A stretch of DNA of 64,000 nucleotides from positions 24,676,001 to 24,740,000 of the forward strand of contig NW_025963879.1 of the NCBI RefSeq assembly GCF_023055435.1, in the 5' to 3' direction. Positions within the stretch are counted from its first letter, which is position 1. The number at the start of each line of letters is the position of its first letter. Source of the stretch: Haliotis rufescens. Taxonomy: Eukaryota. The translations under genes were made by a program, and so were the position numbers. A model generated the notes under the pieces. That model made no database searches and was not told the origin of the DNA. It worked only from the letters and a program-made list of their open reading frames with translations. Positions 1 to 64,000 of this stretch are shown here, piece by piece.

Positions 1-24
1 ACATCATCACTGCCTGGTAACAGA

Positions 25-669
25 CATCTTCCCGAGGCAAGGGAGTTACCATCTTCCCGAGGCAAGGGAGTTACCATCTTCCCGAGGCAAGGGAGTTACC
101 ATCTTCCCGAGGCAAGGGAGTTACCATCTTCCCGAGGCAAGGGAGTTACCTGACTATGAAAGTCCAGTTTCCACCCTTGCCGAACTAGGCTGGTATTATG
201 GAGTTACATTTTGGTTGGACTAACGAGTCTATGCATAGTCCAATCAAAATTGTGCAATGAATTCTAAATCCAGTTCGTAAACTGTTATGCAGATTTTGGT
301 CAATTGCAGGATTTGCAAAGCATGTGCACCACCAACTCATTGTCAACAGATATTTTCTAAATCTTTTCATGTTTTTAATTAAGGTGCTCACATGATTTGA
401 TGCACTTCGCAATGTAAGACCCATTTTATCACAATATAGATCTTGATTATCGATCAGATCATCTTGACTGGGCACCGCCATTTTGTCTGAAGCAAATGCA
501 AGTGATACGAGAGGTGGAATCTGATTGGTCCATAGGAGAGGCATAGAAAGGACATAACTGGTAATAGCCACTGGTGGCACTACGATCGAGCCCAGGAATT
601 CCAGCCTAGTTCGGCAAGGGTGGAAACTAGACTTTTAAAGTCAGTTAACTCTCTTGCCTCAGGAAGATG
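25..669 (+). mobile_element. MITE family E (about 70-bp TIR catcttcccgaggcaagggagtta...), with its terminal 25-mer amplified 5 times
   Basis: TIRs at both ends; flanks ggtaacaga/gttaacaga. Confidence 0.9.
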
Positions 670-1018
670 GTTAACAGATGAATCTGGACCAGACAATTTA
701 GTGCTTGGTGCGGAATACAAGCAGTTGAAAATATTTTCACTGGCTGTCATCAGTCTCCCACATCACCTATTGATGTCAGCGTTGAAGTTTAAATGTCTGA
801 TTTGTATGTTTGTTGTATCCGGCAGCAGACAAACAAGTGATTGATATTATGAGCATACAGTAGTGACATGATGACATATAATCAAAAAGTTACTGAGTCT
901 GTCAATCTGTACAGCAGGCCTATTGCTGTATCAGTTCTAACCCATAATCCTCATGGGCCAATAAAACAGTAAAACAGTCGAACCAGTACTCCACACAAGA
1001 TCAACGTCCCAGGGTTTA

Positions 1019-1153
<135 letters not shown>

Positions 1154-1405
1154 CTACACAGAACACACAGTGAAGGAACACAGACAACATCCACAACAAA
1201 ATCACAGTCCTGCATAAACTTCATGACCTACAAGCAGCCTGTCATCACTCCACACAACTGTGTGTTTTGTAAGCAATCACTGGCAGGACATGATAGAAAG
1301 CTGGTCATATTTTTTGTTTCACAATGTGAATGTTCACAAACACAGCCAATCATCAAAGTTTCAGAGCAAATATAAATTTTACTCAGCTCTTTGAATCTCA
1401 AATTG

Positions 1406-1755
1406 AGGTGAGGTGAAATTGGGTTTAACGTCACGTCCAAGATTATTGCACTTATATAGTGACATGCATGCATATGTATCTGTGTGTGTGGCTGCTTGTA
1501 CTAGTCCGGACTGATGCCGATTTACAGTCCTAGCTCACGGAGATACCATGCCGCAGTTCAACATGAATACCCCACTCAGACACAGTATACTGACTCAGAG
1601 CCGACCGGTCCTTGTTTTAGCCCCTTAATGCCGAGCGCCAGACAGGGTAACAAGTACCATCTTTTAACGTCTTTTGGTATAACGCCCACAGGGATCGAAC
1701 CCCGGACCTTCCGCGCTCCTGGTGGACTCTCTACCACTAGACCACGGAGGCGGTC
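1406..1755 (-). mobile_element. SINE B copy
   Basis: Full length; TSD atctcaaattga. Confidence 0.9.
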
Positions 1756-1917
1756 ATCTCAAATTGAATAATTTTTTATGAGAGTCTCTTGATTCTGCAT
1801 CATCCTGGATAAGACGCCTGTCTCTGATTCCAAACCCTGTTAATAGCAAGTGCTGCTCGACAGTCAGAGAGGTGTGACCCACCTCTCTCTGATAGTGTTG
1901 TCTGAAGACCTACTCAC

Positions 1918-1977
1918 AGTGAGGTTGATCTGTGTACCGCCCATGATGAAGTCGAGGAAGGAGTAATCCGTCAGTAT
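1918..1977 (-). CDS. CPNE3: Copine coding exon 9
   Basis: ILTDYSFLDFIMGGTQINLT; 60 nt, phase 0. Confidence 0.93.
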
Positions 1978-2084
1978 CTGAAACACAAGACAAGTGTCAG
2001 ACTGAAACATCTTCTCATGGGTGTTCATCATCATCTACAGTCTCATTTGTTTGTTGTTGGTTGTTTCAGCTTTAAGATGGCAAC

Positions 2085-2505
2085 ATGTAGGTAATCGTGT
2101 CTTAGTGCTACGACTGTCGTAAGTTAGTGTATAGAATGGGCGATCAAGTTAGCACTAAGATTGCTTAGTAGAATGAGGTCCAGGGCCCACTTGCACAAAG
2201 TGATCTTAGCGCTAGGATTGTTGTAAGTCAGTGTCACAGAATGGGTGTTATGATCAAGTTAGCACTAAGATCACTCAGTAGAATGAGGTCCAGGGCCCAC
2301 TTGCACAAAGCGATCATAGCGCTAGGATTGTTGTAAGTCAGTGTCACAGAATGGGTGTTATGATCAAGTTAGCACTAAGATTGCTTAGTAGAATGAGGTC
2401 CAGGGCCCACTTGCACAAAGTGATCATAGCGCTAGGATTGTTGTAAGTCAGTGTCACAGAATGGGTGTTACGATCAAGTTAGCACTAAGATCACTCAGTA
2501 GAACG
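2085..2505. repeat. About 120-bp tandem repeat (about 3.5 copies) derived from a MITE
   Basis: cagggcccacttgcacaaag...agaatgaggtc at 2181, 2291 and 2401 (period about 110-120 bp); related palindromic monomer at 16984-17098. Confidence 0.85.
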
Positions 2506-2620
2506 AGGAACGATTGATATTATGAATGTCACACACTGTCTGGGATAACACACCATCAACCAAGTCACTGAGTCTGACCACCAGACTGAATAAATCATCA
2601 ATGACGTCATAGAAATCCGG

Positions 2621-4955
2621 ACTACTGTGTCTCATACATATAGATGTTTGTTTGCATGACAACTGTGTCTCACCCATATAGATGTTTGTTTGTATGACTC
2701 CTGTGTCTCACCCATATAGATGTCTGTATAACTCCTGTGTCTGATTCATATAGATGTTTGTTTGTATGACTCCTGTGTCTCACCCATATAGATGTTTGTT
2801 TGTATGACTCCTGTGTCTCATACATATAGATGTTTATTAGTATGACTCCTGTGTCTCACCCATATAGATGTTTGTTAGTATGACTCCTGTGTCTCACCCA
2901 TATAGATGTTTGTTTGTATGACTCCTGTGTCTCACCCATATAGATGTTTGTTAGTATGACTCATGTGTCTCACCCATATAGATGTTTGTTAGTATGACTC
3001 CTGTGTCTCACCCATATAGTTGTTTGTATGACTCCTGTGTCTCACCCATATAGTTGTTTGTATGACTCCTGTGTCTCACCCATATAGATGTTTGTTTGTA
3101 TGACTCCTGTGTCTCACCCATATAGATGTTTGTTTGTATGACTCCTGTGTCTCACCCATATAGATGTTTGTATGACACCTATGTCTCACCTATATAGATG
3201 TTTGTATGACTCCTGTGTCTCACCCATATAGATGTTTGTTAGTATGACTCCTGTGTCTCATACATATAGATGTTTGTTTGTATGACTCCTGTGTCTCACC
3301 CATATAGATGTTTGTTTGTATGACTCCTGTGTCTCACCTATATAGATGTTTGTATGACTCCTGTGTCTCATCCATATAGATGTTTGTTAGTATGACTCCT
3401 GTGTCTCACCCATATAGATGTTTGTTTGTTTGTACGACTCCTGTGTCTCACCCATATAGATGTTTGTTTGTATAACTCCTGTGTCTCACCCATATAGATG
3501 TCTGTATAACTCCTGTGTCTGATTCATATAGATGTTTGTTTGTATGACTCCTGTGTCTCACCCATATAGATGTTTGTTAGTATGACTCATGTGTCTCACC
3601 CATATAGATGTTTGTTTGTATGACTCCTGTGTCTCACCCATATAGATGTTTGTTAGTATGACTCATGTGTCTCACCCATATAGATGTTTGTTAGTATGAC
3701 TCCTGTGTCTCACCCATATAGATGTTTGTTAGTATGACTCCTGTGTCTCACCCATATAGATGTTTGTTTGTATGACTCCTGGGTCTCACCCATATAGATG
3801 TTTGTTAGTATGACTCCTGTGTCTCACCCATATAGATGTTTGTTTGTATGACTCCTGGGTCTCACCCATATAGATGTTTGTTTGTATGACTCCTGTGTCT
3901 CACCCATATAGATGTTTGTTAGTATGACTCCTGTGTCTCACCCATATAGATGTTTATTTGTATGACTCCTGTGTCTCACCCATATAGATGTTTGTATGAC
4001 ACCTATGTCTCACCTATATAGATGTTTGTTAGTATGACTCATGTGTCTCACCCATATAGATGTTTGTTTGTATGACTACTGTGTCTCACCCATATAGATG
4101 TTTGTTAGTATGACTCCTGTGTCTCACCCATATAGATGTTTGTTTGTATGACTCCTGGGTCTCACCCATATAGATGTTTGTTAGTATGACTCCTGTGTCT
4201 CACCCATATAGATGTTTGTTTGTATGACTCCTGTGTCTCACCCATATAGATGTTTGTTAGTATGACTCCTGTGTCTCACCCATATAGATGTTTGTTTGTA
4301 TGACTACTGTGTCTCACCCATATAGATGTTTGTTAGTATGACTCCTGTGTCTCACCCATATAGATGTTTGTTTGTATGACTCCTGGGTCTCACCCATATA
4401 GATGTTTGTTTGTATGACTCCTGTGTCTCACCCATATAGATGTTTGTTAGTATGACTCCTGTGTCTCACCCATATAGATGTTTGTTTGTATGACTCCTGT
4501 GTCTCACCCATATAGATGTTTGTTTGTATGACTACTGTGTCTCACCCATATAGATGTTTGTTAGTATGACTCCTGTGTCTCACCCATATAGATGTTTGTT
4601 TGTATGACTCCTGGGTCTCACCCATATAGATGTTTGTTTGTATGACTCCTGTGTCTCACCCATATAGATGTTTGTTAGTATGACTCCTGTGTCTCACCCA
4701 TATAGATGTTTGTTTGTATGACTCCTGTGTCTCACCCATATAGATGTTTGTTTGTATGACTACTGTGTCTCACCCATATAGATGTTTGTTAGTATGACTC
4801 CTGTGTCTCACCCATATAGATGTTTGTTTGTATGACTCCTGTCTCACCCATATAGATGTTTGTTAGTATGACTCCTGTGTCTCACCCATATAGATGTTTG
4901 TATGACTACTGTGTCTCACCCATATAGATGTTTGTATGACTCCTGTGTCTCACCC
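2621..4955. repeat. 38-bp minisatellite (about 60 copies) in copine intron 8
   Basis: Unit ctcctgtgtctcacccatatagatgtttg(t/a variants)tatga; 34-38 bp variants. Confidence 0.98.
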
Positions 4956-5040
4956 GTATCGATGACAGCAGCACGATGCCCGAGTTGGTGTAATTCTTCT
5001 TCTTGGCCTTCTTCTTTGGGTTGATGCACGGCCATGACGT
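4954..5040 (-). CDS. CPNE3: Copine coding exon 8
   Basis: TSWPCINPKKKAKKKNYTNSGIVLLSSIR; 87 nt; INPKK...KKKNY.NSG copine motif; donor CGG|GTGAGA. Confidence 0.93.
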
Positions 5041-5341
5041 CTGTCAACACACACAAATAACAGTACAAATACATACTGGCCAGTACTCCTTGAGGTCCCT
5101 CAATGAAGGTGAAAGTACATAAGTCAATACACTTTGAGGCCCCTCAATGAATGTGTAAGTACATCAGTCAATACACCTTGAGGTCCCTCAATGAAAGTGT
5201 AGGTACATGTTGTAATACCGCTGAAAACAATCATATATTCCTGTTTTTAAACAAGAGACGCAATCAATTGAGATAAATACATCTTCACTCTAAATTACTT
5301 TGTTTTCTCCATTAAATGTTTTGGCAGTCTCATGTGAAAGT

Positions 5342-6309
5342 CATTTTCCTGAGGCAAGGGAGTTAACTGACTTTAAAAGGTAAGTTTCCACTCTTGCTGA
5401 ATAGGCTGGAATTTCTGGGCTTGATCGTAGCGCCACCAGTGACTATTACGAGTTATGTCCCTTCTGTGCCCCTCTTTTTAATCAGATCTATTTTGTAATA
5501 AAATGGGTCTTTAATCGCAAAGTGCATCACATCATGTGAGCATCTTGAATTAAAACATGAAAAGATTTGGCAAATATCTGTTGACGCCCAGTTGACAGTA
5601 CACATCTTATGCAAATCCTGCAGTCTCACAATATCTGCACATTGAAATCCATATTGTTTACAAACCGGTTGTCGATTTCAATAAGCGATTTTTATAGGAC
5701 TATGCAAAGACTCTATAGTCCAGCCAAAATATAACTGCATAATTGCAGCCTAGTTTGGCAAGGGCATCTTCCCGAGGCAGGGGAGTTAACTGACTATAAA
5801 AGTCCAGTTTCCATCCATGCCGAACTAGACTGGGATTATGGAGTTACATTTTGGCTGGACCAACGTGTCTATGCATAGTCCAATCAAAATTGCGCAACAA
5901 AATCGAAATCCAGTTCGTAAACTGTTATGTAGATTTTGGTCGATTGCAGGATCTGCAAAGCATTCATGCCGTCAACTCAGCATCAACAGATATTTTCCAA
6001 ATCTTTTCATGTTTTTAATCAAGGTGTAGGCGTGATTTGATGCACCTCACGATGAAAGAACTGTTTTATTAAAATATAGGTCCTGATTATCGGTCAGATT
6101 GTCTTGACTGTGCGCCGCCATTTTGCTTGAAGCAAAAGCACGTGATATGAGAGGTTGAATCTTATTGACCAATAGGAGGGACATAGAAGGGCTGTGACTT
6201 GTAGAAGCCACTGGTGGCACTATGATCGAGCCCACAAATCCGTCCCTAGTTTGGCAAAGTAGAAGACTTTACTTTAATAGTCAGTTAACTCCCTTGCCTC
6301 GTGAAGATG
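5342..6309. mobile_element. Two abutting MITE-E copies in opposite orientation (5342-5764 and 5765-6309)
   Basis: Homology to 25-669; the first copy is truncated within its TIR. Confidence 0.85.
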
Positions 6310-6362
6310 AGTGGCTGCAGGATGATATTTCACTCATCGTTTGTCAGGGTGATAAGCCTTAC

Positions 6363-6458
6363 CTCTTGTTTCTGAGCTTTCAACAGGTCATTGAGGGAGG
6401 TGGTGAATCCCCCGATCAGGTCATGTGATCCGTCACTGTCCCAGTCATACACGTCAAT
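6363..6458 (-). CDS. CPNE3: Copine coding exon 7 (C2B)
   Basis: [32 protein letters not shown]; 96 nt; [13 protein letters not shown] copine motif. Confidence 0.95.
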
Positions 6459-6915
6459 CTGCAACATCGCGTGAGAGTATCATACACCAGACGACAGTGA
6501 ACGTTTAGTCCTGCAGTCAGCCATTTCACAGCTATACCTGGAGAAAATCATGTCCGGGTCTGGCATGACCAGGGATGTCCCTGGCGTGATGACACACAAT
6601 CTGCCTGCTGACCACTGCATCCATCACGGACAGCTCTTCCAAGGAGTGCTTCAGACCTATCTAGACTAAGAATCGCTCGTCACGCCGAAGACCCGGGTTC
6701 CATTCCCGACATGGGTACAATGTGTGATGCCCATTTCTGGTGTCCCCCCGCCGTGATATTGCTGGAATATTGCTAAAAGCGGCGTAAAACCATACTCACA
6801 CACTCACTCCAGAATAAGAATCCCTCTGGGGAGTTTCAACAGCATTCACAATTTAACAAACTAAAGTTGTGATACAAGTTTTTATGTTGTAGATATGTCA
6901 AAGGAGTGACAATAG

Positions 6916-7409
6916 CAGAGCTCCAGATAAGCTGCGTATCTGCGTAAAATATGCATCAGAAATGCAGAATTACAAGGTAAAATAAAATCCAAGCATATCA
7001 AATACGCAACTAACATTACAGATACGCTACAAAAATAAAACTTGTGCGTATCATCAAAATATTGTGAAGTAACCCCGCGTATTTGATTAGCAAATCAGCA
7101 ACTTATTTTGAAATTATAAACAGGCATTCCGTCAACCTTGCCAAACTTCACGATGACAGTTACATCATGATCATTTGCCATCACAAGTATCGTGGTATGT
7201 TTGAGTCCTATCAAGCTCTCGAACCCACACGACACCAGTTTGCAGGGACCAGATGAATAGTGTTTTTTAATATTTAACCTAAATACCCACATGTGTAAAA
7301 ACTAGTGGGTAACAGAAATTTGAATACCCAGATAGAATTACTGATACCCAATGATTTTAAAATGCATGGGTAAAATACCCACAACACCAAACGCTTATCT
7401 GGAGCTCTG
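6916..7409. mobile_element. MITE with TIR cagagctccagataag
   Basis: 16-bp perfect TIR; aatag on both sides. Confidence 0.8.
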
Positions 7410-7516
7410 AATAGACTACCCTGGCGCCTTATTTTGCCGTTACTTCTAACAACCATGCGATCTTAGAATCATGTTACTTCAGCTCTCAGTTCAAATAAGG
7501 TAGTATCCATGGTTAC

Positions 7517-7606
7517 CTTGAGTTCCCGGTCTCGGTCTCCGCCACACAGAGAGTACACCGACACAGTGAACTGCCTCCAGTTGGGGTTCAATGTGTTCTT
7601 CACGAC
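7517..7606 (-). CDS. CPNE3: Copine coding exon 6 (C2B)
   Basis: VVKNTLNPNWRQFTVSVYSLCGGDRDRELK; 90 nt, phase 0. Confidence 0.95.
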
Positions 7607-8086
7607 CTGCAAACATCAGTTGTATAATATCTGCCACAGGGACATCGAAGAGGGAATACCTTTGCCCAATAACTGTTCACAGGTAATTCAGACCACCTTT
7701 TCACAGATCACAGGTAATTTTTCAACCAATTTCACAATCACTTTTATTATCGAGTAAATTAGTTTATATTTCATAGAGATAAGGAATAATCCATTCTTAC
7801 TTATCAATCTGATAGTGACTTAAACCAAAAGATTATCAAGTTTATGTTATTGTATGTATAAACTTGGACTGCATCTCATATCATTGTACCATATAACATC
7901 GTGACAACTTGTCAGGACCATCGTGGGTGTTTCTTGATGTTTTTAGACAACCGTCCCCAAAATTTACTACATGGTATAGTAAAGAGGTATTCCCTACCTG
8001 CATGGAAGCAATCAGTGTTAATTCTAATAGGTAAGATTTGACTTCAATATATTTTGTGTTTATGGCGGTATACATAGAAGTTATCA

Positions 8087-8545
8087 TGCGAGTGTGTATT
8101 GGGATGGTAAATATCCTGTATTAGGAATAAACACTAAGTATTAGGCTTACCATTGGGGATGGTAAATATCCTGTATTAGGAATAAAGGAATATTAGGAAA
8201 TAAGCGAGACTTGGCAAGCTAAATAAATAGTGTTTATTCCTAATACAATATTTACCATCCCCAATGGTAAGCTAAATACATAGTGTTTATTCCTAATACA
8301 GAATATTCACCATCCCCAATGGTAAGCTAAATACATAGTGTTTATTCCTAATGCAATATTTACCATCCCCAATGGTAAGCTAAATACATAGTGTTTATTC
8401 CTAATACAGAATATTCACCATCCCCAATGGTAAGCTAAATACATAGTGTTTATTCCTAATACAATATTTACCATCCCAAATGGTATGCTAAATACATAGT
8501 GTTTATTCCTAATACAGAATATTTACCATCCCAAACACACAAGCG
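8087..8545. repeat. About 60-bp unit in a tandem plus inverted arrangement (likely internal part of a non-autonomous DNA element)
   Basis: Two copies of gggatggtaaatatcctgtattaggaataaa followed by about 5 reverse-complement copies. Confidence 0.8.
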
Positions 8546-8796
8546 AGATAACCTCTTTATCATATAATGTCAACTCCCTTCCCATCTCATTACCTAAACA
8601 CTGCAAGTTTCCTGGAATGTGCGCATTTTATATATTACGTCAGAAGGTAAGTGATGTGTCAGTCGGACAGTGACAACAGTCAATATAGTTTCTTATGCAG
8701 TGGCATAACTAAATGTAGGCAAAACAACAACTGCCTCACAAATTGTTTCTACGTAACATTTCTTGTGTACCAGTAATTGGCTGACATTCCAGTACT

Positions 8797-9240
<444 letters not shown>

Positions 9241-9394
9241 CTAAACAAACAAAAATCAACACTTTCAAGAACCACAAGTATAGCAACAGTTTCTAACAAG
9301 TTGAAAACATATCAACAACAGTTAAAAACTAATCTGTGCTTTAATGACCTACTACAAACTGCAGCTGTTTTATTCCAAAATTTATTAAACTAAC

Positions 9395-9475
9395 CTTGTT
9401 GTCGAGTTTGGAGGCTTTGAAGTCAAAAATGACTGATTCCTTGTCCGAACCAGCCTTCATTTCCTCCGACTTCAC
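9395..9475 (-). CDS. CPNE3: Copine coding exon 4 (start of C2B)
   Basis: VKSEEMKAGSDKESVIFDFKASKLDNK; 81 nt, phase 0. Confidence 0.9.
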
Positions 9476-9639
9476 CTGGGAACAAACATACAACAACATC
9501 AGGTCCTGGTAACCATAGCAACACTCAGGCCCTGATAATTAACTAAAAACATGTTTGGAAGTACTTGGCCTTTCATAGAATTCCCTTAAACTCATTTCCA
9601 GTGTGATGACACCATTACATTCAACATGCCTGCTAGTAG

Positions 9640-10184
9640 CATCTTCTTGAGGCAAAGGAGTTAACTGACTTTAAAAGCCCAGTTTCCACCCTTGCCGAAC
9701 TAGGCTGGAATTACTGGGCTCAATCGTAGCGCCACCAGTGGCTATTACCAGTTTTGTCCCTTCTAAGCCTCTCCTATGGACCAATCAAATTCCACCTCTC
9801 GTATCACTTGCGTTTGCTCCAAACAAAATGGTGGCGCCCCGTCAGGTCGATCTGATTGATAATCAAGATATATATTGTGATAAAACGGGTCTTACATCGC
9901 AAAATGCATCAAATCACGCGAGCACCTTGATTAAAAACGTGAAAAGATTTGGAAAATATCTGCTGACAATGAGTTGGCGGTGCACATGTTTTGCAAATCC
10001 TGCAATCGACCGAAATCTGCACGACAGTTAACGAACTGGATTTCGATTTCGGTGCGCGATTTTGATTGGACTATGCATAGATTCGTTAGTCCAGCCAAAA
10101 TGTAAGTCCATAATACCAGCCTAGTTCGGCAAGGGTGGACACTGGACTTTTATAGTCAGTTAACTCTCTTGCCTCGGGAAGATG
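9640..10184 (-). mobile_element. MITE-E copy
   Basis: Full TIRs; exact 8-bp TSD gctagtag. Confidence 0.92.
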
Positions 10185-10249
10185 GCTAGTAGTGCTACAG
10201 CCTCACACCAGATAAAGAGCCTTGTCTCCAACTAACATTATAATGAATG

Positions 10250-10652
10250 TAGGGCTGGGACGGGTAACTCGGGTTGGGTGGGCACTGAGTAGGACCAGGG
10301 TACCCACAGGACTACCCGGACCCGTGGTTAGTCACGTGATATCTTGTTTAATGACAAAAAGTATCTAAAACTCTATGTTTAGACTACAAGTCACTAATGT
10401 TTGCAGTTCTTCCTGACTACTACGCCCATTCCTTCTGACTTTTATATGTTTTTGAATAAAAATACAACTTCAGTATAAACACCAGATCGTTTCATACATG
10501 TATCTAAACACATTTAACCAGAGCTACGGTCAAACTCTTCCCCATTGGACAGTTTGTACCTACCTCTTGAGACCCACAGCGGGTACCCGGGTAGGGTCGG
10601 GTAATAGTGGGGTGGGTACCCAGGTAGTAAATTTGGACTTGTCCCAGCCCCA
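10250..10652. mobile_element. hAT-type MITE (tagggctggg TIR)
   Basis: 8-bp TSD aatgaatg. Confidence 0.88.
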
Positions 10653-11021
10653 AATGAATGGCATTCCTCTGTAATGACAACTCTTAAGACAAACGACATT
10701 TCTTGTATGGGAAACTGGGTTTGAAATTCCTTGTTTTAAAGTGCCAATGACATGCTGAAATTCATAAAAGTACAGCTACAATTAGGTTCCGGTGTCTTAA
10801 TGACATTTTGTCAAATATATATAATTTGACAAAGTTACTTTCACAAGTTAACAGAAGTTCAAATAACAGTCTTGTCCATGTTGTACGCTAACCATATAAT
10901 AGTAAATATTTGGGCTGGGACGATACACCAACTGTGCAATCCGATAGAATCACGATACCTTATTCACGATTCGATACGTATCACGATACATGTATGTGCT
11001 CTTATCTGTTGTCCCTAAGCA

Positions 11022-11271
11022 ATATCAGTCAGTCAGTCAGTCAGTCAGTCAGTCAGTCAGTCAGTCAGTTAGTCAGGATATCAGTCAGGATATCAGTTAG
11101 TCAGGATATCAGTCAGGATATCAGTCAGTCAGGATATCAGTCAAGATATCAGTCAGGATATCAGTCAGTCAGTCAGGATATCAGTCAGTCAGGATGTCAG
11201 TCAGGATATCAGTCAGTCAGTCAGTCAGTCAGTCAGTCAGTCAGGATATCAGTCAGGATATCAGTCAGTCA
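11022..11271. repeat. Compound microsatellite (CAGT)n/(CAGTCAGGATAT)n
   Basis: Direct reading. Confidence 0.95.
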
Positions 11272-11388
11272 GAAATAGGCTTCACACATTGTACCCATGT
11301 GGGGAATTGAACCTGGGTCTTCAGCATGACAAGCAAACGTTTTAAGAACTAGGCTACCCCACCGCCCCATACCTAGGAGGAGACTTAC

Positions 11389-11463
11389 TGTGATGGCACT
11401 ATTCCCCATCTTGCCTCCCTTCTTGTCCAGCAGTGCCGTGATGTAGGGGGTCTGGGACACCAG
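11389..11463 (-). CDS. CPNE3: Copine coding exon 3
   Basis: LVSQTPYITALLDKKGGKMGNSAIT; 75 nt, tttcag|...|gtaagt, phase 0. Confidence 0.9.
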
Positions 11464-11637
11464 CTGAAACAGTGGGTGAGTGAGTTCATAGACTTCAACA
11501 ATATTCCACCAATACACACCATGGCAGTGGTGACCTCCCCTCTCATTATTTAACAGTGCTCTGTGTATCAAATTGGAGATCAAAAACCGATGTTTGTTTG
11601 TCATTGTTTAAAGCCTCACTGAGCAATATTCCAGCTA

Positions 11638-11970
11638 CCGTATTCGACGTAATAAGCGCCCCGCTCTAATAAGCGCCCACGGCGATATTTGCTAATATAT
11701 TGGCTAGTGAACAATCCCAATCAGCACCCCTTGCGATTGATCAATGTACACAAGACTTATCTATTCGTGTATAATACGCACTTGTGTGTTATATCACCCT
11801 TAATTATGGGCAATTAAATTCTCGAAAAATATATCTGTCGTATGTAAACATTTCAGGTTGTTAGCATAAACCACGAAATTTACGATCTTTCAACTCAAAA
11901 TAATATTCTAATAAGCGCCCCCTGTTTCTAATTTTGAGAGCGCCCTGAGCGCTTATTACGTTGAATACGG
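11638..11970. mobile_element. Tc1/mariner-type MITE F inside SINE D
   Basis: TIR ccgtattcgacgtaataagcgc; TA TSD. Confidence 0.88.
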
Positions 11971-12751
11971 TATATGATGGCGGTCTGTGAATAATCAAGT
12001 CACCAGACAATCCAGTGATTGACATCATGAGCATCGATCTACGCAACTGGGATACGATGACATGCATCAACCAAGTCACGGAGCCTGACCACCCGATCCC
12101 ATTACTCACATGACAAGCATAGTCACCTCTTACAGCAAGCATGGGTTTTAAAGACCTATTCTAACCCAGATCTTCACGGGTGACTAGCCAAGGCATTAAC
12201 CTGGTAGAACTCAGTCTGATATACACACTGCTTGCCTTTTCCATATCTTCCTGTCATCAAAATTAACTGAATTAATCTAAAAACTGACGGAAACATAGCC
12301 CTAAAGTTATTGTTGTCAGACATATCCACTTTTTATCATATCTACTTGTGTCCTTATGACCTTGTCAGTGTTTCCAGCTATCCACTCTACATGGAGACAA
12401 AATTTAACTACATATGTAACTGAAAGTGAATAGTACTCGCTGTTGCTTCAAGAATCAAGAGTGAGCGAGAGAGTATGATTTTAACGCCGCTTTTAGCAAT
12501 ATTCCAGCAATTTCACGGTAGAGGACATCAGAAATGGGCTTCACACATTGTACCCATGTCGGGAATCGAACCCGGGTCTTCGACGTGTAGGCTACCCCAC
12601 AGCCCCTTGCTGTTACTTCAAGAAACAAGAAAAAAAGCATTTCAGTTTAAAGGTTAAATAACAGCAATCATTGGCGACTCAGCTTGGTTACATATAAATG
12701 ATTAATATTCGGACAAATTTTCTAACTCAACTAATGTTGAATAATCTTTAC

Positions 12752-12931
12752 CTGGCCCAGCGTACACTCAATCTGGCCCAAGAAGTCATCATCTTCAAGG
12801 GTATGGGACTTGTTGTCAACATCGTACACAGCGACCTTCACCTTCTGTACTTGCTCGAAGTAGTAGTCGACCTTCAAGGGGGTGACAAACACTGGATCCA
12901 AGCAGTTCTGCACATTCTCCGTTCTCGCCAG
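12752..12931 (-). CDS. CPNE3: Copine coding exon 2 (C2A)
   Basis: LARTENVQNCLDPVF...YYFEQVQK...YDVD...DDDFLGQIECTLGQ; 180 nt, AG/GT bounded, phase 0. Confidence 0.95.
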
Positions 12932-13419
12932 CTGTAAGTAAATACCATTATTGAAGTCTTTAACACTGAAGCTTTTTTTAAGAATTAACTTTTTAATAGT
13001 TAGGCAGCTATATCAGTTTTTATCACCTAATACACTGCATCTGGACTCATATGTACTTTTTCTGGCCCTATAGTGAGTGTGTGAGTTAATATTTAACGTC
13101 ACATCGGCAATATTTCAGCCATATTGTGACGATGTTCCCCATAGACGTACATGGGCAACAAAAATAAACGCGATGGCCGAACAATCACATCCAAAAGTGG
13201 GAGAGATCTGACAGTTAGCATTTGGGGAAAGAGGTACAGGTAATCAAAGAGAGGACTGCGGGAAATACCCACCTGTGCACGAAATGGACTTTTCCAACAT
13301 TGCTGAGGTGGGACTCTACTGAATTAGTCCTCATTATTAAAATACGGGCAAAACATATAAGAAATAAACAACTCTCACTTGTCGATTATTTCTTAACCAA
13401 CCAAACAAAGAAGAGTTAC

Positions 13420-13581
13420 CTCCCTCCACTGGCCGCCAGCCTGCATGAACATCACAGCACAGGGGTCCGACTTGGACATGACGTCCTTATTCTTCAGGTT
13501 CTTACATTCCACTCTCAGCTCCACCTTGGTGACACACTGAGCTGCGGTGCTGCCACCTACTGGTGGATACTGGCCAGCCAT
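13420..13581 (-). CDS. CPNE3: Copine (CPNE3-like) coding exon 1, start of C2A domain
   Basis: [54 protein letters not shown] (54 codons). AAQCVTKV...KSDP resembles the copine-3 N-terminus. GAG|GTAA donor; an acceptor just above 13595 implies an upstream non-coding exon. Confidence 0.93.
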
Positions 13582-13959
13582 AGTGAAACCTTGGTCTGAA
13601 ATATAAGTGGGTGTTAGTTGGGTAGGCATAACTCTTCGAAAATGATTTCAGTTTTAAAATGGTACTGTTAGCAAATTGTGAGAGTAAAACCCAACGTGAC
13701 ACAGGTCATTGGGTAGCCTAGTGGTTAAAGCATTTCCTCGTCATGCCAAAGACCCGGGTTCAATTCCCGATGTGGGTACAATGTGTGAAGCCCATTTTTG
13801 GTGTCCCCCGCCATGATTGCTAGAAGCGGCATAAAACCATACTCTCTCTCATTATCGGGGAAATGAATGTACAAAAAGGTCTACTGCTGCACCTTATCTA
13901 CATTTAGCCTGTTACTATCAATATACTTTTCAAATGAATGAAAATGAAGGGCTGACAAT

Positions 13960-14205
13960 TAGGGCGGGGAACTCGGGTACTCAGGTCGGTACTGAGTACG
14001 ATTCTGGTACCCACAGGACTACCCAGACCCGTGGTTAGTCACGGGATATATTGTTTAATGAAAAAAATTATCTAGAACTCTATGGTTACACTAGAAGTCA
14101 AACTATTCCTAATCCGACATGTTGTACCGTTCTCTTGCGACCTACAGCGGGTACCCAGTTTGGGTTGGGTACCCAGGTAGTAAACTTGGACTCGTCCCAG
14201 CCCTA
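13960..14205. mobile_element. hAT-type MITE, internally deleted relative of 10250-10652
   Basis: Shared sequence; TSD ctgacaat/cttacaat. Confidence 0.82.
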
Positions 14206-14463
14206 CTTACAATCCATATATCGCTGGTTACCATCAGAGTGGTCGATTGCAAGCCATAGATCTAGAGGCCTACGCTAAAAACTGACAGTGACACCCCCTT
14301 ACCACTACCAGCTTGTTTACAATCGGTCTTTCCCCAGCCTCAGGGTTTGAGTTGAGCATGTTCTTCGTAATTTCAAAATAGGGCCCAAAATAGTTAGGCC
14401 ATAGTAGCGATAGTAGAGTCTGATTTCAACATAATAACTGCGCGATTAAAGTAAAATATTCAC

Positions 14464-15012
14464 CTCCGAATTCGTGTCACGTAGGACTATGCCGGCACAG
14501 GAAAATTCGGGAAAACAAGGAAACTGAGTAATTTCCTGATGGGTGTAGCGCTGTCGCACTCGCACAGACGACGGTATTTAGACTGGGTTCCTAATGCATA
14601 TGACTGGGCTTCTGTCTACGGAAGCGCTCACCTGATTTCGTGCATCAGTTATGAAACCAGTTCTTGCTCGATATTTTGTACAAGCTCCATATGGCACTTT
14701 TGGTGCGTTATCGGATAGCAATCTGGGGGCGAATACGATGTCAGGAGCTTGGACAGAACGGTGAGAGGTAGTCGTAAATTGTTTCTTAGAAAAGTGGTAT
14801 GAACAAAATGTCTTAACTAACACTGTCTGCTGCCCGAGGAGCGGCCTTGGCCTTCGAGTAATCATTTCAACATTCATCTACTTCATTTTTGAAAGATATG
14901 GATATGTGTTGTAATGCCTAAACCACTTGTTGGAATCCGACTGCGTTATCACTTCCGGTTAGACAAAAAACGATTAATGTGTCGTTTGTGTCTTAAATAA
15001 TTTGGAAATTGG
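14464..15012. promoter_or_regulatory. Probable bidirectional promoter with non-coding first exons of copine (-) and the kelch gene (+)
   Basis: CpG-retaining island between two divergent genes; minus-strand donor AG|GTGAAT at about 14464; ETS-type ACTTCCGGT at 14951; plus-strand donor GG|GTGAGT at about 15012. Both genes have an acceptor just upstream of their ATG. Confidence 0.55.
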
Positions 15013-16634
15013 GTGAGTAGGTTCACATTTTAAGTGAAAGTACTGGTTTTTAGTGATATTTATAGCTATTCTTCTTGTACGGATCTTATGTCAAGGCCAA
15101 ATATGTTCATTTTAACAGTGTAAATACCCTGAATATCCACGTAAACCACCAGCTCGAGTCTCGTTAACTGGGCCTGGGGTCGGGGACAGTGTTAACCCAG
15201 CTGCTAGTGTTTCTTTCTTTGTTGTTTAACGCCGCACTTAGCAGTATTCCAGTTATATGACGGCGTTCTGTAAATATTGCCTCTTGGATTCTTGACCAGA
15301 CAATCCAGTGAGCATCGATCGACTCAATTGATAAAAAAAGTCAGCGTCCATCACTCATGTTAGTTGCTTCTGGCGACACTAGTGAGACTGAGTAGTGAGT
15401 GTGTACAGGTGCATAGGTAAACAACACCACTTAGATTCTTGTAGACAGGAAAGGGCAACAGTTGAGTTAACAGGATTCAGCTTATAGTTATAGCACCAAT
15501 TGGTTCCGGCTGCAGGCTGTGGCTCTAGCTTCACTGATCTCGCCAGCCTTTTCAATCTTTAGGTTGGTTGGTTTGTTGTTTAACGCCGCACTCAGCAATA
15601 TTCCAGCTATATGACGGTGGTCTGTAAATAATCAAGTCTGAACCAGACAATCTAGTGATTAATATCATGAGCATCAATCCACACACTTTGGATCAATGAC
15701 ATGCATCAACAAAGTCAGCGAGCCTTACCACCCGATCCCGTTAGTCGCCTTTTACGACAAGCGTAGTCACCTTTTACAGCAAGCATGGGTTGCTGAAGAC
15801 CTATTCTACCCCGGAATCTTCACAGGTCTCAATCTTTAGGGTTAGGGTAGTTCGCTCCAACTCTATCTTTAGTACATCTATTTCTGATCAAGCACCCATT
15901 TCTGATTATTAGGGCTAGGTACCCCTTTACAGTCCTTAGGGTTAGGGACTCCTTTATGATTTTTAGGATTAGTTGAGAGACGCGTATGGGTTATTTTACC
16001 TCTTTTCACAAAATTATCCAATACAACTTGAGGAAAATCTGTTACAAATGTATCAAGTTTACTTTCACAGAGTAAATTTATGTAGACAGTCATGAACCTA
16101 GCCAAGCTTTGAGTAGGCAACATGAGTTCGATCCTCAAAGGACCACTATATGAAATCCAAAAGAGAGGGCACAGTTTAGTGCAGGACTCACAAAACCACT
16201 TCGATGCTTGTAGACAGGGAAAATCACACTCTCAGGCTCATGGATTCATTCCTGAATATGCAGGGTTTGTGTATAAAGTTTTATGTCCATGATGAATAGG
16301 CCTTCCAGTGGTAGAAACTAACAGTTTTAGTCCACTAGCCCTTATAATGATAACATATAGCAAAACCCATAAAAATGCTAATGTCTGCTGGTCCTTATGA
16401 TACCATAACTATTGGGCAATTTGGAATGGACTACAGGACTAGTGCCAATGTCTAATGCTGCCTTCTCACTTATCATCATTTGACGCGAGTCGCATGCACA
16501 GATTATTTGTTGTGTTCAACCTGATTCACGGGTCATTTCACACCATTGGCTGGATAACGTTCTCTAAGTTGCTCACAGTTTCCTGATTTTAGGCTGAGCT
16601 GAAACTGGTCACCATGGCATCAGTTCCATTCTTA

Positions 16635-16731
16635 TACACTACATGGTAAACACTACATGGTAAACACTACATGGTAAACATTTCATGGTAAACACTACAT
16701 CATACATGGTAAACACTACATGGTAAACACT
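16635..16731. repeat. 14-bp tandem repeat acactacatggtaa (about 6 copies)
   Basis: Direct reading. Confidence 0.9.
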
Positions 16732-16983
16732 AAAATGTTTCAGTCAAAATCAACTGAACATTGAAAACAGGAAGGGTATTGTTATCACATCTTTTCAATA
16801 TAATCAACATTTCTGGTTTCATTCAAACATTGATACCATATCTGTGCCCATGGGTATAATCAAGTGGTTTACGTCTGAGACATGCATTACTTGAGGCTTT
16901 CCACGAACAATAAACTGACACACCTTGATGTAATTGGAGTACTGTTAAAAGTAGCGTTTAACCCAACTGACTCACTCAAAATA

Positions 16984-17098
16984 CCAGGGCACACTTGCAC
17001 AAAGCGATCTTAGTGCTACGACTATTGTAAGCCTATGTTAAAGTATGGGAGTTACAATCATCTTAGTGTTAAGATCGCTTTGTGCAAGTGGGCCCTGG
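16984..17098. mobile_element. Short palindromic MITE (PIF/Harbinger-like GGGCCC ends)
   Basis: ccagggcacacttgcacaaagcgatctta ... taagatcgctttgtgcaagtgggccctgg. Confidence 0.75.
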
Positions 17099-17307
17099 TG
17101 TAAGCAAGGAATAACATCCATGCACTTTTTACCATGTTTACTTGTTTTTTGGTGAATAGAATGTCTTGTACTGAACAATGACTTATTATTAGTATTCTAA
17201 TAGGGCATTTGGAAAACTTAGTCTAGTATGTTCTTGTCGACAAATCCCATAATCTGTTCTGTATGTTCTACAGATGCCCTGAGATGACAATACTGTACTG
17301 AAGGGCA

Positions 17308-19143
17308 ATGTCTGGTAAGCGCCACAGAATGCCATACGTTGCCAAGGTAACACCACCCAAATTGATGGTGAGTACCTGCCATGCTATGCTGCAGAAGACG
17401 GATCAAGCTTCCAACTCAAGTACCAGCAGTTCTGATGGTGTTCTGCCAACCTACACAGCCCTGTCCTCCAAGAACCACTGTTGTAAGTTGCTGCTGGGAC
17501 TGCAGGACCTCCGAAACAATGAGACTCTGTGTGATTACTCCATCCTGGCTGAAGGGGAGGTGATCCGAGTCCACAAGGCTGTGATGGCAGCCTGCAGTGA
17601 CTACTTCCGGGTCATGCTCTGTGGGGACATGAAAGAGAGCAGGGAGGGGAGTGTAGACTTGAAGGGCGTCACGTCGAATGGGTTGCGGGTGGTCGTAGAA
17701 TTTGCGTACACGGGTCAGCTGGGACTGACAACGGAGAATGTAGAGGATGTTTTGTCAGCAGCCACCCACCTCCAGGTTAGTGATGCCGTGGAGCTGTGCA
17801 GCAAGTACCTGGAGACAGTCATCACAGTGGAGAACTGTGTCGACATTCTAAACCTGTCCGAACTGTACTCCCTATCCTCTATGCATACAAAAGCACAGCA
17901 ATATATGCTAGAAAACTTTGAAATTGTGGCAGAGTCGGAACAGTATTTCAAACTTGCCCATCTTCAACTTGCAGCCATGCTGGCTGAGAATTCCCTCCGA
18001 GTGGTCTCAGAATACTGTCTGTTTGAGTTGGTGTTGATGTGGATTAAGTACAAACCGGAGGAAAGGGAGAAGTATGTGGCCAACTTGATGCGGAATCTGC
18101 GACTGCCGCTGCTCTCAGGGGAAGAGTTGGTCGAAAAAGTGAGTCGAGTGGAGGTGATGAAAAAGAATGCAGAATGCAATGAGCTGCTAACTCAGGCCAA
18201 AGACTACCATATTGTTGTCAGCAAACAGCCTCTACTTCAGTCCAGCCGCACACAAGTCAGGTCAGAGCGGAAGAGTTTGGTTATGTGTCATGCTCAGAAT
18301 CTGGAAAGTTACAATTTCAAGACGAAGCGACAAGGATTTCTAAGAGATGCTACCATACCTCTATATAACCCATGTGTAGTGGTGGTGGACAACTTCATGT
18401 ATGCATGTGGTGGGAAGTATGACAGTACGGAGAACAATGAGATTGCCACTGCCAGATGCTTCAGATATGATCCTCGTTTTGACTTCTGGTACGAGCTCTC
18501 TTCCATGAACGAAGCCAGGAAGGACTTTGTTGTGGTAGCATACAATGGTCAACTGTATGCTATCGCTGGTCAGGATGAGAACATGGTGATGTGCACAGTG
18601 GAGTGTTTCTCCATAGCAAACAATGACTGGGAGATGAGGGCACTGCTCAGTCACTCGGTGTATGGCCATGCAGGGACTCTGTGTCAGGACAAACTCTACA
18701 TCTCAGGGGGGCAGCGTTTCTCTGGCTGTTGTAACAACCTAGCTTGCTACACGCCCGCCAGTGACTCCTGGGAGGAACGAGCGCCGATGATCCACAGCCG
18801 TTGCAACCATGTGATGGTGGAGGTGAAGGACAAGCTGTACGTCATTGGGGGAAACATTGAAGACAGTTACGGCTTTCCCGTTCCAATCATTGCCATTGAA
18901 AGGTACTGTCCTGTGGCCAATCAGTGGACTCTGTGTGAGAGGACGGTCAACATACGAGAGGCTGGGGCTAGCGTCCTTGACAACAAGGTGTACATTGTTG
19001 GTGGCATCAATGGTGAACATTACTATTCAGATCTACTGCAGCTGTATGATCCCATCCTAGATGAGATTACATTGGTAGAGAAATTCCCAACCAGGATCTT
19101 TGGAAAAGCCTGCTCCATTCTGACTCTGCCTCAGTATATATGA
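17308..19143 (+). CDS. Kelch-like protein (BTB-BACK-6xKelch; KLHL26/9/13-like CUL3 adaptor), single coding exon, 611 aa
   Basis: BTB HKAVMAACSDYFRVM, BACK NCVDIL...SEYCLFELVLMWIKY, Kelch repeats with GG..Y..W; acceptor at 17273; in-frame upstream stop at 17299 fixes the start. Confidence 0.95.
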   Translation: MSGKRHRMPYVAKVTPPKLMVSTCHAMLQKTDQASNSSTSSSDGVLPTYTALSSKNHCCKLLLGLQDLRNNETLCDYSILAEGEVIRVHKAVMAACSDYFRVMLCGDMKESREGSVDLKGVTSNGLRVVVEFAYTGQLGLTTENVEDVLSAATHLQVSDAVELCSKYLETVITVENCVDILNLSELYSLSSMHTKAQQYMLENFEIVAESEQYFKLAHLQLAAMLAENSLRVVSEYCLFELVLMWIKYKPEEREKYVANLMRNLRLPLLSGEELVEKVSRVEVMKKNAECNELLTQAKDYHIVVSKQPLLQSSRTQVRSERKSLVMCHAQNLESYNFKTKRQGFLRDATIPLYNPCVVVVDNFMYACGGKYDSTENNEIATARCFRYDPRFDFWYELSSMNEARKDFVVVAYNGQLYAIAGQDENMVMCTVECFSIANNDWEMRALLSHSVYGHAGTLCQDKLYISGGQRFSGCCNNLACYTPASDSWEERAPMIHSRCNHVMVEVKDKLYVIGGNIEDSYGFPVPIIAIERYCPVANQWTLCERTVNIREAGASVLDNKVYIVGGINGEHYYSDLLQLYDPILDEITLVEKFPTRIFGKACSILTLPQYI

Positions 19144-21287
19144 AACATGTACATAAAATAGTCATGTTTAGGTTAGGTCTTCGGGATATATTTAGACCTG
19201 TACAGAGACAGATTTTCAGCCCCAAGTATTCAGCGATGACAAAAGAAATTCCCAATTTGATGTAAGAACATATTTTCAGCCCCAAGTATGCAGCGATGAC
19301 AAAAGAAATTCCCAATTTGATTTAAGAATGTTCCATTTCCGCAGGATCTATGAAAATATGATCAGTATCACAATTTTTTCCCAATTTACTTAACTTAACT
19401 TTTTGAATGCTAGATATATCTCTAGGTTTGTACATGTGAACAATGTGTACCCCACTTCATCAAGTCGACTATGGCGCCGCAATTCATTGTGCAGAGTGGC
19501 GTCCCTTGGGACGCCAGAAACTTATGATTGTGGTTACAAATCCCAATTTGCCCGATTATGTTTCTGGGTTTGTCAGTACCATACTCACGCTTGTCAGTTT
19601 TACCAAAGTGGTAAATGTCTGAGACCTGCATTACTTCGGGCTTTTCTCCCACATCAGGGTTGGTCGGGTAGCCTAGTGGTTAAAGCGTTCGCTCGTCATG
19701 CCGAAGACCCAGGTTCGATTCCCAACATGGGTACAATGTGTGAAGCCCCTTTCTGGTGTCCCCTGCCATAAAATTGCTGGAATATTGCTAAAAACGGCGT
19801 AAAACCATACTCATTCATTCATTTTCTCCCACATCAAGCTGACACGCCGTGATATAACTTGAATACTGTTCAAAGTGGTGTTACACCTCTGGAATTGAAA
19901 AGCCCCATTTAGAAGAGTGCACTCTGGTTGTTTATATTACAGTGGCTAAGTCGGGAACAATACACTGATACATCATGATACTTTAGTACACAAGTACAGT
20001 TACCATGGTTACATTATGTTTGTGTGTATCACAATGAGTAGGATAAGCATTTTTATTTTACTTATGTCAGCTTTTTTCTGCAACTGTTAACATGGTTAAT
20101 TTTACTGCTGTTTTTATCTTTGATTTGCTACTTTTCAAGTCCAGGGCACATGTTACAGAGATCTTCTCGTAGGCTTAGACTGAAGGCAGCTGAGAATGAG
20201 CATCGAGAACACACTGATCCATTTATTGGAGTTATAATAATGTAGTGACATGAGCATGAGATTGGCGAACTCTGCCTTCCTCATACATGACGTCCATGTT
20301 AGAATAGGTCCCCAGCAACCTGTGCTGGTTGTAAGAGGCACTGAAATTAATCGGGTGGTAGGGCGCAGTGACTTGGTTGATTACATGTCATCATACCCCA
20401 ACAGCGTGGTCGTTACTCACAATATCAGTCGACCCATGAAGATTCCGGGGTAGAATAGGTCTTCAGCAACCCATGCTTGCCGTAAAAGGTGACTTTGCTT
20501 GTCGTAAGAGGCGACTAACGGGATCGGGTGGTCAGGCTTGCTGACCTGGTTGATGCATGTCATCGATCCCAATTGTGTGGATCGATGATCATGATATTAA
20601 TCACTAGATTGTCTGGTCCACACCGCCGTCATATAGCTGGAATATTGTTGAGTGCGGCGTTAGGCAACAAACCAACCAACCACAATATCAGTCACTGGAT
20701 TATCTTGTCCAGGCTTGATTATTTACACGCTGCTTGAGTGTGGCATTAGACAACAAAGAAAGTCATACTTGACATGCATATTTATCTTGATCAAACCACT
20801 GAAGCATCATAAAATCTCCATCCTTGCCTCTGACATGCAGGTTATGTTCCAACTTCTTAATGGGATGCATGTAGGAGGTTCTGTGAGTCAACTACATAAG
20901 GTTACTGCGGGATGCAGTGGTGATATAGGCCAAACAAAATTGGGCAGGTCTGTCTTATCTTAAGTTAAAGCTTACCAGATTGTTTGTTGTTTAACACCAC
21001 AATATGCCAGCTGTATGGCAGCGGCCTGTAAATAATCGAGTCTTGATCAGACAGTCCTGTGATTGACATCATGTGCATCGATCCACGTAATTGTGATACA
21101 ATGACATGCATCAACCAAGTCAGCGAGCCTGATCACCCGATCCTGTTAGTTGCCTCACAACAAGCATGGTCACTTAAAGCTTACCAGTACTATGTTTAAG
21201 AAAGTCATGAGAGTCAGGCTTTGTAATCAGATCACAGTGTTTCAATCTCTTGAACCTGTACGTAAACATCTGAAGTGATCAAATCTG

Positions 21288-21800
21288 CATCTTCCCGAGG
21301 CAAGGGAGTTAACTGACTATAAAAGTCCAGTTTCCATCCTTGCTGAACTAGACTGGAATTCTGGAGTTACACTTTGGCTGGACTAAGGTTTTCTATGCAT
21401 AGTCCAGTCAAAATCGCATAACAAACTAGACATCTGGTGCAGATGTCCATTGACTGCAGGATTTGCAAAGCATGTGTACCGTCAACTTGGTGTCAACAGA
21501 TGTTTTGCAAATCTTTTCATGTTTTCAATCAAGGTGCTCATTTCACGAAATAAGAACCATTTTATTACATCATAGATCTTGATTATTGATGAGATCATCT
21601 TGACTGGTAGCCGCCATTTTGTTAGAAGCAAATACAAAGTGTCATGATCTGATTGGTCAGTAGGAGGGACATAAAAGAGACTACCGGTAACTCGAAATGG
21701 CCATTGTTGGCTCTGATCGAGCGTGGAAATTCCATCCTAGTTCGGCAAGGGTGAAAACTGGACTTTAAAAATCAGTTAACACTCTTGCTTTTGGAAGATG
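21288..21800 (+). mobile_element. MITE-E copy
   Basis: Full TIRs; flanks tcaaatctg/tcaactctg. Confidence 0.9.
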
Positions 21801-23089
21801 TCAACTCTGCTTTATCTGCAACTTGTCTCCACTCAATTCTGTGTGGCAGTGGTCCTGATGTATTCCACGATCTTCATCCTGGAAATATCAAGTTTGATTC
21901 CTGCAAGGGCACAATGTGGGAAGTCCATTTCTGGTGTCGCTAGCTGGGATATAGCTGGAATTTTGTTAACATCTCTTCAATATGAGTAATTCTTCATACA
22001 TTAACCAACATTATGGTATTTGCGTTTCTTTTGCGGTGAGTATATACAATCATACTTGCCGTTCTGTCTGTATTGTAAATACTGTATGTACACAGTGAAC
22101 TCCTGGTAAAACTATCATTCAGGGATCATTTGCATGGTTAAACTCCCCTTGTCTACTGATCAGTTCCACATGTTTAACATGTTCTCATGATGACTGGTTC
22201 TGTGTGTTCTGACTGTTGCCTGTGATACCCCAGTATAAACATAGTTTATCATGTGATAAAATCACAATGCAGCTGATGCAGTGTTATACATGTTATCCAT
22301 GATATGTGCTGGTAATTAAGTACTAATTGCTGGTGCATTATATTAGCATATTTAGTTTATTGTGTTTATACAGATGACCATTGTTAACATGATTATCATG
22401 AAAATGTAATGACAAACCGTTTTGCTTGAGCATGTTGAGTTACCATGGTAACTGCAAGTCGTAGAAGTGTCAAAACATGCAGAAGTGGAAGGAAGAATTT
22501 AGGATTCTAATTAATTGTTTTGTGCTGACCAATACATTAATGCATGTACTATGAAGTGAGTGGGGTGTAACAATTATTCATTAATGAAAGACGGATATCG
22601 GAATCATGAATTTTATTCAGGCCTCGCATGATCACACCATCACGTAGCACTTGACCAATATACAGATATATCAAAATGGCAGGTACCCAGGAATGACTCT
22701 CCAGACACAGAAATGAAGTATCCACACAAGGCAATGATGGTATTTAGACAGGAGACGTCCAAGGTCAGATATTGCTTTAAGAAAAGGGGTTGCACAGCTT
22801 TTGTTTTGAAAGAGAGATGTTCACTTAATATCCAAATATGCCAGCACATAATTTCGGATACAATTTGCGTTTGTTAACTAAAAATAAATTCATGATAAAA
22901 TGTCACCAAGTGATTTAGCAATATGTTTTTTTAAACAGTAACACGATAAGTGTGCCTCAAAGGATGTGGAATGTTCTGCACACATTATGATGGTTGATTC
23001 ATAAAACAAATTCTAAAAATATATGCACTTAACAGGTATACTAGTCATGATTACGATGATATTACAAATATTAAGTACAGTCCTGATTG

Positions 23090-23345
23090 GGGGCATGGGT
23101 GGCCCAGTCGTCTAAGGCGCGATTCTCTGTGCAGAGTTGAGTCCCTTGGGCACAACAGAAACCTATGATTGTGGGTTCGAATCCCGGTTCGCCCCGATTA
23201 TGTTTCTAGGTTTGTCAGCACCATATGAAGTGGTAAACATCTGAGACCTGCATCACTTAGAGCTTTCCTCCCACATGAAGCTGACACACCGCGATATAAC
23301 TGGAATACTGTTAAAAGCGGCGTTAAACCCAACTCACTCACTCAC
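23090..23345 (+). mobile_element. SINE C (tRNA head, V-domain/RUDI-like 3' part); other copies at about 19461-19885, 29368-29535(-), 33020-33128(-), 34437-34692 and 55079-55340
   Basis: tggcccagtcgtctaaggcg head, ggttcgaatcc B box, ctttcctcccaca, shared tail; TSD tacagtc(c/t)t(g/a)att. Confidence 0.85.
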
Positions 23346-24484
23346 TACAGTCTTAATTATACAGGGTTGCTTACAAGCCATTGACACTGATATTGGAACA
23401 CTAAAGGTTAAGGTCATGGCTGTTGAAAGCCATATCATTAAGTGACAGTACAGAAGCTGTAATTTTGATAGACAGTTGACTAATAGATTTCAACTTCTTC
23501 ATTCTTTCAATGCGGCTTGTGCCTTCAACATTCCTTGTCCACATAAGGAGACCATTTCATATTCCATGGAGGCCTGGGATTTGAGTAAGAACCTTTTTCA
23601 GTCAACACTTCAAAATATACATTTTTTCTCTGTGAAAGAAGCAAAACAAAACTTCTATATGCACAACACATTATTTAACAGGATATCCAGTGAATGTTTT
23701 TATTTTTATGAAACCAATTATTTTGGAACAGATTCCAGGCTGCCCAAATTGCTAATGGTCAGCGCCAAAATAAAATCTGTCTCTGTTTGGAGCCAGATAA
23801 ACATGTAGTGATAGAGATGCTGATGCTGGTCACAACTCTACCTTGTTGAGACCCATGAAGATCCGGGGTAGAACAGGTCTTCAGCAACCCCTGCTTGTCG
23901 TAAAAGGCAACTAATGGGATCGGGTGGTCAGGCTCGCTGACTTGGTTGATGCATGTCATCGTATCCCAATTGCATGGATCGATGCCTATGATATCAATCA
24001 CAGGATTATCTGGCCCAGACTCGATTATTTACAGAACGCCGTCAAATAGCTGGAGTGTGGCTTTAAACAACAAACAAACAACCAAACCAACCCTGTGGTA
24101 CAGGTCTGGAGGTACATGACTGTCTCTGGGATTCTGAAACTCCCTCAAGGCTGGGTCTTGATTTCAACATGAGTTAGTTAATTATTTGTTTTGAATATGT
24201 TGACATTTGTTCCTTTGTCAGTTTGTGAATAAGTTCTGCAAAAAGGTTTCGTTGTGGTGGTTTGTTTGTTTGATTACTTGTGATTATCAAGTGTATTTGT
24301 TCCAGTGCAGATATGCAGAAAGATCAGTTTTGATGTGTTTTGAACACATGATGTATGAAATGTTTCCAGGATTGTCTGTACATAATGTAATAAATTGTTG
24401 CTAACTTATCAGGTTCTACCCAGGTGTTGCTGTTGTTCATCCACTGTAGACATACACATGCAGGTTACACTCTATAAACCACAG

Positions 24485-24810
24485 ACCGCCTCCAGGGTCT
24501 AGTGGTAGAGCATCTGCCCAGAGAGCAGAAGGTCCTGGGTTCGATCCTCGGTCGCGTCATACCTAAAGACGTTAAAAGATGGTACTTGTTGTTACCCTGT
24601 CTGGCGTTCGGCATTAAGGGGCTAAATAAAGGACTGGTCGGCTCGGAGTCAGTAAACTGTGGCATGGTATCTCAGTGTGCTAGCACTATAAATTGGCATA
24701 AGTCTGGACTAGTACAAGCAGGCACACACACACATACACGTGCATGCACTTGCTATATAAGTGCAATAATCTTGGACGCGACGTTAAACCCCATTTCACC
24801 TCACCTCACC
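24485..24810 (+). mobile_element. SINE B copy
   Basis: TSD ctataaaccaca. Confidence 0.9.
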
Positions 24811-25239
24811 TATAAACCACAACATGAATGTGCTACAGAGTTGCCATCGACCTATAGTCTGGAAGGTAATTTAAGGTAGCGACGTTTACTACAATATCTC
24901 GAAAGGGTGCACGGGAATCACGCACGAATACGGTGTTAGCGTTGGGCGTCTCAACGTGCGTGATTCCCATGCACTCTTTCGAGTTGAGTTGATTGGTTCA
25001 ACTGTCTCATACGGCCCTGTGACTGAAAATCAGAATTATGTTGATCTCAACCCTGTAAACTTACATCCATCTACAGTGCATCTGACCCCAGTCGTAATAG
25101 GCGACTAACAGGATCAGGTGGTCAGGCTTGCTGACTTGGTTGATGCTATTGTATCCTAATTATGTTGATTGATGCTTATGAAGCCAAATCACTGGATTGT
25201 CTGGTCCTTACTTGATTATATACAGACTGCCGTCATATA

Positions 25240-25606
25240 CTGTATTCGACGTAATAAGCGCCCAGGGTGCTCTCAAAATTAGAAATAGGGGGCTCTTATT
25301 AGAATATGATTTTGGTTACAGAGTTGAAAGATCGTTAATTTCGTGGTTTATGCTGTCAGCCTGAAATTATACAAAAGAAAAGTCTGTGCGTATTATTCAC
25401 GACAGATGTATATCCAAGAATTTAATTGCCCATACTTAAGGGTGCATATGACACACAAGTGCGTATTTTACACGAATAAATAAGTCCTGTGTACATTGAT
25501 CAATCGGAAGGGGTGCTAATTGGGATTATTCACTAGCCAGTATATTAGACAATATCGCCCTGGGCGCTTATTAGAGCGGGGCGCTTATTACGTCGTATAT
25601 ATACGG
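25240..25606. mobile_element. Tc1/mariner-type MITE F inside SINE D (second copy)
   Basis: Reverse-complement homolog of 11638-11970; TA TSD. Confidence 0.88.
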
Positions 25607-25649
25607 TAGCTGGAATATTGCTGAGTGTGGCGTTAAACAACAAACATGG

Positions 25650-27225
25650 ATCCTGTGTGGATGCACAGCTTCATGCAATCTATGTTCCACCAGACCGATG
25701 TGCCTCAACTTCCAGATGCAGTTCCAATTCCTCTCGACCTTTTTGATGGCTGATATTGCTCACTTCTTGGACGAGGACCTTCAACTCTCAAGATCCCTGA
25801 CACCACAGTGCGTTCATTGCGATGGAGGTAAGACGCCCATCCCTTATCAGACCTGGCATCCTCATTTGCCATCAATCAGGATCTGAGAGGACCAGAGAAC
25901 GTCTCCGCCTGCGCCTGCGTCAGACGTCAGGATCCATGGGTGTCCATCGTTCTGCCGTCCCACCTCATGCATCATCTTACGTGGCTGACAGTAGAGTCGA
26001 ACGTCTTTGAAGGAGTCTCCTTGACAGCTAACGCCAACATCACGCCTGTTTGTAGACGCCTCTCTATAGGGTTAGGACGCTCACCTTGGAGGACCAGACG
26101 GCTTCAGGGCTGTGGTCTGACATGCAGTGCACATGGAATACCATCAGCCTGGACCTGGAGGCGCTCATTCTGGCAATATTCCACTGGCAGAATCATCTCC
26201 AGAATACCAAGCTAGTCATCTCAACCGACAACATCACGGTTGTCTGGTGTCTGAGAAACCAGTGGACGAGTCACTCCCACTCCCTGCTGCAGCAGACGTT
26301 CTCGTATTTCATCTGGCGGATCGTCTGGACCTACAATTTCTTGCCCAACACATCCCTGGGTGTCAGAACATCAGTTTATAGACTCGGGCGCACTTCCACG
26401 ACAAGAAGGGTCTAGTGATTGCCGTTCTTCGCTAGGGATGGGTTAGGCGTTACCGAGTGTTTGCTGAGGATCACATCTGAAGGTATGCCTACATCCGTGC
26501 CGTCCGACTCCGACAACTAAGGAGTAATGCAGGGCAAGTTAAAAAAAATAGTAAAATCTAAAGATTTTTTACATTTGTATACTTATCCTACATTACTTAG
26601 TCTTACTGTCCCTACCATCGCAAAGCTCCCTCCACAGTCCCCACGATGTCTTCCAATGTCATGAGACCGCCTCCGTGGTCTAATGGTTGAGCGTCCGCCC
26701 GGAGAGCGGAAGGTCCGGGGTTCGATCCCGGGCCGCGTCATACCAAAAGACGTTAAAAGATGGTACTTGTTGTTACCCTGTCTGGCGCTTGGCATTAAGG
26801 AGCTAAAACAAGGACTGGTCTGAGTGGGGTATTCATGTTAAACTGCGGCATGGTATCTCAGTGTGCTAGCACTATAAATCGGCATCAGTCCGGACTAATA
26901 CAAGCAGCCACACACACACACATACACGTGCATGCACATCGCTATATAAGTGCAATAATCTTGGACGCGACGTTGAACCCCATTTCACCTCACCTCACCT
27001 CCAATGTTACGATCAAGCAGTAATGTGAAGATAAGTGACGTCATCACTTCCATGGTCACGTGGGCGCTGTGTGATGGGGTATGCCTCTCAACCGATTGGA
27101 ACAAGTTCTTTTCAGCTGGTCCTCATACAGTTTCGTTTTTCTGCCAAAAGAAAGCAGTAAAAGCATTAAGAAGTAATGCAGGATAAGTATACAAAGGTAA
27201 AAAAAAGTATTTAGATTTTACTAGT
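25650..27225 (+). mobile_element. Degenerate DIRS-type (tyrosine recombinase) retrotransposon: RT/RNase H remnant plus ICR/right ITR, interrupted by SINE B
   Basis: ASGLWS...ISLDLEAL...TDNITVV...HIPGCQN are DIRS RNase H-like motifs across frameshifts; 26549-26598 is the reverse complement of 27170-27222. Confidence 0.7.
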
Positions 27226-28144
27226 TTCGGTTGTGTCGAACCTTTGACAACTCGACATACACACGCTTTTTTCATACCTTTGGATATAATGTGCATGCCC
27301 CATTTGGATCCGCCTCTGGGAATTTTTCCAAGGCAAGGGGGTTAACTAACGACTTGGTTGATGCATGTCATCGTATCCCAATTGCGTGGATCGATGCTCA
27401 TGATGTCAATCACTAGATTGCCTGGTCCAGACTCGATTATTTACAGACCGCCGTCATATAGCTGGAATATTACTGAGTGCGGCATTAAACAACAAAGAAA
27501 GAAAGAAACAAGCAGCCACGCCCAAACAAACGCACGTGCATGCACGTCGATATGTGTGCAATAATTTTGAACGCGACGTTAAACCCCGTTTAACCTCACC
27601 TCATCACGTGGTAGCTGGACTTTTATAGTCCGTTAACTCTCTTGCTATAAAAAGGTGACTATGCTTGTCGTAAAAGGCGACTAACGGGATCGGGTGGTCA
27701 GGCTCGCTGACTTGGTTGATACATGACATCGATCCCAATTGCGTGGATCGATGCTCATGATGTCAATCACTAGATTGCCTGGTCCAGACTCGATTATTTA
27801 CAGACCGCCGTCATATAGCTGGAATATTGCTGAGTGCGGCGTTAAACAACAAACCAAACCAAAAACTCTCTTGCCACGGGAAGATGGCCTCTGATGTGGG
27901 TTGCCATAACTAAAATCACTCACACACTCCGTCACATGTGGAGTCGCATTAACATCCACGCCAGCACGTGTTACACTCGGGTAAGCCTTTCACCTTGTGT
28001 CTGGTAAGCCCCAACCACGTGTTACACACGAGTAAGCCTAAAGGATCGTCAAGAAGCTACGGGTGTCCATGAGCTTCTGGCTGCAGCCATGTCTTATCAA
28101 CATATAAGTTGTACTACGTTGTCTACACCAACCAAGCCGTCATC

Positions 28145-28281
28145 ATGGATGCTGGCGAATGGAAGACGAGCAAAGTTGGTCCTCGGACATTTCTTTATGT
28201 TGTCTCTCTGGCAGTCATATTGTTCTTTGTATTCATTTCAAACACAAAAGATTGGAGATTTTCAGAGGAACTAAATGCGAG
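28145..28281 (+). CDS. NXPE-family paralog 1, exon 1 (type II signal anchor)
   Basis: MDAGEWKTSKVGPRTFLYVVSLAVILFFVFISNTKDWRFSEELNA + AG|gtaagt; phase 2 matches the next exon. Confidence 0.8.
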
Positions 28282-28531
28282 GTAAGTTTAATAAAATACA
28301 CGTATTGCGTTTATTACTTTTTAACAGTTCTAAGACGTGGCGGTTTGGTTTTGCACGGGTTACGTATAATTACAACGAATAGTACAGTGACAGATGGTTT
28401 TAACGTCGTCTTGAACAGTACTCAGTATATCAACGGCGTTGCAGCTTGGAGGAGGAGATCCTGAAGGGATCCAGGTTTTAGACCATTACCACTTGGGTGA
28501 AACACAAGAGCACGGATATGCTGCTGACAGA

Positions 28532-28971
28532 TACGGTGGCCCACAAGGGACATGGAGTCTGTTTTTCAATATTTTGATATTTCACGTACTGTTATCGTAA
28601 CCTTTTGCAAATTAACACGATTTGTCATACAAATATGTGATAAATCATGTATATAAACAACTGAAAACATGGAAAATGTACTTTCAAGTAGCTATTGAGT
28701 CGCTGAAATGTGAAGCGAAAATGTCAAAAACTAAAATGGAAATGTCAAAAACCAAAACGAAAGTGTCAAAAACTAAAATGAAAAAACAGAAAACTATTTC
28801 CACCGCGGTGGAAATATTATCACCGCGGTAGAAATAGTTTTATCTTCTTTACACATGATTTATCACATATTTGTAAGACAAAACGTGTTAATTTGCAAAA
28901 GGTAACGATAAAAGTAAGTGAAATATCAATATATGCAAAAACAGACTCCATGTCCCTTATGGGCCACCGTA
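28532..28971. mobile_element. Long-TIR MITE in intron 1 of NXPE paralog 1
   Basis: TIR tacggtggccca(c/t)aagggacatggagtctgttttt extending imperfectly for over 100 bp; 6-bp TSD gacaga. Confidence 0.88.
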
Positions 28972-29561
28972 GACAGACCTAGAAACAAAATCTGATCGAA
29001 CAGATTCTGACCCACTCGAGCTCGCCTGAGACCTGTAACTCTACACTGTACAGCGAACTGTACGCCTTGAACGCCTGGATCTGGTCCCAGGAACAGTACA
29101 GATCCACTGATGATAGCTTAGAATTATCTTAATAGTATTCTCCTCAAGACGCTTTAGTGCAGGAGTGAGTGAGTGGGTGTGGAATTTATGCCGCTTTGGG
29201 CAATATTCCAGTATTATCATCGCGGGGGACACAAAAAATGATCTTCACAGATTGTACCCATGTGGGAATCGAACCCGAGCCTTCGGCGTGACGGGCAAAT
29301 GCTTTAGCCACTGGGCTACCCAACGGCCCTCAAGGGGAAGGCATACCGGTAGTCCTAAACAGTATAGTGAGTGAGTTGGGTTTAACGCCGCTTTTAACAG
29401 TATTCCAGTCATACCACGGCGTGTCAGCTTAATATGGGAGGAAAGTCTGGAGTCATGCAGGTCTCAGACGTTAACCACTTCGGTGAAACCCACGAGCACG
29501 GGTATGGTGCTGACATGCCGGCGAACCGGGATTCGAACCCACAATCATAGGCCACTCGTGC

Positions 29562-29593
<32 letters not shown>

Positions 29594-29782
29594 AACCGTA
29601 TAGCAACATTAGTTAAATTAATGTACACGAATGTGACCTACCAGTGTCCTAGTGTCAACGGGGGTTGTGCTCATACCAATTGGCGGTCCGGGCAAGTTCG
29701 AGTCTAGTTATCTTTGTCTACAAACTCAAATGTCATGATATATCAACCCATACTAGTACTGATCAATGTCTCAGTCTCACAA

Positions 29783-30056
29783 GGCCCGTTAAGATCCGGG
29801 GTAGAATAGGTCTTCAGCAACCCATGCTTGCCGTAAAAGGTGACTATGCTTGTCGTAAAAGGCGACTAACGGGATCGGGTGGTCAGGCTCGCTGACTTGG
29901 TTGATGCATGTCATCGATTCCAATTGCGTGGATCGATGTTCATGATAAAAAAATCACTGGATTGTCTGGTCCAGACTCGATTATTTACAGACCGCCGTCA
30001 TATAGCTGGAATATTGCTGAGTGCGGCGTTAAACAAAAAACCAACCAACCAACCAA
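29783..30056 (+). mobile_element. SINE D (about 260-280 bp, structured non-tRNA 5' head); at least 15 copies, e.g. 11590-12182(-), 15564-15828(-), 20431-20681, 23849-24092, 27646-27862, 42198-42443(-), 44757-44985, 46650-46915, 57218-57450 and 61660-61930
   Basis: 13-bp TSD ctcagtctcacaa; (aac/aaac)n tail. Confidence 0.9.
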
Positions 30057-30175
30057 CTCAGTCTCACAAACTATTCACCACTGATAGACACAGACTTAAA
30101 ATGGACACCAGACCCCATCGTATCGCTTGTTAGTCTCTCTTTCAGATAATTCAGACTTGTTTTCAACCTTTGCAG

Positions 30176-30952
30176 TCATTATGTCAAATGGAACTGGATG
30201 TTGAGTGAAGCTCCAGAAAAGCAGCCCCCGGATGAAGCGCGAGAGGGTATGATGTATTTGTCGGAGGAGGAACTCCGAACAGACTTAAGCTTGGACAACA
30301 TCAGTGTTAGGAGTTTCACCGACCCGGACCATTCTAAGATGTATTTGTCGGAGGCGGAACTCCGAACAGACTTGGACAACATCAGTGTTAGGAGTTTCAC
30401 TGACCCGGTCCATTCTGAGATGTATTTAATGGACAGGAATGGTATCGAATTTAGTTTGAATGACATTATCCGTGTGAGAATCGACATGTACGACAGTTAC
30501 GGCAAAAGAAGAACTGTCGGCGGAGACTTTCTCCGGCTGTGGATGGAAGAACCCGGATTAAAAGCCATCGTTTCTGGTGACGCCATCGACCACAATAACG
30601 GAAGTTACACGGGGATATTGAGAGCTTCTTGGACGGGCACGGCATCGATCCTCTGTTTTGTTGACAGGCGTAGAGAGGAGATAGCTCTCCTCTACCGAAA
30701 ATATAACCAATATAACACACTGTGGAATGCGTACGCACAGTTCGCAAGTGGAGCTATGAAAGAAAATACGCTTTGTTTTACGACGCCGCGACCACCACAT
30801 CGCTACTGCAACTACACCGACCACAACGGCGGCCTACCCTACTACTGCCTGCACCCCAACACCCCCGGCTTCACCTGCGCCATGTGGTGGGGTGTGTGGT
30901 CGAGTAGGAGGATAGTACCGATGACGCCTCAAGAGATACTGGTCTTCCAAGG
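30176..30952 (+). CDS. NXPE-family paralog 1, exon 2 (Ig-like/neurexophilin region)
   Basis: YDSYGKRRTVGGDF...DHNNGSYTG motif typical of NXPE; tgcag| acceptor and GG|gtaagc donor. Confidence 0.9.
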
Positions 30953-31575
30953 GTAAGCAACAGATTCAGGATAGTCTCGTTATTTTCAACCCAAACAGTG
31001 AATTTTGTGTAATATATGGTGATAAACAATTAAAGACACCAGGGAGTGTGGACGGGATCGTCCTTCTCCATCACAGTGAGTGAATGAGTATAATTTAATG
31101 CCGCTTTTTGCAATATTCCAGCAAGATTGCTATGAATATTTTACGCGTTCACTAAAGACCTTACGATTTTCCCTGACATGTTACGGATAACTTGTTTTAA
31201 TAAAATACTAGTACCTAAGAGTAATGATTCTTCACTCCATGAACTGAGAATTTATATACAAAAAAAAAAGTATACACCCTTGGTGACTGGCGGCTAAAAT
31301 GAAACAGACACTAAGTGGTTCTTTGATGTCGATGCATCTGATACAAGTAAAATAGTTGTATTTTGGACTTTAAGTTGGAGTGTTTCGGCGAGTGTTTTCA
31401 GTCTAGTAACGTTTGTTTCGGACACATCCAGTGATACTTTTTTTTGCCAGGCATTTTTTCATGACACATGCTATTGATAAGTATGTGAGCTCAATCCAAA
31501 CTGACGGGTTAGGTTATATGTTGAAAGAAGCCGTACATGATGGTTTTGATATTTTTGTTTGAATACTTTGTACAG

Positions 31576-31634
31576 GACCTTTGACAAAAGGAACGACTTA
31601 CTCCCAACTCAAGTGAAGATAAAGATAGCCCCAG
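31576..31634 (+). CDS. NXPE-family paralog 1, exon 3 (59-nt linker)
   Basis: TFDKRNDLLPTQVKIKIAP; required to reconcile phase 2 with phase 1; same length as in paralog 2. Confidence 0.8.
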
Positions 31635-31694
31635 GTATGATCTGAGTTCTTTCCCCTTGCTTTGTCCAGACGATGCCGGGCATGAAAATCTATA

Positions 31695-31881
31695 CAGTAA
31701 ACTACGGTTATTACGAACTCAAAGGGACCACTTATTTTAGTTCGTTTTAACCGTAGTTCGTTATAAGCACATATACAGCATATATATATATATATACAGA
31801 ACACTGAGACGGGACTACAAAATAAGTTCGTTATATCGGTCAGTTCGTTATAAGTGTGTTCGTTATAACCGTAGTTTACTG
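31695..31881. mobile_element. Tigger/pogo-like MITE (cagtaaactacggtta TIR); relatives at about 43899-44055 and 61067-61188
   Basis: TIRs and TA TSD. Confidence 0.82.
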
Positions 31882-33464
31882 TACATGGCTCCGGACCATG
31901 GAATAGAAAGTTATTTTACCGTAGATGGTGTGATAAGGATGCTATGTATCCACAATAAAACATATGACAGATTAAACGTGGCTATTGACAAATACAGGAT
32001 ATGCGGCTCACAATAAATTGGGGAAAGGGAGTTTTTAATTGAACAGCTTGTTCAGAAATATGCCTAAAATTAATAGTTTGTTGCAGTGGAAACACAATTC
32101 ATCGTTTGTTTTGTGGAAAATACTCAAACGTCAAAATTGTTGTGTTAATAGTGTAAATGAATAGATTGTTTGCTGGTGATTAGTAGATAAGTGTGTTGTA
32201 TAAAACTCTGAAAAATAGATTGTTCTCAAACACCTCACCCCCACACAAATCAAATGGATTTTTCCTAGTTGGACTTTTTAATGTTGTTGCATAGGACAAG
32301 CGGTCCCGCAGTACAGAAGCGCATCACCATTCGTCATCACTCGCCCCTTTCCGTAACCTGCAAGAAGACTTGTCCCCTATCGATGAATGTTATGTTCGAA
32401 AATACGACAATCCAATCAGAATGCGCGTATGACTTAAAGTACTTCGGTCAAAGAATCCCTTAGAAATAATTTTGATTTTACATATGTCTTGCATCTAAAA
32501 ATATACCCAAGACACAGGTAAATGTGTTCAGCCATACTGTATAATTCCGCACATCCCAATGTGCTTTAAATTGCATCTGAAATATATATAATATATAGGG
32601 AAATATATGTGAACCATTACGCAACGAGTTGACAATTGTTTTAGGTATGCCCGTTTGCGCTAAGACGGAACCCGGTCGCAAAAATGGCCACGAAAGGGGC
32701 ACTAGTCGCTATTCGGCTTGTAAAATAGATTGTTCTCAAAAACCTCACTCCCACACAAATCAAATGGATTCTCCCTATTTGGACTTTTTGATGTTGTTGC
32801 ATGGGACAAGCAGTCCCGCAGTACAGAAGCACATCACACGACAGAATACATGATGATATTGTTGTTTTATATATTTTTTTCTGATCTAAAACATTTCTTG
32901 TAAACACTTTTAAAAATTCATAAATTTATTACTATATTGTAAATTGCGTAGATATTTAACAGGTCCTGAACACAATGGAACTATTTCGATTTCTCGTCAT
33001 GATATATAATGGACATTAGAAACATAATCTAGATACCTAGAAACATAATCAGGACGAACCGGAATTCGAACCCATGATCATAGGTTTCATAGCAAATTGC
33101 GGCGTCTTAGACGACTGGGTCACCCGTACCGTCATCTTTTCCCTTTCTGTAAAAATGAATTCCAATGTACATCTTAGTAAACATCTTTTTAAATTGTTTA
33201 CATCACTGTCCATAAGATACCACCCCAACAAATATTTTAAAGGATGACTATAATTCTAAAATTGAATGCCCCAATATAGGATACGATGGTCTAAGGCGCC
33301 AAAATTCAAAGTTCAGAGTTGAGGCAGCTTATGCAAGATATAATTGATTTGAATCCAAATATTGATGGTCTGTCAGGGCCATACCCATGCTCGCATCCTA
33401 CGCCTCATATTAAGCTGATACGTTGTGATAACTCGATCTTTACTTGTACTCATTTCTGCTTCAG

Positions 33465-34258
33465 GGACAGACAGTCATCAGGTCAAACTGACCCAGCGGT
33501 CCATCCTATGTAAAGACGTTTCCCCGGCCGCAACATGGCAGAAATTCTCACCCTCTGGGTTCATCTTCATGGGCACGTGGTACCCCCGACTGTGTTCTCT
33601 GGGAATGCCCATCGCTGAGTCGACCTACAGCTCGTGTCTGGCCAACAAGACTCTATGGTTGTCCGGGGATTCCACCAGCATCCAATTTGTGATTCAGCTG
33701 AACAATGTCCTTGGACTGGCACCATTTATTCCCCGAACACACGAACCGAAACGGATCTACCATCGATCTCGGAACTACTCCGTGGCGTGGGCAGCCCACG
33801 GGTTCCCGTACTTCCCAGGGGGGAATGTCCAACATCGCTCCTCCCTCATCCCTCCACAAGCCCAGTTTAAATACACAGCTAACAATTCTCGCGATATATT
33901 TGTGTTGTACCTCAACATTCACCTAATGCTGGTTCACCCCCGTGTCTTTAGGCAGCACGTGCGAATCATGGCTCAAGAGACGTCAACGCTCTTAGCACGT
34001 GCTCCGAACGTCACCGTGGCTGTGAGAGGTCCTCATGCCTTTTATCAACATCCGTATAAGGAAATATATTCATATTGGGGTCTCTTGTTTCGAGACATCA
34101 TCCACGAAGAGTTCCGTCCCAATCGTGATAGAGTTATCTTCCTTGACTACTGGGATATGACCGTTGCCCTTGCGCCGATTGACTTTCATCCTAGGCCTCA
34201 AATTGTACAGATGATGATTCAGAATATGATGGCGTTTGTATGTAGAGATACATCGTGA
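33465..34258 (+). CDS. NXPE-family paralog 1, exon 4 (PC-esterase/SGNH domain); whole protein about 588 aa
   Basis: LWLSGDST nucleophile motif, AHGFP, FLDYWDMT, DFHP near the C-terminus, terminal Cys. Confidence 0.92.
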
Positions 34259-34826
34259 GTCTTTTGTAGTGATGACGATTGCTACTTCTCCTTAATTTCT
34301 GAAGTGTCACAAATGGTATTTTTCAAAAAGGCCGCGCCCCACTGTCAAACGCTCTGTTGCAGAACACCACGAACATTGATTGATAAAGTCGTTTAACAGA
34401 CACAGCTTTGTATTGTGAAGCTCAGTATATATGGAGGGCACGAGTGGCCCAGTCGTCTAAGGCGCTGTAATTCGCTTTGCAGACTTGCGTCCCTTGGGCA
34501 CTCGAAAAACCTATGATCGTGGGTTCGAATCCCGGTTCGCCCCGATTATGTTTCTAGGTTTGTCAGCCCGACACTCGTGGGTTTCACCAACGTGATAGAC
34601 GTCTAAGACCTGCATTACTAATTAAGCTGACACGCGTGATATAACTGGAATACTGTTTAAAGCGGCGTTAAACCCAGCTCACTCACTCACTCAGCATATA
34701 TGTGTATGGGTGTATAAATATTGAGTTACATACACTGACACATGGTGTAAACACGTTCTGGTTTCGATGTATTTCTGCATAGTATGAATAAATCGAGTGC
34801 TTGAATATTGCTTAGTGCGGCGTTAA

Positions 34827-34858
<32 letters not shown>

Positions 34859-35896
34859 CAAATCGAGTAAATTGTTAAATTTGATCACAATAGAAGTGTT
34901 ATCAAAACAAACAATAATAATGACTTGTCATAGCATAATCAGATAGATAAGTGAATGAAATCCAGAATTGTACTTTAAGTAAATCGTGACATGGCTTGAG
35001 CTTCTGAAGCTAACACTAGCCGTTCAATCGCGAGAGAAATTCTGTGTGAAGTTATAAAGCTATGGCAGTTAATTAGTCCAGTGAATATTCATCGTAGTGG
35101 AATTGAGATGTAACAAACTCGGCAATCAAAGCTGATACGGGATTCATTTTGTATGCAGTGAATTATAAAAAAAATATGTCAAGAGGCTGGCTATCTTGTC
35201 ATATTGTCATCTTGTAGTGTTACATGTGAAACTCATACCTTTACCATCTTAACACGAAACGATGCGTCAAATTTGGAAATGTCCTCGAAAGATGAAATTT
35301 GAAAGTTGAAGTCATCCCCCTTGTTATACTGTCTTGTGGAGAATTGTTTTGTCACTCTAAATCTTCTCGTCTAAATGCCTTATCCCTCGTTTCCACACAC
35401 ATGCTATCAATGAGAAAGGCCAACATTTCACACACTGTTTTCTTGTTGCTTTTAATATTGACAAGTTGTCCCTAAACCTTTCAAGATAGAGATGTAGCTG
35501 TATCAGTGGTCACCACGTTTAGTTCACAAATGCCAATGGATCAAGGAACGAAGTTAGGTTTGTCGTTGGGATAGTGGTGTATAAAGTTGAAAAATCAAAT
35601 GTTTTGACAGAGTTGAACTTTGTTCTTTTCTTAAATTGCAAATATTCAGTCAAATCCTTGAAGAAGCGTTCACAACACCGACATACACAGTTCGTTATGA
35701 CATAGCCTTGTACATGTACGGCTCCAATTACGACATGTCGTTATGCAAGTAACACCATTGTTCCGGCAATTATTGTTCGTTGTTTTCTCAAGACAATTAC
35801 TGGCATCATCTTGATTGCATATAATTTAGATAAGTGACCAAAACCACAAACAAACGTTTAAAAAATATCCCTGCAAGTATGAAATAAAGTCATTAA

Positions 35897-36605
35897 GGCC
35901 CCTTTACACAGGGCTGCGGCCTTTGTGCCACCTTTGAGCGACCAAAAACTGCCTAGGACGCTCAATGGTCGTCTAAACCCAGAAAATCATGTATCTATGT
36001 AACTGCTCCAGCAGTTGTTCAGCAGTAAGTGCTCGAGTTGTTCAGCGTCTGCAACCACAATGAAACACTGCATGTACAAGCCCTCTAGCTATAGCCAGGC
36101 TGAGCAGGCACAACAGGTAGCTCAAAGGAGGCAGAAAAGAGGCAGAAGCATTGTCATGGTGTCTCAAGGGTTGCCGTGGTCGCCGAATGGGGGCACGGCG
36201 GTCGCAACAGTCATCGTTCAATGCATGCTGTTGGTCGCCCAAAGGAGGCACAAGGGAGGTACAAGCATCGCCCAGATTGACGGGAAAATTTGCAGCAGAA
36301 CGCATCTATTACTTGGCGACCATTGGGCGACCACTGTGCCTTCTTTCTGCAACAACGGCAAAGCTTCTGCCTCCTTTGAGCCACCTTTGAGCAACCAACC
36401 TCCTCTGCGACCTTTGTGCGACTGTTTTGAACATGTTCAAAAATTCACGGCGACCATGGCCTCATGTCGTCCATGGCGATGTCTGAACCTTCTGTCTACC
36501 ACCTTAGAACGATCTAGGCAATCCTTTGAGCCTCCAACGAAGACCTGGCAAATTTTATAGTCGCACATGGGAGGCACAAAGGTCGCCATCCTGTGTAAAG
36601 GCCCC
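35897..36605. mobile_element. PIF/Harbinger-like non-autonomous element
   Basis: Imperfect TIR ggcccctttacacagg...cctttgtgcc / ggcacaaagg...cctgtgtaaaggcccc; TWA-type flanks. Confidence 0.75.
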
Positions 36606-36849
36606 ATTACCCCAAGGGTTGTAAGCTCGAAACACTTATTAGAGTAAAGTGAGTTTGGTGCCTTTTGGGGCAGTATAACAGTTGCATGACCGTGTGCCAG
36701 CCTGGTGTAATCGGCCAGCCATAGTAATACAGGCTATAGACATGCACCGCTACAGGAGCACGGTAAGGTACTGACAAACCTAAGATCATAATCGGGATTC
36801 GAATTCTTGGTATCTCAAAAGACTTTGGCAAAACAGGCTTGTAAAGTAG

Positions 36850-37680
36850 TTAATACTACATTCAACGCTGGGAAAATTCTCAACAATCCCAGCTGGTGTC
36901 TGTTTTTATATTTTTATATATAAAAGAATTGCCAATCTTAAATTATAGAGTAGAGGTTTGGAGATTTCACCCTCCGCCCGATATTGAAAATGTACACGAT
37001 CGTTTCTGTAAACTTGTTCTGAGCTTGAATAGAAACACCCTAACATAATTGCAAGAGGTATTGTTAATAGAACGTCAATAGGTTTTGCATTATATAAAAA
37101 GTTATAAAATTCTGGTTAAGATTATTGTCACAGGTTAATACCATCATTAAAGGTTCTTATGATTTTCAGTATAGAAGGGCAGAAAATGGTAAAGCTTGTT
37201 GGGCTGCTAATGTTAAATCTTTGCTGTATACATATGGTTTGGGCGAAGTTTGGTTACGGCAAGCTGTTGGAAATATAAATTGTATATTGTGTTTTAAGCA
37301 AAGATGTAAAGATATCTGCCAACAAACATGGAATAATAATCTAGAATGTTATTCTAAGCTGAAATATTTTGCTCTGTCAAGAAATTTTTTAAATATGAAC
37401 ATCTGACCAATTGAATTGATATAGCCATCTATCAAACATCCCTTGTCAGGTTTAGCTGTTCTAGTCATAATCTATTGGTAGAGGCAGGTTGGCATTATAA
37501 AATACCAAGGCCAGAACGCCATATTGTATTGTGCCATATATAGAAACTGAATTCCACTTTTGTATGTCCATTCTTCTCGAATATGAGAGAATAGGTACTT
37601 CCTAAATATTATTGCATATGTCCAACTCTTAATGAACTAATCTAATTTGTGAAAGCTAGTGTGAAACAAATTTGTTTAAG
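36850..37680 (+). mobile_element. Degenerate 3' fragment of a CR1/L2-group LINE
   Basis: WAANVKSLL..YGLGEVW..Q and FSCSSHNLLVEAGWHYKIPRPER...ETEFHF..CP C-terminal motifs with frameshifts. Confidence 0.65.
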
Positions 37681-38295
37681 TGGGAGGTTAGGCACCCTAC
37701 CACAGTTCAGTGGATTTGCCTCCCTTACACCAGTGTGTTGGTAATCGTAAACCGACCACGTGACGCACATGACTGCATCAATCCTCTTTCCTCGTACCCC
37801 AGCAAGTAGCCAAACGCGTATCTCATAGGCAACATATTATTTATCCCTTCCCTCGCACCCCAATTTTACCTTCTTTTTCCATGGGTTTACATGTTAACAA
37901 TGTAATGTAAACATGTTTTTCATCAGGACCAAGTTTGGTAAATCAATACTTCTCGCATAATGAGTATGCATATCTGCTCATTAGCAATATAAATCAATGA
38001 TTCCATGAATGCATAAGGATGTGTTTCTTGCTCTAATTGTCTTGGTGTTTCAGTGCCTCTCACCAGCATACTATATAACCTGGTGCAGCAATACTCGGCG
38101 GAGGTCGTGGCAGGCAACTCAGTTTTCTCATTAACACTCATTAAGTGTAAGTAAGTTCAGCCTCAACATGCTAACTGCACCTCATGTAGTGTACCCAAAC
38201 CACAGAGGATGACAGTGTATGTAATGACACAGGATGGACTGCAGCTCATGCCTCACGTTGTGTTTAGCCACGGAGGATGAACGAACTGTCATCTC

Positions 38296-38612
38296 TATTC
38301 CGGCCAATTTGGTCATGTGTATATTCCGGCCCATTTGGTCATGATGTGTATAATCCGACCCATTTTGTCATGATGTGTATATTCCGGCCCATTTGGTCAT
38401 GATGTGTATATTCCGGCCCATTTGGTCATGATGTGTATATTCCGGCCCATTTGGTCATGATGTGTATATTCCGGCCCATTTGGTCATGATGTGTATAATC
38501 CGACCCATTTGGTCATGATGTGTATATTCCGGCCGATTTGGTTATGATGTGTATATTCCGGCCCATTTGGTCATGATGTGTATATTTCGGCCCATTTGGT
38601 CATGATTTGGTC
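38296..38612. repeat. 29-bp minisatellite (about 11 copies)
   Basis: Unit tgtatattccggcccatttggtcatgatg. Confidence 0.95.
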
Positions 38613-40649
38613 GTTACTCCATCGCGTCACGATGTGTACCCAGCTAAACCTCGGACGCAAGGAATGTAACTGCATTTCTGTGTATTGTGTAACTATGCTT
38701 GTCGCGACTTCCGCCTGTATTGTTATGTAATAAAGCTGCGCCCGTTTTTTGCCACTGAAGCATCGTGTTTTCTTTGGTATTCTTTCATTCACACTTAAAA
38801 CAATTATATAGCTGCAACCTCTATGTTGTAAGAAGATTTGCAAAGTACATGTTATGTATTTCTCGCTCTCAAGAAAAGGAACACTCTTCTCAAAGATCTG
38901 CCAGATTTGTAGTACTATGCCATTGTAACAATGTGAGACTGATTGTTGCCAGTGTGTGTAACATGCTTGTGTTGGGACCCGATCCACGGGGCGTTCGTAG
39001 GTTTTGATCGGCCTCAGTAACCGTTTGTGCATCCTTCTCAGCACTCCGAGGAGGTGAGGTGAAATGGGGTTTCACGTCGCGTCCAAGATTATTGCACTTA
39101 TATAGCGACGTGCATGTACGTGTGTGTATTTGTGCGGCTGCTTGTACTAGTCCGGACTGATGCCGATTTATAGTGCTAGCTCACTGAGGTACCATGCCGC
39201 AGTTTAACATGAATACCCCACTCAGACACAGTATACTGACTCCGAGCCGACCAGTCCTTGTTTTAGCCCCTTAATGCCGAGCGCCAGACAGGGTAACAAC
39301 AAGTACCATCTTTTAACGTCTTTTGGTATGACGCGGCCGGGGATGAGTGTTGACCACTTGTTCGTGGCTTGCGGGCACTTTGTGAATCGGTCCCCTGATG
39401 TCATAGTCAGCGCTCTGTACAGGTGAACTGATCAATCCAATGTACCTTGTATAATGGGCCGGTGGCCCCTTTACGGAATAAACTCATTCACCACAGGAGC
39501 ACGGTAAGGTACTTACAAACCCAAGATCATAATCGGGATTCGAACTTAGGAACAGTGGATTCTATTGGTCTAACATATCGAATTGCGGGCTTTTGACCAG
39601 GTCGGGCTTGCTGTCGGCGAAAATGATTCTGTTGTGAGATCTATATCACAAATTATCAGCATATTTGGATTACCAAACCTAACAGCGAAGCACACGACAC
39701 ATACAACATGCCACAAGTAAATGCTCATGGCGCTACGTACTATAACCCCGGGCAACAGATCATTGTGCAATCGATTTTCAATTATCAGCTCCCTGGGGAG
39801 GCGCTAGAAGGTAAACAGTCACATTTCACGCTCATCCTACCGGGTACCCATTAGCTGCATGGTCGACACCGCCGGTTTTCTTTTCGATCTGGAATCGTTA
39901 CTCAAAGTTCACTTTCGAGGCTAATATTACAAGTATTTGGGGGTAAATGATCATGTGAGAGATTTATTATCGAGTCAGTCGGAGATGTAGAAAAGAGCCC
40001 TAAGTCCTATAACATACATTGGCAGACATTCTAACGGGACTTATATTAAAATTAGAAACGGGTGAAGGGATACATGAAGAACGGATGAAGGGATGCTCGT
40101 ACTCTTACATATTCAGGACATTCAGCAACCCATGCTTGCCGTAAGAGGCGACTGTGTTTGTCTTAAAAGGTGACTAACGGGATTGGGTGGTCACGCTCGC
40201 TGACGTGGCTGATGCATGTCATCGTATCCAAATTGCGGGGATCGATGCTCATGATATGAATCACCGGATTGTCTGGTCTAGAGTGCCGCGTTAAACAACA
40301 AACAAACAAAAATATATTTCAGTTTATTGTTCCATGAATTTGAGAGTTTTTGTTGCCTAAATTCTTTAAGAGGAGTATACTTGTCCAGTGTCTTTAGCCA
40401 GGATCCGCTTCACTATTTAATGCGGTCCATCCTAGATGTCTCCGTAACGTAAAATATCAAACATTTGCAATTTGCGTTTGAGGGAACCCAATGACTTCAC
40501 TTACTTGGGGGCAGTGTCACTTACAGATCCATCACATAATATATGTAATTATTGCAATATTCCCGGAGGTTAGTTAAATGATAGTTAAATGACCGCCATG
40601 ACACCGCAGATGCTCTCTGAGGGGTAGAAGATCCACAGCAAAGACTATA

Positions 40650-41431
40650 TCAGCCGCGACATATGTATCCCATCATGCTCTGCGTCATGGTCCGTACAAT
40701 CGCAGGCGAGGGGTGGAAGTCGGGCAGGCCGAGCGCTACTGACATATCCCAAAAGTCAAGGAAGATAACTCTGTCATACAAGGGACGGAACTCTTCGTGG
40801 AGTATATCTCGGAATACAAGACCCCAGTAGGAATACATTTCTTGATACATTTGTTTGTAATAGGCATGGGGTCCTCTTACTGCTATAACAACATTGGGCG
40901 CCCGTTGTGTGAGAGCTCTGGTTCTTGAGACAAGTTTTTTGATGTGACGTCTGAAAACATCGGGATGGACCAGGATGAAATGTGTGTTTAGGTACAACAC
41001 AATGATATCCCGAGAATCGTTTGGGATTTTATCAAAATGATGTGATTCAGGTTTGATGTAAGCCTTTGGGTAGTGTAAAAGTCCAGGAAAGTACGGAAAT
41101 TCGTGAGCGTTCCAGTGGATGGAATAGTTGTAATGCGGGTGGCGAATGATTTTAGGCTCATGGGTGCGGGTGACGGCAGGAACGACCCTCAAGACGTTGT
41201 TCATCTCCGTCATGATCTGCATGCTCGTCGAGTCGCCGGATATCCACAGACTCCTGTTCTTTAGACATGCGCTGTAGGCGGGTTCCGTGATGGGAACTGT
41301 CATGGCGCACAGTCGGGGAATCCAAGCGCCCTTGTAAAAGAATCCAGAGGGCGCTTCATTCCGCCAGGTGTCGCTAGATGACACGGCCTTGCAGGGGGTC
41401 GTCGAGGAAAGGGCGCTCTGGTTTTCGGGGC
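40650..41431 (-). CDS. NXPE-family paralog 2, exon 4 (PC-esterase domain); whole protein about 545 aa
   Basis: LWISGDST, FLDFWDMS, DFHP; clearly homologous to 33465-34258. Confidence 0.92.
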
Positions 41432-42018
41432 CTGCGGAAGAACATTTTCAATGAGGTTCATATTTTAATACTTAAAAGAAGTTAAAGAACTCCCGATTCT
41501 TCATATTATAAAAATTAATCTGTTGGGCAGTATATAATCGGGAGAGTAAGCACGCGATACATCTAAATGTATTAGAATATGTCTTTGTTTGAGATAAATC
41601 TGTACATAATGACATTATTGTTGCTGTGATCAATCAATCCATTTAATTTTTTCAGAATGTAGGCCTCTCGGGCCTTAGTTTTTAGTACCAGCGCTTTATG
41701 TGATAAATAATACATTATCGTAATTACAAATGCGTGTAAATACCTCTCGGCAGTAATCTGTCCCGAGTGATTACATTACATAGGGTTTAAATTCATAGAT
41801 ACATTTACAAATTCAAGTGGCTTAAAGTGATATCCAGTGTTTGAAACAGCATTCTTGAAAATGAAACAAATTCGTGCTCTGTAAATACATTCAAAAACGT
41901 ATATCTTTCAATTCTAACTTTGGATAAAACTGACATATTAAATCGAATATTTACTGCTGCTGTAAGTCTATGCATAGAATTGTTAAGAACACATGAGAAA
42001 TTGAACTTTTCAAATTAC

Positions 42019-42077
42019 CTCTGGATATATTCACCGATATATTTTGTCTGAATATATCTTTTTCTTTATCAAGCGAC
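42019..42077 (-). CDS. NXPE-family paralog 2, exon 3 (59 nt)
   Basis: SLDKEKDIFRQNISVNISR; AG/GT bounded; phases 2 then 1, as in paralog 1. Confidence 0.8.
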
Positions 42078-42707
42078 CTGAGGATATAAACGTTTTGCAT
42101 ATCATTAACAGCTACACAGTTTATGTAACAGAATCTCCTAATCATCACACCCAAATGAGAGAACCCATTGAATAATATACTGATTAAAGGGAATAAACTT
42201 GTTCGTTTGTTTGTTGTTTAACGCCGCAATCAACAATATTCCAGGTATATGACAGCGGTCTGTGAATCATCGAGTATGTATCAGGCAGTCCAGTGATTGA
42301 CATCATGAGCATGGATCCACGCAATTGGAACACTATGACATGCATCAACCGAGTAAGCGAGTCTGTCTACCCGATCCCGTTAGTCGCCTCTTTCGACAAG
42401 CATGGGTTCCTGAGGACCAATTCTAACCCAAATCTTCAAGGGTGAAAAAAATAAGGGAACATTTTATATTGTTTAAAGGAAACTTTAATGTTGAAGGCAT
42501 CAGTAAAACTCCCATTTGTTGTTTTGAGTTCCGTTATTTGTTTTCATCAGTATACTTCTGACAGTAACTACAGACCATGATGCCCCCATCAGTGCAAAAT
42601 TGATTCCACAATCTGTCTTAAAAAGAGGCGTTTGATGTCTGATTGCAGTTCAAGCAAGATCAATTTCACATTTATTGAAACACACTACTATGTCTATCCA
42701 AAGAGAC

Positions 42708-42870
42708 AGGGGCGGTCGGGTAGCCTAGTGGTTAAAGCCTTCGCTCGTCACGCCGAAGACCCGGGTTCGATTCCCGACATGGGTACAATGTGTGAAGCCC
42801 ATTTCTGGTGTCCCCCGCCGTGATATTGCTGGAATATTGCTAAAAGCGGCGTCAAACCATACTCACTCAC
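42708..42870 (+). mobile_element. SINE A (about 165-bp tRNA-derived); other copies at about 6673-6808, 11270-11368(-), 12460-12606(-), 13708-13850, 19657-19821, 29165-29330(-), 54860-55035(-) and 62862-63030(-)
   Basis: A box tagcctagtgg, B box ggttcgattcc, (actc)n tail; TSD ccaaagagaca. Confidence 0.9.
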
Positions 42871-43093
42871 CCAAAGAGACAAAAAATACTGTCAGTTATT
42901 AACTTCTGAAAATGTTTTTTTTATACGCATTGAAGGGCTGAGGATGTATTTAAAAAGAAATTTACCTGTCTAGTTACACATGTATATAAATAACGTTTTT
43001 ATATATACTATTTCAAGTGATGTTGCTGCGCATATTGCATTTAGTTTAGATTAAAAGACACATTTCTATGAAGCTCCTGGTTCCTTTACTCAC

Positions 43094-43768
43094 AAATCGT
43101 ACACAAGCTTCTCTGCTGGGGACAAGGGTATCCGGCGCCGATATGACCACACGCTGACCACCATGCTACAGTTGAGGTCTGGATGCAAGGGCTGGACACA
43201 GTAGTAAGGCAGGTCACCGTTGTCCGCGGTCAGATTGCAGTACTCAGCTGGGGGCATAGGCCGTGTGAAACATAGTGTTGACTCCACCGCGACGCCATTA
43301 AAGAAGTCTGCGTGCGCATTCCACAGTGTGTCATATTGGTGATATTTCCGGTAAATCAGAGCGATTTCTTCCTTACGTTTTTCAACATAACAGAAAATGG
43401 TTGGCGTCCCAGCCCACGATGCTCTCAAAATGCCGGTGTAACTTCCGTTATTGTGGTCGATGACGTCCCCGGAAACGTTGGCTCTTAATCCGGGCTCTTC
43501 CATCCACAACCGGAAGAAGTCTCCGCCGCTAGTTCGTCTAATTCCGTAACTGTCGTATGTTTCTATTCTGACCTGAATCGTGTCGTTTAAGGAAAACGTT
43601 GTCTGTCCATGAAGGAAGAACCGAGACAACAGTGGATCCGTTACTGTCTTCAGATCTATATCCAATGGATTTCGCAGAATTTCCTCTTCCGACAAGAAGC
43701 GTCTGGGTTCCTCCGTTGACCCAAGGTTGGCGTTAGTCCTCGACCACTGTGTGACCACGAGGTATAAC
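43094..43768 (-). CDS. NXPE-family paralog 2, exon 2
   Basis: YDSYGIRRTSGGDFF...DHNNGSYTG; tttcag| acceptor and TT|gtgagt donor. Confidence 0.9.
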
Positions 43769-45128
43769 CTGAAACATGCACTGATCAACATGTACTGACG
43801 ATCAAGTAGTGTATAAGTTTGGGATCTTGTATGGGGACTAGATATTCTTTAAGGTGTCACATAGACTAACGCTTAGTCTCTGTAACTAGAAACAAATACA
43901 GTAAAATACGTTTATAACGAACACGCTTATAACGAACTGACGGATATTACGAACTTTATTTTTGGTCCCGGCCATTTGCTGTATAGATGTTGTATATATG
44001 CTTATAACGAACTACGGTTATAACGAACTAAAATTTGTGGTCCATTTGATAAACGTGGGGGAAATATAGACTTTTTTAGTCTATAGAATTACAGTAAGAG
44101 CTGGACGAAAGGGAAAATACTATGGTTCAGGGAACATGAGACAGTCTGTATGATTCACATGCTAAAAAACAGACACTTATTTAATTAAACCTATGAGAGT
44201 AAATATTTATTTATAAATGATCTTTATCTTGCCACTGGGTCAAACTGACCTACTACATACATACTACACGTGGTACGTGATTTTAATACGTTTTTATTGA
44301 TATCTGAATTTGACATATCTGATGAGGTATTTTGTGAAGCATGATAAGAGTTAGGTCTTTATGTTTGTATTACATAAGTATGGTCAGTTGACGACCCTCT
44401 TCCCTCCCCCAGTCCTTGAAACACACAAATTCACATGACGCGTAAACAGCTGGTGTAAACAATCAGAAACATACTGACACCACTAATGATAATAATAAGA
44501 CTGAACAGATGTTGATACGACCCCCTGTTTCTACTATAATACCATCTGCAAAAGCAAATAATCAACTGAAAAAAGTGTATAGTTAAAGTCGTGGATGCAG
44601 TCTTGGGTGTAAAGTTGCGCCCCCAGATTCCTCCACATTAATGACCCTCGGTCTTAGAGCACCAAGCCCGTGCACCATTTGGGCTTTTCTTCCACAGTAA
44701 GCCCTGGCACACCATGCTATATCTGTCAAACCCAACTCAGTCACTCACTCTTGCCCGCCCGTGAAGATCCTGGTTAGAATTGGTCTTCAGCAACCCATGC
44801 TTGTCGCAAGAGGCAACCAGCGGGATCGGGTGGTCAGGCTCGCTGACTTGGTTGATGCATGTCATCGTATCCCAATTGCGTGGTTCGATGCTTATGATGC
44901 CAGTCAGTGAATTGTCTCGACCAGGCTTGATTATTTACAGACAGCCGACACATAGCTTAATATTGCTGAGTGCGGCGTTTAAACCCCCACCCCTACCTCC
45001 CAAAAAAACAAAACAAAAAAACAAAAACGAAACATAGAGGTCCATATTTTCAAAAAACACGTTTTTCGTCATACAGTAACATATCTCCTTATGTTGTGTT
45101 GGAACACACTCGGCAAGATGAACCTTAC

Positions 45129-45250
45129 CTTGTTGTTTGTAGGATGCCTCGCGTCATTATCTGTCTGTGTAGGTACAGTACGCCGAACATCGCCAACATA
45201 CAAACGCATAGCAACGTCTTGGACACGCCTGCACGTCGCCAGGGCCACAT
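45129..45250 (-). CDS. NXPE-family paralog 2, exon 1 (signal anchor)
   Basis: MWPWRRAGVSKTLLCVCMLAMFGVLYLHRQIMTRGILQTT + AG|gtaagg; phase 2. Confidence 0.8.
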
Positions 45251-45718
45251 CTTGCCTTGTGTGCACCAGCAATCCCACATACACCCCAGCAAGTATCTGT
45301 CCGTGTGTTTATTTGTAACGACCTGGCAACATCTGCCGTCACCTTAACGGTCTTAACCTAATCATGTCCACCACACCGTGCCTTGATCTACCATAATACC
45401 ACTGGTGACAACTCGTCCCACTTGGGGACAAGCCGAATGTGTAGGTTACGGAAACATGCGAGTGGTGACGAATGCCATAAATACAAGAAGCTCTATTTTC
45501 TATGGTGGCCGAGACGGGACATCACTTTTTGGCCTTAAATTACGGCAGCGAGACAACGTTAAAGCGAACACATGAGACAAAACGCGAAAAAACGATGTTC
45601 CCTCTCGGTCACCATAGTTGCCGCCATTATGTTCATGGTCAGGTTAAAGCGTTCGCTCGTCACACCGAAGACCCGGGTTCGATTTCCCCACATGGCCACA
45701 ATGTGTGAAGCCCATTTG

Positions 45719-46298
45719 CAACCTCATTAGAATCAGATCTAAGTTCTTGCTGCCGCTAAACAAAGATCTGAGGACATTCCATTACGGGTCACATCAAAAC
45801 GACCTTTCGCGAACTTTGACAGACCACTGAAACTACTAACAAGAAGTCGACATCAGCCAATTAGAAAGCAGCTTTTACGAGCTTTACGGCACTCGTTTCA
45901 ACCAGGCGACTTCCATTTCAGAATACGCTTGAAAATATGTTGACTCAGTTCTCGATTAAAATTTTGTAAAACTGAACAAACAAACATTCCGGAATGTCAA
46001 ACATATGGTTGGGATTGTTTGGCAGTGCTTTCTCCGTTCAGATGCTTATCTCACGGAAGCGACAGATAGAATATAATTTTGACGGAATCAGTCGTACGAG
46101 CCGTAACTGTCGTTCGGAATATCCTGTGTTAACGTTAACGAGGTTGCATGATTAGAAAACACATTCCCACTTTCATGATCTGGTAAGCGACGCGTTGATT
46201 GGTCTGATGAAAGGTCGTCCTGACGTGACCCGTAATTGGATGTCCTCAGATCTTTGTTTAGCGAAAGCGAGAACTAAGATCTGATTTTAATGAGATTG
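45719..46298. mobile_element. Long-TIR MITE inserted into a SINE A copy (45641-46378)
   Basis: About 90-bp TIR caacctcattagaatcagatct...; 10-bp TSD agcccatttg. Confidence 0.9.
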
Positions 46299-47537
46299 AG
46301 CCCATTTGTGGTGTACCCCCGCCGTGATATTGCTGGAATATTGCTAAAAGCGGCGTAAAACCATACTCACTCACTCACGGTCATATAGCCTCGTACGGAA
46401 CAGAGATCAGATTTATCCAGTAATGGTATTTTCCTATGTCGAATGGCTTTGTTCATATTCCATGAAACATATTTTTAAGATGTATATTTGCGACGGGAAT
46501 ATGTCTATAACTATAAACACGACCTCCAAAATAGCTTGACAATCCAGAACACAAATACAGACTCGTCAATCTCTTCTGATTGTTAGCCAATAATCAAATC
46601 AGTGTAAACTCTACATGTCTTAGTGAGTGTGGTTTTACGTGGTGTATGCGACCTGTGAAGATCCGGGGTAGAATAGGTCTTCGCAACCCATTCTTGCTGT
46701 AAAAGGCGACTATGCTTGTCGTAAAAGGGATCGGGTGGTCAGGCTCGCTGACTTGGTTAATGCATGTCATCGATCCCAACTGCGTGGATCGATGCTCATG
46801 ATGTCAATCACTGGATTGTCTGACCCAGACTCGATTATTTACAGACCACCGTCATATAGCTGGAATATTGCTGAGTGCGGCGTTAAACAACAAACAAACA
46901 AACAAACAAAAACAAACGTGGTGTATGCAATATGCCAGTTGTAATAAGGCGGGGGAAACATATTATAAAGAATTAGTGTGTCCAGGTAGGGAATCGAACA
47001 CAAGTCGACACAACCTCAACGCTCTTACCACTAGACTATCCTACATCGCCGATATCAGCATGGCCACGGTACTGTTCGATCAATAAACACCCGCATGCAG
47101 TGATCATTTATAATATCAAATACCATTACCCTGAATAAATAACTCTTTATTGATGAGATGATCCATCCAACTGCATTTGAGCATGGGGAAGTGTTATGAA
47201 CGTGTTTAAGCAGCGGACTCTGGACTTACACACAGCAGGCGTAAATCATAGTTAACATGTCGGTTTTTGTTTAAAATTTTTTGTAAATGTGCAATTGTGT
47301 GAATAAATGTATGGTGTATCGCTTGATTGCCTGGTCTATTTACAGACGCCGTCGCGTGGCAGGAGTAGTGCTGTGCGGCGACAGGCAACAAACACTGCAC
47401 ATTGTGTGAGAGGGTGCTTCATGTAGGGCAGGACAGGCTTCCCCTTTTCGCGAACATCTGGTGTCTTTACTGACTTTCAGTGATCCATTCACATCATTTT
47501 CACAACTATTCGTCTTCTACGCCAAATGGAATTTGTT

Positions 47538-48785
47538 TCCTTGACGGTTTTCACGAACACGATGCGTTGGACGGTTTTCACGAACACGATGCACTAGACT
47601 GTTTTCACGAACATGATGCACTTGAAGGTTTTCACGAACATGATGCACTAGACTGTTTTCACGAACATGATGCACTTGAAGGTTTTCACGAACGTGATGC
47701 ACCAGACTGTTTTCACGAACATAATGCACTTGAAGGTTTTCACGAACGTGATGCACCGGACTGTTTTCACGAACACGATGCACTAGACTGTTTTCACGAA
47801 GATGATGCAGCGGTCTGTTTTCCCGAACACGATGCACTTGAAGGTTTTCAAGAACATGATGCACTAGACTGTTTTCACGAACATGATGCACTAGACTGTT
47901 TTTACAAACACGATGCACTAGACTGTTTTCACGAACATGATGCACCGGACTGTTTTCACGAACATGATGCACTTGAAGGTTTTCACGAACGTGATGCACT
48001 AGACTGTTTTCACGAACATGATGCACTAGACTGTTTTTACAAACATGATGCACTAGACTGTTTTTACAAACACGATGCACTAGACTGTTTTCACGAACAC
48101 GATGCACTAGACTGTCTTTACAAACACGATGCAAAACAAGGTTTTCACGAACATGATGCACTAGACGGTTTTCACGAACATGATGCACTAGAAGGTTTTC
48201 ACGAACATGATGCACTAGACGGTTTTCACGAACATGATGCACTAGAAGGTTTTCACGAACATGATGCACTAGACGGTTTTCACGAACATGATGCACTTGA
48301 AGGTTTTCACGAACATGATGCATTAGACGGTTTTCACGAACACGATGCACTAGACTGTTTTCATGAACATGATGCACCTGACGGTTTTCACGAACACGAT
48401 GCACTAGAAGGTTTTCACGAACATGATGCACTAGACGGTTTTCACGAACACGATGCACTAGACGGTTTTCACGAACACGATGCACTAGACTGTTTTCATG
48501 AACATGATGCACCTGACGGTTTTCACGAACACGATGCACTAGACGGTTTTCACGAACATGATGCACTAGACGGTTTTCACGAACACGATGCACCAGACAG
48601 TTTTCACGACCACATGACGCACAAGACTGTTTTCACGAACAGGATGCACTAGACGGTTTCACGAACACATGATGCACTAGACGGTTTTCACGAACATGAT
48701 GCACTAGACGGTTTTCACGAACATGATGCACCGGACTGTTTTCACGAACACGATGCACTAGAAGGTTTTCATGAACACGAAGCTG
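47538..48785. repeat. 27-bp minisatellite (about 46 copies), open reading frame (FHEHDALDG)n
   Basis: Unit gacggttttcacgaacatgatgcacta with variants. Confidence 0.97.
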
Positions 48786-49622
48786 ACAAAACAAGAATAA
48801 TAATCAGGGCCAATCTGGGATTCGAACTCACGATCATTAGATTTTGGCTGGCCAGTGAGTCGCAATTCTGTAATGGAGAAATACCCCGAATTTACTGATT
48901 CCGGAAGTAGAATGAACCAGCGAACCGGTGATATCTCCGATTTAAATCATGTTTTGGTTGATATATAATTTATCTTTATATATTCCATAATGATCTTTTG
49001 TTGCGTCAATCCTACTTGTTAGAATTAATGTTTAGATTAATGAATTAATGTTTAGATTAATTCATTCTGGCTCAGAATCAAATGCACCAACAATTGCGGG
49101 ACGTCATCGTCATCGTCAAATAAAGCCAGCCCTTCCATTGACAAAAGAACAGTAATTTCTATTGAGGGGCCCTTGCTAAACAGTCTGTCCATAAGCTAAT
49201 GATGCCACTTTGTATTCCTATTTTCCAAATCGTTAAAAATTCATCATTAGGCTTTAAACCGGCGTAGTTCTTCATTTGATCCAAGATCGAAGAAAATGAT
49301 TATGCTTCTGTGCCCAGTCGCAGCTACAGTGTATTGCAATGTTTCCAACACATATACACCCCATTATCATTCGTTCGATAGCAGTGTACACACTTGTATT
49401 GTGTTGGCTTTCAACTCATTAGTTATTTTCAATGTTGAATGTTGACTTTTCACATTTGTGTCTGTCCGATGTCATTACCGGAAAATGACCGTAAAGTAAT
49501 GTAATTGTTTAGCTTGTGATAGCCCCATAGCACTGTACGTTGCCAGGGCAATATCGTTTTTCTCGCAATGATTTACTCACATGACTTCAACAAAGAGTTT
49601 TTTTTGCCACTCGAAGTTCAGC

Positions 49623-50792
49623 ATGGGTGCGTATCGGTTGTGTTTGGCGTTTCTGCTGTGTACGTGTGCCGTCACCGTTATTGGTCATATCAACAACACA
49701 ATGAAGACGGCAATGATAGCCCTACGGGCAGAACTTTTAACGAACCTGGGACCCAATGTACCGCCGATCACATTCGAAGGGAGTGCCATCAAACTCAACT
49801 TCTCCGTCGCGTCGTTACATATAAACGATCTCAACTCTGCGACGGAGACTCTCCATTCAACGGCTCATGTTCTGATGGCCTGGTACGACAAGACTGTCTC
49901 CTGGTCACCTGGCAACCACTCCGGCATCCAACAATTGCAGTTCGACATATCCGAAGTGTGGACGCCCGTCTTGCTGCTTAGCAACTCCGTCGGGAATTCC
50001 GCCACTTTCTCGACCACCGTGCCCATCCTACTGACGGCTGATGGGAAATTCCTGTGGCAGATCCCAGCAACGTGGGCGACAACTTGTACAATCTACATAG
50101 AAAGGTATCCTTTTGACGAACAGTTCTGTGACCTGATGTTCACGAGAGTTGAAGGCTTCCTTCTTGACATCACCGCCAACACCAGCATCGGCCCCAACAC
50201 CGACATCGGCGTTCAGCCTGACACGACTGGTGAATGGGAGTTTCTCAGCGTCTCTTTGGTTACATTTGGAAAGGAAAGGCAACTCCCCGGCGTACACTAT
50301 CGCATTCACATGAAACGGAGGTACCTATTCCACATGCTGAACGTTGTGTTTCCGATGTCTATCCTGTCGTTCACGAGCTCTATGGTGTTCCTATTACCGA
50401 CGAGGTCAGGGGAAAAAATTGGCTTTGTTATGGCTGTGTTTGTGTCTAACGCCCTTTTCCTCACCTACAATCAAGAGTCGATGCCACACACCTCCACCTC
50501 CGTGTCCAGTCTGTCAGTATATCTCACACTCATCCAAATTCAGGAGTTTCTCACCATGTTAGGAACCATCGTTGTGCACATCGTCTATGATCAGCGAATA
50601 GTGAACCAAGAGTTGAAGGTGAAGGTCAACAAAGTAAAGGTAACCCCAGTCGACAGCGACGGCTCAGATCCCAAGAGAAGGTCTTTACGGGATCGATTCC
50701 GAGAGGCCCCAGCTGACCGAAAACTGGACTGCATATTCTTTTGTATATCTTTCTTCTTAGCTCTACTTGCTTACATGACTATCATCTTATAA
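49623..50792 (+). CDS. Divergent nAChR-like Cys-loop ligand-gated ion channel subunit, copy A (intronless CDS; ORF track start is 49581)
   Basis: Signal peptide MGAYRLCLAFLLCTCAVTVIG, WTP loop A, Cys-loop CTIYIERYPFDEQFC, GEW, four TM helices with GEK before M2. ATG 49623 is the start conserved in both copies. Confidence 0.93.
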   Translation: MGAYRLCLAFLLCTCAVTVIGHINNTMKTAMIALRAELLTNLGPNVPPITFEGSAIKLNFSVASLHINDLNSATETLHSTAHVLMAWYDKTVSWSPGNHSGIQQLQFDISEVWTPVLLLSNSVGNSATFSTTVPILLTADGKFLWQIPATWATTCTIYIERYPFDEQFCDLMFTRVEGFLLDITANTSIGPNTDIGVQPDTTGEWEFLSVSLVTFGKERQLPGVHYRIHMKRRYLFHMLNVVFPMSILSFTSSMVFLLPTRSGEKIGFVMAVFVSNALFLTYNQESMPHTSTSVSSLSVYLTLIQIQEFLTMLGTIVVHIVYDQRIVNQELKVKVNKVKVTPVDSDGSDPKRRSLRDRFREAPADRKLDCIFFCISFFLALLAYMTIIL

Positions 50793-51539
50793 CGACGCAA
50801 ATTCAAGGGACAATCAGATGAGAGTTCCCTTTTGGGAAAGTGTATCCATTAAGTGCGAGACTTCTGCTGACCAGTGTCGGCCATACTCGAGTATCCATTC
50901 TATTTAACCTCCACTCTATAATTATAACTTCCCTGGACCCTTTTGCTACAAGCATAATTTCGGACATCAACATCTTTATCGCTCGTATGACCAACTTACC
51001 AAAGTACCCCCCTTCCCCCATCCCAATCCCCCAAGTTAGAAATGTCTAGCATTAGTGAATAGTTCTAGACGTCACATTCGGCATATTGCAACCCTCAGGG
51101 TGTTAGTGGAGCACATGTAGCCATGGTGTGGTATGGTATGGTATGGTATGGTATGGTACGGTATTGTGTGGTACATGTATTTAGGGTTTAGGGGGACTTG
51201 GACCATTAAAGGTTTATTTTCACATCAAATGTCTTTAAAAAGGGCAGAGTGAGAAATGTAAATGACACGATTGACCAATCTGTTTCATGATCTAGTTTAT
51301 ATTTTCAAACAAAATGCCATTACTAATTCATTTCTGAAAAGTCAGAACTCATTCCCTAAAAGAACAGACAAGACAAAAATGATAAAACGTTAAAATGCTT
51401 TAAAATTTAAAACACATTGTATGTCTATATTAGATTTCTGTGATATATCAAAGTTTCCCATTGCAGTCACGAAGTCTTATAATTCCCGCTGAATTGAACC
51501 CAAATTATGTCGGGGTCCAAAAGTGTAATAAGAAAAAAA

Positions 51540-52560
51540 TGAGCTGTCTTTCTCAAATTCTGCACTACTTTAAATTAATCTGATATTATTTTACAGTACA
51601 TAGATTGGAGGCCTATTTATCAATGACACTTCGGTAAGCATTTAACCCACAGTCCTCCTATTGGTTTTTACAGTAGGGCAAATCGTATTCATATGTGGTC
51701 ACTTATCCCAGCATCCCATCCTAAAACATGTCGAAATCTTTCACTTGGTGTCTGAATTCAGATTTCGTTACCTTAAGATATTGCAAGCCCCATTTCCCAA
51801 GTTGGTGCGATACCTCATGAACATGAGCTTGAATATCACACGGAAAATACTTTGACCTCGATAATGTATCCGGTTTTAATATTTCATTAACAATGTCACT
51901 TCGTGAACCATTTATACCAGATACCAGTCAGTAAATATAACTGCCTCGTGGCTATATTCATGAACCCACCCTAAAGCTTGAAGAATAGCTATTGTAGTTC
52001 GGCAGGAAATACTGAGAGATGGTCATTAAGCCTGTACACACTTGAAGTGTACAAATCTGAAATCCAATATGCCCCAGCAGGATGAATTGTTGACGAATCC
52101 TTTGAGGCATCAGTAAACATGTGTGTAAAGTTGGCATAATGTTCAGAAATGATGTCCTGAAAAACTGATTTCATGACATTTGGACTCATTCTTTTGCTAA
52201 TGGTTGAATTGAGATGATAACAAAGCCCTGGTGTCAGAAACAGTCAAGGAGCAGAATCTGCAGGTGCAGAGGAACTGGCACTGTATAACTCCATACTTAG
52301 CCGCAGGTTTCTGAAAGTTCAAACCGAAGGGACCTTGCCATGTGTCCAATCGTGAATCACATTCTCAACATTAACAACATCATTGGCTGAATTATATTTG
52401 GGTTTAGATTCATTTCAGTTTGAGAAAATGTTTGAGACACATGTTCACAACGAAGACCTTGTGGCGTTTCTGCGTGTGCAACCTAGAGAGCTGAAACTGG
52501 GGTAGTTGCAAATGCACCAGTGCAAATTCGCAAAGCCTTTGACTGAATACGGTCAAATTA
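51540..52560 (-). mobile_element. Degenerate RNase H-bearing LINE (I/Nimb group), in duplication unit A
   Basis: HMFTDASK...YRLNDHLSVFPAELQ RNase H motif. Confidence 0.75.
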
Positions 52561-53228
52561 TGATCTATTGTTGCATCAATGTTACTTGTTAAAATGAATG
52601 TTTAGATTAATTACATGTCTGGCTCAGAATGAAGTGCAACAAGAATAGCGTGAAGTCATCGATATGGTTGAGGCACAGATAATTACAGCGACACTGTCGT
52701 AGTCTGACTAGAAAAAACCGATCCCTTCCATTGAACATGGAACAGTAATTTCTATTGAGGAGCCCTTGCTAAACAGTCTGTCCATCAGATAGTGATAACA
52801 CTTTGTATTCCTGTTTTCCAACTCGTTAAAAATGAATGGTCTGGCTTTAAACCGGAGTAGGTCTCCCTTTGTTCCAAGGTCCAAACAAGTGGACACAAAT
52901 GATTATGCTTCAATGCCCAGCAGCAGTTACAGTGTATTGTAATGTTTGCCAACACATAAACATCCCATTATCATTCGTTCGATAGCAGTGCACACACTTG
53001 TATTGCGTTGGCTTTCAACTCATTAGTTATTTCCATACTTGAATGTTGACTTTCCACATTAGTGTCTGTCCGATGTCATTACCGGAAAATGACTCTAAAG
53101 TAATGTAATTGCTTAGCTTGTGATAGCCCCATAGCACTGTACGTTCCCAAGGCAACATATCGTTTTTCTCGCAATGATTTACTCACGTGACTTCAACAAA
53201 GAGGGTTTTTTGCCACTCGAAGTTCAGC

Positions 53229-54398
53229 ATGGGTGCGTATCGGTTGTGTTTGGCGTTCCTGCTGTGTACGTGTGCCGTCACCGTTATTGGTCATATCAAC
53301 AACACAATGAAGACGGCAATGATAGCCCTACGGGCAGAACTTTTAACGAACCTAGGACCCAATGTACCGCCGATCACATTCGAAGGGAGTGCCATCAAAC
53401 TCAACTTCTCCGTCGCGTCGTTACATATAAACGATCTCAACTCTGCGACGGAGACTCTGTATTCAACGGCTTATGTCCTGATGGCCTGGTACGACAAGAC
53501 TGTCTCCTGGTCACCTGGCAACCACTCCGGCATCCAACAAGTGCAGTTCGACATATCCGAAGTGTGGACGCCCGTCTTGCTGCTTAGCAACTCCGTCGGG
53601 AATTCCGCCACTTTCTCGACCACCGTGCCCATCCTACTGACGGCTGATGGGAAATTCCTGTGGCAGATCCCAGCAACGTGGGCGACAACTTGTACAATCT
53701 ACATAGAAAGGTATCCTTTCGACGAACAGTTCTGTGACCTGATGTTCACGAGAGTTGAAGGCTTCCTTCTTGACATCACCGCCAACACCAGCATCGGCCC
53801 CAACACCGACATCGGCGTTCAGCCTGACACGACTGGTGAATGGGAGTTTCTCAGCGTCTCTTTGGTTACATTTGGAAAGGAAAGGCAACTCCCCGGCGTA
53901 CACTATCGCATTCACATGAAACGGAGGTACCTGTTCCACATGCTGAACGTTGTGTTTCCGATGTCTATCCTGTCGTTCACGAGCTCTATGGTGTTCCTAT
54001 TGCCGACGAGGTCAGGGGAAAAAATTGGCTTCGTTATGGCTGTGTTTGTGTCTAACGCCCTTTTCCTCACCTACAATCAAGAGTCGATGCCACACACCTC
54101 CAACTCCGTGTCCAGTCTGTCACTATATCTCACACTCATCCAAGTTCAGGAGTTTCTCACCATGTTAGGAACCATCGTTGTGCACATCGTCTATGATCAG
54201 CGAATAGTGAACCAAGAGTTGAAGGTGAAGGTCAACAAAGTAAAGGTAACTCCAGTCGACAGCGACGTCTCAGATCCCAAGAGAAGGTCTTTAAGGGATC
54301 GATTCCGAGAGGCCCCAGCTGACCGAAAACTGGACTGCATATTCTTTTGTATATCTTTCTTCTTAGCTGTACTTTCTTACATGACTATTATCTTATAA
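53229..54398 (+). CDS. Divergent nAChR-like Cys-loop channel subunit, copy B
   Basis: About 98% identical to copy A. The ORF-track start at 53187 is GTG here, which supports ATG 53229. Confidence 0.93.
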   Translation: MGAYRLCLAFLLCTCAVTVIGHINNTMKTAMIALRAELLTNLGPNVPPITFEGSAIKLNFSVASLHINDLNSATETLYSTAYVLMAWYDKTVSWSPGNHSGIQQVQFDISEVWTPVLLLSNSVGNSATFSTTVPILLTADGKFLWQIPATWATTCTIYIERYPFDEQFCDLMFTRVEGFLLDITANTSIGPNTDIGVQPDTTGEWEFLSVSLVTFGKERQLPGVHYRIHMKRRYLFHMLNVVFPMSILSFTSSMVFLLPTRSGEKIGFVMAVFVSNALFLTYNQESMPHTSNSVSSLSLYLTLIQVQEFLTMLGTIVVHIVYDQRIVNQELKVKVNKVKVTPVDSDVSDPKRRSLRDRFREAPADRKLDCIFFCISFFLAVLSYMTIIL

Positions 54399-54463
54399 CG
54401 ACGCAAATGCAAGGGACGGCATGTTGCAGCTTTTCCCAGAGTGTTAGTGGAGCACATGTAGCC

Positions 54464-54615
54464 ATGGTTTGGTATGGTACGGTATGGTATGGTATGGTAT
54501 GGTATGGTATGGTACAATACGGTATGGTATGGTATGGAATGGTATGGTACGGTACGGTACGGTACGCTACGGTACGGTATGGTATAGTACGGTATGGTAC
54601 GGTACGGTACGGTAC
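54464..54615. repeat. (TATGG/TACGG)n microsatellite; shorter counterpart at 51123-51175
   Basis: Direct reading. Confidence 0.95.
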
Positions 54616-55399
54616 CATTAAAGGTCTATTTGCACATCAAATGTCTTTAAACAAGGGCAGAGTGAGACATGTAAGTGACACGATTGACCAATCTGTTTCA
54701 TGATCTACTTCATATTTTCAAACCACATGTTATCACTAATTCATTTCTGAAAGGTCAGAACTCCCTAAATTCCCTAAAAGAACAGATAAGACAAAAAAGG
54801 AAAATCGTTAAAATGGTTTAAAATTTAATACACATTGTATGTCCAAATGAGATTTCTATGAGTGAGTGAGTCAGTGAGTAAGTATGGTTTTACGCGGCTT
54901 TTAGCAATATTCCAGCAATATCCTGGCGGGGGACACCAGAAATGGGCTTCACACATAGTACCCATGTCGGGAATCGAACCCGGGTCTTCGGCGTGACGAG
55001 CCAAAGCTTTAACCACTAGGCTACCCGGCCGCCCCAGGTTTCTATGATATATCAAAGTATCCTATTGCAGTCATGAAGCCTAAGGCGCCGCGATTCGCTG
55101 TGCAGAGTTGCGTTCCTTTGGCACGCCAGAAACCTATGATTGTGAGTTCGAATCCCGGTTCGCCCCGATTATGTTTCCAGGTTTGTCAGCACCATACCCG
55201 TGCTCGTGTGTTTCACCGAAGTGGTAAACGTCTGAGACCTGCATCACTTCGGGCTTTCCTCCCACAGTAAGCTGACACGCCGTGATATAACTGGAATACT
55301 GTTAAAAGCGGCGTTAAACCCAACTCACCCACTCACTCACGAAGTCTAATAATTACCGCTGAATTGAACCCAAGTTATGTCGGGGTCCAAAAGTGTAAT

Positions 55400-57210
55400 T
55401 AGAGAAATATGAGCTGTCTTTCTCAAGTTCTACACTACTTAAATTAAATCTGATATTATTTCACAGTCTCGGGAGTATTTTTCACCACAGTGAGTACATA
55501 GATTGGAGGCTTATTTATCAATGACACTTCGGTAAGCATTTAACCCACAGTCCTCAAGAAGAAGTCCAGTAATTATTACGTCCTTGCGTTTCTTTTACCG
55601 ATGGATTTTCCTATTGGTTTTTACAGTAGGGCAAATAGTATTCATATGTGGTCACTTATCCGAGCATCCCATTCTAAAACATGTCGAAATCTTTTACTTG
55701 GGGTCTGAATTTAGATTTCGTTACCTCAAGATATTGCAAGCCACATTTCCCAGTTTGGTGTGTCACCTCATTTCCATGCAACCAAACATGAGCTTGAATA
55801 TCACACGGAATATACTTAAGCTCGATAATGTATCGGTTTTTTATATCTCATTAATAATGTCACTTCGTGAACCTTTAATACCAGATTCAATTGCCTTAAC
55901 AGCTGCAATGGAGTCAGTAAATATAATTGCCTCGTGGCTATATTCATTAACCCACCCTAAAGCTTGAAGAATAGCTATTGTTGTTTAGCAGCAAATACTG
56001 AGAGGTGGTCATTAAGCCTGTACACACTTGAAGTGTGAAAATCTGAAATCCTGTATGCCCCAGAAGTATGACGAATCCTTTGAGGCATAAGTAAACATGT
56101 GTGTAAAGTTAGCATAGTGTTCAGCAATGATGTCCTGAAATACTGATTTGATGACATTTAGATTCTTTTGCTAATGGTTGAATTGAGATGATAACAAAGC
56201 CCTGGTGTCCGCAGCAGTCAAGGAGCAGAATCTGCAGGTGGAGAGGAACTGGCACTGTATTACTCCATTCTTAGCCGCAGGTTTCTGAAAGTTCCAACCG
56301 ATAAGACCTTGCCATGTGTCCAATCGTGAATCACATTCTCAACATTAACAACATCATTGGCTGAATTATATTTGGGTTTAGATTTATTTCAGTTTGAGAA
56401 AATATTTGAGACACAAGTTCACGACGAAGACGTTGTGGCCTTTCTGCGTGTTCAACCAAGAGAGCTGAAACTGGGGTAGTTGCAAAGCCTTTGACTGAAT
56501 GCGGTCAAATTAAGAAGGATGTCATTTTGAGGCAGACATAAATACCGCCAAAGTCAATTCTTGATACTATTAATGCTTTATATAGCGATAACACTGAGGA
56601 TATACCAGCACTCCACTTCCTTTTGGCAATGCATTTCATTAGATTATAATCGTATTACATTTGTCACAACATGAAATATGTGAGAACCCCGCGTTAATCT
56701 CTGATCGAAATAAACACCAAAAACTTAAACTCCCTTACAATTTCTATTTTGTGTCACCAACAGTCAGCTCTATAACTGAAGGAATTCTACGTCCGGTTAT
56801 CATAAACATGATTGGACTGAGAAATCTTTAAGCCACACTTAGGACACCACACAATGATGATATCTAACCATTTCTGAATTGATTCAGTGACAAACTTGAA
56901 ATTTTCAAAGCGTCTCCAAAATTGTCCATTCTGAACTGCAAACTATGCTGCATGTATATTTAATGGTAAGTCTGTGGAAAAAGTTATTTATCATAATATT
57001 TATTGCACTACCTTGTGGGGTACCATTTTCAATCAAATGTATACCAGTAAAGTCCTGTCCAATGCAAACTTGAATAGACCTTTGAAGAAAACCCGAGTGA
57101 ATCCATGTTGCCTTTTATCCCCAGATTCTGTAATTTGAATAGAAGTCTATTGCCTCCAGGTCATATCGTATGGTTTCTCAATATCGAAGACCAACAGCAT
57201 GTACCCTCTA
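55400..57210 (-). mobile_element. Same LINE relic in unit B, extending further into the RT region
   Basis: Homologous to 51540-52560; continues with GVPQG and FDIEKPYD-like RT remnants. Confidence 0.75.
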
Positions 57211-58534
57211 TTGCATTGACCCGTGGAGATTCGGGTTAGACTTGGTCTTCAGCAACCCATGCTTGTCGTAAGAGGCGACTAACGGATCGGGTGGTCGGGC
57301 TTGCTGACTTGGTTGAAGCATGTTATCTCATCCTAATTGCGTGGACCGATGATCATGATGTCAATCACTAGATTGTCAGGTCCAGACTAGATTATTTACA
57401 GACCGCCGTCATATAGCTGGAATATTGCTGACTGAGACTTAAAACAACATCCGACATTTGACTTTCGGCTTATTTACGCCAGAGTCTAATGAAATAAAAA
57501 TTGATTTAATTTGCTAGTTATCGCAAGCAAGGTTATTTAACAATAACTTAAAGCTTTGCTTTGCCAAGAGGACTTGTATTTCACTGATAATATGATTAAT
57601 AAAGAGTAAAATGATTTAATACTTTGTTTTACATTATTGCATGAAATGAAAATTTCTAAACGATCTCCGAGTTTAAGAAAATAAATGCTTTCTAAAAGTG
57701 TTTCCGTTTAACCTGTCGCGGACACTCAGTTTAAGTTTCTGACAATCAGACACAAGGATGAGGGAGCACTCTGATGCGTTCGCCTGTATATTAGTGATAT
57801 CAACAATACACAGGTACCACTGTACGGTTAGGTCATCATGTGACCATGTGTGATTTGCAAACCCCGTGAGACCCACTGAGTGAGTGAATGAGTGAATAGT
57901 TCTTCCCGTCACATCGGAACTATATGCAGCTAGTAGCGGTGTGTTAGCGGAGCCCATGTGGCCATGTCGCTGTAGCATATTGAGTTACCCGCCCTTGATG
58001 TAAACGTAAGTTCGGAATATCTCGACATAACTTCACCCATCAGACGTATAAATCACACACATATGCGTGGTTACCTTTCATACTGAATGGTATTCAAATC
58101 TAACACATTTCTTTATTGTTAGTTTCAAAGGAAAATTGCAAATCTCTGAAATCCTAATTGTAAACATTTTTGGCATTCAACCCCCGTTTTGAACATACGT
58201 AAAATGTATACAATTAATGAACATTGGAGTGTTTGTAGGATGTGGGATTTACAAAGTGTAAAGATACACCTTAATTATCTCATTTAGTGATAGGCTTTCA
58301 ACAAAAATATAATGACAGCATACACTCACTACTTATATTTGAACATTTTTTGTCAAAATGCAACCTCCTTTTCCACAAGAGTTTATCCGCGCTTGCTAAA
58401 GGACAAACTACAGATTGTATTATAAACCGCATTTAATCAACATCAAATAAAGATGTCCAAATAGCTGATGGATTCGAGATCGAAAAGTTTTGACACGAAA
58501 ATAGGTGACTTTCGCCACTGACGAAAGAAAACGA

Positions 58535-58647
58535 TGACGTCATCACAATTGTGTTGACGTCACATTTCTCAGGGAGATGAATCAGTCAGTCTGACTTCGG
58601 GAAACAGACAACACAGCCGTACGCTTCAGACAACTTGCTCAAGTAAG
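58535..58647 (+). promoter_or_regulatory. Candidate promoter and non-coding first exon for the small ORF
   Basis: TGACGTCA at 58535 and 58555, TCAGTC initiator-like motif at 58582, donor-like AAGTAAGGTGGGT at 58641-58653. Confidence 0.35.
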
Positions 58648-59958
58648 GTGGGTATCTTTCATTTCCGCATGAACTAGGGTAATAGTGAATACATTTCCCC
58701 ACTGACACCGTCAAGAGGCCCAGCTTGGTCAACTGTGATGGCGGTCGATCACAAGCCGGAATGGGTATCGTCGACTTATTGTTCAATATGTTTTGTGTTG
58801 AACTAGTTTTAAATTAAATCTTTGAGATGTTATAATTAAATGTGAAATGTAATAAATTAAAAATGTCTGATGTTTCAAATTAAATCTGTGAAGTAATTCT
58901 AATTATTTAACTAAGTTTTGCTTTGAGGTTTTTATTTAGTATAAAAATGCTACATATGCTAGTCGTGGTCCTAGTCACATCATGGCTGAAATACTGCAGA
59001 CTTGAATATAGAGATCTCTCACTCACTCACTCCACCCGTCGAGCACAGAAACATCCAAACTATCATAATTAACATGATTAATTATATTGGACATGACAAA
59101 CAGCAGGGCAAAAGAAAGTATGCACCCATATTTAATTGTGACTAAAATTGAGAAAAAGAAATGGTTATTCGATGGTGATGTATTTCATACGGGTATCATA
59201 GTTGTGTTTTAGACCTTAGGTTGCAGTGTTTCGGCGACTGTTTTCGGCCTAGTAACGTTTTGATAACGTTTGTAATTTTTTGTAAAATCTTCTTTTCAAG
59301 TGTATACTTTTTTTATTTAACCGAATCAACAAACTGTAAGCATAAAAACATGCTTATCTTTGCTCATGGTCGCCTCCGGGCTCAAACAAAGCTGATGCGA
59401 CGTAAAAGTTTTGATTTCAACTTTCCCACCCACACATAGTCTTCCGCGTGTGTTTAATACAAATCGTTCTAAGTATTTATCATCTACATCAACAACAAAT
59501 ACTGGACTTTCTATGTGGTATGCTTGTCGTGAGAGAGCATGACTAAATGGGACTGGGGAGTCTGTACAGAATGGCCAGGCCCGGGGTTATACCACTTTAC
59601 CGTGTACAATTTCACGCTCAAATCCAGTTTCTTAACCCCCTGTTTATAAAATGGACTTGTGCGACATTGCCGAGGTCGGATTTCAAAGCTCGTACATTTT
59701 ATTGACATCCTTAAAAGAGGCTACGCATAGAAAGGATGAGTTCCTCATGGTTTATTCTCCCTACAGTGTTTCCTTGTACGATAAACAACTTCCACTCCTC
59801 GTTTATTTCTTAATTAAGTATTTATCATCAAACTGATTTGCGTAAAAACGACATCTTTAACTCAAAATTCAGCTCAATAAACGAAGGTTGTGGATAATCG
59901 GAGTACGTTTTCGAGCTCAAGGTAGCCATGAACGCCCATAATCTGAAGAACGTTTGTG

Positions 59959-60318
59959 TAGGTGTGGAACGACATATCGGTTTTCATGCGACGATACGAT
60001 ACGTTTTTTCCTGTATCGATTCAAGACGATACGCTTACGAAAACATATTACTTACTACTTGTTTAAGAAAAGCAGCAATTTTTGCCAGTCAAATATTACA
60101 ATTTATTTTGTTATTAGCCTCCCAAATGTGCTACTAAAAATAGCTGCTAGGAACATTATCTTCAGCTAGTTTTTCCATGTGAACTTGTTCTGACATATTT
60201 ATAGACAAGAAGTTTGCACATGATTTGACGTAAATATGTCTATCGCAATATGTATCGTATCGTGGTCTTTGCAGTGATACGTATCGTATCGTGACTTTGC
60301 TGTATCGTTTCACCCCTA
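59959..60318. mobile_element. hAT-like MITE with cgatac subterminal repeats (related fragment at about 10911-10992)
   Basis: taggtgtggaacga ... tcgtttcacccta ends. Confidence 0.6.
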
Positions 60319-60368
60319 TTTTGAGTATCAACGAACTTCAGAACAACATCCATCTCGTCCTGTTGCAG

Positions 60369-60575
60369 ATGTCGGAGACAGCTGCAGCGACGTTCAACTA
60401 CTTGGCGGGGTATCTCGCCGCTATGTACCGGCGCCTCCCAGCAGCCGTCACCAGAGTCTGCAACGTGGTGTACAGCACCCTGGGGTCCGGCTCCACCCTC
60501 CTGGTCCAGGGGATGCAGGGTGCACGGCGGCGCTTCTGCTTCATGGTGGGCTGGACGAAAAAGAAGGCCAAGTGA
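60369..60575 (+). CDS. Unassigned 68-aa basic small protein
   Basis: ttgcag|ATG; about 57 of 68 codons end in G/C within an AT-rich context; stop at 60573-60575; AATAAA at about 60842. Confidence 0.6.
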   Translation: MSETAAATFNYLAGYLAAMYRRLPAAVTRVCNVVYSTLGSGSTLLVQGMQGARRRFCFMVGWTKKKAK

Positions 60576-60861
60576 ACGTCTCTTGATTTCCGACCTGATG
60601 CAACTCCTACAGTTTTCTCCTGTATGGTGTATATGGGAATTTCCTTGTTTGTTCTACGAAACATATGGTGTTAATGTCATAATTAAACTTTCATTGTCAT
60701 AGTCAGGACTGTTTTTTGTTCTGAATACAATGGGGCTGTGCGCCAGCTGCTAGTTTCCATAACAACCAGCCAGTATATCCAAGGCCATAGTTAACCGGGG
60801 CAAATATTTGTACAAGTATCACTTGTCCCAAACTTGATTCAAATAAAACTATAAAAACTTC

Positions 60862-60893
<32 letters not shown>

Positions 60894-63800
60894 GACAACA
60901 CCCCCACCCTCCGGGTTGGCTAGGGCACTGATATCCTATATGTAAATGCAGAAGTATTTTGCCACAGATTTAGTTCATGATAGTGATTCAAGTGAGAGAA
61001 TGAATGATATTTTATGTATATCCACATATGACACAGTCACATCACAACTGCCAGTTAATACGTATACAGTAAACTAAGGTTATAACTGTAGTTTGTTATA
61101 AGCATATGTACAGCATATATACAGAAAATGTCCGTGACCCCCAAAAAGTTGGTCATATCCATCAGTTTGTTATAAACGTAGTTTACTGTATTGTTGGTTT
61201 AGGATTTTTTATATAATGACACACTCAGCCATATTCAAGCTATATGATGGCAGTGTGTAAATATTCGAGTCTGGACTGGACACGCCAGTGTTTGATATTA
61301 TGAGCATCAATCAATGCCATCTGGGTACAATGACACCCAATAATACCGATCCAAGAGGTCAGTCTTATGACCAGCAGGCTGCTGGGGACATATTCTAACC
61401 CAGAAACCCCATGAGTATTTAATTATTACACATAACCCAGAATAATACATAAACATATAAGAATGCATTTGGACACTTCAGTTTACACACCCTTCTAGTC
61501 AGGATCCTAAAGGGAGACTCCCATCTGTTCCTGTGGTTCTGTGTGTGCTTGATATATACTACTGTAAAGAAGTTAAGGACCATCTGATTCTTTTATATCA
61601 TTATAGTTAACCTGTCATGCCATGACATACTAAGTATGATAATAGTATAAAGAAATCCAATCCGGCGTAGAACAGGTCTTCAGCAACCCATTATTGCTGT
61701 AAAAGGCAACTATGCTTGTCAAAAGAGGTGACAAATATGATGGGGTTGTCAGGCTCGCTGACTTGATTGATGCATGTCAATGTATCCTAATTGCGTGGAT
61801 CGATGCTCATGATGTCAATCACTGGATTGGCTGGTCCAGACTTGATTATTTACAGACCGCTGTCATATACTTGGAATATTGCTGAGTGCAGCATTAAACA
61901 ACAAACAAACAAACAAACAAACAAACAAAAAAAGAAGCGGTTGGTCCTTAACTTTTTTGAGCAGAATAATTGAAGATCGAGGAGCAATGATTCTATTTAT
62001 ATTTTCTGTATGGTTCTTCATTCCAGGCAAGTTATTTTTCTCTTAAAAGGTAGATCATGTTTTTCATTATCCCATATTTGTTAGTGACAGAAAATGACTT
62101 AAGAATCTCTAAAGAAATAACAACCTTGCTCTTTCATCTTATCATTTATCCCAGAGTCAAAATACAATTCGTACATACCCTGTTCACTCAACAAGTGGCC
62201 AGACATGGCACCATGGACAGAAACTAAAGACAAGAATCTTCCTCTGATAAGTTTATTTTCTATTTCATATAAAAATATATATATACTCACGCAATATGAA
62301 GTAAACAAGGTGTGTTTAACAAATAAACATGTCAACTGGCTGGTACTTAGCAAACTCAGGCAATATTGCACATCACCAATCTCTTGAGGGTTGTATCATT
62401 TGGACAGTGACAAGTCGGAATTCATGAGGTCTTGCATATTGAAACACACACAGAACACACAGGGAGAAGTCATAGTCGGAGTCAGTCAAACTTCTGGGCA
62501 TCCCTGTGAGTTTCAACATCATATTGGAACCCCATGTAACACAGGAAACACTGCTTTCATTTTGAAACGTAATTTTTTTATCTTCAAATTTTCCGGAATC
62601 ATCTGGTTAAGTCGATTTGGTGAAACCACTTTCATATCCCGGTATTCAGTTCAAGGTATGTGATGAGTGAGGTGGGACTACAAGTGGTAGAATCTAACAG
62701 TTTGAGTCCACTAGTCCTTATAATGATGATACATAGCAGAGCTACAGATAAGTTGTTTATTTGTGTAAAATACCCCCCCCCCAAAATGTTCAAAACCCAA
62801 TTACTTTCAATTAACGTGCATATAGAAACACATGCATTAAATGAAAAACTCAAATGTATAGAGTGTGTGAGTGAGTGAGTTTGGTTTAACGCCGCTTTTA
62901 GCAATATTCCAGCAATATCATGGCAAGGGACACCAGAAATGGGCTTCACACATTGTACCCATGTCGGGATTCGAACCCGGGCCTTCGGCGTGATGAGCGA
63001 ACGCTTTAACCACTAGCCTACCGACTGCCCCTCAAATTTATAGAAACAGCTCGCGTAAATACCCAATGAAGCTTTTTCAGCATGCATACAACGGAGCTAA
63101 TTTCCGAAACACAATTACAAGCTAATTTACTTTCCGAGTCAAGCCTATAGTTAGAACCGTTTTATATATCTTAAACATTTTATTTCTTTTAAATCTCAAA
63201 ATGTTTACTTATTTTGAGAAAAACCCAATAGAGTGATGAATAGATGAGAGAAAAAATATTGGTTAACCAATGGAAAATGTAATAATCCAATTAAAATAAA
63301 ACCTTTTAGTAAAAGCTCAATTGCTCAAAACGTAATCTGGAACTCTGATATAGCAAAACCCTTAAAAATGGCAAATTTCTACTATTCCTTTTGATACCTT
63401 AACTATTGGGAAGTTTGGTAAGGACAACAGGACTAGTGGCACTTTCTAACGCTGGATAACACTGCTTTGAGCAACAGTTTAGTAATGGTCAGCTTACTGT
63501 TGGAAGAAAGTGCAAAATAGCAAGTCCTTGATATTATCCCCTTACAGAAGCCCAAGTTAGTTTTCGGTAAAGATTAAGTGTCCAGTAAAACCAATTGTCC
63601 ATCACAGTGAGCCCAAAACGTTAGTCAGTAGGACACAATGAAAGCCTGCACCCTTAACTGCCTTAAGGCGAGGGTGTGGTCTGTCTGCAGTCAAACATCT
63701 TGAAATTTATGAAAACAAAATATTAAATTTTTTATGCACATACACAAGATATAAACAAAGTTAATAATCCAAGACAACATGCATCTTTGATTTGGTTAGA

Positions 63801-64000
63801 CTCGCTTTTCTCCAGAACAGACAGTTTCCAGTACACCAACACTCTCACTCCAGGACTGACACTCTGTAGGTATAGTCATGGATGCATGTTCACATCTATA
63901 GGGTAGAGGGCCTATGAATCTGTTTGATTTGGGGGTTGGTCATTTCCAGCGAGAGTACTACAAAAAGATGTCTGTGAGCTACATACCCATAAACACACCT

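Follow-up and report, generated by a model that had tools for sequence, protein, structure and literature searches.

Two neighbouring single-exon genes for nicotinic-type Cys-loop channels are present in Haliotis rufescens, at 49623-50792 (+) and 53229-54398 (+) of the window (the 64-kb stretch of DNA analysed here), each intact and encoding 389 aa. Judging from the sequence and a structural model, we put the probability at roughly 0.6 that both are functional genes for orphan, nAChR-derived subunits of pentameric channels that are predicted to be cation-selective. The pair is a further case of a published molluscan expansion, with >100 relatives that share its descent and its losses.

Gene structure and start codons

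The ORFs as called (49581-50792 and 53187-54398, + strand) are both longer at the 5' end than the genes, with an in-frame start upstream of the MGAYRL methionine that is ATG in copy 1 and GTG in copy 2. Since the H. rubra orthologs and a public protein begin at this methionine (MGAYRL...), the true start was placed at 49623 and 53229, respectively. The public protein (P0001, 389 aa) is a 100% match to the copy 1 ORF. The two proteins align without gaps, with 380/389 residues identical (98%), and their coding sequences differ at 20 nucleotides, 9 nonsynonymous and 11 synonymous. No further copies besides copies 1 and 2 were found in the 64-kb window by tblastn. The genes and the features of copy 1, with the evidence for them, are:

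49623-50792 (+), including the stop codon: copy 1, nAChR-like (Cys-loop/pentameric) channel subunit gene (ORF, Pfam, PDB, AlphaFold, Foldseek, identical public protein)
49623-49685 (+): probable signal peptide, residues 1-21, the hydrophobic N-terminal leader MGAYRLCLAFLLCTCAVTVIG (from the sequence)
49686-50321 (+): extracellular ligand-binding domain, residues 22-233 (Pfam, motif positions, alignment)
49866-49868 (+): loop D, H82 (alignment with canonical alpha-type subunits)
49959-49988 (+): loop A, WTPVLLLSNS, residues 113-122
50085-50129 (+): Cys-loop, C155-C169
50136-50156 (+): loop B, MFTRVEG, residues 172-178
50262-50291 (+): loop C, TFGKERQLPG, residues 214-223
50322-50588 (+): helices M1-M3, residues 234-322 (AlphaFold helices)
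50406-50486 (+): M2; 9' is Val, and both -1' and 20' are Glu (M2 alignment)
50589-50789 (+): intracellular loop (residues 323-365, ~40 aa) and M4 (366-389) (AlphaFold, alignment)
53229-54398 (+): copy 2, paralog of copy 1 (ORF, pairwise protein and nucleotide comparison)

The canonical Cys-Cys alpha-type rows of the alignment likewise open with a variable leader.

Domain architecture and fold

Pfam recognised both domains of the family, Neur_chan_LBD at residues 35-233 (97.5 bits, E 1e-27, gathering cut-off 26) and Neur_chan_memb (32.6 bits, E 1e-7, gathering cut-off 28.1). Among solved structures, the PDB search placed muscle nAChR beta and alpha7 closest (E values of 1e-33 to 1e-31), muscle beta1 being the top single match. 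An AlphaFold model gave an nAChR-like fold at pLDDT 80, with strands followed by helices at 234-257, 264-286, 296-338 and 364-388; its first Foldseek match was alpha7, with a TM of 0.74. The alignment and the model together contain the Cys-x13-Cys loop, the beta-sandwich ligand-binding domain and all four membrane helices. The ESM Atlas returned generic nAChR-like clusters only. An earlier note on this DNA had described two intact 389-aa pentameric-channel ORFs with a Cys-loop, tandem and intronless; the ORF calls, Pfam and the alignment agree with this, and the single-exon coding sequences lie in tandem units.

Loss of the acetylcholine-binding residues

Four alpha-type subunits that carry the Cys-Cys, among them two alpha7-like ones, were taken from the exhaustive protein search as the reference for aligning both copies. 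In loop D the canonical Trp is replaced by His in copy 1 and by Tyr in copy 2. Loop A of both copies has Val for the Asp of WxPD and Ser for the Tyr, loop B carries a 2-residue deletion and has no Trp, the Trp position falling in a gap, and loop C has lost five residues together with the Cys-Cys (YxCC) and the Tyr pair, one Tyr position being Leu and the other deleted. All five canonical aromatic acetylcholine contacts are therefore gone along with the loop C Cys-Cys, loops B and C are shortened, and the tip of loop C is charged (KER). Neither copy has the YxCC or the aromatic box of alpha-type acetylcholine binding in this alignment.

Several elements of channel architecture are kept, namely the Cys-loop C155-x13-C169 (invariant in the alignment), the pre-M1 Arg, the M2-M3 Pro and the -1' and 20' Glu rings; SGEK stands at residues 262-265, GEK being the cation-type ring. 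At ~40 aa, the M3-M4 loop falls well short of the 100-150 aa found in the canonical alpha-type rows. The earlier note had read the same motifs in loops A, B and C, each of which could be located, and had reported a retained GEK with Val at 9', a very short M3-M4 loop and the loss of the canonical acetylcholine pocket, all of which the alignment confirms.

Orthologs, phylogenetic position and selection

Orthologs of the pair were found in H. rubra (two, intact) and in H. asinina (largely intact). In the tree, copies 1 and 2 are joined with an SH-aLRT of 96, and a node of support 100, on a stem branch of 0.93, unites them with the orthologs from H. rubra and H. asinina. This orthogroup falls inside an 18-row clade (support 99) in which 17/17 named rows are Haliotis. 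The named members of the wider clade are gastropods only (Haliotis, Gigantopelta, Littorina, Batillaria, Babylonia, Bulinus and Candidula), and that clade is marked in M2 by 8'Phe and 9'Val (MAVFVS / SIFVS). The pair lies far from the Cys-Cys-bearing alpha-type rows, in a tree with no labelled beta-type or CR (cephalopod chemotactile receptor) rows.

An exhaustive protein search gave nothing above ~41% identity outside the Haliotis orthogroup. Word-based searches retrieved 11 proteins with a single protein query and 13 with a 43-row family alignment, every named one from Haliotis. The orthogroup is so far known from this genus alone, on a long stem branch.

Compared with the three orthologs, the red abalone protein is 70-74% identical across the ligand-binding domain and 87-89% across M1-M3, meaning that evolution has been faster in the ligand-binding domain than in the pore. 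The loop D residue varies among five orthogroup proteins (H, Y, C, C, I). Between copies 1 and 2, dN/dS is ~0.25 at a dS of 0.041, values based on only 20 differences.

Relatives in the red abalone genome

The paralog count proposed earlier was carried out genome-wide and gave at least 106 single-ORF paralogs of the pair in the H. rufescens genome, in tandem arrays (106 scored among 338 candidates), none of the 106 with internal stops. Loop C Cys-Cys and loop A Tyr occur in 0/106, the loop B Trp in 37/106 and the loop D Trp in 31/106; Glu is present at -1' in 100/106 and Val at 9' in 45/106. Loss of the Cys-Cys and of the loop A Tyr is family-wide and not particular to this pair. The earlier proposal of a separate family does not hold for the pair, which is one small Haliotis orthogroup among at least 106 related genes; in line with the gastropod part of that proposal, the named members of the wider clade are all gastropods.

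Comparison with known receptors

Intronless tandem nAChR expansions in molluscs have been published (Jiao et al., 2019, BMC Genomics; PMC6896357). They resemble the present family in their single exons, tandem arrangement, nAChR descent, lineage-wise clustering of paralogs and >100 genes per genome, and the pair has every feature by which that work defines such an expansion (PMC6896357). The study centres on bivalves, calls the gastropod expansion lesser and does not mention Haliotis (PMC6896357), whereas here a gastropod carries at least 106 genes and the orthogroup is known from Haliotis only.

Alpo4 of the annelid Alvinella pompejana is an orphan nAChR-like receptor screened with >30 ligands (eLife 2023; PMC10338036). 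Like the pair it is lophotrochozoan and without the loop C Cys-Cys tip, and Alpo4 gave no response to acetylcholine or serotonin (PMC10338036). It belongs to another phylum and, by its published description, keeps an aromatic cage (W159, F103, W197) that the pair lacks (PMC10338036). Canonical alpha7 has the nearest fold (TM 0.74) and also scores highest against the family profile (311 bits), with the same Cys-loop, M1-M4 layout and GEK; unlike alpha7, the pair has no YxCC, loop A Tyr, loop B Trp or loop D Trp, and it has 9'Val, the ~40-aa intracellular loop and a single exon.

Function and alternative explanations

As orphan channel subunits, the proteins would assemble as homo- or heteropentamers with their paralogs, and a ligand other than acetylcholine, bound at a remodelled subunit interface, would lead to the passage of cations; this interface is predicted to be short, with some charge (KER at the tip of loop C). 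Weighing against such an interpretation, the non-alpha accessory subunits of genuine acetylcholine receptors also lack these residues. The pair might correspondingly be accessory (structural, non-alpha) subunits that tune acetylcholine-gated heteromers with a canonical abalone alpha, in the manner of muscle beta1 or vertebrate alpha5/beta3. Consistent with this role, the top PDB match, muscle beta1, is itself non-canonical at loops A, B and D, the pair retains the GEK ring and the gating elements, and the automated NCBI names read "beta-like" or "delta-like". We nevertheless consider it quite improbable. The gene is nested deeply in an intronless expansion specific to its lineage and is remote from the Cys-Cys alpha-type rows, >100 such genes go far beyond accessory needs, the very short intracellular loop is without the long canonical M3-M4 region, and the exhaustive protein search gave no bilaterian-wide ortholog. 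The pair also departs from canonical complementary (beta2/beta4-type) subunits in its loop D His/Tyr, its single ORF, its ~40-aa loop and the absence of a >~41% relative outside Haliotis. Highly improbable, in turn, is that these are transcriptionally silent or decaying retrocopies without function. The variable loop D of the five orthogroup proteins and the lost, otherwise conserved WxPD Asp would fit such decay, and none of the searched sequencing runs recorded as RNA contains the gene. Yet both 389-codon frames are open, the orthologs are intact or largely so in the two other species, the pore is better conserved between species than the ligand-binding domain, dN/dS is 0.25, and 106/106 scored paralogs have open frames. 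Contigs from four runs marked "RNA?" lie at low depth on the copy 2 coding sequence and on intergenic DNA, possibly representing low-coverage DNA; they were rejected as evidence of transcription.

The absence of the gene from the RNA-recorded runs weighs on the main reading as well as on a chemosensory role. In the latter, put forward in the earlier note, the pair would act as channels for environmental ligands in sensory epithelia of the tentacles, the epipodium or the apical organ of the larva, and would be a counterpart of the cephalopod CRs by analogy or by homology. These receptors (CR518/CRT1, CRB1; PDB 8eis, 9e6b, 8eiz) share with the pair nAChR derivation, the intronless and tandem arrangement, a lost acetylcholine pocket, a short M3-M4 loop and GEK, and among the PDB matches only the CR chains align with the protein through M4. 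Octopus CR518 has the same 8'Phe, 10'Ser, 11'Asn and 13'Leu in M2, where alpha7 has Leu, Ser, Leu and Val, although at 9' CR518 has Leu and the pair Val. A fast-evolving ligand-binding domain with a variable loop D would suit a sensor, and a 2026 preprint describes a "CR-like" clade that reaches gastropods (PMC13174522). By score, no evidence for kinship with the CRs emerged: the protein scores 82 bits against CRs and 118 against canonical nAChRs, and the family profile, which gives alpha7 311 bits, has no CR among its best 60 matches (the 60th at 249 bits) and scores even 5-HT3A above the CRs. Across M1-M3, alpha7 is closer to the protein than CR518 is, and the charged KER tip of loop C is unlike the hydrophobic CR pocket described in the literature. 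A chemosensory role for this pair is accordingly judged unlikely, if clearly conceivable.

It is similarly doubtful that the gastropod 8'Phe/9'Val clade as a whole consists of ionotropic environmental chemoreceptors, converted independently of the CRs or from a shared retrogene ancestor. The chemosensory idea for divergent nAChR clades is not new, the 2026 preprint having raised an ionotropic role of this kind (PMC13174522). If some of these channels were indeed chemoreceptors, gastropods would gain an ionotropic family of taste or smell receptors beside GPCRs, the octopus-type transition from neurotransmitter receptor to sensor would be older or repeated, and there would be a bearing on settlement and feeding cues in abalone.

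Tandem units and probable gene conversion

Each gene lies in a larger duplicated unit:

48991-52560 (+): tandem duplication unit 1, ~3.57 kb (self-BLAST, identity profile)
48991-49109 (+): dispersed ~110-nt repeat opening unit 1
52561-56512 (+): tandem duplication unit 2, ~3.95 kb (self-BLAST, identity profile)
52561-52670 (+): dispersed repeat of the same kind, opening unit 2

After the stop codon, unit 2 contains extra insertions and a GGTAT-type microsatellite. The boundary at 52560 was equated with that at 56512 because a read contig on the unit 1 tail continues into window positions 56513-56542. Loose contig ends at 52560 had suggested a one-copy state in another species; this was rejected, the contig being the paralogous unit 2 tail.

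Between the units the coding sequence is 98.3% identical (97-99% along the profile), as against 72-95% for the flanks. H. rubra also carries a pair, whose members are 90% identical. Flanks diverged by 5-28% beside coding sequences diverged by 1.7%, together with the two H. rubra copies, point to an older duplication with its coding sequence homogenised by gene conversion; the pair is probably an old tandem duplicate with its coding similarity maintained in this way. The earlier view of a family still duplicating is consequently doubtful here. An artefact of haplotype duplication was rejected, given the 5-28% flank differences, large indels and the two copies in H. rubra. With 98% coding identity inside a far more diverged duplication, the pair clearly illustrates concerted evolution on a small scale.

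Two intact receptor genes

An ORF scan of the window revealed long open frames at 49581-50792 and 53187-54398 (+ strand), with an upstream in-frame start that is ATG in copy 1 and GTG in copy 2. As the H. rubra orthologs and a public 389-aa protein identical to the window ORF all begin with MGA..., the coding sequences (CDS) are those below, which the earlier note had placed exactly.

49623-50792, +, copy 1 CDS (ORF; start from orthologs and public protein)
53229-54398, +, copy 2 CDS (ORF; start from orthologs and public protein)

The two proteins are identical at 380 of 389 positions, with no gaps, and a tblastn search of the window with the protein as query detected no further copies. Pfam assigned neurotransmitter-gated channel ligand-binding and membrane domains, both above the gathering score, and the closest solved proteins are muscle nAChR beta1 and alpha7 (E 1e-33 to 1e-31). 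An AlphaFold model built on 43 family members (mean pLDDT 80) displayed a beta-sandwich and four long helices, with alpha7 and muscle nAChR chains as the best Foldseek matches (TM about 0.74). We consider both genes real and intact, and they probably encode functional channel subunits. The 5' portion of both receptor genes is also overlapped by a 137-aa ORF in a different frame (49568-49981 and 53174-53587, +); its conservation merely reflects the duplication of the DNA, and it is probably not a gene.

Loss of the acetylcholine site

The alignment comprised both copies, three orthologs and four alpha-type subunits that carry the Cys-Cys; these last four, two of them alpha7-like, came from the exhaustive protein search.

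Binding-site and pore features, canonical subunits versus window protein
Loop D: TNxW; STAH in copy 1, STAY in copy 2
Loop A: WxPDILLYN; WTPVLLLSN (Asp to Val, Tyr to Ser)
Loop B: KFGSWTY; MFTR--VEG (2-residue deletion, no Trp)
Loop C: YxCCxEPYPD; K-----ERQLPG (5-residue deletion, no Cys-Cys, no Tyr)
Cys-loop: C-x13-C; retained, C155-C169
Pre-M1 Arg and M2-M3 Pro: both present; both retained
M2: Glu -1', Leu 9', Glu 20'; Glu -1', Val 9', Glu 20'
M3-M4 loop: 100-150 aa; about 40 aa

The alignment bore out the whole of the earlier description of these proteins (the ORFs, the motifs, the lost acetylcholine-site residues, Val 9' and the short M3-M4 loop). Judged from these residues, canonical acetylcholine binding would be impossible for the window subunits.

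A large paralog family

A six-frame search of the whole H. rufescens assembly yielded 338 candidates, of which 106 were scored and all 106 aligned. The genome-wide count proposed in the earlier note therefore stands at 106 or more: at least 106 single-ORF paralogs, with open frames of roughly 320-560 aa and no internal stops, sit in tandem arrays on many scaffolds. Neither the loop C Cys-Cys nor the loop A Tyr is found in any of the 106, so the expansion as a whole has lost the principal-face acetylcholine residues. The loop B Trp is present in 37 and the loop D Trp in 31 of the 106, while Glu at -1' (100/106) and the C-x13-C Cys-loop (101/106) are nearly universal. The window pair is not special within its genome, and its Val 9' is common to nearly half of the expansion (45/106).

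The pair's closest paralogs (36-39% identity) lie for the most part in one array of six intact genes and one truncated gene (L003-L008, L015), about 24.6 Mb away at the far end of the 25.7-Mb scaffold that carries the window (G000:C101:10-60 kb); a further member of their subclade maps to a different scaffold (L009, C556). Several public gene models (P0015-P0018, P0022, P0030, P0031) are 800-1470 aa long with 2-5 nAChR-like stretches each, and are probably adjacent array members joined by automatic annotation.

Phylogenetic placement

An exhaustive HMMER protein search returned 6712 proteins at E < 1e-3, among which the sole cluster above 50% identity was the H. rubra ortholog (78%); the next single-domain matches, at 34-41% identity, were Haliotis paralogs. 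An IQ-TREE tree of 104 rows was rooted on seven Cys-Cys-bearing alpha-type representatives and was built without labelled beta-type subunits or cephalopod chemotactile receptors (CRs). Copies 1 and 2 paired at an SH-aLRT of 96; together with two proteins from H. rubra and one from H. asinina they form a group with support of 100, borne on a long stem (0.93 changes per site). This orthogroup is nested in an 18-row clade (support 99) whose named rows (17/18) are all Haliotis, itself nested in a 42-row clade (support 99) with named members from gastropods only (Gigantopelta, Littorina, Batillaria, Babylonia, Bulinus, Candidula and Haliotis). The nesting places the window gene nowhere near the Cys-Cys-bearing alpha-type rows. 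Outside the 42-row clade fell one scallop (Argopecten), one tardigrade, two Patella and one Physella sequence. The named members of the larger clade agree with the gastropod part of the earlier proposal, but the pair is not a separate family: it is one small Haliotis orthogroup within an expansion of at least 106 genes, in which the loop C Cys-Cys is absent throughout.

Divergence and duplication

Identity to the orthologs from H. rubra and H. asinina is 70-74% in the ligand-binding domain and 87-89% in M1-M3. The canonical loop D Trp position is occupied by H, Y, C, C and I across the five orthogroup proteins, and of the nine residues that differ between copies 1 and 2, two (H78Y, H82Y) fall in the loop D strand. 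This pattern fits a conserved pore and a changeable ligand face, which would be compatible with either shifting ligand specificity or relaxed constraint on a disused face.

Each copy lies within a tandem unit.

48991-52560, +, unit 1 (boundary from public contig)
52561-56512, +, unit 2 (boundary from public contig)

The boundary was fixed by a public contig that aligns to the unit 1 tail and continues into window 56513-56542. Both units begin with a dispersed repeat of ~110 nt (48991-49109 and 52561-52670; at least 33 genome copies, 71-84% identity), which may be part of the duplicated segment or a breakpoint marker.

Nucleotide identity between units 1 and 2
First ~100 nt (repeat): 72%
Upstream of CDS: 78-84%, rising to 95%
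CDS: 97-99% (20 differences/1170 nt)
Alignable parts downstream of the stop codon: 86-95%, with large indels

Synonymous divergence between the copies is 0.041, with dN/dS of 0.25, and H. rubra also carries two copies, which lie on one contig and share 90% identity. The pattern is most simply read as an older tandem duplication in which gene conversion, under purifying selection, has held the coding sequences similar; separate recent duplications in each species are an alternative. With the CDS at 97-99% against flanks from 72%, and two copies in H. rubra too, a fresh duplication is less likely, leaving the suggestion that the family is still duplicating unsupported for this pair.

A GGTAT/GGTAC-type microsatellite (54460-54700) directly 3' of the copy 2 stop codon, absent after copy 1, gives a spurious 118-aa ORF (WYGMV repeats). 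About 1 kb upstream of copy 1, a minisatellite (47432-48652), in which a 27-bp unit recurs at least 38 times, gives rise to two spurious ORFs, one of 390 aa (+) and one of 358 aa (-), made up of 9-residue repeats (HEHDALDGF...).

Possible roles

Massive nAChR expansions in molluscs, largely intronless and tandem, have been ascribed to retroposition and tandem duplication, with stress, immune and developmental roles suggested (Jiao et al., 2019; PMC6896357). A 2026 preprint classifying 3,586 molluscan nAChR-family sequences describes a cephalopod CR clade, a "CR-like" clade that extends to gastropods, bivalves and chitons, and binding-residue substitutions in divergent clades, and raises an ionotropic chemosensory contribution as a hypothesis (PMC13174522). 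The kind of gene is therefore already known, the window pair being a new, annotated member. We favour, with a probability of about 0.6, the reading that the pair encodes orphan cation-channel subunits whose gating stimulus is not acetylcholine; as the annelid orphan Alpo4 illustrates, a ligand can be hard to identify for receptors of this kind that lack the Cys-Cys (PMC10338036).

The chemosensory role put forward in the earlier note seems unlikely. Against a single window protein CRs scored 82 bits, versus 118 for canonical receptors; with the family profile alpha7 scored 311 bits, and no CR appeared among the best 60 matches, the 60th (a 5-HT3A chain) scoring 249 bits. By score, CRs thus appear more distant than canonical receptors. 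Pointing the other way, CR chains were the sole chains to align with the window protein through M4, and octopus CR518 has M2 residues 8'Phe, 10'Ser, 11'Asn and 13'Leu in common with it, which we take as a lead and not as proof that the two are kin. That the subunits play an accessory part in acetylcholine receptors, which would sit with muscle beta1 as the best single solved match, is improbable, and non-function is highly so, both frames being intact.

Expression data and neighbouring genes

None of the sequencing runs on record as RNA contains the gene. From four small runs that may be RNA came contigs of low depth, which could be transcripts or low-coverage genomic DNA: one of 1036 nt (97% identical) falls wholly within the copy 2 CDS, and other pieces fall on intergenic DNA (50897-51711 and 52398-52924).

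Elsewhere in the window, a single-ORF BTB-BACK-Kelch (KLHL-type) gene of 611 aa lies at 17308-19143 (+), with Pfam matches to BTB (8e-27), BACK (2e-23) and Kelch_1 (6e-36). Two paralogous, convergent NXPE-family genes occupy 30198-34258 (+) and 40650-43791 (-), each visible as a pair of exon-like ORFs, of which one is weakly Neurexophilin-like and the other matches NXPE4_C (E 1e-37 to 4e-39).
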